From assembly GCA_963790095.1 (NCBI GenBank), contig CAWBNO010000034.1, positions 180,681 through 244,680 on the forward strand: a DNA stretch of 64,000 bases. The letters are read 5' to 3'. The translations under genes were made by a program, and so were the position numbers. Shown here one piece after another: positions 1-64,000 of the stretch. Position 1 is the stretch's first letter; each line of letters starts with the position of its first letter. Below the pieces are notes generated by a model. It worked only from the letters and a program-made list of their open reading frames with translations, had not been told where the DNA came from and did not search any database. The stretch is from an uncultured delta proteobacterium (GTDB lineage: Bacteria > Desulfobacterota > Desulfobacteria > Desulfobacterales > UBA11574).

Positions 1-246
1 CAAAAGTGAATAGGTGTTGATCCCCTCGATGGCCAATTTGATATTTTCGTGGGTGCCGTCGATGGGGTCATAGTTGAGGCGCCTGTCTTTTCCGGGAATC
101 AGTATATCCAAAAGGGATTCGAGAGCGTTGTTCCACAGCAGTTCTTCTCCGTAGATCAGATACACCGGTGCAGCAGCTTCGGTTTTTCGATTTTCTTCCA
201 ATCCTGTCAAATAATTTTTGAATTCTTTATAATGGATTTCAGGCAT
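1..246 (-). CDS. holA: DNA polymerase III delta subunit-like protein, N-terminal 82 codons (gene runs off the window start)
   Basis: Absent from the ORF track because it is open to position 1. The minus-strand ATG at 246-244 gives MPEIHYKEFKNYLTGLEENRKTEAAAPVYLIYGEELLWNNALESLLDILIPGKDRRLNYDPIDGTHENIKLAIEGINTYSLL. The VYLIYGEE block is typical of HolA N-termini (recognised from memory, not searched). Confidence 0.45.
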   Translation of the reverse strand, partial: MPEIHYKEFKNYLTGLEENRKTEAAAPVYLIYGEELLWNNALESLLDILIPGKDRRLNYDPIDGTHENIKLAIEGINTYSLL

Positions 247-286
247 AATTTTTGTTTTTCTTCTATAATTTGCTTGGAGAAAAATT

Positions 287-353
287 GAGCTAAAATTTCT
301 AAAAGTGAGTAGAATGCCTAAAATGAGCTAAAATGCCTAAATTGCCTAAAATT
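287..353. repeat. Array of seven phased 9-10 bp units (GAGCTAAAAT / GCCTAAAAT type)
   Basis: Units start at 287, 297, 307, 316, 325, 335 and 344, so A-tracts recur at about helical periodicity. The 22-mer GCCTAAAATGAGCTAAAATGCC (316-337) recurs exactly at 7963-7984. The array lies 40-107 bp upstream of the minus-strand start at 246. Confidence 0.7.
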
Positions 354-444
354 GGCAGATAAACTCCGCCGCCGCCCCACTCAAATGGGGTCAGCGTTCA
401 CTCGAACCCCCGAACCCTTGACCCATCGAATCCTTTATTCTTTG

Positions 445-912
445 TTATTCCGGCATTTTTCTGAAAAGAAGATGAAACAAAAAAATAGTAACGCCAATGG
501 ATATGGCGCTGTCGGCGATATTAAACGCAGGCCAGTGGTAGCTTCCCATGTAAACATCTAAAAAATCGACAACACTTCCGAAGCGAAATCGATCAATGAG
601 ATTGCCGATGGCACCTCCGAACACCAAGGCAAACCCTGAAGCAAGCCAAGGGTGTGTCTTTGGGGTGTTTTTATAAAAATAAAAAATCAGGCAGACGGCC
701 AAAGATGAAATCACGATAAAAAGTACATTGCGCAAACTCGAGCTTTGATGGGCCATAAATCCAAAGGCGCCGCCGGGGTTAAGAATATGGGTGATATCGA
801 AAAACCCGGGAATCACCGTAATAGAATGGTGAAGTGGAAGTTTGCTTGTTATTAATAGTTTGGTGATCTGGTCAAAAACCACCACCAAACCGGAAATAAC
901 AGCAAGTTTCAT
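445..912 (-). CDS. lspA: Lipoprotein signal peptidase (signal peptidase II)
   Basis: ORF 445..960. The likely start is the ATG at 912 (MKLAVISGLVVVFDQITK). Contains the GNLIDRFRFGSVVDF and FNIADSAISIGV motifs and four hydrophobic segments. Sits downstream of ileS as in the classic ileS-lspA pair. Confidence 0.9.
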   Translation of the reverse strand: MKLAVISGLVVVFDQITKLLITSKLPLHHSITVIPGFFDITHILNPGGAFGFMAHQSSSLRNVLFIVISSLAVCLIFYFYKNTPKTHPWLASGFALVFGGAIGNLIDRFRFGSVVDFLDVYMGSYHWPAFNIADSAISIGVTIFLFHLLFRKMPE

Positions 913-1107
913 ATATTTGCCGAATCTGAAACTCGATTCGCCTGAAAAAATAGAAAACACGTTTATTTTACTCCCGAAATTGACGCGTTATGGAATCGTA
1001 AAAACAATATTTTCTCGCAAAGTCGCCAAGAACACCAAGAAAAATTCATTTAAGATTAATCCGTTAACTTTGCGGCTTGGCGTAAGATTTTGACTCTTTA
1101 TAAGTGT

Positions 1108-1273
1108 GTCAAATTTGACAAACTCGTAAAAAATCCGACTTAGACGGTTTCGTAAAAAGGTCAAATTCAAGGCGTGCAAATTTTGCAATCATGAGGCATA
1201 CTTATCGTACGTTGAATGATTGCGAAATGCAGCGCAACGCAGAAGTTGGACTTTTTACGAAACCGTCAAGTTT
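1108..1273. mobile_element. Foldback MITE-like repeat (TCGTAAAAAGTC family), composite copy
   Basis: GACGGTTTCGTAAAAAGGTC at 1143 pairs with GACTTTTTACGAAACCGTC ending at 1267. The internal arms are also complementary (GCAAATTTTGCAATCAT / ATGATTGCGAAATGC). Extra half-ends lie at 1111-1140 (AAATTTGACAAACTCGTAAAAAATC) and near 990-1010. The right end abuts the ileS stop codon. Confidence 0.7.
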
Positions 1274-4076
1274 AATCAGGAGAAATTCGGGACAGGGCAT
1301 CCTGACACCGGCTGCAGATTGTCGGCCGTTCTAAATCTGACCCCACGGAAATATCATGTACCCAGCAGCGTTCACATTTATCGCCTTCGGCGGAATCGAC
1401 CCGAATGGCCAAACCCTTGACATCCTGGCATTCAAAGGCCCCGTCAGGTTTTTCCCCTTTGATCAGTTGGGTTTTTGAAACAATAAAAATGCTTCTTAGG
1501 TCATCTTTATAGGGGTAAAGTCTTTCATAAAGGTCATCATTTGCATAGAGGGTCACCACGGCATCGAGGGAATGTCCGACAATCTTTTTAACCCTTGCGT
1601 CCTCGATGGATTTTGTCACCTCTCCACGAATTTCAAGCAGTTGTTTCCAATTTTCTGCCAGTCTTTCATCTTTCCATGCTTTATTGACCATTGGAAGAGA
1701 ACTCAGGTGAACGCTGTCGGCATTTTCTTCACGACCCGGCATGTGATTCCAGATCTCTTCTGCTGTAAAAGCAAGGATCGGTGCCATTATCCTCGACAGG
1801 AAATCCAGAAGAATATAAATGACGGTTTGCGCGCTTTTTCTTTCCGATGATTCCGGCGGCGCGGTGTATAACCTGTCTTTGAGAATGTCCAGGTAAAACG
1901 CAGAAAGATCGACGATGCAGTAATTGTACAGGGTATGATAAATAATATGAAATTCGTAAGTTTTGTAAGCCTTTAGTGCTCGCTCGATCAACTCCTGAAG
2001 CCTGTGCAGTGCAAACCGGTCGATTTCCGGCATGGCTTCATAGGGAACCCGGTCCTTTGAAGGATCGAAATCAAATAGATTGCCGAGCATAAATCTGCTG
2101 GTATTTCTTATTCTCCGATATGCATCGCTCAACTGTTTCAGAATATTTTCAGAAATGCGGACATCGTCCCTGTAATCGGATGCAGACACCCACAGACGGA
2201 GAATCTCGGCACCATGTTTTTTAATAACTTCTTCCGGAGCCACAACGTTTCCAAGGGACTTTGACATTTTTTTGCCGTGTGCATCCACAACGAATCCGTG
2301 GGTCAGAACAGCTTCATAGGGCGCCCGTCCCCGAGTCCCAACCGCCGTGAGGAGGGAGCTGTGGAACCATCCCCGGTGCTGATCGCTTCCTTCAAGGTAA
2401 AGATCGGCGGGCCATTTCAAATAGGAACGTTCTTCTAGGACCGCTGCATGGCTTACGCCGGAATCGAACCAAACATCCAGAATGTCGTCTTCTTTTACAA
2501 AGGTGTTGTTGCCGCAGGTATCACATACAAGATCTTCGGGAAGTAATTCCTTTACATTCTTTTCAAACCATACGTCGGCACCATGTTCCTTGAAAAGTTT
2601 GTAGATGCGTTGGATGATCTCTTCGTTCAAATACAAAGATTCGCATTTCTCGCAATAAAATAACGCGATGGGAACCCCCCACGCCCGCTGCCTGGAAACG
2701 CACCAGTCCGGACGATTTTCGATCATGCCGTAAATTCTTTCTCTTCCCCAATGGGGAATCCAGTCCACCTTGTCGATGGCTTCAAGGGCATTCTTTCTCA
2801 ATCCGGTCTTGTCCATGGATATGAACCACTGGGGCGTGGCCCGAAAAATTACCGGCTTTTTACAGCGCCAGCAATGGGGATAAGAATGTTTCATTTCCTC
2901 CCGGAGGACCAGGGCTCCGTTTTCCTGAAGCTTGGCAACGATATCCGAATTGGCTTCGAATACAAATCGGCCGCTGAAGGGGGCGGCTTCCTGGGTAAAA
3001 CAGCCCGCATCGTCCACAGGGGAATACGCCTCCAGATCATAGAGAAGACCCACTTCATAGTCTTCACCCCCGTGGCCGGGAGCTGTATGAACACAACCGG
3101 TTCCGGCTTCCAGAGTTACATGGGAGCCTAAAATTATCAATGATTCACGGTCGTATAGGGGATGTCGGCATTTCTTCCGTTCAAGACTGCCGGATCCCAG
3201 TTCAGCCAGTATGGAAAAATCGGAAAATCCAAAGGATTTCATACACCCTTCAACCAGCTCCTTGGCCAGAATCAGCACGTCTCCATTTTTTGTATCCACA
3301 GCAGCATACGTAAAATCCGGGTGCAGCGCTATGGCGAGATTTGCCGGGATGGTCCAGGGCGTTGTTGTCCAAATCACCACGAACACGTTTTTTCCGGCCA
3401 GCCCGGGAATCTGGTCGCTCAAATCATCTTCCACCGGAAATTTAACAAAAATCGATGGTGACGACTCATCGTGATATTCAATCTCCGCTTCGGCAAGGGC
3501 CGTTTGACAGCTGCAACACCAGTATATGGGTTTTTTACTTCGAAAAAGACTGCCATCCATGGCAAATTTACTGCACTCATGGGCAATGGTGGCTTCATAG
3601 GCGAAGTTCATGGTCAAATACGGATTTTCCCATTCCCCCATGACACCCAGTCGTTTGAATTCTTCCCGCTGTATATCGATAAATTTTTCAGCATATGCCC
3701 GACACGCCCTGCGAATTTCGGCCTGGGTCATTTTAAATTTCTTGGCCCCCAATTCTTTTTCAACATTGTGTTCGATGGGAAGCCCGTGGCAATCCCAGCC
3801 CGGAACATATACCGCGTCAAGTCCGGACATTTGCCGTGAGCGGACGATAATATCCTTCAGGATTTTGTTGAGTGCCGTACCGATATGAATATGCCCGTTG
3901 GCATAGGGCGGTCCATCGTGCAGAATGAATAGCTCACGGCCCGAGGAAGATTGTCGGATCTTTTCGTACAAACGGTTTTCTTCCCAGGATCTCAACTGTT
4001 CGGGCTCACGATTTGCCAGGCGGGCCTTCATGGGAAATTTTGTTTTTGGCAGGTTGAGCGTCTTCTTATAGTCCAT
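1272..4076 (-). CDS. ileS: Isoleucine--tRNA ligase
   Basis: 934 aa. Contains the class I signature [17 protein letters not shown] ([10 protein letters not shown]), an editing-domain-length insert and a C-terminal Zn-binding CxxC..CxxC (CERCW...CSRC). Confidence 0.97.
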
Positions 4077-4246
4077 ATGTCCTCCAGAATCGGATTTTAT
4101 TTCACCTTAAATCCGAACAATAAGTTTGATAAATTTGTAAAAAGTGAAACGTGAAATGTAAAACGACACCATTTAGCACATTAAGGGGAAACATTACACA
4201 ACATATAAATTTTTGACGTTTAACTTTTTACTTTTTAAGGAACTAT

Positions 4247-4449
4247 CAAGTTTGACGAACTCGTAAAAAGTCTTTTGTAAGCGAAATCTGATCATTTGGG
4301 GATCCAGCGTTTCAAACGGTGATGCGTTAAAAATTTCAAGCTGTTTGAGGAGCTTGCGACGAGTTCTTGAAATTTAGCATCACTGCTTGAAACGCCCCCA
4401 AATGGTCACTGAGCGAGCAAAATGGACTTTTTACGAAACCATTAAGTTT
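4247..4449. mobile_element. Foldback MITE-like repeat (TCGTAAAAAGTC family), long ~200-bp form
   Basis: The left end is CAAGTTTGACGAACTCGTAAAAAGTC and the right end is GACTTTTTACGAAACCATTAAGTTT. The arms are complementary along most of their length (ATCATTTGGGG/CCCCAAATGG, AAAATTTCAAG/CTTGAAATTT). An additional degenerate end, AAGTTTGATAAATTTGTAAAAAGTG, lies at 4121-4146. Confidence 0.75.
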
Positions 4450-4680
4450 AAAAATCGAAAATTACTTTTAAATCCATTTACTGTCAAGGAAATACCTGCA
4501 GCCGAGAGGGTTAACGTATTTGATTGCGGACCCGGGAAGCGACGGCGCATTTTTCTTGGAAACCGACGGGTTGTTTGAAAGGCTTTGGCACGCGTTGGTC
4601 AGCAAAAAACCCGAACATTTTTTTTGGTTCGGGTTGGGCACTCCTAAATCTATAACCGGTTTGGACGTTTCTGTGAAAAG

Positions 4681-5187
4681 TTAATATATTCCAAGACTTT
4701 TCAAAACATGATTGATCCCCAGTTTTTTGACCTTCAATCTTAGAAACTCGGAAATCGTCGGCTGAAACGGCTTGACCCTGAGATACATACCTGCTTCCGA
4801 TGGGGTTCTTCCACCTTTGGTGTTATTACACGGTTTGCAGGAAGCAACGCAGTTTTCGAAGCTTGTTTTGCCGTTCCTCGATTTGGGAATGATATGGTCG
4901 ATGGTCAGTCTTTGGTTATTGTTTCCGCAATACGCACACTTGAATCCGTCCCGAACAAGAACATTCTTTTTGCTGAATGGCACTCTGTTGAGATATAATT
5001 TTCGGATAAGTTTTATCAGCTTCATTACCAGGGGAACTTTGACTGCAACACCTTCCGCCGTTCGGATTATCCTGTCAGACTGCCTTAAAACCTGTACCTT
5101 GTCTTTTGCGATGAGGCACATGGCCCGTTTCCAATCCACCATATTCAGAAAGGTGTAATCGGCATTCAGCAAAACACATTGATCCAT
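4681..5187 (-). CDS. HNH endonuclease family protein
   Basis: 168 aa with CAYCG...LTIDHIIPKSRNG...NCVASCKPCNNTKG, a His-Me finger with two Cys pairs. Confidence 0.8.
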   Translation of the reverse strand: MDQCVLLNADYTFLNMVDWKRAMCLIAKDKVQVLRQSDRIIRTAEGVAVKVPLVMKLIKLIRKLYLNRVPFSKKNVLVRDGFKCAYCGNNNQRLTIDHIIPKSRNGKTSFENCVASCKPCNNTKGGRTPSEAGMYLRVKPFQPTISEFLRLKVKKLGINHVLKSLGIY

Positions 5188-5279
5188 ATCTTTCTCCCAG
5201 ATTCAAGTTGTCCAGAGCTTTATACATGATTCTGAAAAACAAATCAATATCTCTTTAAACCCCGATTATTTTTCGGCGA

Positions 5280-5885
5280 CTAATTTTTCAATCTTCCAAC
5301 AGGCATCATATAAAGGGGTTCCTCGTCGGTCTGACACTGTAATATTTTTTTCACCTGACCGTCGTTAAATGCACCGATGGTCACCGTCCCGAGGTTCAGC
5401 GAAACCGCCTGCAGACAAACATTCTGAGCAGAATGACCCGCCTCCATAAACACATACCTCATTCCCCTTTGACCATATTTAACGGTAACTCGACGGTAAA
5501 TCGCACACAACACGATGACCGCCGGGGCATTTTTTACCGCCTGCTGATTCAATGCCGCCCGGCTCAACGCTGTTCTTTGATCCCCTACAACAATTTTAGA
5601 TAACCCGTGACCGTGGGGATCGTACTTATAGATCCCTTCACCGAGGGCCGTTACTTTTCCCACGACTATATAGAACTCCAGGGGATAAAGTGCCCCGGCG
5701 GAAGGTGCGGTTCTGAACCCTCTGGAATGGGTGATACCCTGGGCAGCCCACAGCAGCTGGGAGATTTCAGCAAGGGTTAAGGGTTCGTCCGGATAGCGTC
5801 TGACAGACCTTCTTTTTGCCAAAGTGTTTTCCAGCGACCCGGGGCTGTCATATCGGGGTTGGGGCAGTTGTATGATTTTCGGCAA
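5280..5885 (-). CDS. SagB/ThcOx-type nitroreductase-family dehydrogenase
   Basis: 201 aa with KRRSVRRY, LSQLLWAAQGIT, RTAPSAGALYPLEFY and MEAGH, typical of the SagB-type nitroreductase fold. The start is a TTG with a poor RBS; see the finding on the upstream out-of-frame signal-like ORF. Confidence 0.7.
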   Translation of the reverse strand: MPKIIQLPQPRYDSPGSLENTLAKRRSVRRYPDEPLTLAEISQLLWAAQGITHSRGFRTAPSAGALYPLEFYIVVGKVTALGEGIYKYDPHGHGLSKIVVGDQRTALSRAALNQQAVKNAPAVIVLCAIYRRVTVKYGQRGMRYVFMEAGHSAQNVCLQAVSLNLGTVTIGAFNDGQVKKILQCQTDEEPLYMMPVGRLKN

Positions 5886-6490
5886 GATTTTCCCGGTTCA
5901 TGCATTCTCCTGTCTTCAAGGGGCAAACCATCCCCACCGCCAAAAGGACCCCGGGGATTAGGATCGAATTTAGTAATTTCATGGTTTGAATCTCAGTTGG
6001 GGTAAAATTCGCTGGGACGGAACTCGGGCAAACCACAGGAAGGTTTTGAAATGGCTTCAAATCTTCCCGGAAAATGATTTGTATCAAATACTGTTTTGCT
6101 TAACAAGCAATAATCGATTCTTTATTCCACCATGGCGGATATATCGGATCAGTCCAAAGCAGGAAAATTTTGCTATTTTCAGTTACAGAGATAGAAGACA
6201 AAGTCCGTCTTGTGAAATAATTTATTTTGACATGGGCGATAAATATTTGTAAAAGATGTGATAAAGTAATTATTTACATAGATTTTAGGTGGTTTTTTGC
6301 ATAATTTTACAGATTTTGCTTTGAGTTTGCAATCCTATCGGCGCCCGGCAATTAATGTAAGTATTCAATTTCTAACCCAAATAGCCCTTAACCACCTGGC
6401 TTTGCATGGTTTTTGCATGAAAAGCGAACAGTGAAAAGCCCTTATTCTAATACAAACGATTATTTTTTCACAAAAGGAAGGAGGTAGAAG

Positions 6491-7141
6491 ATGAAGAAGA
6501 AAATTGTTGTTTCGTTTTTTGTTGTTTCTACCCTTGTGTTGGTTTTCGGTCAGGTCGGTTTTGCCCAGGACATGAAAGGAAAATTCGGCATTGGCGCAAG
6601 AATAGGCTACGTTAATTATTCAGGAGACGATTATAACGATGAAGGTTGTAGAATTGATGTCGATTTTGATGATGCTGCCATGTATGGAGGAAATATTGTC
6701 TATTATATTCAGAGATATCTCTCTTTTGAATTAAGTGCCGATTATGTCAAAACGGATACCGAAGTAAAAGGTTATGATGTGAGCCCTGCAAATTTAGGTG
6801 AATTGAAACAGGTTCCCATCATATTGAACGGACGCTTCCACTTCTCCACAAATCAGAAGATAAGCCCATATTTGAGTGCCGGAATAGGTTATTATTTTAA
6901 CGATTTCGATCTGTCAGACTCATCGTCAGGTGATGAGATAAACCCGGACGATAGTTTTGGGTTCAATCTTGGTGGAGGTATTCAATTCCTTCTTAATGAA
7001 CATTTTGCCATTGATCTTGATTTAAAATATATATGGAACAAAACTGATTTCGAATTTAAATCTCATGGAAAGCCAACAGAAGAAGTTTCAATTGATTTGG
7101 ACAACTTCTATGCAGGAATCGGTTTGAAATTCTATTTTTAA
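6491..7141 (+). CDS. Outer-membrane beta-barrel protein (OmpW/porin-like)
   Basis: 216 aa. RBS GGAAGGAGG upstream, signal peptide MKKKIVVSFFVVSTLVLVFGQVGFA, alternating amphipathic beta-strands, and a C-terminal ...GIGLKFYF with terminal Phe. Confidence 0.7.
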   Translation: MKKKIVVSFFVVSTLVLVFGQVGFAQDMKGKFGIGARIGYVNYSGDDYNDEGCRIDVDFDDAAMYGGNIVYYIQRYLSFELSADYVKTDTEVKGYDVSPANLGELKQVPIILNGRFHFSTNQKISPYLSAGIGYYFNDFDLSDSSSGDEINPDDSFGFNLGGGIQFLLNEHFAIDLDLKYIWNKTDFEFKSHGKPTEEVSIDLDNFYAGIGLKFYF

Positions 7142-7212
7142 GAAAAATTTATTCCCCTGCACCGGATCTCTCACCAGGTAGAGCGGCTCAGGAACAAGAC
7201 CTTGAACCCAAT

Positions 7213-7250
7213 AAAAGGGGTTAGCCCCATTCTGCTAACCCCTTTAATTT
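7213..7250. terminator. Bidirectional intrinsic terminator
   Basis: The stem AAGGGGTTAGC (7215-7225) pairs with GCTAACCCCTT (7234-7244) around an 8-nt loop. It is T-rich on both sides (AATTTATTT on +, CCCCTTTTATT on -). It sits between the + strand OMP gene and the - strand tRNA-Leu. Confidence 0.75.
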
Positions 7251-7253
7251 ATT

Positions 7254-7342
7254 TGGTGCCCGGGACGAGAATTGAACTCGTACAGAGACTAAGCTCCGAG
7301 GGATTTTAAGTCCCTTGCGTCTACCAGTTCCGCCACCCAGGC
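7254..7342 (-). tRNA. tRNA-Leu (anticodon UAA)
   Basis: The reverse complement reads GCCTGGGTGGCGGAACTGGTAGACGCAAGGGACTTAAAATCCCTCGGAGCTTAGTCTCTGTACGAGTTCAATTCTCGTCCCGGGCACCA. It has a 7-bp acceptor stem (one G-U), a D-loop AACTGGTAGA, an anticodon stem AGGGA/TCCCT with loop CTTAAAA, a long variable arm, a T-arm ACGAG-TTCAATT-CTCGT, and an encoded CCA. Confidence 0.93.
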
Positions 7343-7504
7343 AAGGATATCTATTATTTTCGGAAGGTTGTCGGTTTTTTTTTAAGTACTGCATAAATTA
7401 CAAAAGGCTTGGATTGTCTTTCCATGCCCCTGTCAAACTCCGAACAGATTTTCAGATAACTTAAAATTTGAGTGATTACAAGAAAAATGATTTTAAGCAG
7501 GGTG

Positions 7505-7873
7505 TTATTTTTCTTCCAGATCGGAAGCGCGTCGTTTATAATCCGAATTGCCGGGATCTATATCGAGCGCCTTTTTAAAATCGGCGAGGGCGCGTTTAAC
7601 ATCTCCTTTGCTCTGCCAGGCTTCGCCGCGTCCGATCCATGCATCCGTGTCGTATGGATCGTTTTTAACGGCTTGTGTAAAATCGGCGATGGCCTGTTCA
7701 AAGTTTCCTTTGTTTGCCCAGGCAATCGCTCGGTAGTAGAGGGCATCGGAATGTTCGGGATCTATTTGTAGAACTTTTGTAAAAATCCGGATGGCATCAG
7801 CGTATTTATCGGCATTAAAACGGCTAAGACCTTCATCAAATAAATCCTCTAAATCCTCGACTTCATAGTTCAT
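7505..7873 (-). CDS. Tetratricopeptide (TPR) repeat protein
   Basis: 122 aa with three tandem 34-aa units showing the A..Y/F..A...G....A..DF..A pattern (YYRAIAWANKGNFEQAIADFTQAVKNDP and similar). Confidence 0.75.
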   Translation of the reverse strand: MNYEVEDLEDLFDEGLSRFNADKYADAIRIFTKVLQIDPEHSDALYYRAIAWANKGNFEQAIADFTQAVKNDPYDTDAWIGRGEAWQSKGDVKRALADFKKALDIDPGNSDYKRRASDLEEK

Positions 7874-7962
7874 GCGTTATACTCCTAAAAATATATATCC
7901 GGGTCCAGAGGGGCCGGCTTCGGGTTACCCCTGGAAGGAGATTGTTCTTCCATAAATCAAGC

Positions 7963-8001
7963 GCCTAAAATGAGCTAAAATGCCAAAAAGTGCCTATTTA
8001 T
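7963..8001. repeat. Second phased GCCTAAAAT/GAGCTAAAAT array (4 units)
   Basis: Contains an exact copy of the 22-mer GCCTAAAATGAGCTAAAATGCC at 7963-7984. Lies 90-130 bp upstream of the minus-strand TPR start at 7873. Confidence 0.65.
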
Positions 8002-8190
8002 CCCGTATTAGATGGGGAAATTAAGGGAAGCGCTTTCAGGGCAAATCATTCTAAACAATTATTTTAACAAACCCGTAAGCATAAAACAAGGGCCCAAACC
8101 ACCCTTTGCAGTGGGAACGCATTCGATTTCGGTACAGCGAAGCGACGGCGTGTTTCTTTTGGATAGCGATGGTTGCTTATTTGTTTTCAA

Positions 8191-8219
8191 TTGACACCAA
8201 CATCCCATTTCTCTATATT
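8191..8219 (+). promoter_or_regulatory. Sigma-70-type promoter for the BMP ABC transporter operon
   Basis: TTGACA (8191-8196), a 17-nt spacer and TATATT (8214-8219). The ATG at 8250 is preceded by GAAGGAGG. Confidence 0.55.
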
Positions 8220-8249
8220 TATTGTAACAAAAATCGAAGGAGGTGCTGT

Positions 8250-9311
8250 ATGCGTAGGGCAATGTTTATTGGGGTTTTTATCTCTGTTTTCACCTGGGGT
8301 GTCGCTTTTGCGGCGGATTCGCCGATGAAGGTCGGATTCGTTTATGTTTCACCCATCGGCGACGCTGGTTGGTCGTATGCCCACGACCTGGGAAGACAGA
8401 GCATCGAGGCCATGGACGGGGTAACCACGTCATTTGTCGAAGATGTCCCCGAAGGGCCGGATTCCGAGCGTGTCATGCTCAATATGGCCAGAAAAAATTA
8501 CAACCTGATATTTGCAACCAGTTACGGGTATATGGACCCCATGCTCAAGGTGGCCAAACAGTTCCCCGACATTGTCTTTATGCATTGCTCCGGGTTCAAA
8601 ACCGCAAAGAATATGGGGAACTACTTCGGGCGAATGTATCAGGCTCGATATCTTTCGGGAATGGTGGCCGGTGCCATGACCCAATCCAAAATACTGGGTT
8701 ATGTGGCGGCATTTCCAATTCCAGAGGTCATCCGGGGCATCAATGCCTTTGCACTCGGGGCACAGTCCGTGAATCCCGATATCAAGGTTCGGGTGGTTTG
8801 GACCAAAACCTGGTACGATCCGGCCACTGAAAAAGAAGCTGCCAAAAGCCTTCTGGATGTGGGAGCGGATGTGATCGCCCAGCATCAGGATTCGCCGGCA
8901 CCACAGGAAGCCGCGCAGGAAAAGGGGGTTTATTCTGTGGGATACAATTCCGATATGTCCAAGTTTGCTCCCAAGTCCCACCTTTGCGCACCCATATGGA
9001 ACTGGAGTTCATTCTACAAAGAAATGGTGGAAAAAGTTCGACAGGGCACTTGGAAAAGCGAGTCCATCTGGTACGGTCTTGAATACGGAATCGTGGATAT
9101 CACCCCAATGGGAAGCATGGTTCCGGAAGCGGTTCAAAAGCGCGTTTTGGCCAAAAAAGTCGAAATCGCCTCCGGCAAGGCCAAGGTGTTTGTGGGCCCC
9201 ATAAAAGATCAGTCCGGCAAGCTTCGCATCCCAAAGGACACGCCTGCTAACGATAAGGAATTGCTGGGCATGACCTGGTTTGTCGAGGGCGTCGTCGGAA
9301 CAACACAGTAA
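8250..9311 (+). CDS. BMP-family (basic membrane protein/PnrA-like) ABC transporter substrate-binding protein
   Basis: ORF 8106..9311. The likely start is ATG 8250 (MRRAMFIGVFISVFTWGVAFA signal peptide). Contains KVGFVYVSPIGDAGWSYAHD and YGYMDP..., typical of the purine-nucleoside-binding BMP family. Confidence 0.85.
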   Translation: MRRAMFIGVFISVFTWGVAFAADSPMKVGFVYVSPIGDAGWSYAHDLGRQSIEAMDGVTTSFVEDVPEGPDSERVMLNMARKNYNLIFATSYGYMDPMLKVAKQFPDIVFMHCSGFKTAKNMGNYFGRMYQARYLSGMVAGAMTQSKILGYVAAFPIPEVIRGINAFALGAQSVNPDIKVRVVWTKTWYDPATEKEAAKSLLDVGADVIAQHQDSPAPQEAAQEKGVYSVGYNSDMSKFAPKSHLCAPIWNWSSFYKEMVEKVRQGTWKSESIWYGLEYGIVDITPMGSMVPEAVQKRVLAKKVEIASGKAKVFVGPIKDQSGKLRIPKDTPANDKELLGMTWFVEGVVGTTQ

Positions 9312-9318
9312 CCGCTCA

Positions 9319-10383
9319 ATGTTCCGATTTAAAATAAAAAAAAGACAGGATCCCCTGGTATGGAGCTCCTGTCTTGTTTTTTTCGGGGCCCTCTCCCTCT
9401 CCCTAGGCATCAGCGCCATCATGCTGGCCTTACAGAACAAACCCCCTTTGACGGCCATCGTTCTTTTGTTCAACGGGGCCTTCGGATCCCTGGTGGCCAT
9501 ACAAGACTGCCTGATCAAGGCGGTGCCCATTTTTCTCTGTTCCCTGGGCGTGGCCGTTGCTTTCCGTCTCCAGATCTGGAATATCGGCGCTGAGGGACAA
9601 TTTGCCTTGGGCGCCATCGGGGCCACCTGGGTCGCCCTTCGATTCCCCGATCTTCCCTGGTTTGTCGTGCTTCCCGGGATGCTGGTAATGGCGTTCATTG
9701 CCGGCGGCCTATGGGGCTTCATTCCAGCGGTTCTGAAACTTTACATGGGGGCCAATGAAATTATCGTGACCCTCATGTTCAACTATTTGGCAATACTATT
9801 TCTCGATTATCTGGTTTACGGTCCATGGAAAGACCCGGTAAGCTTTGGATTTCCCATGACACGGGAGTTTTCGGCCTCAGCAATTGTGGGAAAAATCGGC
9901 CATACCCAGTTAAACTGGGGGATCGTTCTTTGCATTTTTTTCGGTGTGGCCATCTGGATTTTTTTTAAATATACCCGCCTGGGCTATGAACTCAAGGCCA
10001 GCGGTGAAAATATCAAGGCCGCAAGATATGCCGGCCTGCCCTACCATGGACTGGTAATGTTGGTCTTGTTTCTGAGCGGCGCTCTGGCCGGATGCGCCGG
10101 ATTTTTGGAAGCCTCTTCGACCATCAATCGTCTTCAACCCAGTATCGTTGTGGGATATGGGTATACGGCAATTGTCGTGGCCTGGCTGGCCAGGCTGAAT
10201 CCCGTCTCCATCGGGATCGCCTCGTTTCTTCTGGCCGGACTGAGAGTCGGCCTGGAAAATCTCCAGCTCGATCTTCAAGTGCCTGCAGCCTTTGGCGGAA
10301 TCATGGAAGGTATTATATTGTTGACCGTTCTGGCCGGAGGTTTCTTTATCGATTACCGTATTTCTTTGGGGAAGAAATCATGA
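9319..10383 (+). CDS. ABC transporter permease (BMP/nucleoside system, first permease)
   Basis: ORF 9280..10383 with a likely ATG at 9319. Polytopic membrane protein with WNIGAEGQF and other motifs of the sugar/nucleoside permease family. Confidence 0.85.
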   Translation: MFRFKIKKRQDPLVWSSCLVFFGALSLSLGISAIMLALQNKPPLTAIVLLFNGAFGSLVAIQDCLIKAVPIFLCSLGVAVAFRLQIWNIGAEGQFALGAIGATWVALRFPDLPWFVVLPGMLVMAFIAGGLWGFIPAVLKLYMGANEIIVTLMFNYLAILFLDYLVYGPWKDPVSFGFPMTREFSASAIVGKIGHTQLNWGIVLCIFFGVAIWIFFKYTRLGYELKASGENIKAARYAGLPYHGLVMLVLFLSGALAGCAGFLEASSTINRLQPSIVVGYGYTAIVVAWLARLNPVSIGIASFLLAGLRVGLENLQLDLQVPAAFGGIMEGIILLTVLAGGFFIDYRISLGKKS

Positions 10384-11300
10384 ACCTCGAAATCCTGATT
10401 CCGCTGCTTGCCGCTGCTGTACAGTCCGGGACTCCGATTCTGTATGCCACACTGGGTGAAATATTTACCGAAAAATCAGGCATTCTCAATTTGGGTGTCG
10501 AGGGGATTATGATGTTTGGCGCTCTGGCGGCCTTTGTTTCAGCCAAATTTTTCGGCAATCCGATTTTGGCCTTTTTAATCGGCGGCGGTGCCGGTGCATT
10601 TCTGGCGGGGACACATGGACTGGTCTGTATGAACTTTCAGGGCAACCAGGTGGTTTCCGGACTGGCATTGACGATTCTTGGCGTGGGCCTGGCCAACTAT
10701 CTGGGCACCCCCTTTATCGGGCAGGCAGCCCCTGGATTTTCACCCATGCCCTTTCCGGTGCTGTCTAAAATTCCAATTCTGGGCCCTGTTTTTTTTAACC
10801 ACGATCCCTTGGTTTACACGACCTATCTCATCCCGCCGGCCATGTGGGCTTTTTTTCGATATACCCGCTGGGGACTGGGAATGCGTGCTGTTGGTGAATA
10901 TCCCCAGGCAGCATCGGCAGGCGGTCTCAGAGTGACCGGTTACCGGTGGGCCGGTGTCCTTGTTGGGGGTTGTCTGGTGGGGTTCGGCGGCGCATATCTT
11001 TCTCTGGCATACACCCATTTGTGGACCAATGGTCTGTCGGCCGGTCGCGGGTGGATCGCCATTGCTCTGGTCATCTTTTCTTTCTGGCATCCGGGCCGAG
11101 CCGTTATTGGGGCGTATCTTTTTGGCGGCGTTATGGCCCTTCAGCTGAGACTCCAGGCGTCCGGCACGCATATTCCTTCTTCGCTGTTGCTGATGCTCCC
11201 GTATGCCCTTACGGTTTTCGTCCTGGTACTTTCTTCCTGGAAACGCCAAGGAACTGGCGTACCGTCGGCATTGGGCGTCAATATAGAGCCTTCGGAATAG
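10380..11300 (+). CDS. ABC transporter permease (BMP/nucleoside system, second permease)
   Basis: ORF 10092..11300. The likely start ATG 10380 (MNLEILIPLLAAAVQSGTPILYATLGE) overlaps the upstream stop (ATGA), suggesting translational coupling. Confidence 0.85.
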   Translation: MNLEILIPLLAAAVQSGTPILYATLGEIFTEKSGILNLGVEGIMMFGALAAFVSAKFFGNPILAFLIGGGAGAFLAGTHGLVCMNFQGNQVVSGLALTILGVGLANYLGTPFIGQAAPGFSPMPFPVLSKIPILGPVFFNHDPLVYTTYLIPPAMWAFFRYTRWGLGMRAVGEYPQAASAGGLRVTGYRWAGVLVGGCLVGFGGAYLSLAYTHLWTNGLSAGRGWIAIALVIFSFWHPGRAVIGAYLFGGVMALQLRLQASGTHIPSSLLLMLPYALTVFVLVLSSWKRQGTGVPSALGVNIEPSE

Positions 11301-11367
11301 ATCCCTAATGGATCGTAAACAATATTATGAGTGCGAACCTTCGAGATAGAAAGGACGTATTTTACCG

Positions 11368-11862
11368 ATGAATCAGACGTACACAAAAACGTACCCCATA
11401 TCCTGGGATCAGCTTCACCGAGATTCCCGGGCCCTGGCCTGGCGTCTCCTGGACATGAATTTTTTCAGGGGCATCGTCGCCGTCACCCGGGGTGGCATGG
11501 TCCCTGCGGCGATTGTTGCCCGGGAACTCGATATCCACATGGTGGACACGGTCTGCGTAACCAGTTACGACTGGCAGGACCAGCAGGGAGAAATCCAAAT
11601 TCTCAAGCCGATATCGGGGGATGACGAGGGCTGGTTGATTATCGACGATCTGGTGGATACGGGGAGAACCGCTCAGATTGTCAGAGAGTTGCTCCCCAAG
11701 GCCCATTTTGCCACCGTTTATGCCAAACCCGCCGGAAAGCCCATGGTGGATACCTTTATCACAGAGGTGAGTCAGGACACCTGGATTCTCTTTCCCTGGG
11801 ATTCGGAATCACAATTTGTTCAACCCCTATCGGCAAAAGACAGGAATCTTCATGGTCGATAA
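11368..11862 (+). CDS. gpt: Xanthine-guanine phosphoribosyltransferase
   Basis: 164 aa, collinear with E. coli Gpt as I remember it: [40 protein letters not shown], and the PRPP loop [13 protein letters not shown]. Confidence 0.9.
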
Positions 11863-13348
11863 CACCCCATCGCATATCCGGCTCGAAAATATCAGCAAAT
11901 CCTTCGGGTCCGTGCATGCCAACCGGAACATCAATCTGGACATCCATTCAGGGAAAATTAAGGCCCTGCTGGGTGAAAACGGCGCCGGAAAGAGTACGCT
12001 GATGAGCATTCTCGCCGGTCAACTCCAGCCGGACAGCGGAAGAATTTTAATCGATGGGCAACCGGTGGCCTTTCCTTCCACCAAAGACGGTATCGAGGCC
12101 GGAATCGGAATGGTCTACCAGCACTTCATGTTGGTGGATGCCATGACGGTGGCTGAAAATATTCTTCTGGGTCAAGACGAACGATTCTTTCTGAATCCCA
12201 AAAAAATGAACCGCCTCGTCAAGGAGTTGGCCGATCGCTATGAGCTCGATATCAATCCGTCCGCCCGAACATCCAATTTGTCCATGGGCGAGAAACAACG
12301 GGTCGAAATTCTAAAGCTGTTGCACCGCCAGAGTCGATTCCTCATTTTTGACGAACCCACCGCCGTTCTGACACCCCAGGAAACCGCCCATCTTTTTGAT
12401 GCACTCAGACAGATGGCCCATCAGGGGAAGGCCATTGTTTTTATCAGCCACAAACTCGATGAAGTTCTGGAAATCGCCGATGAGATCGCCGTGTTGCGCC
12501 ATGGGCAGGTGGTCGACACCCTGGATGCCGCGGATGTCAGCTCCAAATCTGAACTGGCCCGGCTCATGGTGGGGCGGGAAATCCTGTTGCAAATCGAAAA
12601 ACAACCCCTGGAGCCGAAGCAGAGGGTCCTCAGGGTCCAAGGCCTCTGCAACAATTTTTTAAAAGACGTCAACCTTGAAGTTCGACAGGGTGAGATATTG
12701 GGAATCGTGGGTGTTTCCGGAAACGGTCAAAAACCTCTGGTGGAAACCATCTGTGGCCTTCAACCCCCTGAAACGGGTGATGTGTCCATTCTTGGCCAGC
12801 CCTGGAATCGTTTTTTTGCCCAAAGACCCTGGGAGGACGGGTTGTCTTATATCCCCGAAGATCGTCAGGGACTGGCGGTGTGCATGGGTCTCGACCTGGT
12901 GGACAACTTCCTTCTGACCACCCGGGAAGGTTTTTCATCGGGCCCGTGGTTGAGCAAGCACGCGGCAGAGAAAAAGGCAAAAGGACTCATAGAATCATTC
13001 GGCGTCAAACCCGGAAATGTTCGCGCACTGGCACGTCAGCTCTCCGGCGGCAATCTCCAGAAAATGGTTCTGGCCCGTGAATTTTACCGCAAGCCGCGCC
13101 TGATTGTGGCGGAACAACCCACCCAGGGTTTGGATATCGCTGCAACGGAAGATGTTTGGAATTTACTGCTCAAGGCACGGGAAAAAACAGGGATACTTCT
13201 GATTACCGGAGATCTTTCGGAAGCCTTGACCCTATCGGACAGAATCGCGGTGATGTTCGGAGGCCGGATTATGGACACGTTCAGTACGTCCGATACGGAA
13301 AAGATCGATCAAATCGGGTTGATGATGGCCGGTGTTGCCCCGGCTTGA
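11852..13348 (+). CDS. ABC transporter ATP-binding protein, duplicated ATPase (BMP/nucleoside system)
   Basis: ORF 11816..13348 with a likely ATG at 11852. The first half has Walker [10 protein letters not shown], signature LSMGEKQR and Walker B LIFDEPT. The second half is degenerate ([23 protein letters not shown]). Confidence 0.9.
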
Positions 13349-13520
13349 TCCCCTCCCCCGTAGATTTCATCCCTTCTTTTCTTCTAACCGTCTCACCTTT
13401 TTAATCTCTATCCTTACCCCATATCCTCAATCCTCGATTCCCCGGGGAATTCCTCTTATCCCTATCTCTATTCCCTTGCCTCACTCTCACCTTCTTAACT
13501 TCCCACCTTCCCACACCATC
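13349..13520. repeat. G-depleted polypyrimidine (plus strand) / polypurine (minus strand) tract
   Basis: A hand count over 13351-13520 gives 37 purines in 170 nt, of which only 9 are G. Four of those G lie in the single CCCGGGG palindrome. The minus strand is rich in GGA/AGG motifs. Confidence 0.8.
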
Positions 13521-14043
13521 AGGATGACCTTTTGCCGGTGGAAAGCCCTTCAAGATCCAGCTCTCCCTGGGATTTAAAGGGAAGTTTCCAGGGCATTGTC
13601 GCATCGCCCCCAATGCTGAGTCTTCCGGAGATTTTATAATTCATCTTTCGGGGGATCTGATCTGACTGGGCGCTTCTAATCATATCCAACATGGACGACA
13701 CCATTCCCAGCATGGACGAATAGACCGTCATCCGCACCAGTTCTGTACCGAATGCCGGAACTTTGGTCTGGGTTGCAGAAACGCCTTTTGCCAACTTATT
13801 TCCGTTAATTTCCAATTCACACTCAATTCCCCTGATTTCAAGGGGAACATCATTGGTGTTGAACACCCGGAGGGCCAGTTCAAAAGTGGTTTCAAACGCC
13901 TTGGCTTCCTGTAAGGAAATATTTGCCAAAGAAATTTCCGGAGACTCCAGCCGCCGGCCGAATCCCGCACATCCATCCAAGATCATCAGGCCAGCAACGA
14001 CGACCATGCACAAGAGTGGGATCGGAAGGAATTTGATACGCAT
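13519..14043 (-). CDS. LEA type-2 (Water stress/hypersensitive response, LEA14-like) domain lipoprotein
   Basis: ORF 13519..14127 with a likely start at 14043 (MRIKFLPIPLLCMVVVAGLMILDGCAG, lipobox-like LDGC). The FETTFELALRVFNTNDVPLEIRGIECELEINGNKLAKG pattern matches LEA_2. Confidence 0.55.
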   Translation of the reverse strand: MRIKFLPIPLLCMVVVAGLMILDGCAGFGRRLESPEISLANISLQEAKAFETTFELALRVFNTNDVPLEIRGIECELEINGNKLAKGVSATQTKVPAFGTELVRMTVYSSMLGMVSSMLDMIRSAQSDQIPRKMNYKISGRLSIGGDATMPWKLPFKSQGELDLEGLSTGKRSS

Positions 14044-14198
14044 CGGTGATCTCCTGTTATTTGAAAAAATCGTTTCACTTCCGGCAATGCCGGACATCTG
14101 TCCTGCATTATTTTGCAGTCCACCCATAAGAAAAGTTTTTTTGTTTTAAAATGGCTTCCAAACTCTTTTGGAAATGATATTTATTGGGTCCGGATTCT

Positions 14199-15068
14199 TT
14201 ACCTTTTCGCTACGATATCCATCAGGTATCGCCCATAATCGTTTTTAATCATATCAGATGCCAGTCTTTCGACGTCTTCCCTGCTGATGTACCCCAGACG
14301 ATAGGCGATCTCCTCGATGCATGAAATCTTCAGCCCCTGCCGTATCTGAATCGCCTGGACATAGCTGGCCGCTTGCTGGAGGGCTTCATGGGTCCCGGTG
14401 TCAAGCCAGGCAAAACCCCTTCCCAAAAGCTCCACCCGGAGTTCACCCCGGCGCAGATACGCCATATTAACCGCTGTAATTTCGAGTTCTCCACGGGCAG
14501 ACGGCTTTAGATCGGCGGCGATGTTGACCACATCGTTGTCATAAAAGTAGAGACCGGGGACCGCATAGTTCGATTTGGGCTTTTTCGGTTTTTCTTCGAT
14601 ACTTGTGACGTTGCCGTCGGAATCGAACTCCACCACGCCGTACCGCTCCGGGTCCCGGACAAAATATCCGAAAATAATACCTCCCTTCTCCAACAAAACG
14701 GCCCGCTGCAGGGTGTCGGTGAGATGGTGACCATAAAATATATTGTCCCCTAAAATCAAACACACCGAATCCATTCCAATAAACGATTTTCCGATAGAAA
14801 AGGCTTGGGCCAGCCCTTCCGGTCTCGGCTGTACTTCATAGGAGAACGATAGGCCCAATTGAGTGCCGTCACCGAGCAGGTCTCTGAACTTTGGCAAATC
14901 TTCAGGGGTAGAAATAATTAATATTTCTCTAATCTTTGCCAGCATTAGAACAGACAACGGATAATAGATCATCGGTTTGTCATAAACCGGCAGCAATTGC
15001 TTGCTCACCGTCCGGGTAATTGGATAGAGTCGGGTTCCTGACCCCCCCGCCAAAATAATTCCTTTCAT
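14199..15068 (-). CDS. rfbA: Glucose-1-phosphate thymidylyltransferase
   Basis: 289 aa with [26 protein letters not shown] and YFYD, the canonical RmlA pattern. Confidence 0.93.
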
Positions 15069-15164
15069 CGCAACCTTTTCCCCTTCGAAAATCGTTAAAG
15101 GATCATTTGTTTCAATACATTTTATGGTCAGTTTTGAACCGCCTTGTACCGTCTTTACAATTAC

Positions 15165-16049
15165 TCAAACATTCGACAGGGCCTCAACTATTAAACGGTC
15201 ATGATATTTTGAAACAAATCGGTCCAGATCGTCCTGCCAGTGTCTCATTATATTCATTTTCTTATTTTTAAGATGCCGATTTTCCAGGATGGAATTTTTT
15301 GGCCGGGCCGCCGGTGTCGGATATTCCTCAGTGGCGCACGGCACCAAGGTATGGGGCACGCCCATTTTTTCAAGAAAACATTCGGCCAGCTCATACCATG
15401 TACAGTGGCCTTCGGAAGTGCCGTGAAAGGTTCCCTGTTCGTTCATGTCCACCAGTCGTGAAATTTGCTGGGCCAGGCGATAGGACCACGTCGGTGAACC
15501 GTATTGGTCGTCCACGACCCTGATTTCTTTGCCGGGATTCTTCAAAGCTAGCTTGAGCATCGTCTTTAGAAAATTGTGTCCTTTGAATCCATAGAGCCAC
15601 GACGTTCTGACAATCATATGTTCGTGGAGGGCACGTCTGACCGCTTTTTCCCCTTCGTTTTTGGTGATCCCGTAATAATTAATGGGGTTGGGCGCATCCT
15701 CTTCCACATAGGGCTGGGGTATTTTTTTTCTGCCGTCAAAAACATAATCGGTGGAGATATGGATGAACCGGCCGCCGCATTTCCCGACGCTCTGTGCCAG
15801 GTTTTTCGGACCCATGACATTGACCCTCCAGGCCAGTTCCTTTTCGGTTTCACAGTTGTCCACCATGGTATAGGCCGCACAGTTGAGGATCACATGGGGG
15901 GAAAAATCTTTCACCATCCTTTGGACTTCCGACAGGTTCGTGATATCGAGTTCTTCCAGGTCTATTCCCAGGATTTCATGATTCGTGCCGAGGACAATTT
16001 CAGAATCGCTGCCCAATTGTCCCTTGTTTCCAGCAATCATGATTTTCAT
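15165..16049 (-). CDS. rfbD: dTDP-4-dehydrorhamnose reductase
   Basis: 294 aa with MKIMIAGNKGQLG (Rossmann fold), NCAAYTMVDNCE, STDYVFDG and GSPT. Confidence 0.9.
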   Translation of the reverse strand: MKIMIAGNKGQLGSDSEIVLGTNHEILGIDLEELDITNLSEVQRMVKDFSPHVILNCAAYTMVDNCETEKELAWRVNVMGPKNLAQSVGKCGGRFIHISTDYVFDGRKKIPQPYVEEDAPNPINYYGITKNEGEKAVRRALHEHMIVRTSWLYGFKGHNFLKTMLKLALKNPGKEIRVVDDQYGSPTWSYRLAQQISRLVDMNEQGTFHGTSEGHCTWYELAECFLEKMGVPHTLVPCATEEYPTPAARPKNSILENRHLKNKKMNIMRHWQDDLDRFVSKYHDRLIVEALSNV

Positions 16050-16713
16050 ATATTTTACCTCCGGCGGTTTTTAAAGGACATCCGGAATTCATCCCCGAAT
16101 TTTTTTCCGATTCCAACACGGATATTTTGCCCGGAATTTCTAAGTTTTTATGTTTGTTTTTCTTTGGTGACGAATTGTGAAAAACACGTCCGTTCCATTG
16201 ATGGCCGCCATAGCCGTGTGAAAGTGGTCTATCTTTTCAAAAAGAATGTTCTCGGAAAGGAAAAAAACTTTCTGGCCGTCTCAATCGCCAGACGATTATG
16301 TGCATCTATTTTTCTTCTATCTTCCTGCAAACCTGTACCACAGTAAATATCCCCGAGCAAGAATTTTACCTCTGAAAAAATCAACTCCTTTCTGGATGCT
16401 TCGGATGATTTAAACCATAGGCCCCTTAAAAAAAAGCGTCGGCGTTTCCAAAAGTCGAACTGGATTTGATTTTTCCAGGCGGATAAAAAATTTTTCGGAT
16501 CCAATCAGATAAGCTTGTCAAAAATATTCAAGAAAAACAGAATAATATGTCAAAACAAACCTTGACAAACGCTGTTCTAACGGAGAATATTAAGTTTTAC
16601 CGTCCATGGACCTTCCCATATCAATTTTCAACGCAATTTAAAAATGACCACGAGCCTTAAGGAAAAAGTAAAAGGCGCACGGGATATTGAAAACACAATA
16701 AAAAGAAAAACCC

Positions 16714-17394
16714 ATGTGTGGAAGATTCGTTCAAAACAGTTTGTTATACACCCTCCTGCAAGTTTTCGACGCAGAGACGGCATTGCTTGACCGGGTCCCG
16801 AACTATAATGTGGCGCCCACCCAAAAAATTCTTTCCATTGTCAGACATGGGCATAAGAACAAGCTGGAGACGCTTCATTGGGGCCTGGTGCCGTTTTGGG
16901 CAAAGGACATTTCCATGGGCGCCGGAATGATCAATGCACGGGCCGAGACAGTTGCGGAAAAGCCCAGTTTTCGGAATGCATTCAAAAAACGTCGTTGCCT
17001 GATCCCTGCAGACGGTTTTTATGAATGGAAAGGTAAAAAAGGAAACAAGCAGCCCTACTATATTACCGGGCCTTCGGATGGACCCTTTGCCTTTGCCGGC
17101 CTGTGGGAAGAATGGACCGACAAAAAATCCGACGACGACTTCGTGTACACATCCTGCACCATCATCACCACCCCGTCAAGGGGATCTCTTCGTGAAATTC
17201 ACCATCGAATGCCGGTCGTCCTGTCATCGGGATTCCATGAAAAATGGTTGAATACCGATGCACAAGATCCCAAAACCTTAAAGATCATTCTCCAAGAAGG
17301 CATGGTCCATGATTTTAAATATCATCCGGTATCAAAACGCGTCAACGCCGTTAAAAAAAACGATCCGAGCTGTATCGAGCCCATATCTGTTTGA
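16714..17394 (+). CDS. SOS response-associated peptidase (SRAP/YedK family, abasic-site processing)
   Basis: 226 aa. Contains the N-terminal MCGRF catalytic Cys2, NVAPTQ, WGLVPFWAKD, INARAET and ADGFYEW. Confidence 0.88.
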   Translation: MCGRFVQNSLLYTLLQVFDAETALLDRVPNYNVAPTQKILSIVRHGHKNKLETLHWGLVPFWAKDISMGAGMINARAETVAEKPSFRNAFKKRRCLIPADGFYEWKGKKGNKQPYYITGPSDGPFAFAGLWEEWTDKKSDDDFVYTSCTIITTPSRGSLREIHHRMPVVLSSGFHEKWLNTDAQDPKTLKIILQEGMVHDFKYHPVSKRVNAVKKNDPSCIEPISV

Positions 17395-17600
17395 AAGGCA
17401 TGCCCCGAATTCAGTAAATATCCGGGTCCAGACCGGTCACCAATACTCTATACTCAAAAGGCATTTTTGTAATGGTGCATAGATCATATCAAGATATGAG
17501 CAATGCGCACCAGGGCAGGCTTTAGCTCACTTTAAACTTTAGTTCACTTCAAACTTTTGCAGTGTTTCTCCAGGCTGAGCCGGAGAACTCTGACCTGTGA

Positions 17601-17765
17601 GAACCCGTGTACAGCCCGCCCGCAGGGAAGCTGGTGGGAGGCTTCGACCCCGTTGCAACGGATGCTTACGGTGCAGGACTTCTGTGGGTGGACTGGAAAG
17701 ATGTGGAGCATATCGTTCTGGCGCACACCGTGCTGGGTCGCGCCGACCGGAAGGCAGCCCTTTAG
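17601..17765 (+). pseudogene. Possible remnant of a DUF362-type gene (C-terminal ~54 codons only)
   Basis: This frame reads EPVYSPPAGKLVGGFDPVATDAYGAGLLWVDWKDVEHIVLAHTVLGRADRKAAL*. The G.DPVA.DA.G..L...D...V.HI.LA pattern resembles DUF362 C-termini (from memory). It is bounded upstream by a TGA with no start and is GC-richer than its surroundings. Confidence 0.3.
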
Positions 17766-17831
17766 AATTTTAACCCTCGCCGACCAGAGTTGAGTAAAAG
17801 CTCTCCAGTTTTTTGTAGGTTCCATGGAAAT

Positions 17832-18140
17832 CTACTTGACGACTTTCAGGACATTGGAATTTTGAAGCTTTTCCCACAGTTCTTTTATGATAACATAAGA
17901 CGCCTGCTCCGGACTGATTTCATTGACGCCGGCATAGGCGCCACATGACGCCAACAGTAATTCATTGCCCCAAAGCCGAAATTCGTTTCGAATATATATC
18001 CCATATGAGATGTTCAGGTTTATTAAATCGACTTCTGACATGTTGGCGATTTTAGTTTTATCCTTAAAGGACAGTTCAGACAAAAGTTTGTCCACCGCCT
18101 CATCTATATTACCGGGGAACAACGGCTTTGATTGATCCAT
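17832..18140 (-). CDS. Hypothetical protein
   Basis: 102-aa ORF with no motif I recognise. Coding-like composition; co-directional with the PilZ gene upstream. Confidence 0.5.
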   Translation of the reverse strand: MDQSKPLFPGNIDEAVDKLLSELSFKDKTKIANMSEVDLINLNISYGIYIRNEFRLWGNELLLASCGAYAGVNEISPEQASYVIIKELWEKLQNSNVLKVVK

Positions 18141-18235
18141 TTCTCGTATATTCCATCTGTACCTGTTTCAACAAGGAAAGTTCCCTTTTATAAAATGCCC
18201 TTTTCAACTCGAAAGTCAACTTCGAGATCGGCAGA

Positions 18236-18592
18236 CTATTCCAATCCCAACAATTTGCTGTACGTTTGTAACAGATTCATTACAAATGAATGGATTTTAT
18301 CATTGGTTTCAAGGAACTGAATTCCAGTTCGATACTTTTCAAAATCGTCTGCATGGCAATATATGACCTTGCCCTGGATACCGACCCATCGACCTTCAAT
18401 GTCGATGGTCAGTTGTAGGATATCTTCCCATTCAAGGGGATCGCTGGTTTCGATGAGGATTCCCCCCAGGCTTATATTGATCGCCTTTCCGCTTCCCGCC
18501 TTCATAGGGTTGCCCTGGTCATCTTTACAAACATAGGCGATGAGATTGCTGATCTCGACCCTCGGATGTTTTCTTCGTTCGATGAATGTCAA
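18236..18592 (-). CDS. PilZ domain protein (putative c-di-GMP receptor)
   Basis: 118 aa with RRKHPRVEI (the RxxxR element) and AINISLGGILIET (the D/NxSxxG element). Confidence 0.7.
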   Translation of the reverse strand: MTFIERRKHPRVEISNLIAYVCKDDQGNPMKAGSGKAINISLGGILIETSDPLEWEDILQLTIDIEGRWVGIQGKVIYCHADDFEKYRTGIQFLETNDKIHSFVMNLLQTYSKLLGLE

Positions 18593-18631
18593 ACCTAAAC
18601 GCCTCCTTGGGAAACTGTCGGTGCAGCTTTC

Positions 18632-18703
18632 TTTGATGAAGTCGCAAAAAGTCTTTTGTGAGCGACATCGAGCAAAATCAGACTCTTTACGAGTTCATCT
18701 TCT
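18632..18703. mobile_element. Foldback MITE-like repeat (TCGTAAAAAGTC family), short degenerate form
   Basis: TTTGATGAAGTCGCAAAAAGTCTTTTGTGAGCGACATCGAGCAAAATCAGACTCTTTACGAGTTCATCTTC. It has the same core as the 54428-54504 copy. Confidence 0.65.
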
Positions 18704-18787
18704 TTGAGCCCGGCTTTTTTTGCCGGAGTTTTCTCCAAATGGTTTTTCTCCAAATCTACGGTCTTGAACGATTCACTGTCAATATCT

Positions 18788-19177
18788 TTACAACTGTTGG
18801 TTTTCGAGGTTGTCCACCGCCTTCAACAGATTTTCAGTCTTATCTACCAGGGCCTTGAGGGCCTTGCGTATCGCTGCCAGGTCTTTTTTGAGGCCCATGT
18901 TCATTTGAGATTTATCCGTTGTAAGTTCAAGTTTTTTCTTGGGGGCAGGTAACCGTTTCACCCGGTATTCCAGTTTAAGGGCATCGCTTAGGGTCATCTC
19001 AGAACTAACTACCACCAATTCAATCGGCCTCCGGGAGCGTGTATATTTGGAACCTCTGCCTGAATTGTGCGCGGCCAATCGGTTTTTCAGATTATTGGTA
19101 ATTCCGCAGTACAAAGATTGATCGGAACACCGAATCAGATAAACAACCCATTGTCTCGAAAGTCGATTCCCCGGCAT
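18788..19177 (-). CDS. GIY-YIG nuclease family protein (YhbQ/UPF0213-like) with C-terminal coiled-coil tail
   Basis: VVYLIRCSDQSLYCGITNNLKNRLAAHNSGRGSKYTRSRRP...EYRVKRL matches the GIY-YIG core. A ~45-aa Lys/Leu-rich extension follows. Confidence 0.8.
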   Translation of the reverse strand: MPGNRLSRQWVVYLIRCSDQSLYCGITNNLKNRLAAHNSGRGSKYTRSRRPIELVVVSSEMTLSDALKLEYRVKRLPAPKKKLELTTDKSQMNMGLKKDLAAIRKALKALVDKTENLLKAVDNLENQQL

Positions 19178-19431
19178 GACTCAGTCCCTCGAATTTTTTT
19201 CTATTATGCCCCAATCTGGGTGAATGTCCCGTGAAATCCTTGCCCATGCTGTGGAAAAGTTGATTATGCTGAAAAATGGAACGCTCAATAATCCCATGGA
19301 CATTTTTGACCTGATTTATCATACAGCGCCATCGATTCTTTTGACGATAAAAATTTTCAGAGACCGTTCAAAGAAATGAACCCCCGGACAAGAATTTTTG
19401 ACCCAAGTTGAGCGATTGTCGAGTTTGCCGA

Positions 19432-19899
19432 TTATTTCTTTTTTCGATCCCATCCCCAGTTTTCATAATATTCCCAACTGGCCATGGCATTCAACTCTTT
19501 AATTTGATGATCTTGTTCCATCAGACTTGTCCTGAGAACGTCCCCGATGGAAAGAAGGCCGATGTATCGCCCATTCTTTTCAACGATAATGTGACGTATA
19601 AATAACCCAAGAAACATTTCTTTGATTTTTAGAAGCGGCGCGTTGTGCCGGGTCGTATACAGATGGGTGGTCATATGGTCGCCAACCAGTTCCCGGTCCG
19701 GGTTAAATCCCGGAAGATTAATATTGTGCAGCAAGTCGCGTTCTGTCCATATCCCGAGAATTTTCCTTTCTTTTTTAACAAGTATGGCACCGATGTTATT
19801 GTCCGTCATCGTATGGATCGCCTCCCGGATGGTACGATCCGGAGAAATACAGACCATCTCTCGATTTTTATTTTTTAAAATGTCTTCCGCAGTTTTCAT
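19432..19899 (-). CDS. CBS domain pair protein
   Basis: 155 aa with two CBS-like units (REAIHTMTDNNIGAILV... and ...FIRHIIVEKNGRYIGLLSIGDVL). Confidence 0.8.
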   Translation of the reverse strand: MKTAEDILKNKNREMVCISPDRTIREAIHTMTDNNIGAILVKKERKILGIWTERDLLHNINLPGFNPDRELVGDHMTTHLYTTRHNAPLLKIKEMFLGLFIRHIIVEKNGRYIGLLSIGDVLRTSLMEQDHQIKELNAMASWEYYENWGWDRKKK

Positions 19900-20148
19900 T
19901 TGTACCTCCTCTCATGGAGAAGCATCAGATTTTTTTGGATCGAGTTCGGTTAAAGACGCCTCAAAACAATGTTTCGGAATTCCATGCGACGAATAATTGA
20001 TGAAGGCCTGGGCAATTCGAACTTATCTTATCTGTTTATAATAAGCACCATCGGCCTTATGGCAATATGAACAGCATTTAGCGACATGGGTTTGCCAGGG
20101 CGAAGACACATTTGCCAATGGGGATAACGATCCCTCAATTAAGATTTT

Positions 20149-20362
20149 GTAACTGTTCAGGGGGTGCGCTCCCCCGCTTCACTCCGGTGTCTACGTGTCT
20201 GGTCATTTCAATGACTTAGCAGCGGGGGCATTCCTGCCCCCTCCCCGTTCTCCCGCAAAAAGCATGCGGGAGCCGCGGTCTCCCCCACTGCTAAGTCATT
20301 GAAATAACGAAGCCACTCCGCCAATATCGTTACTCGGGGAAGCACACCCCCTGAACAGTTAC
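20149..20362. mobile_element. 214-bp nested palindromic MITE-like element
   Basis: A perfect 18-bp TIR: GTAACTGTTCAGGGGGTG (20149-20166) / CACCCCCTGAACAGTTAC (20345-20362). An inner ~24-bp IR lies at 20203-20228 / 20282-20305, and a central hairpin CTCCCGC-N9-GCGGGAG at 20250-20272. AGATTTT flanks both sides (20142-20148 and 20364-20370). Confidence 0.75.
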
Positions 20363-21935
20363 GAGATTTTGATCGAAAATATATCGGTCAGATATACAGT
20401 AGGAGGTTGCGGTTCCGGTGAAATGTATAAGTTCGGGCAAAGAAATCCTCTGGTTAAAACCGCCCAGATGCGGGCCGGTCATCAGGGTTATGTCCTCTAT
20501 ACCTTTGGGCATATCACCGATGCGGTCCCCGGAAATTCCGCGCTTCAATAAAAAATCACTGAATTCGTCGTCGCTCATGTCCTGCTGATCCATAGCTCTG
20601 AAAATCTCCTCCATGTATTGATCGACGCCGAATTCATCGATGGCGCGTAAAACGAACGTATCGAAATCGATGGGTAGACGATCTTCGGTTTTTCTCTGGG
20701 TGAACCCTTCATAATAGGCGTTAAACGTCGCCTCTATCAGTTCCCGCATTGAATTCGGACAGAAAAGGTTCCGTGTATCTACAGGCGCCCCTTTTTGGTC
20801 AAAACCTGCCTGTTCAGGATGGTGATTGCGAAAATAACTGGCACATATAAGGACCAGGCTTATGAAATGATTTCCAATGAGCCGGTAATACCGGGAAGAA
20901 GATCCGGACACCGTCTCGAGGTGCTCGAAATCTCTGATACCCGATTTTCCCAGGTTTGGATAACGGCATGACAGTAACCATCTATCCAGCCTCCCCCCTG
21001 GGCCATTCATAATATCCGCCGTCGTTCCGCCGGTGCCGTTGTATCCGATTGTGAAAAAGAGGGACCGGCGCTGTGTGAACGATGCCCATGGCGGCAAGCC
21101 TTCCCAGAAGCCAGGCGTTCCGCCCCATAACCTCCATAAAATTTTTCCAATCAAGGCGCGGTTCATCGGGCAGCGGATTCGGATAAACAAAATAATCGGA
21201 ATGGACTTTAAATCCGATGGCGGTGTCCATACGTTCCGGCATTTTATTTTTCAGCCGGTCCGGAACATCCGTAAGTCTGAACAGATACGTTTTTCCGAAC
21301 CTGAACGGTGTCGGCATTTCGAATCTCATGGAAAATTCGGACTTAACCGTCTGCAAATATGCCATCCATGATGCCTCACGATTCAAGGCAGCGTTCTCGG
21401 AATCGGATCGTGAGCATTTTATGACCAACAAAAGATCGTTGGTGAGAGAGAACACAAGACTCCGGCCGATACCTTTCATGTGGCAGCGTGGGTTCAAACC
21501 GCTTTTTTTGCAAAAATCATCCCAGCAGATCGCCGAAACTTTTCGAAGGGTCTCCTCGTTCAAAGACGGCCCGGTTATCTTCAGGGGAAGCGAGCCCAAA
21601 GCCTCGGCCGCCGCCCGGTGTGAAGGGCCCACACAATCCGCGACAATATGTTTGAGATGTTCGATGGATTTTGCCACCAGGTGCCGATCTTCACAGACGG
21701 AGGCAAGAAAAAGGAGGGTTTTTGCCGCTTTTCTGTATAAAAAATAGGACTGTCTCTGGGATTCGTGGACCCTGTTCCGAATTACATTGTGCAACGCATC
21801 CACCGTTCTCGATGATGCCAAAGAAGCGTTTTCACTGAGATCGTATTCAAGCCTGGAAACCGCCATATATGTGGCTGAAAAGTCCTGGCACGAGTTCAAT
21901 AAATAATTTTCATACCCCACAAGATCTTGGTGCAT
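20330..21935 (-). pseudogene. Frameshifted gene for a ~534-aa hypothetical protein with a possible protein-kinase-like core
   Basis: ORFs 20982..21935 and 20330..21190 overlap in different frames. The combined span is 1606 nt (3n+1). Removing one C from the C6 run at 20993-20998 joins ...NDGGYYEWPRG to RLDRWLLSCRYPNLGKSG... The last codons and the stop lie inside the 20149-20362 repeat. Confidence 0.6.
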
Positions 21936-22133
21936 TGTCCCGCTCCTTATTCAGCCCGGTTTCACCTCCATATGGAGGCATCATTGCCCATATCAATTTT
22001 TACCGCCCAGTTCAATAGACCGTCTTCAATAATCCAGGGTGAACGCATTTGAATCCCATTAGAGAGAGAACGCTTCACGACGGCGTATATCTCTGAGACC
22101 TTTGCAAAACGCCCCTTTTTGCCCAACTTGTGC

Positions 22134-23564
22134 TTAAGGCTTCCTGAGGTCGATAATTTCAATCCGGTTGTTTCCCTGGGGGAATTTGGGCGAAGGCCCT
22201 GTGGACAACACCACGAAATTTCCCTCCACCCCGTGTGAGGTTAGCCAGCTTCTGGCAAACTCGTTCCAGGACTCCGGTGGGTCGGGCTCATGTACCGGGT
22301 AAATACCATAAGAGAATGAAAGGTGTTGGCAGACGGCCTCATCAGCGGTCACCGCCGCAATCCAAACCGGCAGTCTGAACCGGGTGATACTCCTCGCGGT
22401 TCCACCGCTCAGGCTGGGGACAAGAACCAGGGCTGGAGAAACATGCTCGACAATGTTCTCGACGCTCATGGTGAGAAGATTCCTCACGCTGACATCGCCC
22501 TTTCGGTTATATTCTCTTAGAATTTCCCTGACCTTATAACTGGGCCGACTGGGCTCGGTTGCAGCTGCGATCTTGACGAGCATTTCCACAGATTCCACCG
22601 GATACTTTCCCACAGCGGATTCTCCGGACAGCATAACGCAGTCTGTGCCATCGAGGATGGCGTTGGCCACATCCGTAGACTCCGCCCGGGTGGGTCGCCG
22701 GTTATGGGTCATGGACTCCAACATCTGGGTGGCAGTAATCACCGGTTTACCCTCGATGTTCGCCATGTGTATCAGTTTTTTTTGATCCATGGCGATCCGT
22801 TCGATGGGTATTTCAACGCCCAGATCACCCCGGGCGACCATGATACCGTCGGCAGCTTGGAGAATTCCATCCAGTCGAGCTTTGGGTATCGAACGTTCGA
22901 TCTTGGCGATAACGAAGGGATGGTAGCTCATACCTGCCCCGGCGTTGCGGACGGCGTCAATATCTGCTGCCGACTCGACAAAGGATTGGCTCACCACATC
23001 GATACCCTGTTCCCCGGCGAATTTGAGACATTCGTAGTCCCGATCCGTAAAGGCGCTGACGCCGAGGTCGATGTCCGGCATGTTAAGCCCTTTGTGCGAC
23101 AATAGTTCGCCGCCGACCACGATCCGACAATGAACGTCCTTTGCTTCGGTTGAAATCACCTGTATTTGAATGTAACCATCATTCAGGTACAAAATATCGC
23201 CGGGTTTCACGACCTGGGGCAAACCGGAAAAGGATACGGAAACCCTTTGAGAGTCTCCGGTTATCTGTTCCGTAGTAAGGGTAAGCGTGTCCCCAGACTT
23301 CAAATCAATCGGCTCATGAGCGAGCTGGCCGATACGCATCTTGGGTCCAGGAAGATCGCCCATGACGGCGATCCGTTTCCCGACGTTGCGCGATGCGGCA
23401 CGGATATTTTCGATCACTTTCTTGTGGCCTACAAAATCGCCGTGTGAGAAGTTGAGGCGTGCCACGTTCATTCCGGCCCAAATCATTTGTTCGATGACCT
23501 CCACCGACTGGGAAGCCGGTCCTAAAGTGCAGATGATCTTGGTTTTGTTGGGCGGAATCTTCAT
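22134..23564 (-). CDS. pyk: Pyruvate kinase
   Basis: 476 aa with KIICTLGPAS, ARLNFSHG, MVARGDLGVEIP and LSGESA. Confidence 0.95.
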   Translation of the reverse strand: MKIPPNKTKIICTLGPASQSVEVIEQMIWAGMNVARLNFSHGDFVGHKKVIENIRAASRNVGKRIAVMGDLPGPKMRIGQLAHEPIDLKSGDTLTLTTEQITGDSQRVSVSFSGLPQVVKPGDILYLNDGYIQIQVISTEAKDVHCRIVVGGELLSHKGLNMPDIDLGVSAFTDRDYECLKFAGEQGIDVVSQSFVESAADIDAVRNAGAGMSYHPFVIAKIERSIPKARLDGILQAADGIMVARGDLGVEIPIERIAMDQKKLIHMANIEGKPVITATQMLESMTHNRRPTRAESTDVANAILDGTDCVMLSGESAVGKYPVESVEMLVKIAAATEPSRPSYKVREILREYNRKGDVSVRNLLTMSVENIVEHVSPALVLVPSLSGGTARSITRFRLPVWIAAVTADEAVCQHLSFSYGIYPVHEPDPPESWNEFARSWLTSHGVEGNFVVLSTGPSPKFPQGNNRIEIIDLRKP

Positions 23565-23747
23565 AGACCCTTTCCTCCAATTTTAAAGTAAACACTTATT
23601 CTTCAAACCGCTCAACGGGCAGGTAAATCGTGACATCTCTCTGAACCAATGGGAAGGGTTATTTTACAATGAGATGGAACGGACGCTGGGACAAGGAATA
23701 TTCTTCATTTTTTAATGGGGAAACCGGCGGAAAAACGGTCCCTTATT

Positions 23748-24632
23748 TTACGATCCCTTAACATGGTGACGGATGAGGCCTTCCTGGTTCACCGAGGCAA
23801 CAAGCTTTCCGCCTTGGGTGAAAACTTGCCCGTGATTCAATCCTTTGGCCCGGCTGGCGCTGGAACTCTTGATAACGTACAAAAGCCATTGGTCCATTCT
23901 AAAATCCCGGTGGAACCACAAGGCGTGATCCAGGCTGGCGACTTGTATATTCGGCGCCCAATAACTATGGCCGTGTGGGTAAAGGGAAGTGTCAACCAGT
24001 CCGAAATCAGATGCATAGGCCAGCATATACTGGTGCACTTTCGGATCATCGGGCATCCTGTCAATGGCCTTGAACCATATGTACTTCACCGGGTCCCTTT
24101 TTTCCGGAGCAAAGGGGTTGATGGGATTCACCGGTCTCAACTCGATGGGCTTTTTGCACAGGATTTTATCTCGAATCGAATCCGGTATCTTGTCCGCCAG
24201 CTTCAAGGCGAGTTCCAGCTCCGATTCTAAACCCTCAGGCCCGACAACCTCCGGCGCCTTGTCTTGATGATCGAATCCGGGCTCGTCGATTTGAAACGAT
24301 GCCGCCATACTGAATATTGCGCGGCCCTTCTGTATGGCCACCACGCGGCGGGTGGTAAAACTTTTTCCTTCCCGGATGGCGTCGACTTCATAAACGATGG
24401 GCTTGGTCACATCTCCCATTCGGAGAAAATAGGCATGAAGGCTGTGGGCTTTCCGATCCGGCGGTATGGTTTCATAAGCGGCGGACAGGGCCTGGCCCAG
24501 CACCTGACCCCCAAACACGCTGCCAAAACCCAGATCCTGGCTCTGGCCCCGGAAAATGTTCTCTTCTATTTTTTCCAATATTAGAAGCTGCAACAATTCT
24601 TCTAATACGTTGTCCTCGGTACAAACACCCAT
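23748..24632 (-). CDS. tesB: Acyl-CoA thioesterase II
   Basis: 294 aa with a double hotdog fold. Contains LILEKIEENIFRGQS...VFGGQVLGQAL and SLDHALWFH. Confidence 0.88.
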   Translation of the reverse strand: MGVCTEDNVLEELLQLLILEKIEENIFRGQSQDLGFGSVFGGQVLGQALSAAYETIPPDRKAHSLHAYFLRMGDVTKPIVYEVDAIREGKSFTTRRVVAIQKGRAIFSMAASFQIDEPGFDHQDKAPEVVGPEGLESELELALKLADKIPDSIRDKILCKKPIELRPVNPINPFAPEKRDPVKYIWFKAIDRMPDDPKVHQYMLAYASDFGLVDTSLYPHGHSYWAPNIQVASLDHALWFHRDFRMDQWLLYVIKSSSASRAKGLNHGQVFTQGGKLVASVNQEGLIRHHVKGS

Positions 24633-24718
24633 GGTTCTCCTCGTTTACAGCCTTTGGTTGTTCTGGCTCCTGGGTCAAACCTACCCTATTGACATGTGAA
24701 GGATGTCCCCGAACGCCG

Positions 24719-25402
24719 TTAAATCGCGGACCAAGGGTTGACCGACAGCCCCTGCAACAGATCCAATACCGCTAACGGCTGGTCGATAATCGCGCAGGCG
24801 CCGTTTTCCTTGAGCTCTTTTGAGGAGCGAAACCCCCAAAGCACCCCAACGGGAAACATACCCGCAGAAACCGCTGTCTTCATATCCGTCCCCGTGTCGC
24901 CAAGATAGAGAAAATTAGATGGCGGTATGGACATTTTTTTCGCGATTTCAAGGGCTCCCTGAGGATTCGGCTTACGGGGAACTGAATCGCGCTGCCCGAA
25001 AACAACATCGAAATTCCATTTTGACAGAAAGGCATCGACACAGGTTTGGGTCATGGCATCCGCTTTGTTCGACAAAATGGCAAGTTTAATGCCTTTGGCC
25101 TTCAGTCGATCCAACAAATTGGGGATGCCGAAATAGAGTTTAGTTTTTACGTTAAAATTGCAACGGTAATTTTCAACATATTCTTTCAGACAGGTATCGA
25201 TAGTTTCATCCTTGCGATGTTCTTCGGGCAATGCCCTTTCTATAAGGGTTCTCGCGCCATCTCCCACAAACTTCCGGTAAGTGTAGATGGCATGCGTTGG
25301 AAAATTTTTATTGGACAGAACCCTGTTCACAGCATCACCGATATCCTCCAGGGTGTCGATCAAGGTTCCATCCAGATCGAAAAGTACGGCTTCAAATATC
25401 AT
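24719..25402 (-). CDS. HAD-superfamily hydrolase (phosphoglycolate phosphatase-like)
   Basis: 227 aa with FDLDGTLIDT (motif I), ILSNK (motif II) and LYLGDTGTDM (motif IV). Confidence 0.8.
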   Translation of the reverse strand: MIFEAVLFDLDGTLIDTLEDIGDAVNRVLSNKNFPTHAIYTYRKFVGDGARTLIERALPEEHRKDETIDTCLKEYVENYRCNFNVKTKLYFGIPNLLDRLKAKGIKLAILSNKADAMTQTCVDAFLSKWNFDVVFGQRDSVPRKPNPQGALEIAKKMSIPPSNFLYLGDTGTDMKTAVSAGMFPVGVLWGFRSSKELKENGACAIIDQPLAVLDLLQGLSVNPWSAI

Positions 25403-25497
25403 ATTCTTTGTTACTTCATTCTTTTTTAAAAAGGTTTATTCTACTGACAATTCCAATACGATATAAACCCGATCAAAACCGCTGAATGGCCATGGGT

Positions 25498-26256
25498 TCA
25501 ACCCTCGCGGTTCATGGCGAACGGCCCCCAGGTTTGACAAACCGGCATGACCTCCAAGCGGTTAATGTTGATATGGACCGGCAGGCTTGTCACCCAGTAA
25601 ATCATTTCCGCAATATCCCCGGGAGTTATAGGCTGTGTTCCTTCGTACACTTTGGCGGCTTTTTCCCCATCTCCCTTGAAACGAACCACCGAAAACTCGG
25701 TTTCCGCCATACCGGGTTCGATATTGGTAACCCGGATGGGGGTCCCGAACAGATCGGCCCGCAAATTGAGGGAAAATTGTTTTACAAAGGCTTTGGTGGC
25801 GCCATATACATTTCCTCCCGGATACGGCCAGTTCCCGGCAACAGATCCGATGTTGACAATATGTCCTCGGTTTCGTGCCACCATGCCCGGAAGCACCGCC
25901 CGGGTGCAGTAGGTTAACCCCTTGATATTGGTGTCCACCATGGTATCCCAGTCCGAAACGTTTGCTTCATGGGCCGCTTCAAGCCCCAGCGCAAGACCGG
26001 CATTGTTCACCAGGACGTCCACATCGGAGAATTTTTCAGGGAGATGGGACAGTTCGTCGATTACCGCTTCCCGATTCCGGACATCCAGGGGTACGATGTG
26101 AACAGAAGTTTCACCCCCCAGTATTTTCTGCAATGCTTTCAATCGTTCAGTTCTTCTGGCCACTAGAACCAGCCGCCAGCCTTCTTTCACAAAGCGTCGG
26201 GCAGAGGCTTCGCCAAAACCGGATGTGCCCCCGGTAATAAGTATGATACCGCTCAT
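25498..26256 (-). CDS. SDR family NAD(P)-dependent oxidoreductase (YdfG-like)
   Basis: 252 aa with ITGGTSGFGEA (TGxxxGxG), NNAG and the YGATKAF catalytic YxxxK. Confidence 0.85.
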   Translation of the reverse strand: MSGIILITGGTSGFGEASARRFVKEGWRLVLVARRTERLKALQKILGGETSVHIVPLDVRNREAVIDELSHLPEKFSDVDVLVNNAGLALGLEAAHEANVSDWDTMVDTNIKGLTYCTRAVLPGMVARNRGHIVNIGSVAGNWPYPGGNVYGATKAFVKQFSLNLRADLFGTPIRVTNIEPGMAETEFSVVRFKGDGEKAAKVYEGTQPITPGDIAEMIYWVTSLPVHININRLEVMPVCQTWGPFAMNREG

Positions 26257-26367
26257 ACACCATCTCCTTGCAATTTGAACCGGTCAAAAGGCCCGTTCAA
26301 AATCTTTATTTCAAACCGTCCTTGAGTATAATCGATCCCACACGGTTTCGCAATACATCAAAGGCTT

Positions 26368-27924
26368 TTATAATAAATATTTGAGTGCGGTCTTTCGAAA
26401 GGACTCGATTTGGGTTTTCTGCCAATTTTTATCTTTTTTTAATTCAGCGGCCATCAATTCCGCCACCGCCGGGGCCATGTTCATGGCGGCCCGGGCGTCT
26501 AAGAATAAGACGCGGCGGCGGCGTGCCAGAAAGTCTTCGACCGTGCGCGCCATCTCGGCTTTTACCGCCCAGATCACTTCCCCGCGGATGATGGTCCCCC
26601 CGGGCAATGGCGCACCCCAGTCGGGCTCATTTTTTACCAGTCTCTGTATTTCCAGCGCGTCCGTCCCGTAATCCTTTAAATTTTCGAACTGATCGGCATG
26701 ATGGTGATACCCGTGTATCTGCAGGGTTTCGGTCACCGAGGGCCGATGGTTGAGACGGGCAAGGACGATTGCCTGGTCCACGGTCTCTTGGGCCATCTTC
26801 CGGTACGTGGTCCATTTTCCCCCGGCGATGGTTATCAGTCCGGATCGGGAAATCGACAGGGTGTGCTCCCTTGAAATAGTGGCGGTTTCAAGATTCTGTT
26901 TGGCGCTCACCAGGGGGCGAAGACCGGCAAACATGCTCAGAACATCTCCGGGTTCAGGATCTTTGGAAAGATATCGTGCGGTATGCTTTAACAGAAATTC
27001 TATTTCATGGTCCATGGGCAACGGCGCCATGGACACGTCCTCCACCGGCGTATCGGTGGTGCCCACAAGGACCCGGTGGTGCCAGGGAATCGCGAAAAGC
27101 ACCCGGCCGTCGTCGGTGTGGGGAACCATAATGGCAGTTTTTCCCGGCAGAAAAGATCTGTCCAGGACAATGTGAACCCCCTGGCTGGGCCGCATGAACG
27201 GCAGCGTCCCAGGGTCATCCATCCGGCGGATCCGGTCGCTGAATACGCCCGTAGCATTGATGACCGCCCGGGATTTCAACTCATACTCCCGGCCGCTTTC
27301 CAGATCCCGGGCAATGACGCCCTCCATCAGATCGTTTTTTTTGATCAGCTTTTCCACCGTTATGTAATTGACGAGGGCCCCCCCCTGCTCCGCCGCAGTT
27401 TGCGCCAGGTTGACAACCAGACGGGAGTCGTCGAACTGCCCGTCGTGATAGATGACCCCGCCCCGCAACCCGTCGGTTTCCACCGTTGGAATTTTCTCCA
27501 GGGTTTCTTCCTTGGACAGAATTTCCGAGGGGCCGAAGCCCTCTTTACCGGCCAGCATGTCGTAGAGTTTCAAACCGATTCCGTAAAACGGCCCTTCCCA
27601 CCAGTCATAGGTGGGAACGATGAACGGCAAATCGTGCACCAGATGGGGGGCGTTGCGCCGCAATATGCCGCGCTCCTTCAATGCCTCTAACACCAAGGCC
27701 ACATTTCCCTGCTGCAGATACCGAACGCCCCCATGGATCAATTTGGTGCTTCGACTGGAGGTCCCGGATGAAAAGTCGTTTTGCTCCAAAAGTGCGATCC
27801 GGTAGCCCCGGGAGGCGGCTTCCAGGGCAACGCCCACACCGGTGGCGCCCCCGCCGATCACAATAAAATCCCATTTCCGACCGGCATCGGCAATTCTTGC
27901 GAGCATTTCTTCTCTGTTCATCAT
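26368..27924 (-). CDS. glpD: FAD-dependent glycerol-3-phosphate dehydrogenase/oxidase
   Basis: 518 aa with DFIVIGGGATGVGVALEAASRG, SSRSTKLIHGGVRYL and GGKWTTYR. Confidence 0.9.
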   Translation of the reverse strand: MMNREEMLARIADAGRKWDFIVIGGGATGVGVALEAASRGYRIALLEQNDFSSGTSSRSTKLIHGGVRYLQQGNVALVLEALKERGILRRNAPHLVHDLPFIVPTYDWWEGPFYGIGLKLYDMLAGKEGFGPSEILSKEETLEKIPTVETDGLRGGVIYHDGQFDDSRLVVNLAQTAAEQGGALVNYITVEKLIKKNDLMEGVIARDLESGREYELKSRAVINATGVFSDRIRRMDDPGTLPFMRPSQGVHIVLDRSFLPGKTAIMVPHTDDGRVLFAIPWHHRVLVGTTDTPVEDVSMAPLPMDHEIEFLLKHTARYLSKDPEPGDVLSMFAGLRPLVSAKQNLETATISREHTLSISRSGLITIAGGKWTTYRKMAQETVDQAIVLARLNHRPSVTETLQIHGYHHHADQFENLKDYGTDALEIQRLVKNEPDWGAPLPGGTIIRGEVIWAVKAEMARTVEDFLARRRRVLFLDARAAMNMAPAVAELMAAELKKDKNWQKTQIESFRKTALKYLL

Positions 27925-28071
27925 TTTACCCCATCGTTTTAAAAAAAAGACCCGGCGCCTTTTTGATTCTTTTAATCCCCTCGAATATCGACGCCTTCCA
28001 CCAGGCGTTCAGATTTTTTTTCGGCGGCTTGTTCCACAGTCCATGGATGCCGATGATGATCTTGGCCATAT

Positions 28072-28824
28072 CTACTCAAGCTTAGCGGATCTCAGCCCCA
28101 CGGGGATCCGGGCAGGCTTCGATCCCAGAAACGACAATACCCGATCCGGATAGTTTGAAAAAACCCCGTCTACACCCAAAGCGTGCATCCGTGCGATATC
28201 TTCAGGATGATTGGCCGTGTAGACAAAAACCTTTAAATTCCGGTCATGGGCATCGTCGATGAATTCACGATTGACAAATTCGATGCTCTGGTGCACCGAA
28301 TAGGCCCCCAGATTTTCAGCAAAACGTGCGTAATCCAAAGGAACGCCAGCAATCAGAGCACCGATTCGAATTTGGGGGTCAAGCTGTCTGACAGCAGCAA
28401 TCTCATGATGATTGAACGAAGAAACTAGAATTTTTTTTACGTCCCAGTGGGTTCGAATCCTCTCCTGAATCACCGTTGCCACCCATGCCGCGGTACCCGG
28501 CACCTTCAGCTCGATGTTGATCCCGGCCCGTTCCGCTATGAGATCGAGCACTTCTTCGAGGGTGGGAATTTTCTCTCCTTGGCCGGCGTCCAGTGCCCGC
28601 AGGTATGAAAACGTTTTTTCCCATACGTACCCGCTGCCGTTGGTGGTTCGTTCGAGCCGGTTGTCGTGGATGACCATCAGATGACCCTCCACGGGATACA
28701 CGTCCACTTCCACCCAGGGGGCGCCGAGTTCCAGCGCCTTTGCAATGGACTTGAGCGTATTTTCAGGGGCATGCCCCATGGCACCCCGATGTCCGATACA
28801 CAACATAAGGCCTCCTGCAAACAT
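28072..28824 (-). CDS. Glycerophosphodiester phosphodiesterase (GDPD family)
   Basis: ORF 28072..28983 with a likely start near 28824 (MFAGGLMLCIGHRGAMGHAPENT). Contains HRG...PENT and EVDV motifs. Adjacent to glpD. Confidence 0.85.
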   Translation of the reverse strand: MFAGGLMLCIGHRGAMGHAPENTLKSIAKALELGAPWVEVDVYPVEGHLMVIHDNRLERTTNGSGYVWEKTFSYLRALDAGQGEKIPTLEEVLDLIAERAGINIELKVPGTAAWVATVIQERIRTHWDVKKILVSSFNHHEIAAVRQLDPQIRIGALIAGVPLDYARFAENLGAYSVHQSIEFVNREFIDDAHDRNLKVFVYTANHPEDIARMHALGVDGVFSNYPDRVLSFLGSKPARIPVGLRSAKLE

Positions 28825-29270
28825 GATGGACTGCCCCCATGACAGCCTCCGATTCGATGTCTTGAGAGTTGTATACATCAACAGCCTGGGATTATCAATT
28901 TTTTTGGTCATCCAGGAGAGGGAGGACGCATTTGAATCCCAATAGAAAGAGACCGCTCCACGACGGCGAATATCTCTTTCCAACCGACAGTAACTTGTGC
29001 TTGAGCACCCGTAAACCCGAGCCGTGCCAAAGTTATAAAGAACATTTCGTCCATAAAATATCCCATGGATGTTTTAAATCACAATTTCATTCGGCTCGGT
29101 CAAACGCGTGCTAAAGCCCTTCAAACAGCCCGTCGGTTTCCAAGAGAAACCCGCCGTCGCTCCGCTGTATCGAAATCAAAGGCGTTTTCTCTGCCCTCCG
29201 GGGCCATTGGGTGGGATAAGACTGCAGGATCAGCGACATCTTTAAATATGATCCACGCCTTGTTTTTTCT

Positions 29271-30014
29271 TCAAAGGTTATTTTCGAAGAGCCCTGTCAT
29301 CGCCTGGGGAATTTCCGGGGTCTCCAGGGTTTCCGGGTCTTTTCCCTTTTCAAGATGGAGTGTGAGGGCCCGGGCATGGAGCGCCAGACGGTCAAAGGCA
29401 AGATTGTGACGAAGATAGTTTACGGACCGCGTCGATCCGTAGCGCGCATCCCCCACCACCGGATGCCCGGATATTTTTGCATGGCGCCGGATCTGATGTT
29501 TCCGGCCGGTGAGGGGTTCCATTTCCACCAGGGTGTACCGGGGGCCGCGTCGGAGAATCCTGAACCGGGTCTCGCTGGGAAGCCGTCGGCTGGCGCCCTG
29601 GGGATGACGGCGTCCCCCCGCTGTTTTGGCCAAAGGCCAGTGCCATGTCCCCCATGAATCGTCGCCTTTGGGGTTTTCCAGCCGGCCGTGCAAAACCGCC
29701 ACATACCGCTTTTTGACCTGCCGGGTTTCAAACTGTTCTGAAAAAAATCGAAAGGTCTTCGGGTCGCCGGCCAGGAGGATCACCCCGCTGGTTTCCTTGT
29801 CCAGTCGATGAACCGGGTTGATCCCAAAATCGGGATCCGTATCCATCCGGCCTTGGATATCGGGTTCTTTTTGAATCAACGCGGATACCAAAGAACATAG
29901 ATCCCTGCCGGCCTGGTTGTGCACGGTAATCCCCGCAGGTTTATCCACGGCCACCCAACCTTTTCCAACGGCAATCACCGGTATCTGTGCCGAATCCCGT
30001 TCAAGGGTTGTCAT
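29271..30014 (-). CDS. RluA-family pseudouridine synthase
   Basis: 247 aa with VHRLDKETSGVILLAG (catalytic Asp motif) and KHQIRRH. Confidence 0.85.
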   Translation of the reverse strand: MTTLERDSAQIPVIAVGKGWVAVDKPAGITVHNQAGRDLCSLVSALIQKEPDIQGRMDTDPDFGINPVHRLDKETSGVILLAGDPKTFRFFSEQFETRQVKKRYVAVLHGRLENPKGDDSWGTWHWPLAKTAGGRRHPQGASRRLPSETRFRILRRGPRYTLVEMEPLTGRKHQIRRHAKISGHPVVGDARYGSTRSVNYLRHNLAFDRLALHARALTLHLEKGKDPETLETPEIPQAMTGLFENNL

Positions 30015-30122
30015 TATGGCCCCCTAAACTCATTATCGGATCTTGGCCCCCCGCATCGGCCCGGCAACGTATGGTTTTTCACCCGTTCACCCCAAACCTT
30101 GACCCGTTGAATCCTTTTGGGT

Positions 30123-30479
30123 TTAAGTTCGAATCCATGTCCAGGCGGCTTCGATTTCCGAGCGGTCGAAATACTGTGCTCGGATTTGGGAAAATAACCC
30201 AAACAGGGCGATCCAGGTCTTTTCCCATGCCTTATTGCCGATAAGGGCCATACGTTCGATGTTATCGGCATACCTTAACGTGAAGTTGAGATCGAACAAA
30301 AGAGATTCCGAATCCATTTTTCCACGGGGCTCGATAACAAGAAAAAGGCGGATTTTTCCCGATTTGCGGATCTGTTTTTCCACCACCTCGCAGATCTGCT
30401 TCGTTTGTTTTTTGGTAATACCTCCGACAATCTTAAATCCGAGAATGTTTCCCGACCCTTCTTTGAGCTGGCGGTACAT
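30123..30479 (-). CDS. STAS/SEC14 domain-containing protein (SpoIIAA-like, DUF3478-type)
   Basis: 118 aa. The pattern ILGFKIVGGITKK...GKIRLFLVIE...ERMALIGNKAW... is as in this family (from memory). Confidence 0.65.
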   Translation of the reverse strand: MYRQLKEGSGNILGFKIVGGITKKQTKQICEVVEKQIRKSGKIRLFLVIEPRGKMDSESLLFDLNFTLRYADNIERMALIGNKAWEKTWIALFGLFSQIRAQYFDRSEIEAAWTWIRT

Positions 30480-30618
30480 GGTGTTAAATCTCCGTTGTAC
30501 TGCTCCGTTGAATCAAATACTATTCCAAGGGACGGCCCGAAGTTTACGCGTATTGAAAAACCACATCATACGACGTTTTTTAGACATGATGCGGGTGTGT
30601 CGTGGAAATTACCGATCG

Positions 30619-31101
30619 TTACTTGAATTCGTGTACCACCACGAAATCATTTTTGGCGCGTGTGCCGTGGCACCCGATACAGGATCGTACCTTCCCATTC
30701 TCCAGGGGTTTGCCGTCTGGTGAAAATTTGGCCCAGTACCAGTCCCCGTCCGGAGGATTGAAGCCACGGGCTTTATACATTACCGTGATGTTGTTGAGCC
30801 CTTCATGTTCCCCCTGGTAGTTTTCCATGACTTCGATGGAACCATACTGAAGTGGCGGGCCGGATGAATTCAACGCGCGGTCGTTGACAAAGACCCTGTG
30901 TAGCGTACCGTGGGGCGCTCGGCTCATCTGCATCCCCTGATGATCCGGCCAATAGGACCATCCATTGTATGGAGATAATTTGGTGATGTAGTTCCACAAT
31001 GCCGCCGGGTCTGTTGCCGGCATTTCAGCCGATACCATGGGTGTTGAAATCATACAAACGAAACAAATTACGAGAAAAGCTTGGACGATCCTTTTTTGCA
31101 T
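30619..31101 (-). CDS. Cytochrome P460-family haem protein (periplasmic)
   Basis: ORF 30619..31218 with a likely start at 31101 (MQKRIVQAFLVICFVCMISTPMVSA signal). Contains C-terminal DGDWYWAKFSPDG...CIGCH (a single CxxCH). Confidence 0.55.
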   Translation of the reverse strand: MQKRIVQAFLVICFVCMISTPMVSAEMPATDPAALWNYITKLSPYNGWSYWPDHQGMQMSRAPHGTLHRVFVNDRALNSSGPPLQYGSIEVMENYQGEHEGLNNITVMYKARGFNPPDGDWYWAKFSPDGKPLENGKVRSCIGCHGTRAKNDFVVVHEFK

Positions 31102-31477
31102 GTCAGTCTCCTTTTGGGTGATCCGTTGTGGATGTTCGTTTTGTCGAAGCACGCTGTCCCGTATATCACTGTGTGGTATTTTTATCCCATTATACAACAA
31201 GGTGTTCCAATTTTTCAACTATTGAAATAAAAACCGTGGGTCTCACCCAAATCGCCGTCTCCCCTTGCCCCGAAACGCAGATCGATGGGTAAGATGCAAG
31301 GACATCCGAGAAACCATACCCGTGCTCTAATTCTTCATGGGTTGCTTTTTGGGACATTGGAAACACTCCGTTTGAAAGTGAAGAATCCGGGCCTATCAAA
31401 GATCCCGCCACGCGGGGGAGGAACCGGTTTGGTGCCTCACCAGAAGGGTGAAGTCTACCGCACATGCCAAACGGCAT

Positions 31478-31672
31478 TTACCGATTAACAGCCACCAAAA
31501 CAATACCCAGTTTTTTTTCCAACGCGTTGATTTTTTCAAGCTCTTCATCTTTAACGATGGCAGGATTAATGTCATAACAAGAAAAGGCCAACAATGGCTT
31601 CCCGAGATCATTCTCCAGAGACTGAATGGCTTCCAGACTTGAGCTTTCAATTTTGGAAAGGCTACACAACAT
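31478..31672 (-). CDS. Small hypothetical protein (64 aa)
   Basis: An internal ATG at 31672 is preceded by a strong RBS, AAAAGGAGGTTTATC. Product: MLCSLSKIESSSLEAIQSLENDLGKPLLAFSCYDINPAIVKDEELEKINALEKKLGIVLVAVNR. Confidence 0.5.
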   Translation of the reverse strand: MLCSLSKIESSSLEAIQSLENDLGKPLLAFSCYDINPAIVKDEELEKINALEKKLGIVLVAVNR

Positions 31673-32005
31673 GATAAACCTCCTTTTTGAAATGATGGAT
31701 GTAAACCCTCTAATATTATACGCCATGCAGGGTTTAAGTCCATGGTTTTAGGATACGTCCAATATTTCAAGCGCAGAATGGGAGATCGGGTTGAAGGTAC
31801 CCATGAAATGCTTTGCATTTTTTTCGATAACGACACTGCCGGCAAACATCGATGTGCTTGCGTGGGTTTCCTTTTTTCGGACAGAGAATGTATGTTTCGT
31901 TCTTTTCGCGCTTCATATTCGGCCTGTTGTTTAAAGGTACCCCCCCTTATCTTTTCACCATCCACCTTGAATCCTGCAGCAGACCTGCCGCAAGGGTCAT
32001 CGGGT

Positions 32006-32194
32006 TCAGTTGGTGTCTTTGGAAAGGGTGCTGATGTTCGAGATTCCCTTAAAGAGTCTTTCCGATCGTGGAAGGGATTTGGTCAAGGGGCTTTTGCATT
32101 TGGGACAGGGCGCCTCGGTTTCCGGGTCCCCCCGAAATATCACCACCTTAAAAAGATGGTCGCAATCCCCGCATTTGTATTCAATGGTCGGCAT
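32006..32194 (-). CDS. FmdB-family zinc-ribbon protein (CxxC_CxxC)
   Basis: MPTIEYKCGDCDHLFKV...APCPKCKS. The ATG at 32194 lies 1 nt after the recQ stop (TAAAATG), suggesting coupling. Confidence 0.75.
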   Translation of the reverse strand: MPTIEYKCGDCDHLFKVVIFRGDPETEAPCPKCKSPLTKSLPRSERLFKGISNISTLSKDTN

Positions 32195-32195
32195 T

Positions 32196-34007
32196 TTATG
32201 CAACCTCTTTGATGACGTCGAGAAAACGATCTCCGTACCTTTCGAGCTTTACTTCCCCGATGCCCGTTACTTGAAGCATGGCCGTCCGACTCTTCGGTTT
32301 GAAAATGACCATCTCCTTCAGGGTCTTATCATGGAATATAACATACGGCGGCAGTCCCATCTCCCGGGCCATCTCCAGCCGCAAAAGCCGGAGCTTTTCA
32401 AAGAGCTGGATTTCTTGTTCATTTTCGAACTTCAACACCGTTGGAGAAGAAGGCCTGACGGATTTTTTCGACTTCATCGGATGCGGGTCCTTTCGAAGCT
32501 GTACCCCCTGGGTTCCTTTGAGGACCGGCCAGCTCTTTTCAGTCAGGCGAAAACCGGATATTTTCCCCAGGTCCACTGTCAGGAATCCGCCGGCCAAAAG
32601 CTGGCGAAACACGGACCGCCATTCCCCTTGGGACAAATCATCTCCGACCCCGAAGGTTTTGAGCCGATCATGCTTTAGTTGTTGAACACGCTCGGTCCCC
32701 TTTCCCATCAGCACATCCGTCAGATGTGCTGCACCAAAACGCTGGCCGGTGCGATAAACGCAGGACAGGGCCTTCTGGGCCGCTATGGAGCCATCCCATG
32801 TCTCTATCTCCTGACTGCAGGTATCACAATTACCGCAGGCATCCGGGTATGCCTCTCCAAAATATTCCAGCAAGAGCTGGCGTCGACATCCCGCGGATTC
32901 ACAATAACCGAATAAAGTCTCCAGTTTCTGCTGCTGAATCCGCTTGAAAACGGCATCACCGTCCGAAGTTTCCAGAAGCCGCCGCATGGCCACGACATCC
33001 CCCAGGGAATAGACCATCCAGGCATCCGCAGGCTGTCCATCTCTCCCGGATCGCCCGGTTTCCTGGTAGTAAGACTCCATGCTGGAAGGTAGATCCAGGT
33101 GCGCTACGAAGCGAACATCGGGCTTGTCGATACCCATGCCAAAGGCAATGGTTGCGACGATGACCATATCGTCTTCCCGAAGAAACTGCTGCTGATGGTG
33201 CTGCCGGGCCTGTGAATCCATGCCGGCATGGTATGGCAGTGCCTTCACACCGTTGTCCTGAAGCCACCGGGCCATCTCGTCCGACCGCTTCCGAGTCCGC
33301 GTGTAAACAATGCCGGCTTCTGAAAAATGATCGTTCTGGATAAAGTCCAACAGTTGTTTTTTACCGTTGGTTTTCAGTTTGACCTGATAGTTAATGTTGG
33401 GCCGGTCAAAACTGGAGATAAACTGCGATGCATCGGCCAAGTCCAGTTTTTCAACGATGTCCTTGCGTGTCATTGAATCGGCCGTTGCCGTAAGGGCAAC
33501 TCGGGGTACGTCCGGAAACCGTTCCATCACTTCCACCAGCCTGAGATATTCCGGTCTGAAATCATGGCCCCACTGGGACACGCAGTGGGCCTCGTCAATG
33601 GCAAACAGGGCCACCAGAATTTTATCCAAAAAATTTTGGAACCGCTCCGTTAAAAGCCGCTCAGGAGCGACGTAGAGAATATCACATTGCCCCTTGGACA
33701 CCCTAGTTTCCACCTGTTCGAATTCCTCCCGGGAAAGACTGGAGTTTAAAAAGTCTGCCCGAACACCGTTTTGCCTCAGGGCTTCAACCTGGTCCTGCAT
33801 CAAGGCGATCAGGGGGGACACCACCAGGCCCACGCCGTTTAGCATAATCGATGGGACCTGGTAGCATATGGATTTCCCGCTGCCGGTGGGCATCAGCACG
33901 AAGGCATCTTTGCCGGCCATTAGCGTATCGATAATCTCTTTTTGATTTTCCCGAAATGACGGGTAGCCGTAATAGTGGGATAGAATTTGTTGTGCGGTTT
34001 TTTCCAT
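32196..34007 (-). CDS. recQ: ATP-dependent DNA helicase RecQ
   Basis: 603 aa with PTGSGKS, the DEAH box (FAIDEAHCVSQWGHDFRPEY), the Zn-binding CRRQ..C..CD.C cluster and a C-terminal HRDC-like domain. Confidence 0.95.
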   Translation of the reverse strand: MEKTAQQILSHYYGYPSFRENQKEIIDTLMAGKDAFVLMPTGSGKSICYQVPSIMLNGVGLVVSPLIALMQDQVEALRQNGVRADFLNSSLSREEFEQVETRVSKGQCDILYVAPERLLTERFQNFLDKILVALFAIDEAHCVSQWGHDFRPEYLRLVEVMERFPDVPRVALTATADSMTRKDIVEKLDLADASQFISSFDRPNINYQVKLKTNGKKQLLDFIQNDHFSEAGIVYTRTRKRSDEMARWLQDNGVKALPYHAGMDSQARQHHQQQFLREDDMVIVATIAFGMGIDKPDVRFVAHLDLPSSMESYYQETGRSGRDGQPADAWMVYSLGDVVAMRRLLETSDGDAVFKRIQQQKLETLFGYCESAGCRRQLLLEYFGEAYPDACGNCDTCSQEIETWDGSIAAQKALSCVYRTGQRFGAAHLTDVLMGKGTERVQQLKHDRLKTFGVGDDLSQGEWRSVFRQLLAGGFLTVDLGKISGFRLTEKSWPVLKGTQGVQLRKDPHPMKSKKSVRPSSPTVLKFENEQEIQLFEKLRLLRLEMAREMGLPPYVIFHDKTLKEMVIFKPKSRTAMLQVTGIGEVKLERYGDRFLDVIKEVA

Positions 34008-34122
34008 GAAGCACCTGCCGCCGGTTTAATTGTTTCAGGATCGGTCCCATGGTCCCACAATTCTCGATTTCCCATACAAGGTATTCGATAAACATAAAAG
34101 AAAAAATAAGCAACTTAATATT

Positions 34123-35796
34123 TTAAGACTCTGCCCCATTTCCCGATAATACCCTGTGTCTTTTTCTCGTTTTTGTCTCTGTTTCGGCAAATTTAACATG
34201 GATTTCTCGACCGCCCAATGTCACGCCTTTAAGGGATTTGAGGACATGTTTTGCCACGTTTTTTTCGACATCGAAGAATGAAAACTCTCTTTTGAGGTCG
34301 ATCCGGCCGAGTTTGCTCGATGATATGCCCGATTTGTCGCAGACCAGGCGGACGATGGCGCCTTCTTTGAGTTTATCCAGGCGCCCGACATTTACAAAAA
34401 ATCGCTGGGTATTGCCACCGAGACGACGTTCGGCCTTATCGGCTTTATCTCCTTTTGTTCGGCGTTTTTTGACCGTTACGTTGATGTCTTCGGCCCCCCG
34501 ATAGTAATCGAGAAAGCGGTTGAACTCGACTGAGACGAATCGACGGATCAATTCTTCCTTGCTGAGATCGGAGAGGGTTTCAAACACCGGGGGAAGGTAT
34601 TTATCGATTTCTATTTTGTTGACCTCCGTGGAAACCAGTCGATCCACCATTGCGTAAAGCTGCTTCTCGCAAACAGCTTGGCCGCCGGGGATTTTTTTAA
34701 CCTCGAAGTGAATGCCGCTTCTGGATTCCACTTCTTTGATCCGTCGGACTTCCCGGGTGTTTACCAATACCATGGATACGCCGGATTTACCCGCCCGGGC
34801 CGTTCTTCCGCTCCGATGGGTGTAACGGTCCGGCTCAGCGGGGAGATTGTAATGGATGACGTGGGTGATGTCATCCACATCCAGACCCCGAGCAGCCACA
34901 TCGGTGGCCACCAGCAACTGGAGGGTCCCTTCCCTGAACTTTTTCATCACCTGGTCCCGTTGCATCTGGGACAGGTCCCCGTGGATCGGTTCGGCGTTGT
35001 AACCGTCTTTCATCAGCTTGTCGGCCACCGTCTGGGTTTCCATCCGCGTGCGGCAGAAAATGAGGGCGAAGATATCGGGGATATAGTCGATCATCCGTTT
35101 GAGAGCCGAATACCGGTTTTTTTCTTTGACCACATAACAGGCATGGGAGATATTATCAGCGGCTTTGTTGGGCGAGCCGGCGGTGATGGTGACCGGACGG
35201 GTCATATAGGTGTCGGCGATTTTCGCCGCAGCTTTCGGCATGGTGGCTGAAAACAGCCAGGTTCGCTTTTGGGCGGGGGTCTGTTTCAGAATGTGATCAA
35301 TATCTTCCTGAAATCCCATGTCGAGCATTTCATCGGCTTCATCCAGGACCGCATAGGCCACCTGTTCCAGTTTAACGGCCTTTCGGTTGATCAAATCCAC
35401 CAGTCGGCCGGGGGTAGCCACGATGATCTGGGCCCCTTTTTTTATCTGGGAGATCTGTTCCTGAATACCGGCCCCACCGTAGACGGCGGCAATACGTGCC
35501 TTGTGGATTTGTCGGGCAAACAGTTTCAGATCGCCGGTAATTTGAAGGCAGAGTTCCCGGGTGGGGCAGAGGATCAGCCCCTGGGGGGTTTTTGATTTAA
35601 AATCGATCAGCTGGAGCAGGGGCAGGCCGAAGGCGGCGGTTTTTCCCGTACCGGTCTGGGCCAGGACGATGGCATCGGTGTCCCCCGATAACAACTGGGG
35701 GATGGCCTTTTCCTGAATCTGGGTGGCCTGTTCAAATCCAAGTTGGTCAATGGCCTGGATGAGTTCGTGTTTTAATCCAAAAGATGAAAAATTCAT
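34123..35796 (-). CDS. DEAD-box ATP-dependent RNA helicase (DeaD/CsdA/DbpA-like)
   Basis: 557 aa with a Q-motif, AQTGTGKT, VLDEADEML, SAT and HRSGRTARAG. The C-terminal DbpA-type RNA-binding domain reads GRIDLKREFSFFDV. Confidence 0.93.
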   Translation of the reverse strand: MNFSSFGLKHELIQAIDQLGFEQATQIQEKAIPQLLSGDTDAIVLAQTGTGKTAAFGLPLLQLIDFKSKTPQGLILCPTRELCLQITGDLKLFARQIHKARIAAVYGGAGIQEQISQIKKGAQIIVATPGRLVDLINRKAVKLEQVAYAVLDEADEMLDMGFQEDIDHILKQTPAQKRTWLFSATMPKAAAKIADTYMTRPVTITAGSPNKAADNISHACYVVKEKNRYSALKRMIDYIPDIFALIFCRTRMETQTVADKLMKDGYNAEPIHGDLSQMQRDQVMKKFREGTLQLLVATDVAARGLDVDDITHVIHYNLPAEPDRYTHRSGRTARAGKSGVSMVLVNTREVRRIKEVESRSGIHFEVKKIPGGQAVCEKQLYAMVDRLVSTEVNKIEIDKYLPPVFETLSDLSKEELIRRFVSVEFNRFLDYYRGAEDINVTVKKRRTKGDKADKAERRLGGNTQRFFVNVGRLDKLKEGAIVRLVCDKSGISSSKLGRIDLKREFSFFDVEKNVAKHVLKSLKGVTLGGREIHVKFAETETKTRKRHRVLSGNGAES

Positions 35797-36179
35797 AAAT
35801 ACTTTCCTGGTGGCTGACGGGTTAAACCGTGCCAGTTATGCCCCTTAAAAGACACAAAAAGCCGCCTCGGCACGTTTGCCGGACGGCTTTGTTTGGTTTT
35901 TGATATTGTATCCGGCGGCATTGCCAAGGGCCATGGCCATGGCCGCCGTTTTTTTACCTAAATCGATATTACAGTATGGATGTTCACATATCGTTTGTTT
36001 TTTAATTAATCAATCTTTTTTATGGGTGCTGGTGGAATTAACCGAAAAGAACGATCTCTGTCCAGCGGGCTGGAATCCTTCCCCCCATAGCGACATCCTC
36101 CATGGGCACGTTTCTTTTAATACTAATCACGATTCAAGATTTGACAAGAGAATCTACTTACTTGCATGATAAAAGATAG

Positions 36180-36743
36180 TTATCCGGTGATCGCTCTGGC
36201 AAGATTTCCAGCCAGTTCAGCCCCTTTATCCCCAATGGCCTCGGGTGTTGTGCAGAAGGGCAGAATATAATTGCCCTTTGTCATCAGCTGGAGATAGCCG
36301 CAAAAGCCAGCGAAGATACCCTGGATGGCGTCGCAGTTACCTTCAACAGGACCGGCGCAGGTCACAAGCAGAGCCGCCGGTTTACCGCCGACCAGGGAGT
36401 CATGGTCTTCGGTACCATCGCCGGATACCAGGCAGAAATGCCGGTCGATCAGGGGTTTTATCTGGGAAGTAAAACTCCAGCAGTAAAGGGGTGAAGCGTA
36501 CACAACCGCGTCGGACCGGATCATTTTCTCAAATATGGTCAATGCATCATCCTCCTGAACGCAGCCGGGTTCCCCCTTTTTTTCCTTGCACTTAAAACAT
36601 CCAAGGCAGCCGCCCACCGTATACTCGGTGATGTTAATCCGTTCAACTTCATGATTATTCTCGACGATATCTTCAAACATCGAAAGCACCTTGGCGGTGT
36701 TTCCTTTTTTCCTCGGACTCCCCAGAATGGTGAGGATTTTCAT
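36180..36743 (-). CDS. Flavodoxin-like NADPH-dependent FMN reductase / iron-sulfur flavoprotein
   Basis: 187 aa with MKILTILGSPRKKGNT and a Cys cluster GGCLGCFKC...GC, typical of Isf-type proteins. Confidence 0.75.
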   Translation of the reverse strand: MKILTILGSPRKKGNTAKVLSMFEDIVENNHEVERINITEYTVGGCLGCFKCKEKKGEPGCVQEDDALTIFEKMIRSDAVVYASPLYCWSFTSQIKPLIDRHFCLVSGDGTEDHDSLVGGKPAALLVTCAGPVEGNCDAIQGIFAGFCGYLQLMTKGNYILPFCTTPEAIGDKGAELAGNLARAITG

Positions 36744-36823
36744 GACAACTCTCCCTTTTTAAAACTGTCGCTTCAGCTGATAAAGTTTTCTCTTTCCCAG
36801 CAGTAAGACAAGAAATTTCTAAA

Positions 36824-37618
36824 TCAATCTATTTTATCCTTCAGGTAGTCAATTAAATTCGTGAAGTTCAATTCGGTCCTGTTCGCCAACTGTATATTTT
36901 GCAGGGACGTTAAAATTTGATCCCAAAAAATTACATGGATGTTTTCGCACAATGCAACATAATCTTTGATATCTCTCCTGTAACTTCCAATTTCTTGGAT
37001 TATATTCGATGGAGTCGACTTGTAGTGGTTGAATTTGGCGATTGAATACGTGTTTGTTTTAAGTGTCACCAGGACAAAATAAAACTCTTTTGCCCATTTT
37101 TTTGCAGCCCAGGTGCCCACATCGATGTTTCTTATAATCTGATCCCGGTTGGGGTCATGCTTCGTGTTTTTGCTGATATCTGTTTTGTATGTTGTTTCGA
37201 TGAAGATCAGCTTGTTTGAAGTTTCGATGGTAAGATCTGGGTGCATTTCTCCGTCCGGGAGGGGCCTTAACAACGGCGGAAAATATTTGTCCCAAAATCT
37301 TGGGGTCGGGTCTATGAATTGTTCATCCTTATCAAGGTTTATTTGGGGAAATATCTCCGAAAACCATTTTTCAGGCGGCGTCTTTTCTAATGTCTTGAAC
37401 ACATTCCACGACATGGCATCCTCAGAGTTTTCGCTGCCCAGACACGAAAGTCCTTTGACCATCCCCCTGTTATAACGACTGATTCTGGCCTGACCGGTGA
37501 TGATGGGATCGGTTGGATCAACGATCAGGTTGTCTTTAAAATCAACAAAAACCTTTGCACCGGTATCTGAATATATGAATTTTTGTCCCATCTCATCTTT
37601 TTCTGTGCTCTCTACCAT
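36824..37618 (-). CDS. Hypothetical protein with possible PD-(D/E)xK nuclease-like core
   Basis: ORF 36824..37660 with a likely ATG at 37618. Contains EDAMSWNVF, then HPDLTIET...KLIFIETTYK (a D...E..K-like arrangement). AT-rich gene. The functional call is inference only. Confidence 0.45.
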   Translation of the reverse strand: MVESTEKDEMGQKFIYSDTGAKVFVDFKDNLIVDPTDPIITGQARISRYNRGMVKGLSCLGSENSEDAMSWNVFKTLEKTPPEKWFSEIFPQINLDKDEQFIDPTPRFWDKYFPPLLRPLPDGEMHPDLTIETSNKLIFIETTYKTDISKNTKHDPNRDQIIRNIDVGTWAAKKWAKEFYFVLVTLKTNTYSIAKFNHYKSTPSNIIQEIGSYRRDIKDYVALCENIHVIFWDQILTSLQNIQLANRTELNFTNLIDYLKDKID

Positions 37619-37685
37619 GATTGAAAAACCCCTCTTAATGGATGTCCCGGAAGTCGCCACTTAGGTCCATCTGCTTCAAGGCTTT

Positions 37686-37886
37686 TTACCTTGTGTCATA
37701 AACTTTTTTAACCCGGCCGATTTGACCGCTCTCTAAGCGGACCTTAATCCCATGGGGATGGGACCTTGATTTGGTCAGGATATCTTTCACCACGCCTTCG
37801 GTCAATTTTCCGGTAGGCTGATCTTTTTTCATCACGATCAGAACCTGCATCCCCGGTGTTATTCTTTCACGATTGGGTCCGTTCAT
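37686..37886 (-). CDS. YwbE-family small protein (DUF2196)
   Basis: 66 aa. GMQVLIVMKKDQPTGKLTEGVVKDILTKSRSHPHGIKVRLESGQIGRV matches the YwbE pattern. Confidence 0.7.
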   Translation of the reverse strand: MNGPNRERITPGMQVLIVMKKDQPTGKLTEGVVKDILTKSRSHPHGIKVRLESGQIGRVKKVYDTR

Positions 37887-38012
37887 GACGTTAATTTAAT
37901 TGCACTGTTTATTTTGATCTATGAAGTTTGACAAAACCTTTTTGGATTTTATGCATATTGGATTATCGCGATGACAAAGCAAACTTGTTTTCAATGGATC
38001 GCTTTTTAGAAG

Positions 38013-38240
38013 ACTTCTGCTGAAAATGAAACATGTACAACAAGATTTGTTTATACATATTGAAATAATGCTCAAGACCGAACACGGCAACCATACGGAT
38101 GTTTTTATTTAAGGGCGGCTTGTTGAATATTCTTCTGAAAATGAAACCTGGGACCAAGATTTTTTTATAAAGAACGATACTGCTGAAGACCGAACCGTCA
38201 ACCATACGGATGTTTTTGTTTCTGGGCGGCGTTGATATTT
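38013..38240. repeat. Tandem duplication, two ~110-118 bp units
   Basis: Unit 1 spans 38013-38130 and unit 2 spans 38131-38240. Shared blocks are CTTCTG..AAAATGAAAC, CAAGATTT, AAGACCGAAC and CAACCATACGGATGTTTTT..TTT..GGGCGGC. The 142-aa ORF over it is an artefact (repeated NKNIRMV). Confidence 0.75.
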
Positions 38241-38493
38241 TCGCTCTGGGACCGCATCCTGGGAACCCTTTTAACAGACATCGACCAAACCGAAATCCGT
38301 ATCGGCGTAGGAAGTTATCAAAAGCAGGAAAAACTGAATTTTCACCATTTGCTGATGATGCCGCTGACTCGAAGAGTCCGATAGAACCCAAGACCTTGGA
38401 AATTTTTCAATCGGTTGGGGTGACGAAGGCAGGGCCATCCGATAAATTTTAATGGGGTCAAAACTATCGGACAGAAACGATCCAATATTCGGT

Positions 38494-39303
38494 CTAAACT
38501 TCTTTTTTGTTAAAAACCACCAGCATTAACGCGGTGATCAGAAAGATAAAAAAGGAGACATTCAGAATCGGATGAAGGGGTCCCATGTTGTTAAACCTGC
38601 TTTGACCGATGATGGAATCGGCGTAGACCTGAACCATGTAAACTTTCGGGTATAAAATTCTCCACAAGGCAGGGGGCGCGGATGCGGCCTCCGGAACCGC
38701 TGTTCGTAAAATGTCGCTGGTCAAGATCTGATGCCCCCCGTCGGAAATATAGCCGACCAATAAAATCCCCACAGAAAAAACCGCACTGATGAAATCCGGG
38801 AGATAAAGAGACAAAAAGCACACCAGAACCGCAATAAAGAGAAGATTGATCGAGCATACCAGAGATGCGGTTAAATATCCTGGGATGGTGGCGCCGGTTT
38901 TAACCCATACCGTCATAAAAATCGTTGCGTGAAGAATAAACATGAAAACCAGGCATAATACCCACGTGCCGGCGATCCGCCCGAGGAGATATTCCCGCCT
39001 TAAAACCGGCCTGGAAAGAAACAATACCAAACTTCCGTCTTCGTGGTCTCTGCTGAAAATTTTCATGGACAGCAGAATGACGATCAGGAACATGCCGGAC
39101 GATATAATCTGAAAAACAATTTTTGAAACATGCCACGCAACCGTAATATTGTCCAACTGTTTCCCGTTGACGACATATTGGCCGCTGTAACATCCCCGGA
39201 TCATCAGCACGAAAAAAATGGAAAGGCCTAGCAGGACATAAATACTTTTGTGCCGCATCTGGTCGCGAATGGTGTAGCCGGTAATTTTTAAAAAACGATT
39301 CAT
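38494..39303 (-). CDS. ABC-2 type transporter permease
   Basis: 269 aa with six hydrophobic segments. Immediately downstream of the ABC ATPase gene. Confidence 0.7.
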   Translation of the reverse strand: MNRFLKITGYTIRDQMRHKSIYVLLGLSIFFVLMIRGCYSGQYVVNGKQLDNITVAWHVSKIVFQIISSGMFLIVILLSMKIFSRDHEDGSLVLFLSRPVLRREYLLGRIAGTWVLCLVFMFILHATIFMTVWVKTGATIPGYLTASLVCSINLLFIAVLVCFLSLYLPDFISAVFSVGILLVGYISDGGHQILTSDILRTAVPEAASAPPALWRILYPKVYMVQVYADSIIGQSRFNNMGPLHPILNVSFFIFLITALMLVVFNKKEV

Positions 39304-39350
39304 TTTCCCCAGGATAAAAATTATATTAATTTTGTCACGATTTGAAATGT

Positions 39351-40052
39351 TCAGCTCAGGTATTTAATAAAAACATCCTCCAACGTCTCGTCGGCGTCAA
39401 GTATTGAACGAATCGAATCCTTGACGAGGATTTTTCCGTTGTTCATTATGGCCAGGGTCTGGCATGTCTTTTCCACTTCCGAAAGGAGATGGGAATTCAA
39501 GAGCACGGTAACACCATTGTCCCGGAGGCGTTCGAGAATTTTTCTCACATCCCGGATACCGATGGGATCGAGGCCTGTCACCGGTTCATCGAGTATCAAC
39601 AATTTGGGCTGTCCGAGGAGCGCTGCTCCGAGACCGATCCGCTGTTTCATGCCCTTGGAATACCCGGCTGATTTTTCTTTTTCCCGCCCTTTCATGGAAA
39701 CCACATCCAAAAGCCGGTCCACTTCCATTCGCGCATCTTTTCCGGCCAGTCCATTCAAAGAAGCGTGCCGCCGCAGATATTCAAGCCCGGAAAGATGCGA
39801 AGGGATCCTGTGATGTTCGGCCAGATATCCCACCCCTTTGCGTGCTTCGAGGTTGGAAACAGGTGTTCCGTCGATCAAGATGCTCCCCGAAGTCGGTTTG
39901 ATAAAGTCCAGGAGCATGCGGACCACCGTTGTTTTGCCGGCGCCGTTGGGACCGAGCAAGGCGAAATACTCCCCCTTCTCGATGCGACAGGTCATGTTGT
40001 CCACCGCCGTAACTGTACCGAATTTTTTGGTGACGGAATTAAGTTCAATCAT
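39351..40052 (-). CDS. ABC transporter ATP-binding protein
   Basis: 233 aa with GPNGAGKTT, YSKGMKQR (signature) and LILDEP. Confidence 0.9.
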   Translation of the reverse strand: MIELNSVTKKFGTVTAVDNMTCRIEKGEYFALLGPNGAGKTTVVRMLLDFIKPTSGSILIDGTPVSNLEARKGVGYLAEHHRIPSHLSGLEYLRRHASLNGLAGKDARMEVDRLLDVVSMKGREKEKSAGYSKGMKQRIGLGAALLGQPKLLILDEPVTGLDPIGIRDVRKILERLRDNGVTVLLNSHLLSEVEKTCQTLAIMNNGKILVKDSIRSILDADETLEDVFIKYLS

Positions 40053-40302
40053 ATTAAAGTCCTTTTAGCACGGGTTGTTCACCATTTACAACGGAATAAC
40101 ACGACGGAACACATCCGCATCATGGCGTATCCCGCCGGCAACCGACCTGTCCCAAGGTGCCGGCAACAGAATCACCTGTGTGCAACGGAAACACTTCCTG
40201 GATGCCGGATCAAGTCCGCACAAGGGTTTTCAGCGAGCCATGCTTCCTGTATGCCCCAGCCGGAAACCCGCGGAAAACGCAGATCCGGACCAAAAAGGTC
40301 AT

Positions 40303-40422
40303 TTATGGATGGAAACTATCCTGATTGTGCTTTTTCTTTTCCTCCTTTTCTTTGCGTTTTTCTTTAATGGTTTTTGCCGGCTTCTTTCTCACATCCTTTT
40401 TCGTGTCTCTCGACTTTCCCAT
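40303..40422 (-). CDS. Possible 39-aa lysine-rich small protein
   Basis: Not in the ORF track (<60 aa). CAGGAGGGAAAAAA precedes the ATG at 40422. Product: MGKSRDTKKDVRKKPAKTIKEKRKEKEEKKKHNQDSFHP. This could be a chance ORF in a purine-rich tract. Confidence 0.3.
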   Translation of the reverse strand: MGKSRDTKKDVRKKPAKTIKEKRKEKEEKKKHNQDSFHP

Positions 40423-40447
40423 TTTTTTCCCTCCTGATGGATCCATT

Positions 40448-40501
40448 GGGGACGCATCCCAGTTAAATACAAGCAACAACGTTTAACGGGATGCGCCCCC
40501 C
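40448..40501 (+). repeat. Hairpin containing an inverted partial copy of the R element loop module
   Basis: GGGGACGCATCC-CAGTTAAATACAAGCAACAACGTTTAAC-GGGATGCGCCCC. The loop matches the reverse complement of R element positions such as 49359-49388. Confidence 0.65.
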
Positions 40502-40659
40502 ATTTCTCATGGAAATACATGTCAAAGTAAAATAAAACTGTCAAGAATCTTAAAATCGCCGGGGGAAACGCATAATTCCATGAATGTCCCGGAAGTCCTC
40601 CATCCTGATGATGCATTTCATCGCCGTGACGGTGTCCCTCCCCGGACTCCTTGTGCCGC

Positions 40660-40866
40660 CTATGGTTGTTGGGTTGCCTCTTTTACCATGGCTTTGTATT
40701 GTTCAGGTTGTAACGTGGACATCCGATGGATAAAAGCCACAATATCCAATGTAAGGGACCAATGAGGCACCCTGGCGGAAAAATTGTAAATACCTGAAAA
40801 AACAAACCCTGCTATCCCCCCTATGATCACGACCATGGCCAAAATAAAACCCGCAAATACTTTCAT
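40660..40866 (-). CDS. Small membrane protein (68 aa)
   Basis: The likely start is MKVFAGFILAMVVIIGGIAGFVFSGIYNFSARVPHW... It resembles the N-terminal anchor of some membrane c-type cytochromes as I recall them, but no CxxCH is present, so it is possibly a truncated remnant. Confidence 0.4.
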   Translation of the reverse strand: MKVFAGFILAMVVIIGGIAGFVFSGIYNFSARVPHWSLTLDIVAFIHRMSTLQPEQYKAMVKEATQQP

Positions 40867-41003
40867 TTTCCACCTCCGTATCACCAACAGTTATAGTTGC
40901 CGCGGCTTCTTTCGGATAGTCAGTTACAACGGCATTCTATTCACAATTCAAGGTTCAAGGTTTGACACCCTTTTCCTCCAAATCCAAACGCCGCTAGCCT
41001 ATT

Positions 41004-41618
41004 CTATCGCTTATTTCCCCTGCTGTTTAAAACTGTAAAGTCAAATTCAAGCAAATCATGAAATGTTGCTGCTGCTTTATCAGGTTCAACCTGGAACCAG
41101 ATTAAGATATTCTCGACACGATAAAAATAATGCTTAAGCCCCATTCCATCTGTTTTAAAACAAATGTTGTCCCCCATTTTAGTTTGTGTTAACGGTGAAA
41201 AAACAGACGATCCATCGGCCATTTTCATGGCCATTCTCTTTAAGTTCGTTTCAGCCTTTTCAGCGTTTTCATAAACACTTACGTAAAGAATATTCTTGGA
41301 ATCATTGCTTCCGTAATGGGCCATTAAATTTTCACAATTATCGAGCTCTTTGCCATGCATTTTATTAATAACCCGGGTTGATTCTTCATTTAGAATAACT
41401 TTGAAAAGACTCAGTTCACCTAACTTTTTCGGAAAACAATTCCCGTTCTCGCGGGTTTTGACTTTTTCGTTTTTCGATGCTTTTCCAGCATACCCCAACG
41501 GTATCTCAAATAACGTGATCTCCCCATGCGAATGGGTTGTTCCTGAACAACCGAAAACTATACTGTAAACTAGCAGAATCAGTGCAACAAATTTACATAT
41601 TTTCCGTGGGTTTTTCAT
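41004..41618 (-). CDS. Hypothetical lipoprotein
   Basis: The likely start is MKNPRKICKFVALILLVYSIVFGCSG (lipobox FGC). AT-rich, with no recognisable domain. Confidence 0.6.
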   Translation of the reverse strand: MKNPRKICKFVALILLVYSIVFGCSGTTHSHGEITLFEIPLGYAGKASKNEKVKTRENGNCFPKKLGELSLFKVILNEESTRVINKMHGKELDNCENLMAHYGSNDSKNILYVSVYENAEKAETNLKRMAMKMADGSSVFSPLTQTKMGDNICFKTDGMGLKHYFYRVENILIWFQVEPDKAAATFHDLLEFDFTVLNSRGNKR

Positions 41619-41742
41619 GCTGTAAATTCTCATATCTCACTTTTCCATAACAAAAGGTGCGTGCCCACCCCAAAACTGGCGGGAGCTTGCTGTGGTTTTT
41701 ATTTTTTTAAACAAGGATCGAGAGTTGCCCCCTCGCCGCGGA

Positions 41743-43257
41743 TTATTTTTTCCAAGCCCCTAATCTGCGCAGAAGATTAACAACCGGCTCGGATCTTGAG
41801 GGGTCATCCGAGGAGACTGGCTTCAAACGGACCATGGAACAAAATACTCCGGCAACGCAAAGGAAGCAGAAGATCATCATGCAAAGATGCATGCTGGCAA
41901 GAAAAGAGGACTGTGTTTCCGCATTCACCGGGTGGTCCCCCATGATATGTTTGAACACAAGGGTGATGATGGTCATGCTGCACAGCATCCCCATGGTCCG
42001 CATGGTGGCCAGAAAACTGGATGCGATACCATAGCTTTTGGGAGAAACACTCCCCATCACCGCAGTGGTATTGGGGGATGAAAAAAGACTGAATCCCACA
42101 CCCATCAAGGCCAACATCCCCATAATCACGGGCATGGGAGTTCCGGCATGAACCTGGGAACCCAGCCCCAGGCTCAGGGTACACACGCCCATGCCTGCAG
42201 TGGCCAGACCCGCAGGTGAAACCCGGTCTGCCAGCCTTCCAAAAAACGGAGAAAGCGCCGTCTGGAACACGGGCTGGATAATCAGAATCCATCCTGCCCA
42301 TTGGGGAGAATACCCTCTGACCACTATCAAATACAAACTGAAGAAAAAAGCGATGCCAAAAGACGCGGCGTAATTGATAAGGGTGGCCAGGTTACTGAAG
42401 GCGAAAACCCGGTTACGGATGACCAGACCCACATCCAGAATCGGAGATGAACACTGGTATTCAAAGGCGAGAAAGATAAGGAATCCCAAGGCGCCTAATG
42501 CCATCAATACCAGATAAATACCCCCCTCTTTCTGGTTGAGGGTGCCGTAAATCAGACAGAATAAAGCACTCATGTAAAGAAGGGTTCCCACAAAATCAAA
42601 AGGCTCGCCTTTTGCATCCGCCCATTCGCCCTTGAGTTTAAAAACCGTGAGCCAAAGACAGAAAAGCTCCACCAGAACCCCCAGATAAAAGATCCATCGC
42701 CATCCCAGATGGGTGACCATAAATCCGGAAAGAACCGGACCCAGAGACAGCCCCAAGTAGACGCAACCCACGATGATCCCCATGGCCCGCCCCCGGTTGG
42801 CCGGTGGGAAAACCGAAGAAAGGATGGCCACACTGGTTCCGGAAATCATGGCTCCGCCACATCCTTGAAAAAACCGGAACACAATAAAACTTTCAATGCT
42901 AAAGGCGAGGGGTAGCAAAAGGGTTCCCCCAGTGAACACGAGAATGCCGATGGTGAAGATTCTTTTCCTTCCGTAAATATCACCCAGCCGTCCAGCCGGA
43001 ATCAAAAAAAGGGAAAAGGCGAAGATATAGACGGTTTCCACAAGTCCAAGCTGAACCGCACTGGCTGAAAACTCCCTGCCAATGGCAGGAAGGGCCACTC
43101 CCACAGCAGACAGCATGAAGGGGGTCAGGAACTGAACGGCGCTGACCACAAACAGGATCACACCATCGGAGACGCCCTGATCGGAAGGGTTTTTTGAAGC
43201 AATGTTGTGAGGGTTTGCGTCTGATTTTTCTTTTATCTCTGCCACGTCGTTATTCAC
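41743..43257 (-). CDS. MFS transporter (DHA2/EmrB-like drug:H+ antiporter type)
   Basis: 504 aa with many hydrophobic segments and GRLGDIYGRKR (MFS motif A). Confidence 0.85.
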   Translation of the reverse strand: MNNDVAEIKEKSDANPHNIASKNPSDQGVSDGVILFVVSAVQFLTPFMLSAVGVALPAIGREFSASAVQLGLVETVYIFAFSLFLIPAGRLGDIYGRKRIFTIGILVFTGGTLLLPLAFSIESFIVFRFFQGCGGAMISGTSVAILSSVFPPANRGRAMGIIVGCVYLGLSLGPVLSGFMVTHLGWRWIFYLGVLVELFCLWLTVFKLKGEWADAKGEPFDFVGTLLYMSALFCLIYGTLNQKEGGIYLVLMALGALGFLIFLAFEYQCSSPILDVGLVIRNRVFAFSNLATLINYAASFGIAFFFSLYLIVVRGYSPQWAGWILIIQPVFQTALSPFFGRLADRVSPAGLATAGMGVCTLSLGLGSQVHAGTPMPVIMGMLALMGVGFSLFSSPNTTAVMGSVSPKSYGIASSFLATMRTMGMLCSMTIITLVFKHIMGDHPVNAETQSSFLASMHLCMMIFCFLCVAGVFCSMVRLKPVSSDDPSRSEPVVNLLRRLGAWKK

Positions 43258-43487
43258 CCTATGGACGCTTCATGGATTATTGGTTATCATTCTGCAGTTA
43301 AAAGCGGGAGGAAAATATAATGGCAGAATATCGGACAGGCAAAAAAGTGTCAATTATTAATAATTCCGTATCGAAGTCGATACCCTAACGACCCTAATGC
43401 ATTTTTTCATTTGACCCTTCCCTTATAAAGTTGATATCTGACAACCAAAATATCTATTTCTGCAATCCGATATAAAAAGCAAAACTA

Positions 43488-43581
43488 AATATTTGAGGGG
43501 TCGGGGAGTTTTTATTCTAACTCCTTGAGTACCAGCGGAATGGATGATCTTTTAAAAAAACACCTCGACCCCTCAATTATT
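43488..43581. repeat. 16-bp inverted repeat pair enclosing a small hairpin, in a divergent promoter region
   Basis: AATATTTGAGGGGTCG (43488-43503) pairs with CGACCCCTCAATTATT (43566-43581) with 1 mismatch. An internal GGAGTT-N8-AACTCC hairpin is present. Confidence 0.6.
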
Positions 43582-43644
43582 TAAGATCATTCAAAATTTT
43601 GACACATAGCTCAACAGGTGCCGTATTTTGTATAAGGACCGCCT

Positions 43645-45840
43645 ATGCGACCTCGCCGGACAATTATCCTGTATGCCATTATAATAATTGCATTGATCGT
43701 CAAACCAACCGCAGTAAGGGCTGAAACGATTTCCATCTCTGTGTTTCTTGACTACCGGCAATTACAGCTTCTGATGATGCGGGATGCGTTTAATGGACCG
43801 AATCACACTGCACAATATCTATTGGATGATGACGGTTGCACCCGCATTACCTTTTCGGAACCCCATCTGTCAGCAGAGGGAGAGTTGTTGCGCGTAGATA
43901 CGAAGACCCTCGCAACAATTGGCGTCACCACAACGACGGGTGCTTGCAAGGTCATTACCCAATGGAACGGTCGCGCCACGGTTACCGGCAAACCTGTTTT
44001 AGTCAGCGATCAACCGTTTTCCGTAGAGTTTCGGGTCCAGGACACCCGGCTTTACAATCAACAGGGCCGGCTGCTTGAGGATAGTCTTGTCCTCCAGGCG
44101 GTGAAAGAACAATTGCATCTTTTTTTAAGCCGTTACCGGCTGGATCTGAACCCTGAAACCGGTCAGCTCAAAGCCCTTCTACCTTATTTTTTGCCCCATT
44201 ATCCGGCAAATCGCCTATCAGGAATGATCGACAGCCTGCGCATCGGTCTTCTTGATCTCCGGCCCAACGGACTGGAGGTCCGGCTGCTAATGGATGTCGA
44301 AACCGTTGCCAAAGCCGGGCCGGAGCCCGTCCTTAGTGAACATGAAATGGAGCAGCTGGAGCAACGCTACCGAAGCTGGGATTCTTTTTTGACCTTTGTC
44401 ATCAAGGAGGCCGCCTCTGCCACTCCCTCGGAAGAACTTCGAGCCGCCCTGTTGGAAATACTTCTGGATGCACGCTACCAGCTCAAATCGATTCTCACAG
44501 AATCCCAGCAAAGTGCAGCTGACCCGGTCAAACAATTGTTTATCCGAACCTGGGAACAGCTGATGCCGGTAATGCGGGAAATCAGCGTTCGTTCATCGGA
44601 AAAGAACCTCCTCCCCTTTTTATCGTTCATAACAGCGGCTGACGCATTCAAAGCACTGGATCGCCTGGGGCCTGCCTTGGGGCTGGATATATCCACCGAC
44701 GGTCTGAGACGTTTGGCACGCCTTCTAAATGACGACCCATCCATTGATCCGCTGAAATATCTGGATGAAATCGATCCGGGACTGCAACAACTGTTTGATT
44801 TCGGAAGGTCTAGTGAAATTAGCCCACAAAAAAAATCACAGGGTTTTAACTTCCAGCTGATCCGGCCGGTCTATGCTGCAAACCCCAGGAATCGTCTAAA
44901 TCGCTGGGTTCCTGCCCCTGCCGAGGTGAATGCGTATCTCCTTGAAATACGAAAATTATTGTTGAAAGAGGCGGATGCTCGAATTCGTTCGTCATCAATC
45001 GCTCAGAAATACGCTCGTATTTACCGAAAATTGATGCTTACCGCCGCATGGCAAGAAAGCTGCTGGCGTCAATACATCCTACAAAACCGCAAAGTCGTTC
45101 CCCTTATTTCCGCCACAGGTGATATCGGTATGTTGCAGATCAATGAAAAGATATGGCGGGGCTTTTACTCTCCCTCCAAGTTGAGATGGGACATCACCTA
45201 TAACGCCCGTGCAGGCAGTGAAATCCTGTTCAAATTCATGGTCGATTACGCATTGAAACAGAAGGAGCATACCTATGGAGGCGGTCTATCTAATCTGGCC
45301 CGGGCCACTTATTCTGCGTATAACGGCGGGCCATCTCAGGTGAGCCGTTACCGAAAAAACGACGTCCCGGCCGCACACAAAAAAATCGACGCCGCCTTTT
45401 GGGAGAAATATCAGCAGGTACACCAGGGCCAGGAATTGGCCGTAACGAAATGTTTTGGCGGTCAAGCCGCCAGTTCAATGACCGCCGCGCCGCCAATAAA
45501 CACGAGCCGAAAGCAATCCGGTTCAAAACAGGCGACCACAGTCAAGCCGTCACAGCGCATTGAAAATGTCGGGTGGATCAAAAGCCGCAACCCCAAACAC
45601 TTTACGCTGCAACTGACGGCGATGAGCGGTGAGCAGGCGGTCAGAGCATTTATAAAGCAACAATTCCAAGGCGGCAGCTTTGCCTATTATCGAAAAAAAC
45701 AAAACGAACGGTATTTATATGTCGCCATCTACGGCAGTTTTGATAGCCGGGCACATGCGGAAAAGGCCGCTGCTCGTTTTGCTCCCCTTAAACCCTGGAT
45801 ACGGGACTTTGGCAGTATTCAGAAGATACTGTCAAAATAA
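43645..45840 (+). CDS. Lytic transglycosylase (SLT) domain protein with C-terminal SPOR domain
   Basis: 731 aa with a signal peptide. The SLT catalytic region is AAWQESCWRQ...GDIGMLQINEKIW...YNGG. The C-terminal SPOR-like region is HFTLQLTAMSGEQAV...YVAIYGSFDSRAHAEKAA. Confidence 0.8.
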   Translation: MRPRRTIILYAIIIIALIVKPTAVRAETISISVFLDYRQLQLLMMRDAFNGPNHTAQYLLDDDGCTRITFSEPHLSAEGELLRVDTKTLATIGVTTTTGACKVITQWNGRATVTGKPVLVSDQPFSVEFRVQDTRLYNQQGRLLEDSLVLQAVKEQLHLFLSRYRLDLNPETGQLKALLPYFLPHYPANRLSGMIDSLRIGLLDLRPNGLEVRLLMDVETVAKAGPEPVLSEHEMEQLEQRYRSWDSFLTFVIKEAASATPSEELRAALLEILLDARYQLKSILTESQQSAADPVKQLFIRTWEQLMPVMREISVRSSEKNLLPFLSFITAADAFKALDRLGPALGLDISTDGLRRLARLLNDDPSIDPLKYLDEIDPGLQQLFDFGRSSEISPQKKSQGFNFQLIRPVYAANPRNRLNRWVPAPAEVNAYLLEIRKLLLKEADARIRSSSIAQKYARIYRKLMLTAAWQESCWRQYILQNRKVVPLISATGDIGMLQINEKIWRGFYSPSKLRWDITYNARAGSEILFKFMVDYALKQKEHTYGGGLSNLARATYSAYNGGPSQVSRYRKNDVPAAHKKIDAAFWEKYQQVHQGQELAVTKCFGGQAASSMTAAPPINTSRKQSGSKQATTVKPSQRIENVGWIKSRNPKHFTLQLTAMSGEQAVRAFIKQQFQGGSFAYYRKKQNERYLYVAIYGSFDSRAHAEKAAARFAPLKPWIRDFGSIQKILSK

Positions 45841-46212
45841 TCATTACGAATGCGAGACCTTATCAACGGAAGGGTTTAACTCATTTTCCTTGGGACAATT
45901 TTCACCTGAAAACCGATAAGATGTCCCGATCTAAACCTGATTTGACAGGATATCATCGAAAAATGGGTTTCTAAACGGCCTCTTTGAACCGTCGTTCCAG
46001 TTGAACGCTTTGTGTTTTCTTGTCATACCATCCTGCGAATAAAATCAAGTCCATATGATTGTCCAGCTTTGGAGAAAACGTAACCATCAGAGGAAGAGTT
46101 CGTATTTTTGGATAAAAAATGGCGATTGACAACCTGACCCGCCTTTGGTATCCGATTCTAAAGTGTTTTGCGAGGGTCTTAGGATGAAAACTTTCCGGAT
46201 AGAAAGCACATT

Positions 46213-46353
46213 ATGCAAAAGATACGGCCAACACCTCTGGTTCTAATGCTTATTTTTTGTCTTTGTCTGCTCCTGGGTATCAATCTGGGAGAAGTCCAGG
46301 TGGTTCTGGAAAAAGCAACGGCAATTTGCTTGAGCTGCATTGGAATCGGGTAA
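46213..46353 (+). CDS. CD1871A-family-like CXXC small membrane peptide (46 aa)
   Basis: Not in the ORF track (<60 aa). Product: MQKIRPTPLVLMLIFCLCLLLGINLGEVQVVLEKATAICLSCIGIG*. It has one TM helix and then a C-terminal CxxCIGIG, as I recall for this family. It ends 31 nt before the 4Fe-4S membrane protein gene. Confidence 0.6.
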   Translation: MQKIRPTPLVLMLIFCLCLLLGINLGEVQVVLEKATAICLSCIGIG

Positions 46354-46384
46354 ACCCACCCGCACCCAAAATTCAGGGGTAAAG

Positions 46385-47269
46385 ATGGACTTAAGACGTT
46401 GGATTCAAACCCTCGCGGTCTTTTTGACCAATGCAAGCTGGCAGTTTCCGTTTACGCGAAACCTGTATAAGGGAAACCTGAAAGCTGTTTGCGCCCCGGG
46501 TCTCAACTGTTATTCCTGCCCAGCCGCCACCAGCGCTTGCCCCCTGGGGGCGATGCAGACCTTTATGGCCACTGCCAGGCCCAATTTCGAAGCCGGCCGT
46601 TTTCACCTGGGCCTTTACCTAATCGGCATGCTGGGACTGATCGGAAGCCTGGTTGGGCGCATGCCGTGCGCCTGGCTGTGTCCCTTTGGTTTGATCCAGG
46701 AATTAATCCACAAAATTCCATCTCCTAAATTCGAAATCCCCAGATTCTTGACTTATTTCAAATACATGTTTTTGGCCCTGTTCGTAGTGATCTTACCTTT
46801 GGCAGTAGCCGATGAGTTCGGATACGGGGTGACATGGTTTTGCAAGTACGTCTGTCCGGCCGGGACCCTGGAAGCAGGGTTGCCGATGCTGCTGCTGAAG
46901 CCTAAACTGCAGGAGGTGATCGGGGGGTTGTTTTACAGCAAGGTCATCATCCTGATGGGCTTTCTCGTTTGGATGGTGGTAAGCCGGCGCCCTTTTTGCC
47001 GGGTCGCCTGCCCATTGGGTGCGATCTACTCATTTTTTAACCGTTACAGCGTCTTCAGGCTGACCTATGATCCTGAGAGATGTACCCACTGCCAGTCCTG
47101 CTATCACGGTTGCCCCATGGGTGTGAAGTTTTATGAGGGGCCCAACCAGAAGGATTGTATCCGCTGTTTGAAATGCCTTCAACAGTCGTGCAAATTCGGT
47201 GCAATCTCCTATGATGGTGCGGGTCAGAGGACAATACCGGTTCCCCTCAAGATTAAAAACGGGTCATAG
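46385..47269 (+). CDS. Membrane-bound 4Fe-4S binding protein (NapH/MauN-like)
   Basis: ORF 46340..47269 with a likely ATG at 46385. Contains CxxCP and CPFG motifs in TM loops (CYSCPAATSACPLG, WLCPFG, CPAG, CPLG) and a C-terminal ferredoxin-type CTHCQSCYHGCP...CIRCLKC. Confidence 0.8.
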   Translation: MDLRRWIQTLAVFLTNASWQFPFTRNLYKGNLKAVCAPGLNCYSCPAATSACPLGAMQTFMATARPNFEAGRFHLGLYLIGMLGLIGSLVGRMPCAWLCPFGLIQELIHKIPSPKFEIPRFLTYFKYMFLALFVVILPLAVADEFGYGVTWFCKYVCPAGTLEAGLPMLLLKPKLQEVIGGLFYSKVIILMGFLVWMVVSRRPFCRVACPLGAIYSFFNRYSVFRLTYDPERCTHCQSCYHGCPMGVKFYEGPNQKDCIRCLKCLQQSCKFGAISYDGAGQRTIPVPLKIKNGS

Positions 47270-47283
47270 CCCCCTTGGCCCTT

Positions 47284-47769
47284 TCAGGGTAACTCGAACA
47301 GTTTTTTGATTTTTCGATCCAGATCCGCATGGGATCGCTGCCCGGGAAGTTTTTCAACAACCTGACCATTCTTGATAAAAAAAATCATCGGGATAGCATA
47401 GATATCGTATTTTTGGGCCATGTCGACGCCGACCCAGTAGACCGGAAAGTTCACATGTAGTTTGTCAAAAATCGGTTGCATGGCTTGGGGTCCATTGGCA
47501 TCCAGGCTGATGCCGACCATTTTCAGACCCTGATCCTTGTATTTATCGAATAGTTTGATCAATGTCGGCAGCTCCTTCCGACAAGGACCACACCAGGCTG
47601 CCATGGCGATAATCATGCGCTGGTTGTTGGAGTCTTGCATCAATCGGTCGAGCCCGGCCATGTCCATTTTTTCAATCACGATTCTGCCTTCGGCGGCCAG
47701 GGCCGTCATATTCAGTAAAAGCATAACCGCCACAACGGTTCCCATAATCCACGTGAAATATTTCAACAT
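47284..47769 (-). CDS. TlpA-family thiol:disulfide oxidoreductase (thioredoxin fold)
   Basis: 161 aa with a signal/anchor sequence and the active site AAWCGPCRKELP. Confidence 0.85.
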   Translation of the reverse strand: MLKYFTWIMGTVVAVMLLLNMTALAAEGRIVIEKMDMAGLDRLMQDSNNQRMIIAMAAWCGPCRKELPTLIKLFDKYKDQGLKMVGISLDANGPQAMQPIFDKLHVNFPVYWVGVDMAQKYDIYAIPMIFFIKNGQVVEKLPGQRSHADLDRKIKKLFELP

Positions 47770-48060
47770 GAGGACTTACTCCACAGAGATCAATAGTTTC
47801 AGATAGTGCTGCATAACCGCGATCCAATCCACCGGAAATTCCATGGCCGGAATCGGATGCCCAATGATATCATAATTATGTTGAAAATCCAATTAAAGGC
47901 CAGCACGGTCATCCATAGGGGCTTTCAGCGCCATTGGACTTGAGGGTGAACCATAAAAACACGGGGCAAGAGAGCCGGGTGAAAAACGGATGAAAACATG
48001 ACGCCTCCCAATGTCTTTTCCGTCCTTCAATGTTGGGTTTTCCTGATTGGGCCTTGGATC

Positions 48061-48246
48061 TTATCCGTTCTCCGGATATTTGTAAACGTTCAAACCGATG
48101 ATAGCATCCGTACCATCAACCTTCTGGTTGCCCCGTGTGCTGGCAATGGTTATTGTTTTTCCGGATTTTGAGGGTCCGAAGTCCTTTTTCAAATCTATCT
48201 CAATAATTAATTTATCGTCTTTAATTTCCCATTCCACGTTCTGCAT
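48061..48246 (-). CDS. Small hypothetical protein (61 aa)
   Basis: An internal ATG at 48246 is preceded by GAAGGTGAAGAA. Product: MQNVEWEIKDDKLIIEIDLKKDFGPSKSGKTITIASTRGNQKVDGTDAIIGLNVYKYPENG. The longer ORF form would overlap the HD gene. Confidence 0.5.
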   Translation of the reverse strand: MQNVEWEIKDDKLIIEIDLKKDFGPSKSGKTITIASTRGNQKVDGTDAIIGLNVYKYPENG

Positions 48247-48337
48247 TTCTTCACCTTCTTTCGTCTTTTCGTCTATACCATTTTGAATGCACCCCCAATG
48301 TCTCATGTCTTGTTTATTTAAATCAGGGGGGAGATAA

Positions 48338-48988
48338 TTACATTTGGCCACGTCTCTTTTTTTCAATATTTTCTATTTTCTTTAAGAGCCTCTTGGTGTT
48401 TTTTTGCTTCTCCTTTTCTCTCAACTTTTTCTGAGATTCAGTATAATATTGGTGTTTATTTAAAAATTCGAGGGTACCTTTGTACCATTTTGCTTCATCA
48501 CTAACATCTATTCCTCTTTCACTCCGCCCATCTCTTACTTTTCCATCTAATTTGAAAAAATCTTCTCTGCCGAGGTGGTCGAGATCGGCATCACAAAGAA
48601 TTTTTTCAAGATGGGTTTTCGGTTCACGCTCAAGATCGGTTGATAGTATCATCTTTTGAACCTTTACAACTTCGTTTGGCTTATAACCGATCAATTTAAG
48701 GATTCTGCCTGCCATTCGTGCCGCAATCGGCTCATTTTTTTCATATTCTCTAATGTAACCCGTGTCATGGAAATAGGCCGCAGTAATTAATAATTCTCTA
48801 TCATGTTCGGAGATATTCTCAGATATTGCAATACTGTTGGCAGCAGCAACGACTCCTTTGGTAGGATGAAGTGTGTGATCAGCATCATGATATTTAATGC
48901 CGGCTGGCAACTCATCTCTAAATAACTCCCTTATATAGTGGTCCACGATTTTCAGCCGAGGTGTATGAGGCTTGTATCTTAGTCGCAT
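48338..48988 (-). CDS. HD domain metal-dependent phosphohydrolase
   Basis: 216 aa with KYHDADHTLH, AAYFHDTGY and CDADLDHLG (an H..HD..D arrangement) and a Lys-rich C-terminal tail. Very AT-rich: line 48361-48420 has 18/60 G+C by hand count, against 32/60 for 9421-9480. Confidence 0.75.
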   Translation of the reverse strand: MRLRYKPHTPRLKIVDHYIRELFRDELPAGIKYHDADHTLHPTKGVVAAANSIAISENISEHDRELLITAAYFHDTGYIREYEKNEPIAARMAGRILKLIGYKPNEVVKVQKMILSTDLEREPKTHLEKILCDADLDHLGREDFFKLDGKVRDGRSERGIDVSDEAKWYKGTLEFLNKHQYYTESQKKLREKEKQKNTKRLLKKIENIEKKRRGQM

Positions 48989-49045
48989 ATCTATATTCCC
49001 TTTACTTTTGTAGGTGTTATGGTTATTTCAGGTTCTTGAAAATAT

Positions 49046-49076
49046 GATTCTTCTCCAATTTTGTTGGAGAAGAATC
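49046..49076 (-). terminator. Hairpin with a partial U-run (possible intrinsic terminator); member of a 2-copy hairpin family
   Basis: GATTCTTCTCCAA-TTTTG-TTGGAGAAGAATC is a perfect 13-bp stem. On the minus strand it is followed by ATATTTTC. A related hairpin lies at 51180-51207. Confidence 0.4.
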
Positions 49077-49274
49077 TTGACGGTTTCGTAAAAAGTCTTT
49101 TGTGAGCGACATCGAGCAATTTTGGAGAAAGACTCATGATGCGCCTGGCGTTAAAAATTGCAAGCTGCTTGAGGGTGTTAGCCCGAGTTCTTGCAATTTA
49201 GCCAGGCGGGTCAAGAATCCCAAAATTGCTTGCGGAGCGATCAAAATCAGACTTTTTACGAGTTCATCAATCTT
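49076..49274. mobile_element. Foldback MITE-like repeat (TCGTAAAAAGTC family), long ~200-bp form
   Basis: CTTGACGGTTTCGTAAAAAGTC...GACTTTTTACGAGTTCATCAATCTT. Nested complementary arms are present (ATTTTGG/CCAAAAT, GCCTGGC/GCCAGGC, AAAATTGCAAG/CTTGCAATTT). The outer ~75 nt equals the short form at 54428-54504. Confidence 0.8.
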
Positions 49275-49277
49275 AAT

Positions 49278-49391
49278 AATTAAGATTTATCCCGCCTGTT
49301 GGAGCGTAGCGGAAATCCCGTTATCGGGGCTCCGTAGGTAGTTTACTATCCTACTGGGGTTAAACGGTGTTGCTTGTATTTAACTGGGATC
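49278..49391 (-). repeat. R element copy A (structured interspersed repeat)
   Basis: The 95-nt core TATCCCGCCTGTTGGAGCGTAGCGGAAATCCCGTTATCGGGGCTCCGTAGGTAGTTTACTATCCTACTGGGGTTAAACGGTGTTGCTTGTATTTA is shared with copies B and C. The stop codon of ORF 49360..50631 lies inside it (GTTAAAC). Confidence 0.85.
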
Positions 49392-50631
49392 CACCTCTCC
49401 TGTCTTTCCCTGCCTGTTGGGCGAATACCCGGAATCGGCGTGCTTCCTCCTCGTTTCCCATCGAAGCATATATTCGGCTGATCTTCTGAAAATATAACGG
49501 AGCATTTTTCGGATCATCCTGAACCAGGGAAAGATACATTTCCATAATCCCTGAAGAATGCTGGCCTAAATCAAAGCTGATATCTGCGAATCTTCGTTTG
49601 ATCAGAGGATCGGTTCGGGAATGACAGCTGCGGCACTGATCCATAATTTTGGCATATAAATCCCGGGCGCTTTCAAGGTCTCCCAATGTCTCCAATGTGC
49701 CGGCAAGGGCAATCGATAGTGGTTGGTTCCATCCGTATGCTTCCATGGAATCTTGATATAAAGAGGCGGCTTCCGGATGCCTCCCGGCCTGAGATAGGGT
49801 TTCGCCACGGAGCAGGACATAGGCCAAAGAGTTTTTAAGGTCATCCGGACAATCGGCAAGAAGGGTTTCAGCCTGATCAAAAGCCCCTATTTCCCAGTAA
49901 ACCTCGCAAAGCAACTGATAACCCGGCAGAGCATCCAGATGATGTTTGAGAAAGGTCTCCAGCAGACGGCGGGCTTCATCCAATTTCCCAAGGTTCAGGT
50001 TGGCCGTGGCCAGCTCAAGGGGGATAATTGAATCCGGGGCAGGGTTCTCCTCCAAGGCCTGTGACAGTTTATCGGCTGCAAGATCAAAGTCTCCCCGGTT
50101 CAGTGCAAGATAACCGGTTTTAAAGGACCCTCCATAGGAAATGTAGGCCTCCTGCACCTCTTCGGGCAGTGCACTGCAGAGTGCCATAAAAGTCTCATCG
50201 TCCTGATCACCGGTGAATGTCTCGTCATCGCCGAGGGGAGTCAGGTCAGATTGAGGCACTTCCATTTGAATATCTCCGGCTGTGATGCGCTCAATCTCAT
50301 GCATAAGTTTCTCAACAGCGGATATCAATGCAGGGTCCCGGGTCAAGTCGAGGGCCAATTGAAGAAGCCTCCTCGCCTCATCGTAATATTCGGCCTCCAT
50401 CAAATCTTCAGCGGCCTGCCGGTGTTCGTGTGCCAGGGCCCCTTTGGCCTGAACCAGTTTATCCCGAAGCCTTTTTACTGAAGCATCATCAGCCGATGTT
50501 TTTTCCAATGCGGCCAGAGTCTTTTCGAATTCAAGTTTTGCCCTGCCCCAATCGGAGACCTTTAAAAAGGCATCACCCTTCTGCTCGGTCTTTCCAGGAT
50601 CTTGACCGAAAAACTTTTTGAGAAGTCCCAT
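49360..50631 (-). CDS. TPR repeat protein
   Basis: 423 aa with multiple 34-aa A/L/Y-patterned repeats. The C-terminal 8 residues (QLNTSNTV) are encoded by R element copy A. Confidence 0.75.
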   Translation of the reverse strand: MGLLKKFFGQDPGKTEQKGDAFLKVSDWGRAKLEFEKTLAALEKTSADDASVKRLRDKLVQAKGALAHEHRQAAEDLMEAEYYDEARRLLQLALDLTRDPALISAVEKLMHEIERITAGDIQMEVPQSDLTPLGDDETFTGDQDDETFMALCSALPEEVQEAYISYGGSFKTGYLALNRGDFDLAADKLSQALEENPAPDSIIPLELATANLNLGKLDEARRLLETFLKHHLDALPGYQLLCEVYWEIGAFDQAETLLADCPDDLKNSLAYVLLRGETLSQAGRHPEAASLYQDSMEAYGWNQPLSIALAGTLETLGDLESARDLYAKIMDQCRSCHSRTDPLIKRRFADISFDLGQHSSGIMEMYLSLVQDDPKNAPLYFQKISRIYASMGNEEEARRFRVFAQQAGKDRRGGSQLNTSNTV

Positions 50632-50919
50632 AAGCTCAGAATCCTTTTGCCCTTATCAAGAAAGGAGTTGTAAATGAGTTGATTCAAACAATTATCACAA
50701 ACCGTCTCCCATTCCCGATATCATATCCTCCAAGACAGCATCCGATTAATATCATTGAAGATTGGGTTTGTAAATCTTGAACTTTTGGGGATCTTTATTT
50801 GGACGATGTAATGAAACGTATTTAACCGGTGCCCCCCTTGTTTTCCAGGAAATGGGTAAGAAACAGGATGAGGCTGGAGCCAAGCTCCAACTCCATCCCA
50901 AAATCGGAACGGAATACGA

Positions 50920-51153
50920 CTACACTTTTAAGCAGAACATGGTGTGTGTGTCTCTAATGCCGCCAATGACTCTTATCTTGTCATATGTCACAGAAAGCAT
51001 ACTGGCGTCATCAGGAGTCTGTACCTCAGCCACGATATCAAAACGCCCGGCAGCCAAATAGACATTTTTTACCCCTTCGATTTTCTTGACTTGACCAGCG
51101 ACCTCACGGTCGACACCCGGATTTGACTTAATTAGAATAATTGCCTTTGCCAT
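50920..51153 (-). CDS. Stand-alone Lrp/AsnC-type ligand-binding (RAM) domain protein
   Basis: The likely start is ATG 51153 (RBS GAAAGGAG). Product: MAKAIILIKSNPGVDREVAGQVKKIEGVKNVYLAAGRFDIVAEVQTPDDASMLSVTYDKIRVIGGIRDTHTMFCLKV, 77 aa with no HTH. Confidence 0.7.
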   Translation of the reverse strand: MAKAIILIKSNPGVDREVAGQVKKIEGVKNVYLAAGRFDIVAEVQTPDDASMLSVTYDKIRVIGGIRDTHTMFCLKV

Positions 51154-51179
51154 GATATAATCTCCTTTCAAAGTAAAGG

Positions 51180-51207
51180 TTCTTCTCCAATTTAGTTGAG
51201 AGAAGAA
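51180..51207 (-). terminator. Hairpin with a U-rich tail (possible intrinsic terminator), related to 49046-49076
   Basis: TTCTTCTC-N12-GAGAAGAA. On the minus strand it is followed by CCTTTACTTT. It sits between R element copy B and the RAM-domain gene. Confidence 0.35.
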
Positions 51208-51210
51208 GCA

Positions 51211-51335
51211 CAATTAAGATATATCCCGCCTGTTGGAGCGTAGCGGAAATCCCTTTATCGGGGCTCCGTAGGTAGTTTACTATCGTATTGGGGTTAAACG
51301 GTGTTGCCTGTATTTAAATAGGATGCGACCCCATG
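51211..51335 (-). repeat. R element copy B
   Basis: 4 mismatches to copy A over the 95-nt core (hand alignment). The minus-strand 5' part ACATGGGGTCGCATCCTATTTAAATAC supplies the last residues (GSHPI) and the stop of ORF 51314..51904. Confidence 0.85.
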
Positions 51336-51904
51336 TCTTCAGGCAGCACCTCACCGAATTCCACACCGATTCCCTGGGAATCAATCCGAACCACTTTACC
51401 ACTCACTGTCAGGTCTTTTTCGGCTCGGGAGAGAGAGAAGGTCATTGTGATCTCCTGACCAATTTTAAAGCTGAAATCGGTATGAATAAAGACACCGCCA
51501 TGACTTAAATTCTGAATGAAACACATATAGGTAAAACCGTTGGTGGAGACTTCGACAGGCGCAGAAAAAGGTCTTCGGGGAAACTCCCTTAACTCGGTGT
51601 GTTTGGAACGATACCAGTTGGTCAGCTTTTCCAGAAGTTCCCGTCTTTTTGCTTCAGATATACTGGTAATGAGCGATGACAGGTCTTTTCTATGTTCGGT
51701 TTTGGATAATTTAGATTTTAATACGGAGTTAAGGTTTCTCCGTTCAGCTTCGGACATGAAGGAAATGATTTGAAACAACAGAGAGTTTACCTCATATATA
51801 TTAAATTCCTCTTTGTTGTTCGGCATGAATAGAATCCTTATCTCGTGTCTTTCGTCTATAATCTCCCGAATGCCTTCTTGAAATATCGAGGATATCAAAA
51901 GCAT
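51314..51904 (-). CDS. PilZ domain protein (C-terminal PilZ, N-terminal helical region)
   Basis: 196 aa (alternative start at 51826, MPNNKEEF). Contains the PilZ motifs PRRPFSAPVEV (RxxxR-like) and IQNLSHGGVFIHT (NxSxxG). Confidence 0.7.
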   Translation of the reverse strand: MLLISSIFQEGIREIIDERHEIRILFMPNNKEEFNIYEVNSLLFQIISFMSEAERRNLNSVLKSKLSKTEHRKDLSSLITSISEAKRRELLEKLTNWYRSKHTELREFPRRPFSAPVEVSTNGFTYMCFIQNLSHGGVFIHTDFSFKIGQEITMTFSLSRAEKDLTVSGKVVRIDSQGIGVEFGEVLPEDMGSHPI

Positions 51905-52008
51905 ATAATATTAAGGAATTAATGTCAATCGACACAGATCGCATCCTCCAGAACAAATGGGCAGGAATGAGGTTTAGAACCTAATTGACTTGTTTGTGGA
52001 TGTCCCGT

Positions 52009-52227
52009 TTATTTCCCAAAGTCCGAAAAAGACGGGCCGAAACAAGGATCAAGCATACCACCCGCTCCGGTATACTCTTCTCGCATTCTCATGGTGGAGG
52101 AAGACATTAGTTTCGCCACATTCTTACCCTGGCATTCGGGGCATTGGGGGGGGGGATCATTGGAAGACAGCAATAGTATTTCAAAGCAGTGAGAACAGTC
52201 TTTACACTCATAGTCATAAATTGGCAT
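52009..52227 (-). CDS. FmdB-family zinc-ribbon protein
   Basis: MPIYDYECKDCSHCFE...PPPQCPECQG. This is the second paralogue in the window. Confidence 0.75.
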   Translation of the reverse strand: MPIYDYECKDCSHCFEILLLSSNDPPPQCPECQGKNVAKLMSSSTMRMREEYTGAGGMLDPCFGPSFSDFGK

Positions 52228-52521
52228 TGGCTCCTCCGCAAAAAAATAACAGTTGATTAATCAGAAGCCATTTTTATAACACCAATATCCAAAATTAATC
52301 AATCTTTATATTTAATGGTCGATCCGATTGCCAGACAAGCAACTTACAAACTTATGTTCTCAAATCCACACATATGATTAACAGAATTTCAATTTGGGGC
52401 ATCACGTCACGGGGGGTTCATGTAACCATGACAAACCTGATTCCATATAGTTATATTGTTGGATACAGGTATTATTAGGCGTCATGTCCAAATATTTGGC
52501 AAAATAAATCCTCCGAGAGAT

Positions 52522-52650
52522 TTAATTCAAAATGGTAAGAAATTTCGAACCATTTAAAATCTCTGTGGAATAACTTATTACGGCAAAGGTAATGTACGAT
52601 AAAGACATAAGGCTAGCGATAATTAAGATTAGGGTATTCATTGTTTTCAC
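52522..52650 (-). CDS. Possible 42-aa hydrophobic peptide
   Basis: Not in the ORF track. AAGGAGGTGCAACA precedes the GTG at 52650. Product: VKTMNTLILIIASLMSLSYITFAVISYSTEILNGSKFLTILN*. One predicted TM segment. Speculative. Confidence 0.3.
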   Translation of the reverse strand: MKTMNTLILIIASLMSLSYITFAVISYSTEILNGSKFLTILN

Positions 52651-52784
52651 TGTTGCACCTCCTTTATGCTTTGAGGTGTCTTCATTTTCTATAAAAAAGA
52701 TGATTTGTGTTTCACCATAAAGTTAATGCCACTTTGTGGTATGTCAAGGGTCATTAGAATTACCCCCGGGGTATGCACTGAAAG

Positions 52785-52821
52785 GATAAAAAGAGACCCC
52801 TGCCAGAATGACTGACAGGGG
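52785..52821 (-). terminator. Intrinsic terminator (minus strand)
   Basis: The minus strand reads CCCCTGTCAG-TCATT-CTGGCAGGGG followed by TCTCTTTTTATCC. The stem is 10 bp with one mismatch. Confidence 0.65.
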
Positions 52822-52857
52822 CTATGTTCTTTGTCAGATGAATTTGATCTCTGTTAG

Positions 52858-53071
52858 CTCGTTTCCATCCATAAATGGCTATTTTTCCGATGAGCGGCGT
52901 TCTCCGCGGATTTCCGTCCTCGACGAACAGGCGTACGCCTCGGGCGAAAACCCTTGTGCCTGCCCCGTGAAATGCGAAGCATATTTAACTGGGTCGGCCT
53001 TGCTCATCGAAAAAACATCTCATTTATGAATTGGAAACTACTCAGTACTCGAATGTGTTTATGGATGGAAA
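52858..53071 (-). ncRNA. Candidate structured RNA / degenerate repeat between the PilZ gene and the terminator
   Basis: Long-range complementarity: 52862-52875 pairs with 53058-53071 (14/14) or alternatively with 53021-53038 (imperfect), and 52882-52895 pairs with 53002-53015 (13/14). There is a central palindrome AGGCGTACGCCT. It contains GGATTTCCG-N9-AACAGGCG (52908-52933), the inverse of the R element module, and TATTTAACTGGG (52982-52993). Confidence 0.35.
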
Positions 53072-53081
53072 ATAGTTCATT

Positions 53082-53402
53082 TTACAAGGCTTTTAAACTC
53101 TCAATCTGACATTCTCTGTCAAATTGAATCGCAATACCGTGAGGGGAGGAACGCACCATGCTTCCTGTGCAGCAAGTCAGACTCTCTATATCGTTAAATT
53201 CTTGAAGGTTGTCAGACGGGATGGTGAAATCCAGTATAAACCGTGTCCTATCCGGAAAAGAAGTTAGTGTAACAATGAATGTTCCAGAATAAGATATGTC
53301 TCTGGTTTCAAGGTCTAAAACCTTTTTTCTGTCTAATGATATGGTTTCCAGTCTCACAGGGAGAGGAATTTTTAGCCTTGTATATTGACGTCTCTCTTCC
53401 AT
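53082..53402 (-). CDS. PilZ domain protein
   Basis: 106 aa with ERRQYTRLKI (RxxxR) and TRDISYSGTFIVT (DxSxxG). Confidence 0.7.
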   Translation of the reverse strand: MEERRQYTRLKIPLPVRLETISLDRKKVLDLETRDISYSGTFIVTLTSFPDRTRFILDFTIPSDNLQEFNDIESLTCCTGSMVRSSPHGIAIQFDRECQIESLKAL

Positions 53403-53576
53403 TGGAAACCCCTTTCGTGGGTGAGGTTAAATACCGATAAAACGTTAGAATAAGAAGCTCTGAAAAAACAATATGGTCTTAATGTTTCGGTTTCAATCAA
53501 AAATATCAACATCAAAAATCCTATTTCGAACCACGAAAAGGGAATATATTCAGATTTTTTAGCACTGTTCAAACTC

Positions 53577-53697
53577 TATCTATCCCGCCTGTTGGAGCGT
53601 AGCGGAAATCCCGTTATCGGGGCCCCGTAGGTCGTTTTCTATCGTACTGGGGTTAAACGTTGTTGCTTGAATTTATTTGGGATCCGGCCCCCATGTC
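53577..53697 (-). repeat. R element copy C
   Basis: 6 mismatches to copy A over the 95-nt core. It begins about 30 nt after the stop of the TPR gene 53728..54240. Confidence 0.85.
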
Positions 53698-53727
53698 GTT
53701 TTTAATTTAAGGGGCCCGAAAGTTCCC

Positions 53728-54240
53728 TCACTTCATCTGTTTTTTAACTTCCGAAACCAGTTCCTGATGCCGATAATTGTCCGGATCTTCTGCAAGCGCT
53801 TTTTCTCCCCAGTAAAGTGCGTTTGGCCAGTCCTTTTGCTGACGGTAATTTTCCGCAATGACATATAGTATATGCTTTAACGGTACATTTCTGACTTCAT
53901 GAGGCATATCGAGCACCTTCTTGAAATCGGCTAGGGCAAATTCGTGATTCTTTTTGACCGTGTAACAGCTTCCCCGGCCTATCAGGCTTTCCTCGTCGTA
54001 TGCGTCCAGTGCCAAAGCACGCGAGTATAACAGAATCGCATCGTCTAACCGTCCTTCGATCTCGGAAATTTTACCCAGATAAAAATAGGGATTGTCGCCG
54101 TCCTTATGGCGATAGGCAGGATCTATCTCAACAACTGCTTCGAATGCTCGAACAGCCCCAACACCGTCCGGCTTGTTGAAACATCTTATGCCTTCATTAA
54201 ACCAATCGGCCGCAGAACTTCGTGTGTCGTCGTTATCCAT
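53728..54240 (-). CDS. TPR repeat protein
   Basis: ORF 53728..54381 with a likely ATG at 54240 (MDNDDTRSSAADWFNEG). Contains several TPR-patterned repeats (YFYLGKISEIEGRLDDAILLYSRALALD...). Confidence 0.7.
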   Translation of the reverse strand: MDNDDTRSSAADWFNEGIRCFNKPDGVGAVRAFEAVVEIDPAYRHKDGDNPYFYLGKISEIEGRLDDAILLYSRALALDAYDEESLIGRGSCYTVKKNHEFALADFKKVLDMPHEVRNVPLKHILYVIAENYRQQKDWPNALYWGEKALAEDPDNYRHQELVSEVKKQMK

Positions 54241-54427
54241 GGTTAACCTTTCAAACCTTTGCAGTCTAACCCCACCCCCGGAGTTTGCTGATTTGAACCG
54301 AATTGAACGAAAGTCGGGGCTTCCCCGCCTTTGACGGTGATACGCCAGATTCCCAGCGTCAAGGAAAGATCCGACCCGCAAATCAATTTATGTTTTTATC
54401 AAACATTATTCGCTATTCAAAATTTAT

Positions 54428-54504
54428 TAAACTTGACGGTTTCGTAAAAAGTCTTTTGTGAGCGACATCGAGCAAAATCAGACTTTTTACGAGTTCATCA
54501 AACT
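54428..54504. mobile_element. Foldback MITE-like repeat (TCGTAAAAAGTC family), short 77-bp form
   Basis: AAACTTGACGGTTTCGTAAAAAGTCTTTTGTGAGCGACATCGAGCAAAATCAGACTTTTTACGAGTTCATCAAACTT. Confidence 0.8.
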
Positions 54505-54550
54505 TAATATGTTAAGAATGTCCCCTAATACAACCTGTATTATTTAGGCA

Positions 54551-54739
54551 TCAAGATCCATGAGCAAAAAGTTTATGATATTCATCGTGAGTAAGTTTGC
54601 CATTTTTATCCAAATCAGCTGCTTTAAATCTTTCATTATCATTTTCGAAAAATTTCTCAAACTCCTGAAAGGTTACTTTACCATCATTTGTTGCCCTTAC
54701 CCTTACTCTTCCCTTTGCTCTTACACTCGGGTTTTTCAT
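54551..54739 (-). CDS. EF-hand pair protein (62 aa)
   Basis: NDGKVTFQEFEKF and DLDKNGKLTHDEY are Ca-binding-loop-like sequences. No signal peptide is visible. Confidence 0.55.
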   Translation of the reverse strand: MKNPSVRAKGRVRVRATNDGKVTFQEFEKFFENDNERFKAADLDKNGKLTHDEYHKLFAHGS

Positions 54740-54912
54740 TGTAAAGATTATGGCATTGCTTTAAGGCATGGAACTCTTTTGAACCGGGCTTTATACCCAG
54801 ACTTTTCGCAATTGCGCCCCAGCCCCTTATCTTCAATAATTAACAATTAAGATTTATCCCGCCGGCCCTGCCTGTCCAATGGAATGTTTTTGAAGTTCTT
54901 ATTCCATGGGGT

Positions 54913-56535
54913 TCAATCTGCGAATATTAACGGCATGGCCTCATCGTGGATCTGCTGCCAGCGTTTTTCTCCGCCAAAGCTTTCAATATAAAGCTTCATC
55001 TTGGGTTCTGTCCCTGACGGACGGATGGCAAACCAGGAACCGTCAGCGATCACAACCTTGACCCCGCCGATGGCGGCTTTGTTTCCCGGAGCGGTTGTCA
55101 TCACCGCCGTAATGGGCAAACCTGCCATTTTGGTGGTTTTTATGGCGTCGGGTGTCAGGTCTTTTAAAACCTTTTTTTGTTCATCCAAAATCGGGCCGTC
55201 CACTCTTTTGTAATACGGTTCTCCATATACGGGAATCAGTGTGTCCCGATAAATTTCATCCGGTGTTTTGCCTGTCTTCGCCAATATCTCGGCCGCCAAA
55301 AGCGTCATGCAAAAACCGTCTTTGTCCGTGGTCCACACGCTGCCGTCTTTTCGCAAAAATGATGCGCCGGCGCTTTCTTCACCGCCAAAGGCAACGGTTC
55401 CGCTGAGCATGCCGTCAACAAACCACTTGAACCCGACCGGAACTTCGTAAAGTTCTCTTGTCAACCCGGCAACGACCTTGTCGATCATACTGCTGCTGAC
55501 CAGTGTTTTGCCGATTGCCAGATCCTTCCGCCATGCGGGCCTGTTCTGCAAAAGATACCAGATGGCCACCGACAGGTAATGATTCGGGTTCATGAGGCCG
55601 GCGGGACATACAATACCATGTCTGTCAAAATCGGAATCATTTCCCCAGGCGATATCGAATTTGTCCGCCATGGCAATCAGGTTGGCCATGGCATAGGGAG
55701 AGGAGCAGTCCATCCTGATTTCACCGTCCGAATCAAGGGTCATAAATCCGAAGGTTGGATCGACCTCCGTGTTAACGATCTCCATATTCAGTTTGTACGT
55801 TTCGGCAATGGGTCCCCAGAAATGCACCCCGGAACCACCCATGGGGTCCACGCCGATACGGACGCCCTGCTTTTGAATGATATCCATATCGATAACCTGC
55901 GCAAGGGCGTCAACGAAGGGTGTAATGAAATCCTGGGCGCGGGTCGTGCCGGCTTGACATGCTTTCTCATAGGGCATCTTTTTAATAGGCGAACCGCCGG
56001 AATTCATCAGCTGATTGGCCCGGTCCTGGACCCAGCCGGTGACCTCCACGTCTGCAGGACCGCCCTGGGGAGGATTGTATTTGAAGCCGCCGTCCCTTGG
56101 TGGATTGTGAGAGGGCGTGATCACCACGCCGTCTGCAAATCCTTTGGTTTTCCCCTGATTATATTCCAGAATTAAAAAGGAAATGACCGGCGTTGGGGTA
56201 TATTCGTCTTTGGAATGGATCACCACGTTGACTTGGTTGGCGGCAAAAACTTCCAGAGCTGTCCTGAATGCGGCTTCGGAAAGGGCATGGGTGTCGAAAC
56301 CCAGGTAGAGCGGACCGGTTATTCCCTTTGATGCCCGATATTCGCAAATGGCCTGAGCGGTTGCAGCGATATGCATTTCATTAAACGTGCCCTTGGTGGA
56401 GCAGCCTCTGTGCCCTGAGGTTCCGAAGGATACAGGGCCGGATGGTTTTAGGGTATAGTAAGAAGCAACCAACCTGGGAATGTTGTCCAGCATAGACTTC
56501 AAGGCGGGCTTTCCGGCCAGTTGATGCAGTTTCAT
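54913..56535 (-). CDS. pgm: Alpha-D-glucose phosphate-specific phosphoglucomutase
   Basis: 540 aa with GTSGHRG, the active-site loop TPSHNPPRDGGFKYN, DSDFDRHG and GEESAG. Confidence 0.93.
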   Translation of the reverse strand: MKLHQLAGKPALKSMLDNIPRLVASYYTLKPSGPVSFGTSGHRGCSTKGTFNEMHIAATAQAICEYRASKGITGPLYLGFDTHALSEAAFRTALEVFAANQVNVVIHSKDEYTPTPVISFLILEYNQGKTKGFADGVVITPSHNPPRDGGFKYNPPQGGPADVEVTGWVQDRANQLMNSGGSPIKKMPYEKACQAGTTRAQDFITPFVDALAQVIDMDIIQKQGVRIGVDPMGGSGVHFWGPIAETYKLNMEIVNTEVDPTFGFMTLDSDGEIRMDCSSPYAMANLIAMADKFDIAWGNDSDFDRHGIVCPAGLMNPNHYLSVAIWYLLQNRPAWRKDLAIGKTLVSSSMIDKVVAGLTRELYEVPVGFKWFVDGMLSGTVAFGGEESAGASFLRKDGSVWTTDKDGFCMTLLAAEILAKTGKTPDEIYRDTLIPVYGEPYYKRVDGPILDEQKKVLKDLTPDAIKTTKMAGLPITAVMTTAPGNKAAIGGVKVVIADGSWFAIRPSGTEPKMKLYIESFGGEKRWQQIHDEAMPLIFAD

Positions 56536-56690
56536 TGGCTTTTTTCCTTTTTATTTAAGGGACATCTTAACTTATAAACGTCCTTGTTCGAGCAGGAAAT
56601 ATTGATTCCTCCTGGCCAGGTTTTCACCCGCCCCCCCTGTTTTAATCAAGAATCAAGATTTTACCCCAGACCAAAAATTAACAATTAAGT

Positions 56691-57908
56691 TTATCCCCAA
56701 TTACCATTTTTGCCAGGAATCCTCCCGGTCATCAAGGCAATCTTAAGCCCGCCATGCGGGAGCAGATGGGTGGTCGATTTGAAAGGAACCATTCCGGCAA
56801 GGCGAGGATTGGGCGAAACCAGAACGAATTTCCACCCTTTATATTCTTTTTTCAGTCTCTCGCAAACTGACAAAAAAATCGATTTACTTTCTCGTCGCAA
56901 TCCCAGCCGTCGCCCATACGGCGGATTAAGTGTCACCAGCCCGGGTTGGTCTGTCAGTTCAGTTGGCGAAAGATCGAAAAAATCCCGGGTAGAAACTGCG
57001 ACGATGCCGGACAGACCGTACTGAGTCACGCTGTCTTCAAGTTCGCAAGCCGCACGGTCGTCGCGGTCTGAGGCAAAGATGAAAGGGGTGTTTTTTCGAA
57101 CGATTTTCTTTTTTGCCGCCTTTTTCATATGCTGCCATCGTTTGGGTTGAAACGAGGGCCATTCCATGAAGGCAAAATCCCTGAACTTGCCCGGTGGAAT
57201 CTTCTGGGCTATCAGGGCGGCCTCAATGGCAAATGTGCCGGAACCGCACATGGGGTCTACAAGGGGCTCTGACCCGGTGTACCCGGAGAGTATCAGGGAA
57301 GCGGCAGCAAGGGTCTCCCGAATGGGTGCCTTGGCTGCGCGGGGTTTGATGCCCCGCTTGTGAAGCAGATCGCCGCTGCTGTCAATGGACAGGGTGACAC
57401 GGTTACCTGACAACCGGACAAAGATCTGCTGGGTGACGGTCGGTTCTGGGGTGGCTTCCCCGGAGAATTCGTTCTGTGCAAAGCGGAAAGCCATACTGGC
57501 CTGAACACGCCCGGCAACAGCGTCCTTATGATAAAGCCTTGAATGTCGAGAGGTTACGCGGATGTGGGTCGGGGTACCCGGCAGCATGAAAAGCTCCCAG
57601 GGAACAGCGAACAGATTTTTTTCGAGTTTCCGAAAATTAGGGGCATTAAACGACTCGATGCGCATGAGGAGACGGTTGGCGGTGCGAAGTTTCAGATTTG
57701 CAAGGTAGCAGTCGTGAAGCCGTCCCTTGAATTTAACCCCGCCTTCGACGATGGTCATGGCTGTCCCGGACGGCAAAAGGACTTTCAGCTCCTCCTGGCA
57801 GATCTTTTCAAGCCCCGGTGCGGTTGCGGCAAAAAACTCCCTTTTTCGACCGATCACATGCCGCTTTATCCGTTTTTTAAGCAACGTCTCAGTTGTCGCT
57901 CTGGTCAT
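56691..57908 (-). CDS. THUMP domain-containing class I SAM-dependent RNA methyltransferase
   Basis: 405 aa with an N-terminal THUMP-like region, DPMCGSGTF (SAM motif I) and NPPYGRRLG (motif IV). Confidence 0.85.
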   Translation of the reverse strand: MTRATTETLLKKRIKRHVIGRKREFFAATAPGLEKICQEELKVLLPSGTAMTIVEGGVKFKGRLHDCYLANLKLRTANRLLMRIESFNAPNFRKLEKNLFAVPWELFMLPGTPTHIRVTSRHSRLYHKDAVAGRVQASMAFRFAQNEFSGEATPEPTVTQQIFVRLSGNRVTLSIDSSGDLLHKRGIKPRAAKAPIRETLAAASLILSGYTGSEPLVDPMCGSGTFAIEAALIAQKIPPGKFRDFAFMEWPSFQPKRWQHMKKAAKKKIVRKNTPFIFASDRDDRAACELEDSVTQYGLSGIVAVSTRDFFDLSPTELTDQPGLVTLNPPYGRRLGLRRESKSIFLSVCERLKKEYKGWKFVLVSPNPRLAGMVPFKSTTHLLPHGGLKIALMTGRIPGKNGNWG

Positions 57909-57956
57909 TTCTTTTCCATTTCATTCGACTTTTTGCCGAACACCTCTCGATACCTT

Positions 57957-59129
57957 TTATCTGTTACGGAGATGATCCAGTTTGATCCCGGTCCTTCTTA
58001 TCAGTTCCGATATTTCAGTCGTGTGTTTTTCGGCGTCAGTTTCGCCGAGTTTAACAAGATGAGCCAGATATTGCGGATGAAACATGACCATACTCAGCCA
58101 ATCCGGGCTTGAAGTTTCATGGGTGCCGAGCCCCCGGAATAGATGCCGAAACATATAGGGCAATTCCGGCTCAAATCCACCTGCCACTTTCCCCAGATCC
58201 TCTGAAGGACGCATTGCAAAAAGATTGACCACCTGTCGGTCACCATGCAGTTCTTCAGGAATTTGTTCAAGCAATCGGTTGGTACGCTCAAGTGTTCGGA
58301 CATCCTGATCCAGAGCGTCAAGAAAAATAGCATTCATTAAAGTTCCTGCTATTTGGGCAGGTGGCGGATACCCAATGCATACGGGAGTGTTTGCATCTAC
58401 CATGGATCGTAAGTGACGCGTCGAAATCGCAAGAATCTGCTTTGCACCGAGATATATCGCCGGCGAAAGCGGTGCTGATTGCCGGATACCCCCATCTCCG
58501 AACCATGCATTGCCCACTCTAACCGCCGGAGCAATTAATGGCAAAGAAGCCGACGACATAATGTGATCGATTGTAATTTCAGTTAGTTCGCTTCGTCGCC
58601 AGGGGTGTTTCCACATTCTAATTTCCTTACCCATAACCCATGTCACGGCCTGGCCCGTAGCGTAGCAAGTTCCTGTAATTGCAAAAGCTTTAAGTTTTCC
58701 GTTATCTAAATTTCCTTGGATTCCGGCAATCACATTTCCTTGGGGTAAAAGTGCCCCTTCCAGAAATTTTCGAAGGGGCGTCGAATCCAACAGGCTTCTC
58801 GCAGTCGATACTTTAGGAATCCCCCCGGAAATTAGACGAACTCCCCATCTTAAAATGTTTTGGATAAGTTCCCAGGTGTCCATACAGAAAACCTGATCAA
58901 CGGTTAGCCCAAGCCATAGGTCGGATAGTTCTTCCACAGCCTCTGCAAAGGTGCCCTTGTGATTTGCCAGAAAAGCTGCATTTATAGCTCCCGCGGAAAC
59001 CCCGGTGATTATGGGGATGTCAAGGTCGGGGAAACTCCGGGCAAGGCACCGCAAAAATCCGACTTGATAAGCGGCTCTTGCACCGCCGCCACTTAATACG
59101 AGTGCCAACCTGTTTCTGTCGCCTTCCAT
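57957..59129 (-). CDS. Patatin-like phospholipase family protein
   Basis: 390 aa with LSGGGARAAYQVG (oxyanion hole), GVSAGA (GxSxG) and FGDGGIR (DGG). Confidence 0.85.
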   Translation of the reverse strand: MEGDRNRLALVLSGGGARAAYQVGFLRCLARSFPDLDIPIITGVSAGAINAAFLANHKGTFAEAVEELSDLWLGLTVDQVFCMDTWELIQNILRWGVRLISGGIPKVSTARSLLDSTPLRKFLEGALLPQGNVIAGIQGNLDNGKLKAFAITGTCYATGQAVTWVMGKEIRMWKHPWRRSELTEITIDHIMSSASLPLIAPAVRVGNAWFGDGGIRQSAPLSPAIYLGAKQILAISTRHLRSMVDANTPVCIGYPPPAQIAGTLMNAIFLDALDQDVRTLERTNRLLEQIPEELHGDRQVVNLFAMRPSEDLGKVAGGFEPELPYMFRHLFRGLGTHETSSPDWLSMVMFHPQYLAHLVKLGETDAEKHTTEISELIRRTGIKLDHLRNR

Positions 59130-59163
59130 TAAATGCTCTTCTTTTCCGCTCGTGCGAGAGGTT

Positions 59164-59700
59164 TCAGAACGTTATTGATTTGTTTATGGTCGTCCCGGAA
59201 GTTTCAAGTTCTGAATGATTTTTGTGACCAGACCACTTAGGCAGATCATCGTTTATATCCATAACCCGAACACCATAGAAGATGTGGCAGGTTGGTTTGA
59301 ATTTCGCCGGAACTTTTGATAGACCCCCAAAATTAAAAAGTGATGGAAACCCAAGCCACATATTACGTCCTTCATCAGCAATGAGGGTGCCGCATAACGC
59401 ACAACTGACTTTGCAAGGAAGAATTCTCTCGTGTTCATTGAGTTCACTGTTGTAAAAGTTTAGATGATCAATGCCTTTCGTAATTCTGACGTCATGTTTG
59501 TGAAATATAGCTGCCCATTGCATAGGGGCCCCATGCAGTTTTTGGCATGCCAGGCAATGACATATTTTTGCATCTACAGGATCCGAACACACTTCGTATT
59601 GTACCGCATCGCAGTAGCAACTTGCACGGTATTTAGCTGTAAAATTAACATCTGTAATCGACGCATAATTTGATCCAAATTCTTTATTCATGTTAATCAT
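59164..59700 (-). CDS. GFA (glutathione-dependent formaldehyde-activating / CENP-V) family protein
   Basis: 178 aa with CYCDAVQYEV, CHCLACQKLHGAP and SCALCG zinc-binding Cys patterns. Confidence 0.7.
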   Translation of the reverse strand: MINMNKEFGSNYASITDVNFTAKYRASCYCDAVQYEVCSDPVDAKICHCLACQKLHGAPMQWAAIFHKHDVRITKGIDHLNFYNSELNEHERILPCKVSCALCGTLIADEGRNMWLGFPSLFNFGGLSKVPAKFKPTCHIFYGVRVMDINDDLPKWSGHKNHSELETSGTTINKSITF

Positions 59701-60564
59701 ACCTTAATTGAGCAAAAATAGCGGCTTGTCCGCCTCTGGCGAGGATGCCCTTTAAATTACAACCCTAATTGAGCGAAAGCTTAGGATGCCCCAGATCCAA
59801 GGCATCAAGGACGAAGCCCCGCAGACAAAGCGGGATAGACCTCCGTCATCTACTGCGAGCCCTTGATAACGAAGGAGATAGGGTATTATCAGTTTTTCCG
59901 AAGGGCAAACAAAATGGGATTGTATTAAAAGATTTATATCTAATCTATAGAAGCGGTGTGAAAATACATTTGTATCAACAAAATATATAAAAAACTAATC
60001 AGTTATAATATTTTTCCCAGTTTGTTTGCGATCAATTAGGGTAAAAGTTTCTGTCTTAACCTTTGGTTTGTCAGTTTCCTGCGGGACTCGTTGTTTTTTC
60101 AAAGCAACTCAATAATTAAAAATTTAGATGCGATCCCCATGTTATTCAGTTGATTTGAGCCGCTATAAACATAAAACCCCAGCTCTATTTAGAAGCGGGG
60201 TTCCTTGTCATCATCGCATATGCTTTTCTTTTGTTTAGGGTTAAAGAACTTGTTTCAATATCTGTCATCTATTCGCATAGTTACTACAATCAGTCAAGGC
60301 TAATTTCAAAATCCTATATAGTAGCAGTTACATCGTTTAAATGGATATTTATACAGTTAGAGATATTGAGCAAGAGACATCCAATCTCCCGATTCTTAGA
60401 ATGCTTGCTTTATTTAATTCTTATTTAATCAAGAATCAAGGTTTAACCCCAGCCTTTCTTCCGCAAAAAGGTAGGTGGTATCACAAACATTTTTTCAAGA
60501 AAGGCAAAAAATCACAGATGTCCCGTTTATTTTTCCGAAGCGGTGTTAGATGAGCAACTAAGAA

Positions 60565-60984
60565 TCATCCGATCAATTTCGCTGAAAGATTGATTTCTGT
60601 ACCGGCAAATAGTCTTGAAATTGGGCATTTCTCCTTGGCTTTTTGAGCATATTGAGCAAATTTATCAGGATCCAGGCCGGGCACCTCTGCTTCACAATCT
60701 AAGTCAATACTGGTAATCTTCGGGCCGTCATCTTCTCCCAAATGAATTGAAGCCGTTGTCTGTACCCTTTTAGGCGTAAAATTATCCGCACTCATAATAG
60801 CGGCAAGGTACATTGAAAAGCATCCAGAATGGGCAGCCCCAACAAGCTCTTCAGGATTTGTGCCTTTCCCCTCTTCAAAACGCGATGCAAATGTAAAAGG
60901 TCCTTCAATTTCACCATATTTCATTACACCGTTGCCTTCTTTCAGCGTGCCATTCCATCTGGCAGTTGCTTTACGTGTCGCCAT
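60565..60984 (-). CDS. osmC: OsmC-family peroxiredoxin
   Basis: 139 aa with ATARWNGTLKEG, GTNPEELVGAAHSGCFSM and EKCPISR (the two conserved Cys). Confidence 0.85.
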   Translation of the reverse strand: MATRKATARWNGTLKEGNGVMKYGEIEGPFTFASRFEEGKGTNPEELVGAAHSGCFSMYLAAIMSADNFTPKRVQTTASIHLGEDDGPKITSIDLDCEAEVPGLDPDKFAQYAQKAKEKCPISRLFAGTEINLSAKLIG

Positions 60985-61261
60985 ATTTTCCTCCTGTTCA
61001 GGTAAAGGGTTAAACCGCTAATATTTGATTTTCGTTTGCGATTTTTACAGGGAGCTATCTATCCTCTTAAATCTGGTGTCATCGCTCTGTCAATCTCCGA
61101 CCGAACGCTTAAGCAACTAACATAATCACTAATCAAAAAATTACCATAGAATGAGAAAATCAAGCAAATAAAAAACAGATAATAAAAATAGGCAGGGGCA
61201 TTGCTGAACCCTGCCTATTAATAAATGGCATAAAAACCGAACCTCTCAAGCTCTGGGTCAA

Positions 61262-61564
61262 TCATTTTTTAGGCAGTGTATAGGTCGAAGTGACTTCAAC
61301 GACCATGTCACCTTTGGTTTCATCCTTGGTATAGGATGTAATGTATTTTCCGGCAAATGAGACCTTCCCTTTTATTCCTTCAGACCTGCCGGTCCCCTTG
61401 TTGTGTTCACCACTGCCCTTTATTGAGTATAGCTTTTCGCCAGAAGGCACCCAACTGGTACCTTGATACTTTGATATAATTGAAGAACCGTCTTCAAAGG
61501 TATAATCGCTATACCCCCAAAATGAACCTTCCTGCCCCCTCTTTCTCGTCGGGCCGTGGCTCAC
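61262..61564 (-). CDS. Hypothetical protein, possibly N-terminally truncated
   Basis: 100 aa from a GTG start, beta-rich and Gly/Lys-rich, with no signal peptide. A TCAAG-family repeat lies immediately upstream. Confidence 0.4.
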   Translation of the reverse strand: MSHGPTRKRGQEGSFWGYSDYTFEDGSSIISKYQGTSWVPSGEKLYSIKGSGEHNKGTGRSEGIKGKVSFAGKYITSYTKDETKGDMVVEVTSTYTLPKK

Positions 61565-61691
61565 AGTTCACAGCGAAGGCTGATAATCAAGGATCAAGGT
61601 TTGACCCCAGCCTTTCTCAAGCTGAATGTTAATTTCAAAATATTACAAACGTTATACCACTCATATAACAGTCTTACTTAAGAAACACATC

Positions 61692-62498
61692 TCACCATAT
61701 TTTTACAGCCACAGGGTCTGCGCTTCGGGCATGGAGTGTAATGGCGTCATTGTGGCAGGTTGCGCGACATATCCCACAACCGAAACATTGGCGAACGTCT
61801 ATCTCCACTTTCTTATTCGCTACGGAATAACGGATTGCCCCGAAATGGCATTGCCGCATGCAATTCCGGCACCCATTGCAGGCGTCTAAATCCACTTGCG
61901 CGATATACTCACCCCGAAACATTGTTTGGTAGTAACTGCGTGAATAGGAAATACGATACGCGATGCAATCCTTGTCACAATTGCATACCGCACCAATATA
62001 CGGGGTTTTGAACGTCCAGATGGAATGAAACAGACCTTTTTGACCCAGAATACGGATCGACTCAATTGCCTCGGAAGATTTGATAACCTCGAGGTTGAAA
62101 GAGTTGTCAACTTCAGCAGCCAGCTGTGGGTCAGCCGTTAAGGCATAACAGTATCGTGCGTTTTTCTGCCCAGCGGTCACCCGGCGGCATGGACACGACA
62201 GCCGATAAATTCCATCCATCTGGGCAAGGATTTTCTCCATATCCTCCAAGGGGACGATTTGACCGAAGTGATCCCGCTTCTGTGATCGTGTGAGAAAAGG
62301 TTTTGCTAAATTGAGAAATGGCGTACGCGAGAGCTTCTCCAACTGAGTTAGGCTTCTGGGAATTCGTTCTTCGAAAGTATTTGCGAAATAACTCATATAC
62401 CCAATTCGGTCCTGCTGGTGCAGAAGCTCCTTTGAGTAGTTTTCCATTGCAAGATACCATTTCTCGCCATCACCGTGTTTTACACAAAATTCGCACAT
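61692..62498 (-). CDS. 4Fe-4S dicluster domain-containing protein
   Basis: 268 aa with N-terminal MCEFCVKHG and a C-terminal ferredoxin pair CNGCRNCMRQC...CFGCGICRATC. Confidence 0.75.
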   Translation of the reverse strand: MCEFCVKHGDGEKWYLAMENYSKELLHQQDRIGYMSYFANTFEERIPRSLTQLEKLSRTPFLNLAKPFLTRSQKRDHFGQIVPLEDMEKILAQMDGIYRLSCPCRRVTAGQKNARYCYALTADPQLAAEVDNSFNLEVIKSSEAIESIRILGQKGLFHSIWTFKTPYIGAVCNCDKDCIAYRISYSRSYYQTMFRGEYIAQVDLDACNGCRNCMRQCHFGAIRYSVANKKVEIDVRQCFGCGICRATCHNDAITLHARSADPVAVKIW

Positions 62499-62711
62499 AT
62501 CGGGTTCTCCATTAAAGACAATTCCAAGAATTTCTCATCTGATCAAAGGGTTATAGTAAGCCTCCACAACCTCCTCGTACGCCTCCTTTTCCTCTTCGAC
62601 CGCCGCATTGCGGCGCTCCAACACCCACAGAAATGTCGATGTGACTTCTAGCAGATTGTTCGGATTACCTCAATAGTTGCCTATCTTCAATTTAAGACGC
62701 TGATACAACTT

Positions 62712-63803
62712 TTAATAAGAAAAAGAGATCGTGAAGGACCCAAAGCCATACGGATCTTGTTGTTCTTCGAATTCTTTGGTCCGAAATGTATAACCATAGC
62801 TGAATTTAAACTCTTGATAGTAAACTGCTATGCCTACCATTAGGTCTGCAACAAAATATTTCTTGTCCACACTATGGCTATCTTTGAATGAATTACCATC
62901 GAGAAAAATATCTCGTAATACTAAGCGACTATCCAATATGGCAAACAGATGGACGCTGGAAAGAATTCTTCTGAAATCTCCAGTCTCATCATGATTGAAA
63001 GCTGGGTTTGTTTCACATCCCGGCCGAATTGGGCAACTGCCGAAGTCACCAGGGATAAACCATCCCAGACGAAATTCGGCACCACCATTTGCGTAAATGG
63101 CCACATTGCCGATCCGTCCGCCTATATGAGGTATCAAATCATAGCCAAAGCCAATTTGGTTCTGTGAGTAAAGCACCCGCCACTTGGTTTCATAAACAGC
63201 TTCTATTGTCGGTTCGTTTTGAAGTTGATTATCCCAACCTTGAGCACGTGGAACTTCAATCAAGTCATGCACAAAATCTTGGGTTTCCTGAGCAAGGGAA
63301 GCTGGACCTACAACACCGACATTGAGTTGCCAGGTATCTTTTCGGTTACTGAATATGCTATTAAATCCGACTCCGAAATAAAGGTAACCCGCATACGGAC
63401 GATCGTCTTCGATTAGTTCACTGGTTTGTGTATCTTCAGGGGTAAACATCAACTGTCCGATCGATAATGATATAGCACGTTGGGCGGTCGGGTTCTTTAC
63501 AAAAGGCAACCGGTTGATAATCGGATAACTCCAACCAGGCAGGCGTCCATCTTCTGGCTTGCTTTCCACGTAAGGAGTACTCCAGCTTAGTTGGATACCG
63601 TTAGTATAATTGCTGTCAGTGCCTCCAAATGTATCATTTTCCCAGTATAGTGTGAAATTATCGAAAAAATTTTCTTTCTTTTCTTTTTCGGCAAACGCGG
63701 ATGACGGAAGTAAAAAGAAAAGTGTCAATATTGTTAGAAAGGCGATTTTGAGGTTCAAATATAGAATGCGGTTTATCAGTCGGCTGAAAAACAATATTTT
63801 CAT
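62712..63803 (-). CDS. Lipid A deacylase LpxR-family outer-membrane protein (DUF2219)
   Basis: 363 aa with a signal peptide ending SAFA. Contains WENDTFGGTDSNYTNGIQLSW, and the beta-barrel has a C-terminal ...FTISFSY. Confidence 0.75.
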   Translation of the reverse strand: MKILFFSRLINRILYLNLKIAFLTILTLFFLLPSSAFAEKEKKENFFDNFTLYWENDTFGGTDSNYTNGIQLSWSTPYVESKPEDGRLPGWSYPIINRLPFVKNPTAQRAISLSIGQLMFTPEDTQTSELIEDDRPYAGYLYFGVGFNSIFSNRKDTWQLNVGVVGPASLAQETQDFVHDLIEVPRAQGWDNQLQNEPTIEAVYETKWRVLYSQNQIGFGYDLIPHIGGRIGNVAIYANGGAEFRLGWFIPGDFGSCPIRPGCETNPAFNHDETGDFRRILSSVHLFAILDSRLVLRDIFLDGNSFKDSHSVDKKYFVADLMVGIAVYYQEFKFSYGYTFRTKEFEEQQDPYGFGSFTISFSY

Positions 63804-64000
63804 TTAGCGCCTGCGTATTAGATATGTACGAGTTAAGGCCGTGTTTAGACACTAATCAGAAGCTGTCATATCTTGATCTCAATAACAATTTAATTACAGA
63901 TATCGTTCAAAGTACGATAAACAAATCGATTTTTTTATATAGCCATTTCAAAACCTTCCGGTGAGTGATTTTTGAGTCTTTGTCGAAAAGCGCTTAGCGA

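Follow-up and report, generated by a model that had tools for sequence, protein, structure and literature searches.

The stretch from 48061 to 54739 of the window, by which we mean the whole 64-kb stretch of DNA analyzed, contains a row of small co-oriented genes separated by long spacers and repeats, and it raises the question of how such an order comes about. The earlier note on this DNA had described it as a cassette-like array of eleven short open reading frames (ORFs) resembling integron cassette arrays or other hypervariable accessory loci. The observation of a small-gene array as a whole largely holds and is partly confirmed. Its most probable origin, in a reading that we favor somewhat, is that the stretch belongs to a chromosomal plasticity zone of at least 36–62 kb, in which gene order arises by recombination at repeats and microhomologies. 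Read along the minus strand, the features are the following.

54840–54863, minus strand: remnant of the tail of the repeat R (GGCGGGATAAATCTTAATTGTTAA), downstream of pgm.
54551–54739, minus strand: EF62, 62 aa with one intact EF-hand loop (Pfam EF-hand_1, E = 1e-9).
54430–54505: short MITE, with a 66-nt core (54435–54500) and the 5-bp target duplication AAGTT.
53728–54243, minus strand: TPR171, a small TPR protein (Pfam TPR_2, E = 7e-17).
53577–53697, minus strand: R copy C, starting where homology with contig L017 ends, ~30 nt past the TPR171 stop codon.
53082–53402, minus strand: PilZ106 (Pfam PilZ), with RxxxR and DxSxxG motifs.
52861–53038, minus strand: element that folds very strongly, with inverted repeats of ~35 nt at its ends.
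52522–52650, minus strand: orf42, a putative hydrophobic 42-aa ORF with the upstream ribosome-binding site AAGGAGGTG.
52009–52227, minus strand: FmdB-type zinc-ribbon protein, 72 aa (Pfam Zn_ribbon_8, E = 3e-15).
51314–51904, minus strand: PilZ196 (Pfam PilZ, E = 6e-18), with RxxxR and NxSxxG motifs.
51213–51345, minus strand: R copy B, followed by hairpin H2 (51180–51207).
50920–51153, minus strand: RAM77, a stand-alone Lrp/AsnC ligand-binding domain (Pfam AsnC_trans_reg, E = 4e-12).
50662–50899, minus strand: 237-nt spacer segment, missing between RAM77 and the TPR gene in L034.
49360–50631, minus strand: TPR423, a widely conserved Pfam TPR protein, normally of 412 aa (TPR412).
49275–49409, minus strand: R copy A, orthologous in L034/35, where homology ends at 49273.
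49074–49274: long MITE, with a 191-nt core (49079–49269) and the 5-bp duplication AAGAT.
49046–49076, minus strand: hairpin H2 (TTCTTCTCCAA...TTGGAGAAGAA), the same module as after R copy B.
48338–48988, minus strand: HD216, an HD-domain phosphohydrolase of 216 aa (Pfam HD, E = 1e-7).
48061–48246, minus strand: orf61, a small all-beta protein whose large family is uncharacterised.
40445–40500: full hairpin form of the R 5′ module (arm, loop GTTAAATACAAGCAACAACGTTTAAC, complementary arm).

All of the ORFs lie on the minus strand where they had been placed and the domain names given to eight of them agree with Pfam, but the supportable count is ten rather than eleven. The putative orf42 has a good ribosome-binding site as its sole support; it matches no family in Pfam or NCBIfam, and its exact sequence is absent from the protein collection searched. 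The domain assignments draw on NCBIfam in addition to Pfam. Most of the ten genes encode single-domain binding or adaptor proteins. They are taken as genuine because of their family matches, their dN/dS of 0.07–0.54 against orthologues and their 90%-identity clusters of 21–232 members (two for the EF-hand ORF). The cluster sizes also show that, this ORF excepted, they are not rare accessory genes but are common in the clade.

Comparison with L034 reveals that EF62 is a chimera in which a deletion has fused a two-loop EF-hand gene to the tail of an upstream gene, ~680 nt having been lost at the microhomology AAATGATGG. PilZ196 probably starts at 51826, which would give 170 aa, the length of most members of its cluster; a promoter-like site lies beside it at 51928–51900, and its final codons extend into R copy B. 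In TPR423, the left end of R copy A has taken the place of the last ~8 native codons. The family of orf61 comprises 1007 cluster representatives at E ≤ 1e-3, and its predicted structure (AF2 pLDDT 93.5) has a fold with no match in the PDB.

The claim that the stretch is AT-rich is borne out by a G+C content of 42.8% versus 47.4% for the window, any same-size stretch wholly outside being higher, and by a mean GC3 of 0.42 versus 0.54 (Mann–Whitney p = 3e-4). Its composition is therefore distinguishable from the rest of the window, with a weaker difference in GC3 relative to other small genes there (p = 0.07). Only ~64% of the stretch is coding, and its low G+C would result from small, weakly biased genes combined with ~35% AT-rich spacer. 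The shared strand is confirmed but is not special, as the minus strand carries almost every gene between 13.5 and 64 kb. Similarly, the proposed enrichment in second-messenger and ligand-binding modules is weak, since a third PilZ gene (18236–18592) and another TPR gene sit outside the stretch.

The locus is not syntenic across its relatives. The comparison sequences (L001–L038) are metagenome contigs only, whose genomes are perhaps not equally related to the window throughout. The genes for TPR412, TPR171, RAM77, the zinc ribbon, PilZ and HD proteins turn up as homology blocks of one gene each, in five or more replicated arrangements, and pgm, MFS, OsmC and GFA recur likewise, in relatives with a dS of only about 0.1–0.2. 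Replicated orders are found in L012-14, L015/16, L017/18, L022-25, L026-29, L030-33 and L034/35, whereas the order MFS-pgm-p36824-TPR412 (pgm dS = 0.16) comes from the single assembly L021. TPR412 alone has five replicated neighborhoods: the TPR171 block (53698–54289; 95% nucleotide identity) lies directly upstream of it in L017/18, and RAM77 is downstream of it, not upstream, in L015/16. The PilZ106 block (53080–53504; 83%) comes after a B12-radical-SAM gene in L030-33, the HD216 block (48334–49069; 90%) sits between two Guanylate_cyc-TPR genes in L026-29, the zinc-ribbon gene forms 87–91% identical blocks in three other contexts (L015, L022-25 and L034), and an orf61 homologue with 89% identity is found in a different context in L011. 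All blocks matching the window keep one relative orientation. What is conserved per gene is the coding sequence and ~17–100 nt upstream (~180 nt once), with little past the stop codon. The reading as a hypervariable accessory locus is thus supported by both gene order and composition, the two points on which, by the earlier note, it could have been refuted, with the correction that rarity does not apply to these genes.

The closest relative of the array, L034/35, shares the order PilZ-R-RAM77-TPR-R and differs by clean single-gene indels. One indel in L034 is 2135 nt long with a single glycosyltransferase gene, at window position 51957/51958; another is the 237-nt spacer, which is partly common to the region upstream of TPR412 in L017. 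Deletions at short direct repeats were seen three times: in the EF-hand fusion, in frame within a cytochrome c gene, and for a unit made up of R and a 125-aa ORF (ORF125), with an 18/21-nt direct repeat on either side. Most breakpoints have no recognizable repeat and their positions for one gene vary between relatives by tens to more than 100 nt, so repeat-mediated exchange is established for few events only. In relatives, these genes are also rearranged at junctions that carry no R. The zone of variation extends far beyond the stretch, spanning at least 36–62 kb and including the ‘housekeeping’ gene pgm. Meanwhile, the window from 17.1 to 31.9 kb is collinear with L036-38, a control that is one relative lineage sampled three times, though only 85–90% identical to it in nucleotides; within it, a 4.3-kb block of four genes is collinear in its intergenic DNA as well. 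On L012, synonymous sites in the 5′ end of IleRS are saturated while TPR412, 8 kb away, has a dS of 0.16. This discordance is a hint that genes were exchanged horizontally and not just rearranged internally.

Such discordance, together with the lowest G+C of the window and the shift in GC3, might also be expected of a horizontally acquired genomic island, whose foreign origin would account for the base composition and atypical codon usage. We consider an island unlikely, as the sole tRNA gene is at 7.2 kb rather than at a flank, no integrase or conjugation genes flank the stretch among the window ORFs tested, and its genes are common in the clade. Their synonymous divergence of 0.08–0.24 (0.47 for PilZ106 versus L030) is mostly like that of pgm in the close relative (0.16), small genes elsewhere in the window are similar in GC3, and the variable zone reaches well past the low-G+C stretch.

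The PilZ receptors, the HD hydrolase, the EF-hand, the RAM domain and the TPR adaptors could instead be kept together by function in one c-di-GMP or cyclic-nucleotide pathway; from the two PilZ receptors and the HD hydrolase, the earlier note had suggested a cyclic-nucleotide-linked function. Both PilZ proteins carry the RxxxR and (D/N)xSxxG motifs of c-di-GMP receptors and are predicted to bind it (RQYTR and DISYSG in PilZ106, REFPR and NLSHGG in PilZ196, read from the translations). Two nucleotidyl cyclases flank HD216 in relatives, and the adjacency of PilZ170, RAM77 and TPR423 is common to L034/35. However, HD216 matches only the generic HD model, with HDIG below the cut-off, and lacks a GYP motif in its 216 aa, unlike an HD-GYP c-di-GMP phosphodiesterase. 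The EF-hand ORF results from truncation and fusion, a further PilZ gene is found 30 kb away, and spacers of 100–430 nt with a terminator-like site speak against a single operon. In most relatives, moreover, the genes are no neighbors. A functional module is improbable, and the idea of a cyclic-nucleotide function has limited support.

The spacers contain several kinds of element. The short and long MITEs described in the earlier note are real. Their terminal inverted repeats have arms of 22–40 nt that are 75–82% complementary, and five copies are dispersed in the 64 kb, including at 1.1, 4.3 and 18.6 kb. Four are flanked by duplications read from the sequence (AAGTT, AAGAT, AAAGA and AAACT), and L036 provides an empty site, with one AAAAAGG-type site in place of the 18.6-kb copy. 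Homology with L034 halts at 54501, the exact edge of the short MITE core. The long MITE is an insertion that separates R copy A from hairpin H2, and its interior is common to the copy at 4.3 kb. Small and noncoding, with inverted repeats, a target duplication and an empty site, these elements have what defines a MITE and resemble in this the Correia-type MITEs of Neisseria, although their sequence is unrelated to any named family tested.

The three R copies are equally real. R is a directional, non-coding repeat of ~125–135 nt, and copies A, B and C, oriented as the genes, align over 123 nt in register with 84–88% ungapped identity (up to 96% by BLAST). A 20-nt indel rules out a conserved reading frame. 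R occurs in the window and in L001, L002, L005, L007–L011, L017, L030 and L034, and each diverged copy seen in relatives points the same way as the genes. The ortholog of copy B in L034/35 has a 31-nt internal deletion, and the remnant downstream of pgm corresponds to a portion of a complete but diverged R at 10298–10466 in L034. R stands at the ends of homology blocks at 49273/49410 and 53698, and its sub-modules (arm, loop units, core, tail and H2) occur in varying combinations; H2 also follows an R copy in L009. Among R-related sites, only 40445–40500 forms a full hairpin, and here relatives hold the additional R plus ORF125 unit. Depending on the genome, the same ORF is found on either side of an R copy.

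R had been called structured, which the folding analysis does not bear out: z-scores are 0 to −1.4 relative to shuffles, with only short local hairpins, and the RNAalifold covariation term is +0.92 with one compensatory pair. R itself is also without terminal inverted repeats or identifiable duplications. Nor does a conserved structured element come after each ORF, as R is found at only three of the ten gene junctions and the others hold unrelated sequence. The structured region plus terminator, on the other hand, is confirmed. The segment 52785–53085 on the minus strand has a minimum free energy of −108.8 kcal/mol versus −72.9 for shuffles (z = −6.8), and a terminator-like stem-loop with a T-run follows the folding element at 52796–52822. 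The element has no Rfam match and represents an ncRNA or else a MITE-like insert.

Could R or its hairpin be the site of a true cassette system, that is, an integron, a CALIN or an analogue with its recombinase outside the window? A CALIN is a group of attC sites without an integrase, and an attC site is an imperfect palindrome of 57–141 nt that pairs a 5′ RYYYAAC with a 3′ GTTRRRY box. As in integron arrays and CALINs, the modules are co-oriented, mostly small and single-gene, with lower G+C, and their content and order vary among close relatives; the ~125-nt repeat between some of them is the size of Vibrio cholerae repeats. The presence or absence of R plus ORF125 at the hairpin site, the ORF found on either side of R, and the hairpin words GTTAAAC and GTTTAAC, which match the letters of the core-site consensus, also fit. 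However, these words stand in the order opposite to that of attC, R is not a palindrome and lacks R″/L″-L′/R′ boxes as well as a significant fold or covariation, and a regular expression, a simple proxy, found no RYYYAAC...GTTRRRY pair with attC geometry on either strand of 47.5–55.5 kb. No tyrosine recombinase or transposase was detected among the ~30 window ORFs scanned by Pfam (Phage_integrase included), the other ORFs being judged for integrase by their first ~60 residues only; the claim that the window holds no integrase thus stands for the ORFs tested. L034/35 retain R copies A and B as stable orthologues, the crossover points vary, and the shuffled units carry upstream rather than downstream flanks and include housekeeping-type genes such as pgm and a gene for a 504-aa MFS transporter. 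With no attC found, no site per cassette and no intI among the ORFs tested (which a CALIN does not require), the reading as an integron or CALIN is unsupported, and any site-specific cassette system is very unlikely.

It is scarcely credible that metagenome assembly created the apparent reshuffling through chimeric joins at short shared repeats, even though every comparison sequence is a metagenome contig and some junctions hold short repeated motifs (for example CTTAACATATTAAGTT and CACATAAGTTTATAAGTT in L021), because the window order recurs in three other assemblies (L003, L004 and L006), the seven alternative arrangements each occur in 2–4 independent samples or assemblies, and junctions hold unique sequence missing from the window.

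Other known systems resemble the locus in part. REP/BIME and ERIC/IRU are dispersed intergenic repeats of Enterobacteria, ERIC being 127 nt long. R is similarly non-coding, ~125–135 nt long and located between co-transcribed or co-oriented genes, as well as dispersed, multi-copy and modular with a copy content that varies among relatives. It differs in that it is not palindromic as a whole and has no long hairpin (its minimum free energy is not below that of shuffles), is strictly co-oriented with the genes, and overlaps and rewrites their 3′ ends. The pdif modules of Acinetobacter plasmids are gene modules in varying contexts, bounded by short conserved Xer sites, but here the context is chromosomal and the module boundaries showed no 28-bp XerC/XerD-type site. 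Microcystis aeruginosa has a repeat-rich genome with many insertion sequences and low synteny genome-wide, and similarly loses gene order quickly at very low divergence (PMC3741299, PMC2442094). Here, in contrast, the scrambling is regional, with a collinear neighboring 15 kb, no insertion sequence in the window and orientation kept in every block that matches it.

In the plasticity-zone reading, the long spacers form a mosaic of non-coding, lineage-specific modules comprising R, R-5′-related hairpins, H2, the MITE and the folding element. The modules and their copies, MITE insertions, gene-sized blocks, clean indels and three short-repeat deletions that we observe suggest that gene order would result from repeated excision, deletion and re-insertion via short co-oriented intergenic repeats and microhomologies. 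MITE transposition would add to this reshuffling, and R can replace the final codons of its upstream gene. Recombination at co-oriented repeats deletes or translocates but never inverts, and orientation is therefore preserved. Integron-type machinery would not be required. In the host, presumably an uncultured, sulfate-reducing marine-sediment bacterium of the Desulfobacterales or Desulfobacteraceae, each array gene would thus act as an independent module, found in other neighborhoods elsewhere with its orientation kept.

The stretch at 48061-54739, on the minus strand, is best explained as part of a chromosomal plasticity zone, in which independent single-gene modules are set in a mosaic of lineage-specific non-coding elements. 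Where the earlier note counted eleven ORFs, ten are supportable and no credible eleventh was identified; its domain calls are upheld by Pfam for eight of them.

54551-54739, minus strand: EF-hand ORF (Pfam)
53728-54243, minus strand: TPR protein (Pfam)
53082-53402, minus strand: PilZ protein (Pfam)
52009-52227, minus strand: FmdB-type zinc ribbon (Pfam)
51314-51904, minus strand: PilZ protein (Pfam)
50920-51153, minus strand: stand-alone Lrp/AsnC ligand-binding (RAM) domain (Pfam)
49360-50631, minus strand: TPR protein (Pfam)
48338-48988, minus strand: HD protein (Pfam)
48061-48246, minus strand: 61-aa ORF of a large uncharacterised family, without a Pfam match

The sole support for a 42-aa hydrophobic ORF (orf42) is a good ribosome-binding site. 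Among the ORFs of the stretch, the curated NCBIfam cut-off is reached by the FmdB zinc-ribbon model only, adding nothing more specific, and no defence family is significant with the PADLOC models. A sequence search recovers 1007 cluster representatives of the 61-aa protein's family at E ≤ 1e-3; the domain occurs alone or in two to four tandem copies, with the repeats found in proteins of 300-400 aa. Structure prediction, which had been suggested for this ORF, gave a confident small all-β model (AlphaFold2, pLDDT 93.5) for which Foldseek finds no PDB counterpart.

Exact protein matches to the window occur in several coastal-sediment metagenomes, and three other assemblies (L003, L004 and L006; L-numbers denote the contigs compared) show 41.5-60 kb in the window order, 98.8-99.8% identical. 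The relatives are catalogued as MAGs of Desulfobacterales or Desulfobacteraceae. Among the relatives compared, the same genes sit in different orders and neighbourhoods, as expected of the hypervariable locus that the earlier note had suspected. The 423-aa TPR protein (TPR423) is widespread, with a usual length of 412 aa (TPR412), and its orthologues share 92-94% nucleotide identity (dS 0.14-0.17, dN/dS 0.32-0.37). The gene is found in five neighbourhoods including the window's own, each in at least two independent assemblies; the others are as follows.

B12-binding gene, TPR412, NDH2: L012-L014
Zn-ribbon gene, TPR412, RAM-domain gene (RAM77): L015 and L016
171-aa TPR gene (TPR171), TPR412, KH gene: L017 and L018
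RAM77, TPR423 with R (a directional intergenic repeat), DUF1059 gene: L034 and L035

Outside the stretch, the neighbours of pgm differ among L019, L020 and L021; the order in L021 is MFS (42 kb in the window), pgm (55 kb; dS = 0.16 from the window copy), p36824 (37 kb) and TPR412 (50 kb). Four assemblies (L022-L025) have the order OsmC (61 kb), Zn-ribbon (52 kb) and GFA (59 kb), and the gene for the 106-aa PilZ protein (PilZ106) follows a radical-SAM gene in L030-L033. The nucleotide homology blocks are gene-sized, comprising the coding sequence and ~17-100 nt upstream (the longest flank being ~180 nt, for TPR412 against L017), and often terminate only a few nucleotides from the stop codon. 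Every block matching the window keeps its relative orientation within the locus.

The shuffled pgm, MFS, OsmC and GFA genes suggested scrambling throughout the genome, a reading overturned by the region at 17.1-31.9 kb, which was reached via the glycerol-3-phosphate dehydrogenase gene (26368-27924) and is collinear over more than 13 genes with one relative lineage (L036-L038), at a nucleotide identity of only 85-90%. Intergenic DNA is alignable with these contigs across a 4.3-kb block spanning four genes. Thus, the reshuffling belongs not to the whole genome but to a zone of at least 36-62 kb, far larger than the stretch to which hypervariability had been ascribed.

Gene-level horizontal exchange is a possible source of the scattered genes. 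In L012, synonymous sites in the 5′ end of IleRS are saturated (76% nucleotide identity; 16938-17237 against window 3777-4076), whereas those of TPR412, 8 kb away, are not (dS = 0.16; 8001-9222 against window 49410-50631). The discordance may reflect either such exchange or an IleRS of xenologous origin.

That the genes form one functional second-messenger module is unlikely, since most relatives do not keep them adjacent. The cyclic-nucleotide link proposed earlier gains limited support. Both PilZ proteins of the stretch carry the RxxxR and D/NxSxxG motifs, read from sequence, that define c-di-GMP-binding PilZ domains, and in four assemblies (L026-L029) the orthologue of the HD gene (HD216; window 48334-49069) lies between two Guanylate_cyc-TPR genes, which hints at a role in cyclic-nucleotide turnover. 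Against the link, the HD protein lacks a GYP motif and a shared module is improbable. A third PilZ gene lies outside the stretch at 18236-18592 (minus strand), adjoining a copy at 18630-18705 of a MITE, a small transposable element, whose empty site is kept in L036.

The closest version of the array, at 92-94% nucleotide identity, comes from two samples (L034 and L035) and runs: 138-aa gene, EF-hand, GYD, Zn-ribbon, glycosyltransferase, 170-aa PilZ (PilZ170), R, RAM77, TPR423, R and other genes. Both R copies, A and B, thus have stable orthologues in this lineage, where copy B carries a 31-nt internal deletion. L034 departs from the window by clean indels the size of modules: a 2135-nt segment with a single glycosyltransferase gene falls precisely at window 51957/51958, a spacer of 237 nt lies at 50662-50899, and the window has MITE, TPR171, R, PilZ106, a structured element and orf42 where L034 has GYD. 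At the window's edge, two adjacent pieces within its last 150 nt (63854-64000) flank a GYD-domain gene in L034 (1221-1308 and 2341-2401), a further clean single-gene indel.

Other differences carry footprints of short repeats. At the hairpin at 40445-40500, L007 (5560-6147) and L008 (764-1331) hold a unit of R and a 125-aa Cys-rich ORF, flanked on both sides by an 18/21-nt direct repeat; the site is empty in the window. In L009 (365-674), the 125-aa ORF lies upstream of R, adjoining DNA found at 43.3 kb in the window. The EF-hand ORF of the window (54551-54824 against L034 141-1170) is a fusion left by a ~680-nt deletion at a 9-nt microhomology, a loss that took out the 138-aa gene together with codons 1-30 of a two-loop EF-hand gene, so that the 62-aa chimera retains a single intact Ca-binding loop. 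Similarly, a 68-aa ORF at 40662-40866 (minus strand) is an in-frame derivative of a 171-aa membrane-anchored cytochrome c, intact in L008 (93-608); it is shorter by 103 codons, the haem-binding motif CRFCH among them, with the junction at a short LDI/LDM repeat. These events fit recombination at short direct repeats rather than cutting at a fixed site.

The repeat R is a newly defined directional family that rewrites the 3′ ends of genes. The TPR412 gene ends in QQAENEKG* in four relatives, whereas in the window the left end of R copy A replaces its last ~8 codons, extending the protein to 423 aa. The three copies, all in gene orientation, are 84-96% identical.

About 49275-49409, minus strand: R copy A
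51213-51345, minus strand: R copy B
53577-53697, minus strand: R copy C
54840-54863: R tail remnant
40445-40500: complete hairpin form of the 5′ module of R

The repeat is modular: in copies from other genomes, loop units are duplicated, the core gains an additional sub-repeat, or a hairpin (H2) trails behind. R had been described as structured, but its fold is no more stable than those of shuffles (z = 0 to -1.4) and RNAalifold finds no covariation support in nine copies, so a reading as RNA is unsupported by either approach. A protein-coding reading fails because a 20-nt indel between copies breaks any frame. Exact-pattern scans for the R core find two loci in genome contigs and seven in metagenome contigs, numbers that undercount R because copy A of L034 has two substitutions within the 22-mer used and an nhmmer profile finds diverged, co-oriented copies also in L017, L030 and L034; the first reading of R as a rare element was therefore dropped, and the invariance of its core in alignments is partly ascertainment bias. 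L004 terminates inside an R copy and L006 ~60 nt from one.

The MITE, also newly defined, is real, as the earlier note had it: it has terminal inverted repeats, clear 5-bp target-site duplications (AAGTT, AAGAT, AAAGA, AAACT), multiple copies and an empty site in L036.

54435-54500: MITE, 66-nt core
49079-49269: MITE, 191-nt long form
1.1, 4.3 and 18.6 kb: further MITE copies
52861-53038, minus strand: structured element

The last of these, previously noted as a structured region, has a fold much more stable than those of its shuffles (z = -6.8), carries ~35-nt inverted repeats at both ends and is followed by a terminator-like stem-loop at 52796-52822. It has no Rfam match; across the whole window at gathering thresholds, and in 47.5-55.2 kb at E-value thresholds, Rfam returned tRNA and noise only. 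From its sequence it is a strongly structured candidate RNA, either an ncRNA or a MITE. Its terminal motif GTTTCCATCCATAAA recurs at 53058-53071 and 40301-40315.

Shorter motifs are also found. Copies of TAATCAAGRATCAAGGTTTRACCCCAGCC at 36127-36148, 40948-40969, 56643-56676, 60426-60459 and 61584-61617 are intergenic, co-oriented and shortly downstream of five genes, all five inside the variable zone. At the gene boundaries of several genomes, the motifs CACATAAGTTTATAAGTTGCTT, CTTAACATATTAAGTT and GGGGGTYAGGTAAC reappear, with a GTTAAAT...UUCG...ATTTAAC hairpin after the last of the three.

Window 52355-52377 and 54503-54516: boundary motifs
L010 ~660-685: boundary motifs
L021 1850-1870 and 3813-3835: boundary motifs
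L012/L015 ~7930-7990: boundary motifs

The stretch is indeed AT-rich, with 42.8% G+C against 47.4% for the window, below every same-size stretch wholly outside it; its coding share is only ~64%. Mean GC3 is likewise lower in its genes (0.42 against 0.54 in 46 other genes, p = 3e-4), although against 17 other genes of ≤220 aa p is only 0.07. The ORFs are co-directional as described, but this is not special, as the minus strand carries almost every gene from 13.5 to 64 kb. Scans for promoters and terminators yielded no more sites than shuffled sequence did and are thus uninformative on the 'promoterless' cassettes of the earlier note.

The genes and repeats, the MITE transposition, the gene-sized blocks, the indels, the deletions at short repeats and the contrast between regions are all observed; the mechanism of the zone we infer to be recombination between microhomologies and between short intergenic repeats of shared orientation. 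Such recombination would excise and re-insert modules but could not invert them, and this would account for their constant orientation. Its main weakness is that most breakpoints lack any repeat. It is conceivable, though improbable, that the zone permutes single genes, with orientation kept and at dS ~0.1-0.2, through a dedicated or semi-dedicated mechanism using R, its hairpin relatives and TAATCAAGRATCAAGG as portable recombination sites; if so, it would amount to a 'cassette' system lacking attC and IntI that also moves housekeeping-type genes.

The stretch shares with integrons and CALINs co-oriented modules that come and go, and the earlier note had likened it to a cassette array with a conserved structured element after every ORF. 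Membership in either class is rejected: R follows only 3 of the 10 genes, no integrase or transposase is detected among the ~30 window ORFs scanned against Pfam (the sole DNA-acting extras being an HNH nuclease, a GIY-YIG protein and an SRAP protein), a pattern scan of both strands of 47.5-55.5 kb finds no RYYYAAC...GTTRRRY pair arranged and spaced as in attC, and the breakpoints vary, lying 17, 31 or ~180 nt upstream of the TPR412 start codon depending on the relative. The R hairpin words GTTAAAC and GTTTAAC stand in the order opposite to that of an attC site. On inspection, the spacing of the hairpin arm is unsuited to a 28-bp site, so that a dif/Xer-like reading of it was discarded.

Plastic regions, dispersed repeats and MITEs are known kinds of feature. 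The nearest precedent is Microcystis aeruginosa, whose repeat-rich genome loses gene order rapidly (PMC3741299; PMC2442094); there the loss is described genome-wide, whereas here it is regional. For Desulfobacterales, the literature searched yielded nothing relevant on this kind of reshuffling. If upheld in closed genomes, the zone would be a compact natural case of fast scrambling beside a collinear neighbour, and it raises the question of whether short directional intergenic repeats can provide portable homology without a dedicated recombinase. R, the MITE and the structured element also bear on the annotation, binning and assembly of abundant marine-sediment sulfate reducers.

Follow-up and report, generated by a model that had tools for sequence, protein, structure and literature searches.

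The window, by which we mean the whole 64 kb stretch of DNA that was analysed, contains three full copies of a repeat, referred to here as R, all of which lie on the minus strand and are detected by nhmmer with E values of 1e-44 to 1e-46. A 29 nt sequence from the R core occurs three times, where no occurrences are expected. The copies are placed as follows:

49271 to 49407, minus strand: R copy A, composed of a head, modules M1, M2 and M3, and a tail (nhmmer E 1e-44)
51210 to 51340, minus strand: R copy B, from which the PilZ gene 51314..51904 takes its final ..MGSHPI* and its stop codon
53566 to 53700, minus strand: R copy C, which begins 29 nt beyond the TPR stop codon (gene 53728..54240)

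R lies directly after or over a co-directional stop codon, and the last codons of two genes have therefore been rewritten. In the TPR gene 49360..50631 (..QLNTSNTV*), the stop codon and the 16 codons before it come from copy A: orthologues of this gene end ..FAQQAENGKG*, whereas the window gene reads on as ..FAQQA|GKDRRGGSQLNTSNTV* into the repeat. An earlier note on this DNA had described three copies in one orientation, lacking terminal inverted repeats and encoding the gene ends ..QLNTSNTV* and ..GSHPI*, with copy C beginning about 30 nt past the stop of 53728..54240; all of this is borne out, both ORFs stopping inside copies A and B. Its estimate of around 95% identity, with four and six differences, was too high, the copies actually being 86-93% identical (A-B 93.0%, A-C 90.7%, B-C 85.6%), with 6, 8 and 11 mismatches respectively in a 99 nt core. 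R is also longer than the note gave it, running from a head beginning AAAGACATGGGG.. to a tail extending to ..TTGAC or TTGAAC. The tail of copy C ends TTGAACA, and this and a TATATT 18 nt beyond it together resemble a promoter.

R has constant ends, the head AAAGACATGGGGTCGCATC on one side and the tail ATCTTAATTATT..TTGAC on the other, which enclose the three hairpin modules. Taken together, these ends make up one copy of a terminal-repeat-like sequence, which is also found alone as a 'short form' of around 38 nt; the modules are nested between the ..GCATC and TTAATT.. of this sequence. The parts of copy A are:

49388 to 49407, minus strand: head, AAAGACAGGAGAGGTGGATC, a degenerate form of the family head resembling the outer part of the terminal inverted repeat (TIR) discussed below
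49359 to 49387, minus strand: M1, the hairpin CCAGTTAAAT-N12-GTTTAAC
49330 to 49359, minus strand: M2, CCCCAGTAGGATAGTAAACTACCTACGGAG, a hairpin bounded by CCCC...GGGG
49291 to 49329, minus strand: M3, CCCCGATAACGGGATTTCCGCTACGCTCCAACAGGCGGG, a small hairpin plus a bipartite motif
49271 to 49290, minus strand: tail, ATAAATCTTAATTATTAAG, resembling the inner part of the TIR and shortened by the insertion of a foldback

R contains the previously reported hairpins GTTAAA-N13-TTTAAC and CCCG-TTAT-CGGG and the bipartite module CGCCTGTT-N9-CGGAAATCC; relatives read GGACC and do not preserve the proposed GGAGC/GCTCC stem. In the related contig L001 the position of M2 is taken by a different hairpin (ATGAAAC..GTTTCAT). 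A fourth exact bipartite motif, overlooked in the earlier note, is found at 52908-52933 on the opposite strand, inside one of the hairpin and foldback features that accompany the copies:

49046 to 49076, minus strand: terminator-like hairpin of 13 pairs with the tail ATATTTTCAA, which followed copy A before the foldback inserted
49076 to 49270, no strand assigned: MITE-like foldback separating the copy A tail from the hairpin above, belonging to a separate repeat family (D2-D6, I5-I7)
51180 to 51207, minus strand: related hairpin immediately 3' of copy B and upstream of an AsnC-type gene (50920..51153), conserved in L040
52861 to 53038, plus strand: foldback element E2, carrying the M3 bipartite motif and an M1-like hairpin in opposite senses

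The related hairpins noted after copies A and B are both present, and the foldback separating copy A from its hairpin is confirmed as a 195 bp insertion. The hairpin seen at 49046-49076 recurs in L041, where the orthologous site has it after a short form. E2 has modules in common with R, yet is not an R copy. Other relatives are spread more widely through the window:

40445 to 40503, plus strand: partial R relative, with M1 flanked by two head-like arms in inverted orientation, GGGGACGCATCCC and GGGATGCGCCCC (nhmmer E 2.5e-9)
54831 to 54911, minus strand: R relative 2 nt after the phosphoglucomutase stop, with another hairpin (CCATGGAAT..ATTCCATTGG) and then GGCGGGATAAATCTTAATTGTTAATTATTGAAG
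60108 to 60146, minus strand: short form, head and tail without modules (ACATGGGGATCGCATCTAAATTTTTAATTATTGAG), with the same junction as in the L041 short forms
56645 to 56667, minus strand: solo TIR-like repeat of type 2 (GGGGTAAAATCTTGATTCTTGAT), identical at 19 of 23 positions to the L053 TIRtron left end
60428 to 60450, minus strand: solo TIR-like repeat of type 2
61586 to 61608, minus strand: solo TIR-like repeat of type 2, a homologous copy of which provides the TPR gene of L058 with its C-terminus and stop codon

The first three of these had been missed. That at 40445-40503 represents a fourth, partial, plus-strand copy in which the M1 hairpin alone sits inside an outer stem, so that the whole resembles a dimer or REPIN hairpin, with a folding energy of -30.6 kcal/mol (z -4.5). 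The solo repeats at 56645, 60428 and 61586 are closer to the TIR flanking TIRYT genes than are the R ends.

Comparison with relatives at 91-95% nucleotide identity revealed that the same gene ends may be empty, or carry a short form, the ends with M1 only, or other sets of modules. At the end of the TPR gene there is nothing in L031, L035 and L038, a short form and hairpin in L041, a head with other modules in L040, a type 2 TIR repeat in L058 and a full R in the window. The 170 aa TPR gene is followed by M1 only in L035, as against M1 to M3 in the window, and the L035 site orthologous to that of copy C has just a degenerate head, M1 and a tail; at the end of the PilZ gene in L040, R has a foldback of around 190 nt in the loop of M2 and a 19 nt insert in M3. 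An identical junction, GCATC|TTAATT, is found in short forms at three independent sites. Full R copies occur in unrelated contexts in L004, L016, L020, L040 and L041, all other Desulfobacterales MAG or metagenome contigs. Lacking M1 and M2, M3 turns up by itself or combined with other CCCC..GGGG hairpins in about 25 metagenome contigs; L026 has it in tandem and L023 in long arrays. R modules are likewise found separately, in variable arrays, across many sediment metagenome contigs. In related bacteria these modules circulate on their own as well as in different combinations.

The ends of R resemble a TIR of around 33 nt (GGGGWSAS type, with an inner end of TTGACA) that flanks TIRYT genes, with which the head of copy A was aligned (TIRtron terminal repeat AAGACAAYGGGGTCAGGTC). 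TIRYTs are TIR-associated tyrosine (Y1/HUH) transposases, TnpA_REP subclass 2.1 (Di Nocera et al. 2013, PMC3733652; Quentin et al. 2018, PMC6006769); they are RayT-like, with a DnaA-like HTH, and these genes, the TIRtrons, the GGGGWSAS motif and TIR repeat families have already been described (PMC3733652, PMC6006769). In related metagenome contigs, each TIRYT-type gene, encoding Y1_Tnp and a DnaA_C HTH, is bounded by the TIR AA.ACAAYGGGGTCAGGTCTTCATTCTTGACA, a long repeat with the published GGGGWSAS motif (GGGGTCAG). In L029, one such Y1_Tnp plus Bac_DnaA_C gene, with more than 7900 homologues, which JGI names RayT, has a module array beside it; modules are absent from the other TIRtron loci. 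The placement of R is also like that of TIRtron left ends, directly after or over the stop of a co-directional gene: in L053 and L056 the left end overlaps the stop codon of the preceding gene or follows it at a distance of 17 nt. Sequences intermediate between tail and TIR occur in L042 (GTCTTCATTATTGACA) and L035 (ATCTTCATTTTTGACA), where the L041 junction reads ATCTTAATTAATAATTATTGACG; a solo TIR is found in L042 and a truncated TIRYT gene in the R-bearing L004. Solo TIR-like repeats occur in both window and relatives. In alignments the R head corresponds to the outer half of the TIR and the R tail to the inner half, and, as in TIR families, copies exist as singles, dimers (40445-40503) and groups.

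The likeness between R ends and TIR is modest, the head GGGGTCGC matching the consensus GGGGWSAS at 7 of 8 positions and the alignment requiring an 8 nt gap. Three of the seven best matches to a linker HMM fall on TIRYT-flanking TIRs, in register, at E values of only 0.5-9, and a TIR HMM run on R itself gave no significant match. L057 has a TIRtron and a short linker 0.9 kb apart that differ in sequence. Unlike TIRtrons, R is split by an array of around 100 nt of unrelated hairpin modules, a feature undescribed for TIR repeats, and every R copy seen abuts a stop codon in a single orientation; there is no TIRYT gene in the window, and none with ends matching R, its cognate, was found.

R is best read as a mosaic 'junk-DNA' repeat of uncultured sulfate-reducer-type bacteria, a transposon-end-like sequence with three nested small hairpin units, placed directly 3' of gene stop codons. 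That it is a non-coding, non-autonomous, REP/BIME-like mosaic built on a TIRtron-type end we hold to be true with a probability of roughly 60%. Of the three origins the earlier note proposed, that of a non-autonomous derivative related to a Y1 single-strand transposon came closest, although its identification with IS200/IS605 PATEs does not stand. Copies would be generated when a Y1 transposase, acting in trans and presumably encoded elsewhere in the genome, outside the window, cuts and rejoins single strands, and the same activity would reshuffle the module content; recombination or gene conversion between copies may contribute further. These patterns could be explained by gene conversion or ordinary recombination instead of transposition. 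The orientation bias is inseparable here from gene and replication direction, because GC skew is uniform across the window.

Like the RAYT-mobilised REP, BIME and REPIN sequences of E. coli and Pseudomonas, R is composed of short imperfect palindromes in variable mosaics, is extragenic and mostly immediately 3' of genes, differs in presence and unit number between orthologous sites, is tied to the same HUH Y1 transposase superfamily and is probably transcribed with the upstream gene. However, R modules do not flank a single-copy RAYT, the Y1 genes found here being highly multi-copy and TIR-bounded; R has no clear GTAG or CGTC tag, GTAG occurring only in M2 on the complementary strand; and its ends are fixed and non-palindromic.

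Two readings, as a dedicated regulatory RNA and as an integron site, were set aside in favour of this mosaic repeat. Were R a selected cis-acting 3' UTR RNA (a 3' end stabiliser, a terminator module or a 3' UTR-derived sRNA), its likeness to repeats would be secondary. R and linker heads are indeed co-oriented with the upstream ORF in 9/9 independent cases, beginning at its stop codon (the stop lying within -77 to +42 nt of the head); terminator-like hairpins lie 3' of copies A and B; local hairpins exist, with the fifth pair of the small M3 hairpin being TA, AT, CG or TG across variants; and REPs stabilise upstream mRNA in other systems (background cited in PMC3733652). Yet the 'structured' character claimed for R is weak, as on neither strand do whole copies fold more stably than shuffled sequences (z -0.1 to -2.1), 0/14 consensus pairs show compensatory change among ten copies, no Rfam family matches R in the window, and the M3 hairpin is broken in copy B. 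Furthermore, orthologous genes lack the element or have other module sets, and in other contigs M3 is found in either orientation relative to genes. We therefore regard a 3' UTR RNA or sRNA family as unlikely, although co-transcription of R as a 3' UTR is plausible. The guide-RNA-like scaffold suggested previously is likewise unsupported, there being neither an Rfam match nor covariation. That R is an IS200/IS605 PATE, its transcript an omega/re-RNA-like guide scaffold for a TnpB/IscB nuclease, would fit its single-strand Y1 transposase link, its lack of TIRs, its hairpin near one end and its strand bias, and a classical IS200 TnpA lies 1.4 kb from the M3 array in L023. However, Pfam searches identified no transposase, TnpA or TnpB gene in the window and no TnpB/IscB ORF there or beside any copy; no HEARO or omega-type Rfam match was found even at E<=10; R lacks similar hairpins at its two ends; variable module content is incompatible with a fixed, conserved scaffold; and the autonomous units related to R carry long TIRs. 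PATE identity is accordingly rejected, and the guide reading is very improbable.

The intuition of a cassette array had some basis, since the points at which homology with relatives is lost, 53698, 51178 and 49410, coincide with R elements, being the edges of copies C, B and A. R and the short forms might then be recombination sites, distinct from attC/IntI and possibly run by the Y1 transposase, that excise and reinsert gene-sized blocks in one orientation. In six relatives (91-95% nucleotide identity) the neighbours of the TPR gene differ each time; AsnC-type, Zn-ribbon, PilZ, GFA and LpxR genes recur reordered with constant orientation, and L038 has TPR and AsnC swapped without inversion. 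As with integron attC sites such as the VCRs in Vibrio chromosomal cassette arrays, R repeats are around 125 nt long, about 90% alike and in one orientation, directly 3' of small same-orientation genes in a fluid order. Nevertheless, R fails the attC architecture test, RYYYAAC...GTTRRRY not being found in or around any copy; it lacks R''/R' core sites and an overall imperfect palindrome; the 64 kb window has no IntI or other integrase or recombinase gene (Pfam); several genes lie between copies; and ordinary housekeeping genes are among the neighbours. Several junctions lack the element (the TPR ends in L031 and L038), at least one difference between L040 and the window is a plain 238 nt deletion with no repeat at its edges, and the breakpoints may reflect repeats acting as hot spots of ordinary recombination. 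The synteny breaks leave a small chance of a cassette-shuffling role.

On the mosaic-repeat reading, an R element, once placed, would probably be co-transcribed with the upstream gene, giving it a hairpin-rich 3' UTR, and its tail could supply a -35-like TTGAC(A) to the gene downstream. Such 3' UTR and promoter-like effects would be by-products, with no dedicated function.

The three repeats claimed in an earlier note are real. Searching for repeats, and with an HMM derived from the copies, places full copies of the element, R, at only three positions in the window, all on the minus strand (E-values of 1e-44 to 1e-46). They are given here together with three relatives that had not been listed previously:

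49274-49405, minus strand: full copy A
51207-51339, minus strand: full copy B
53566-53699, minus strand: full copy C
40445-40503: dimer-like hairpin, in which module M1 is enclosed by two inverted head-like arms (E 2.5e-9, z -4.5)
54831-54911: variant, beginning 2 nt past the stop codon of a phosphoglucomutase gene
60108-60146: 38-nt short form, consisting of head and tail alone

A 29-nt core occurs three times, against an expectation of none. The identity of around 95% originally proposed was too high: the measured values are 93.0% (A-B), 90.7% (A-C) and 85.6% (B-C), with 6, 8 and 11 mismatches respectively within a 99-nt core. Read 5' to 3' on the minus strand, the copies start at, or just past, the end of a co-directional gene. 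As the earlier note had described, the TPR ORF 49360..50631 and the PilZ ORF 51314..51904 draw their last codons and stop from copies A and B, and copy C starts 29 nt beyond the stop of a 170-aa TPR gene. The hairpins that it described were also recovered, as was the motif CGCCTGTT-N9-CGGAAATCC, which has one further occurrence at 52908-52933, on the opposite strand within a different foldback element. All nine independent heads of R and related linkers are co-oriented with the upstream ORF, the stop codon of which lies between -77 and +42 nt from the head; given the uniform GC skew and the gene direction, replication-linked and transcription-linked orientation are inseparable here. The gene content is otherwise that of an ordinary chromosome, including IleRS, LspA, pyruvate kinase, RecQ and rhamnose genes.

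Alignment of the window copies with those from elsewhere revealed that R has a mosaic structure, composed of the following parts:

Head, constant: AAAGACATGGGGTCGCATC
M1: hairpin CC(A/G)GTTAAAT-N12-GTTTAAC
M2: CCCCAGTAcGATAGTAAACTAcCTACGGgG
M3: CCCCGATAACGGGATTTCCGCTACGCTCCAACAGGCGGG
Tail, constant and AT-rich: ATAAATCTTAATTATT(AATTATT)GAC

The hairpins of M1, M2 and M3 correspond to REP/BIME-type units, which are imperfect palindromes of 20-40 nt forming stem-loops, and the modules resemble these further in being found in variable mosaic combinations at extragenic positions. The M3 stem is lengthened by TA, AT or CG pairs in some variants. REP/BIME units also have a conserved GTAG (or CGTC) tetranucleotide at one end; M2 reads ..CCGTAGGTAG.. 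on its complementary strand, and no tag of this type could be read on M1 or M3.

The same gene ends were compared in fetched contigs of relatives, 91-95% identical to the window across shared DNA. Many orthologues of the TPR protein encoded at 49360-50631 are 412 aa long and end in ..FAQQAENGKG, and the window protein reads on from ..FAQQA into GKDRRGGSQLNTSNTV before its stop. The DNA following this gene differs between contigs:

L031, L035 and L038: no element
L041: head and tail only, then the same hairpin as in the window
L040: head and other modules
Window: full R
L058: a different TIR-like repeat

Different repeats at this stop codon give at least five different C-termini. At the end of the 170-aa TPR gene the window has M1-M3, and L035 a degenerate head followed by M1 and the tail. 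At the PilZ end, L040 has an R in which a foldback of about 190 nt occupies the M2 loop and M3 is longer by 19 bases. L041 has a different module in place of M3. Short forms at three independent sites, window position 60108 and two places in L041, have the identical junction of GCATC with TTAATT. This shared junction, together with the variation at orthologous gene ends, indicates that the modules form a block nested as one unit in a pre-existing short sequence, with its content turning over. Separable units make up R, a dispersed mosaic that is added at gene ends and alters two protein C-termini, and its ends belong to a sequence family that also exists alone.

The TPR gene 49360-50631 itself is fast-evolving, since its protein is only 88-90% identical to orthologues that are 92-93% identical at the DNA level. 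Local gene order between 48 and 64 kb is unusually fluid when compared with L031, L035, L038, L040, L041 and L042: small genes (TPR, AsnC-type, Zn-ribbon, PilZ, GFA and LpxR), with 88-95% nucleotide identity, occur in a new order in every relative, always in constant orientation. A metagenome contig representing the same sequence as the window, L009, matches 41525-52354 at 99.7% identity but lacks 541 bp (40984-41524) inside ORF 41004..41633, and its synteny ends at around 40737, adjoining a copy of the foldback element E2 and the hairpin 40445-40503; this difference could stem from a very recent rearrangement or, alternatively, from the assembly.

When the M3 motif was scanned against genome and metagenome collections, once each, 30 loci were obtained, L009 among them. 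Full-length R is found in unrelated contexts in Desulfobacterales MAGs and in contigs from sediment (L004, L016 and L020), as well as in L040 and L041. Most loci from the scan have M3 without the rest of R, usually neighboured by other hairpins bounded by CCCC...GGGG in changing combinations; M3 is tandemly repeated in L026 and lies within kilobase-long arrays in L023. Relative to crude ORF calls, M3 is found in both directions. The motif had no matches in viral contigs, nor did the R family match anything in plasmid and phage collections. Motif matches in Erythrobacter and Ignavibacteria lie inside ORFs, and were taken to be chance or unrelated. An M3-like module, CCCCGCAAGCGGGATTTCCGCTTCGCTACAACAGGCGGGAT, is present at 5106-5149 of L005, a Calditrichaceae MAG from a different phylum, which could reflect horizontal spread or contamination of the bin.

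Several other repeats were observed in the window. E2, which shares modules with R, is found at 52861-53038 (plus strand) and 40100-40316 (minus strand), and at L004 4941-5016 and L040 3069-3118; it has ends GTTTCCATCCATAAATGG, and within it the bipartite motif of M3 and a hairpin like that of M1 run in opposite senses. It adjoins R in L004, and the DNA following the TPR gene in L040 is 100% identical to the inner 50 nt of E2. A separate MITE-like foldback family has terminal repeats GACTTTTTACGA..TCAA..TTAAT and lies at 1107-1288, 4229-4464, 18625-18709, 49076-49270 and 54415-54520; one copy separates copy A of R from its hairpin, and two closely follow the 3' ends of small nuclease genes that stand alone (HNH, 4681-5187; GIY-YIG, 18788-19177). 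At 20135-20376, within the ORF-poor stretch 19900-20980, lies a foldback of 240 nt whose 42-nt arms are 83% complementary. Two further families of 57-84 nt, 75-88% identical and both direct and inverted, are found at 22036-22094 and 28919-28977, and at 4513-4596, 8116-8172 and 29103-29186, and two 69-nt direct repeats, 71% identical, lie 111 nt apart at 38085-38153 and 38196-38264.

A connection to transposases emerged from L029, in which a five-module array including M3 lies beside, and on one side only of, an ORF of 311 aa whose product has Y1_Tnp (E 1e-14) and Bac_DnaA_C HTH domains. The REPtron layout, in which a RAYT gene has the same units on either side, was not observed: L029 is the only locus with a module array beside a Y1 gene, and modules are absent from the flanks of the TIRYT genes in 15 other TIRtron loci (L043-L057). 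The L029 ORF has over 7900 homologues at E<1e-30, mostly on short contigs, which carry the JGI name RayT or REP-associated tyrosine transposase. In the 15 fetched loci, covering five sub-families, each gene is bounded by a terminal inverted repeat (TIR) of about 33 nt, AA.ACAAYGGGGTCAGGTCTTCATTCTTGACA. The left TIR is 75-95 nt upstream of the ATG, contributing a -35-like TTGACA, and the right TIR overlaps the stop codon. The left ends are positioned much as R is, lying 17 nt past an upstream stop codon in L053 and over one in L056. These Y1 units match published descriptions: Di Nocera et al. 2013 (PMC3733652) named such units TIRtrons and their proteins TIRYTs, reporting a common TIR motif GGGGWSAS and families, of moderate abundance, in which TIR repeats stand alone, as dimers or in groups, and Quentin et al. 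2018 (PMC6006769) placed TIRYTs, with DnaA_C or HTH tails, in TnpA_REP subclass 2.1. In the literature searched, TIRYTs are mentioned only by these two papers. In the ORF upstream of one TIRtron (L043 1-290), Y1_Tnp is joined to restriction-modification domains of the Eco57I and TaqI_C families.

At least nine related copies are present in the window, occurring, like TIR families, as singles, dimers or groups. The R head GGGGTCGC and the partial-copy sequence GGGGACGC each match GGGGWSAS at seven of eight positions. The head and tail align, with a gap and moderate similarity, with the outer and inner halves of the TIR: AAAGACA-TGGGGTCGCATC of the head with AAGACAAYGGGGTCAGGTC, and ATCTTAATT..ATTGAC of the tail with GTCTTCATTCTTGAC. 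This alignment is supported by intermediates in L042 and L035 at the junction occupied by the L041 linker, before the TPR block, which reads GTCTTCATTATTGACA in L042 (15/16 as in the TIR), ATCTTCATTTTTGACA in L035 and ATCTTAATTAATAATTATTGACG in L041. An HMM of the joined linker, run against 31.5 kb of TIRtron loci, placed three of its seven best matches on TIRs and in register, at weak E-values (0.5-9). In the reverse search of the window, a TIRtron left-end HMM gave no significant match to R (best E 0.74) and pointed to closer solo TIR-like copies:

56645, 60428 and 61586, minus strand: type-2 repeats, GGGGTnAAAnCTTGATnCTTGAT (0 expected by chance)

Up to 19 of their 23 positions agree with the left end of a genuine TIRtron. 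A canonical solo TIR is present in the relative L042, and the R-bearing contig L004 has a truncated TIRYT gene (a 23-aa remnant) with left-end-like sequence upstream. Organisms of this kind abound in Y1/HUH transposase units whose terminal repeats are similar. The suggestion that R derives from a Y1 transposon is supported in a modified, TIRtron-type form. As for its original IS200/IS605 PATE form, no TnpA, TnpB, integrase, other transposase or TIRYT gene is encoded within the 64-kb window, tblastn queries with IS200, with IS608, with an E. coli RAYT and with the L029 TIRYT gave no match there, and the only IS200 TnpA seen is in L023, 1.4 kb from modules. Neither ends identical to those of TnpA/TnpB elements nor a conserved omega-RNA scaffold was found, TnpB being missing and the Rfam and covariation results negative. 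A TIRYT encoded elsewhere probably acts in trans on the R ends and modules, in which case its own TIRs would be expected to read GGGGTCGCATCTTAATT..TTGAC. R is probably transcribed as a 3' UTR, and its tail could donate a -35 box, as in the TTGAAC-N18-TATATT following copy C.

The earlier note also proposed that R might be a regulatory RNA or a cassette recombination site. At gathering thresholds, Rfam matched only a tRNA in the whole window (86 nt, with a long variable arm, at 7257-7342 on the minus strand) and nothing on R; at E<=10, the region 48900-54600 gave just two spurious lncRNA matches, both outside R. The consensus structure has no compensatory pairs, whether among three copies (0/27) or ten (0/14), the GGAGC/GCTCC stem is broken in relatives, and full copies fold no better than shuffles on either strand (z -0.1 to -2.1), the stand-alone hairpin 40445-40503 being the sole folded element to do so. 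The only part lending this reading some support is the 4-bp M3 hairpin, the fifth pair of which is TA, AT, CG or TG across variants; its fourth pair is broken in copy B. Promoter and terminator counts between 48300 and 54900 are no higher than in shuffles, with only the hairpin after copy A and the match after copy C worthy of note. The tail as a complete promoter was discarded, its constant part being a -35-like box only. These results do not support the RNA reading.

As for the cassette reading, the attC pair RYYYAAC (R'') ... GTTRRRY (R') bounding an imperfect palindrome of 55-140 nt is absent from both strands in and around copies A, B and C, and no IntI or other Phage_integrase-type ORF is present among 66 window ORFs. 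A weak form is kept alive because homology blocks common to the relatives are gene-sized and reordered with their orientation kept, and several edges coincide with R (53698, 51178 and 49410); however, elements are lacking at other junctions, and a plain deletion of 238 nt accounts for one difference. We consider it very unlikely that the TIR-like linkers, including R as their long form, are working sites of gene shuffling driven by a Y1/HUH (TIRYT) transposase, by which a single gene and its linker would be cut out and reinserted directly behind another gene's stop codon, always in the same orientation. Were this true, it would amount to integron-like cassette dynamics without integrase or attC, and would explain the different order of the same small genes in every close relative.

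Recognising repeats of the R type has a practical side, as they fragment metagenome assemblies and yield false 'conserved 3' UTR RNA' candidates, a mis-annotation that can thereby be avoided. If the reading of R as a hairpin mosaic with TIRtron-like ends holds, it documents a repeat family in the abundant, uncultured Desulfobacterales of marine sediments, and connects two poorly linked classes, the REP/BIME-like hairpin mosaics and the barely studied terminal repeats of TIRYTs and TIRtrons. It would also show repeats of this kind landing precisely on stop codons and, through independent insertions at the end of one TPR gene, rewriting protein C-termini, and marking local breakpoints in gene order between relatives that are 91-95% identical.
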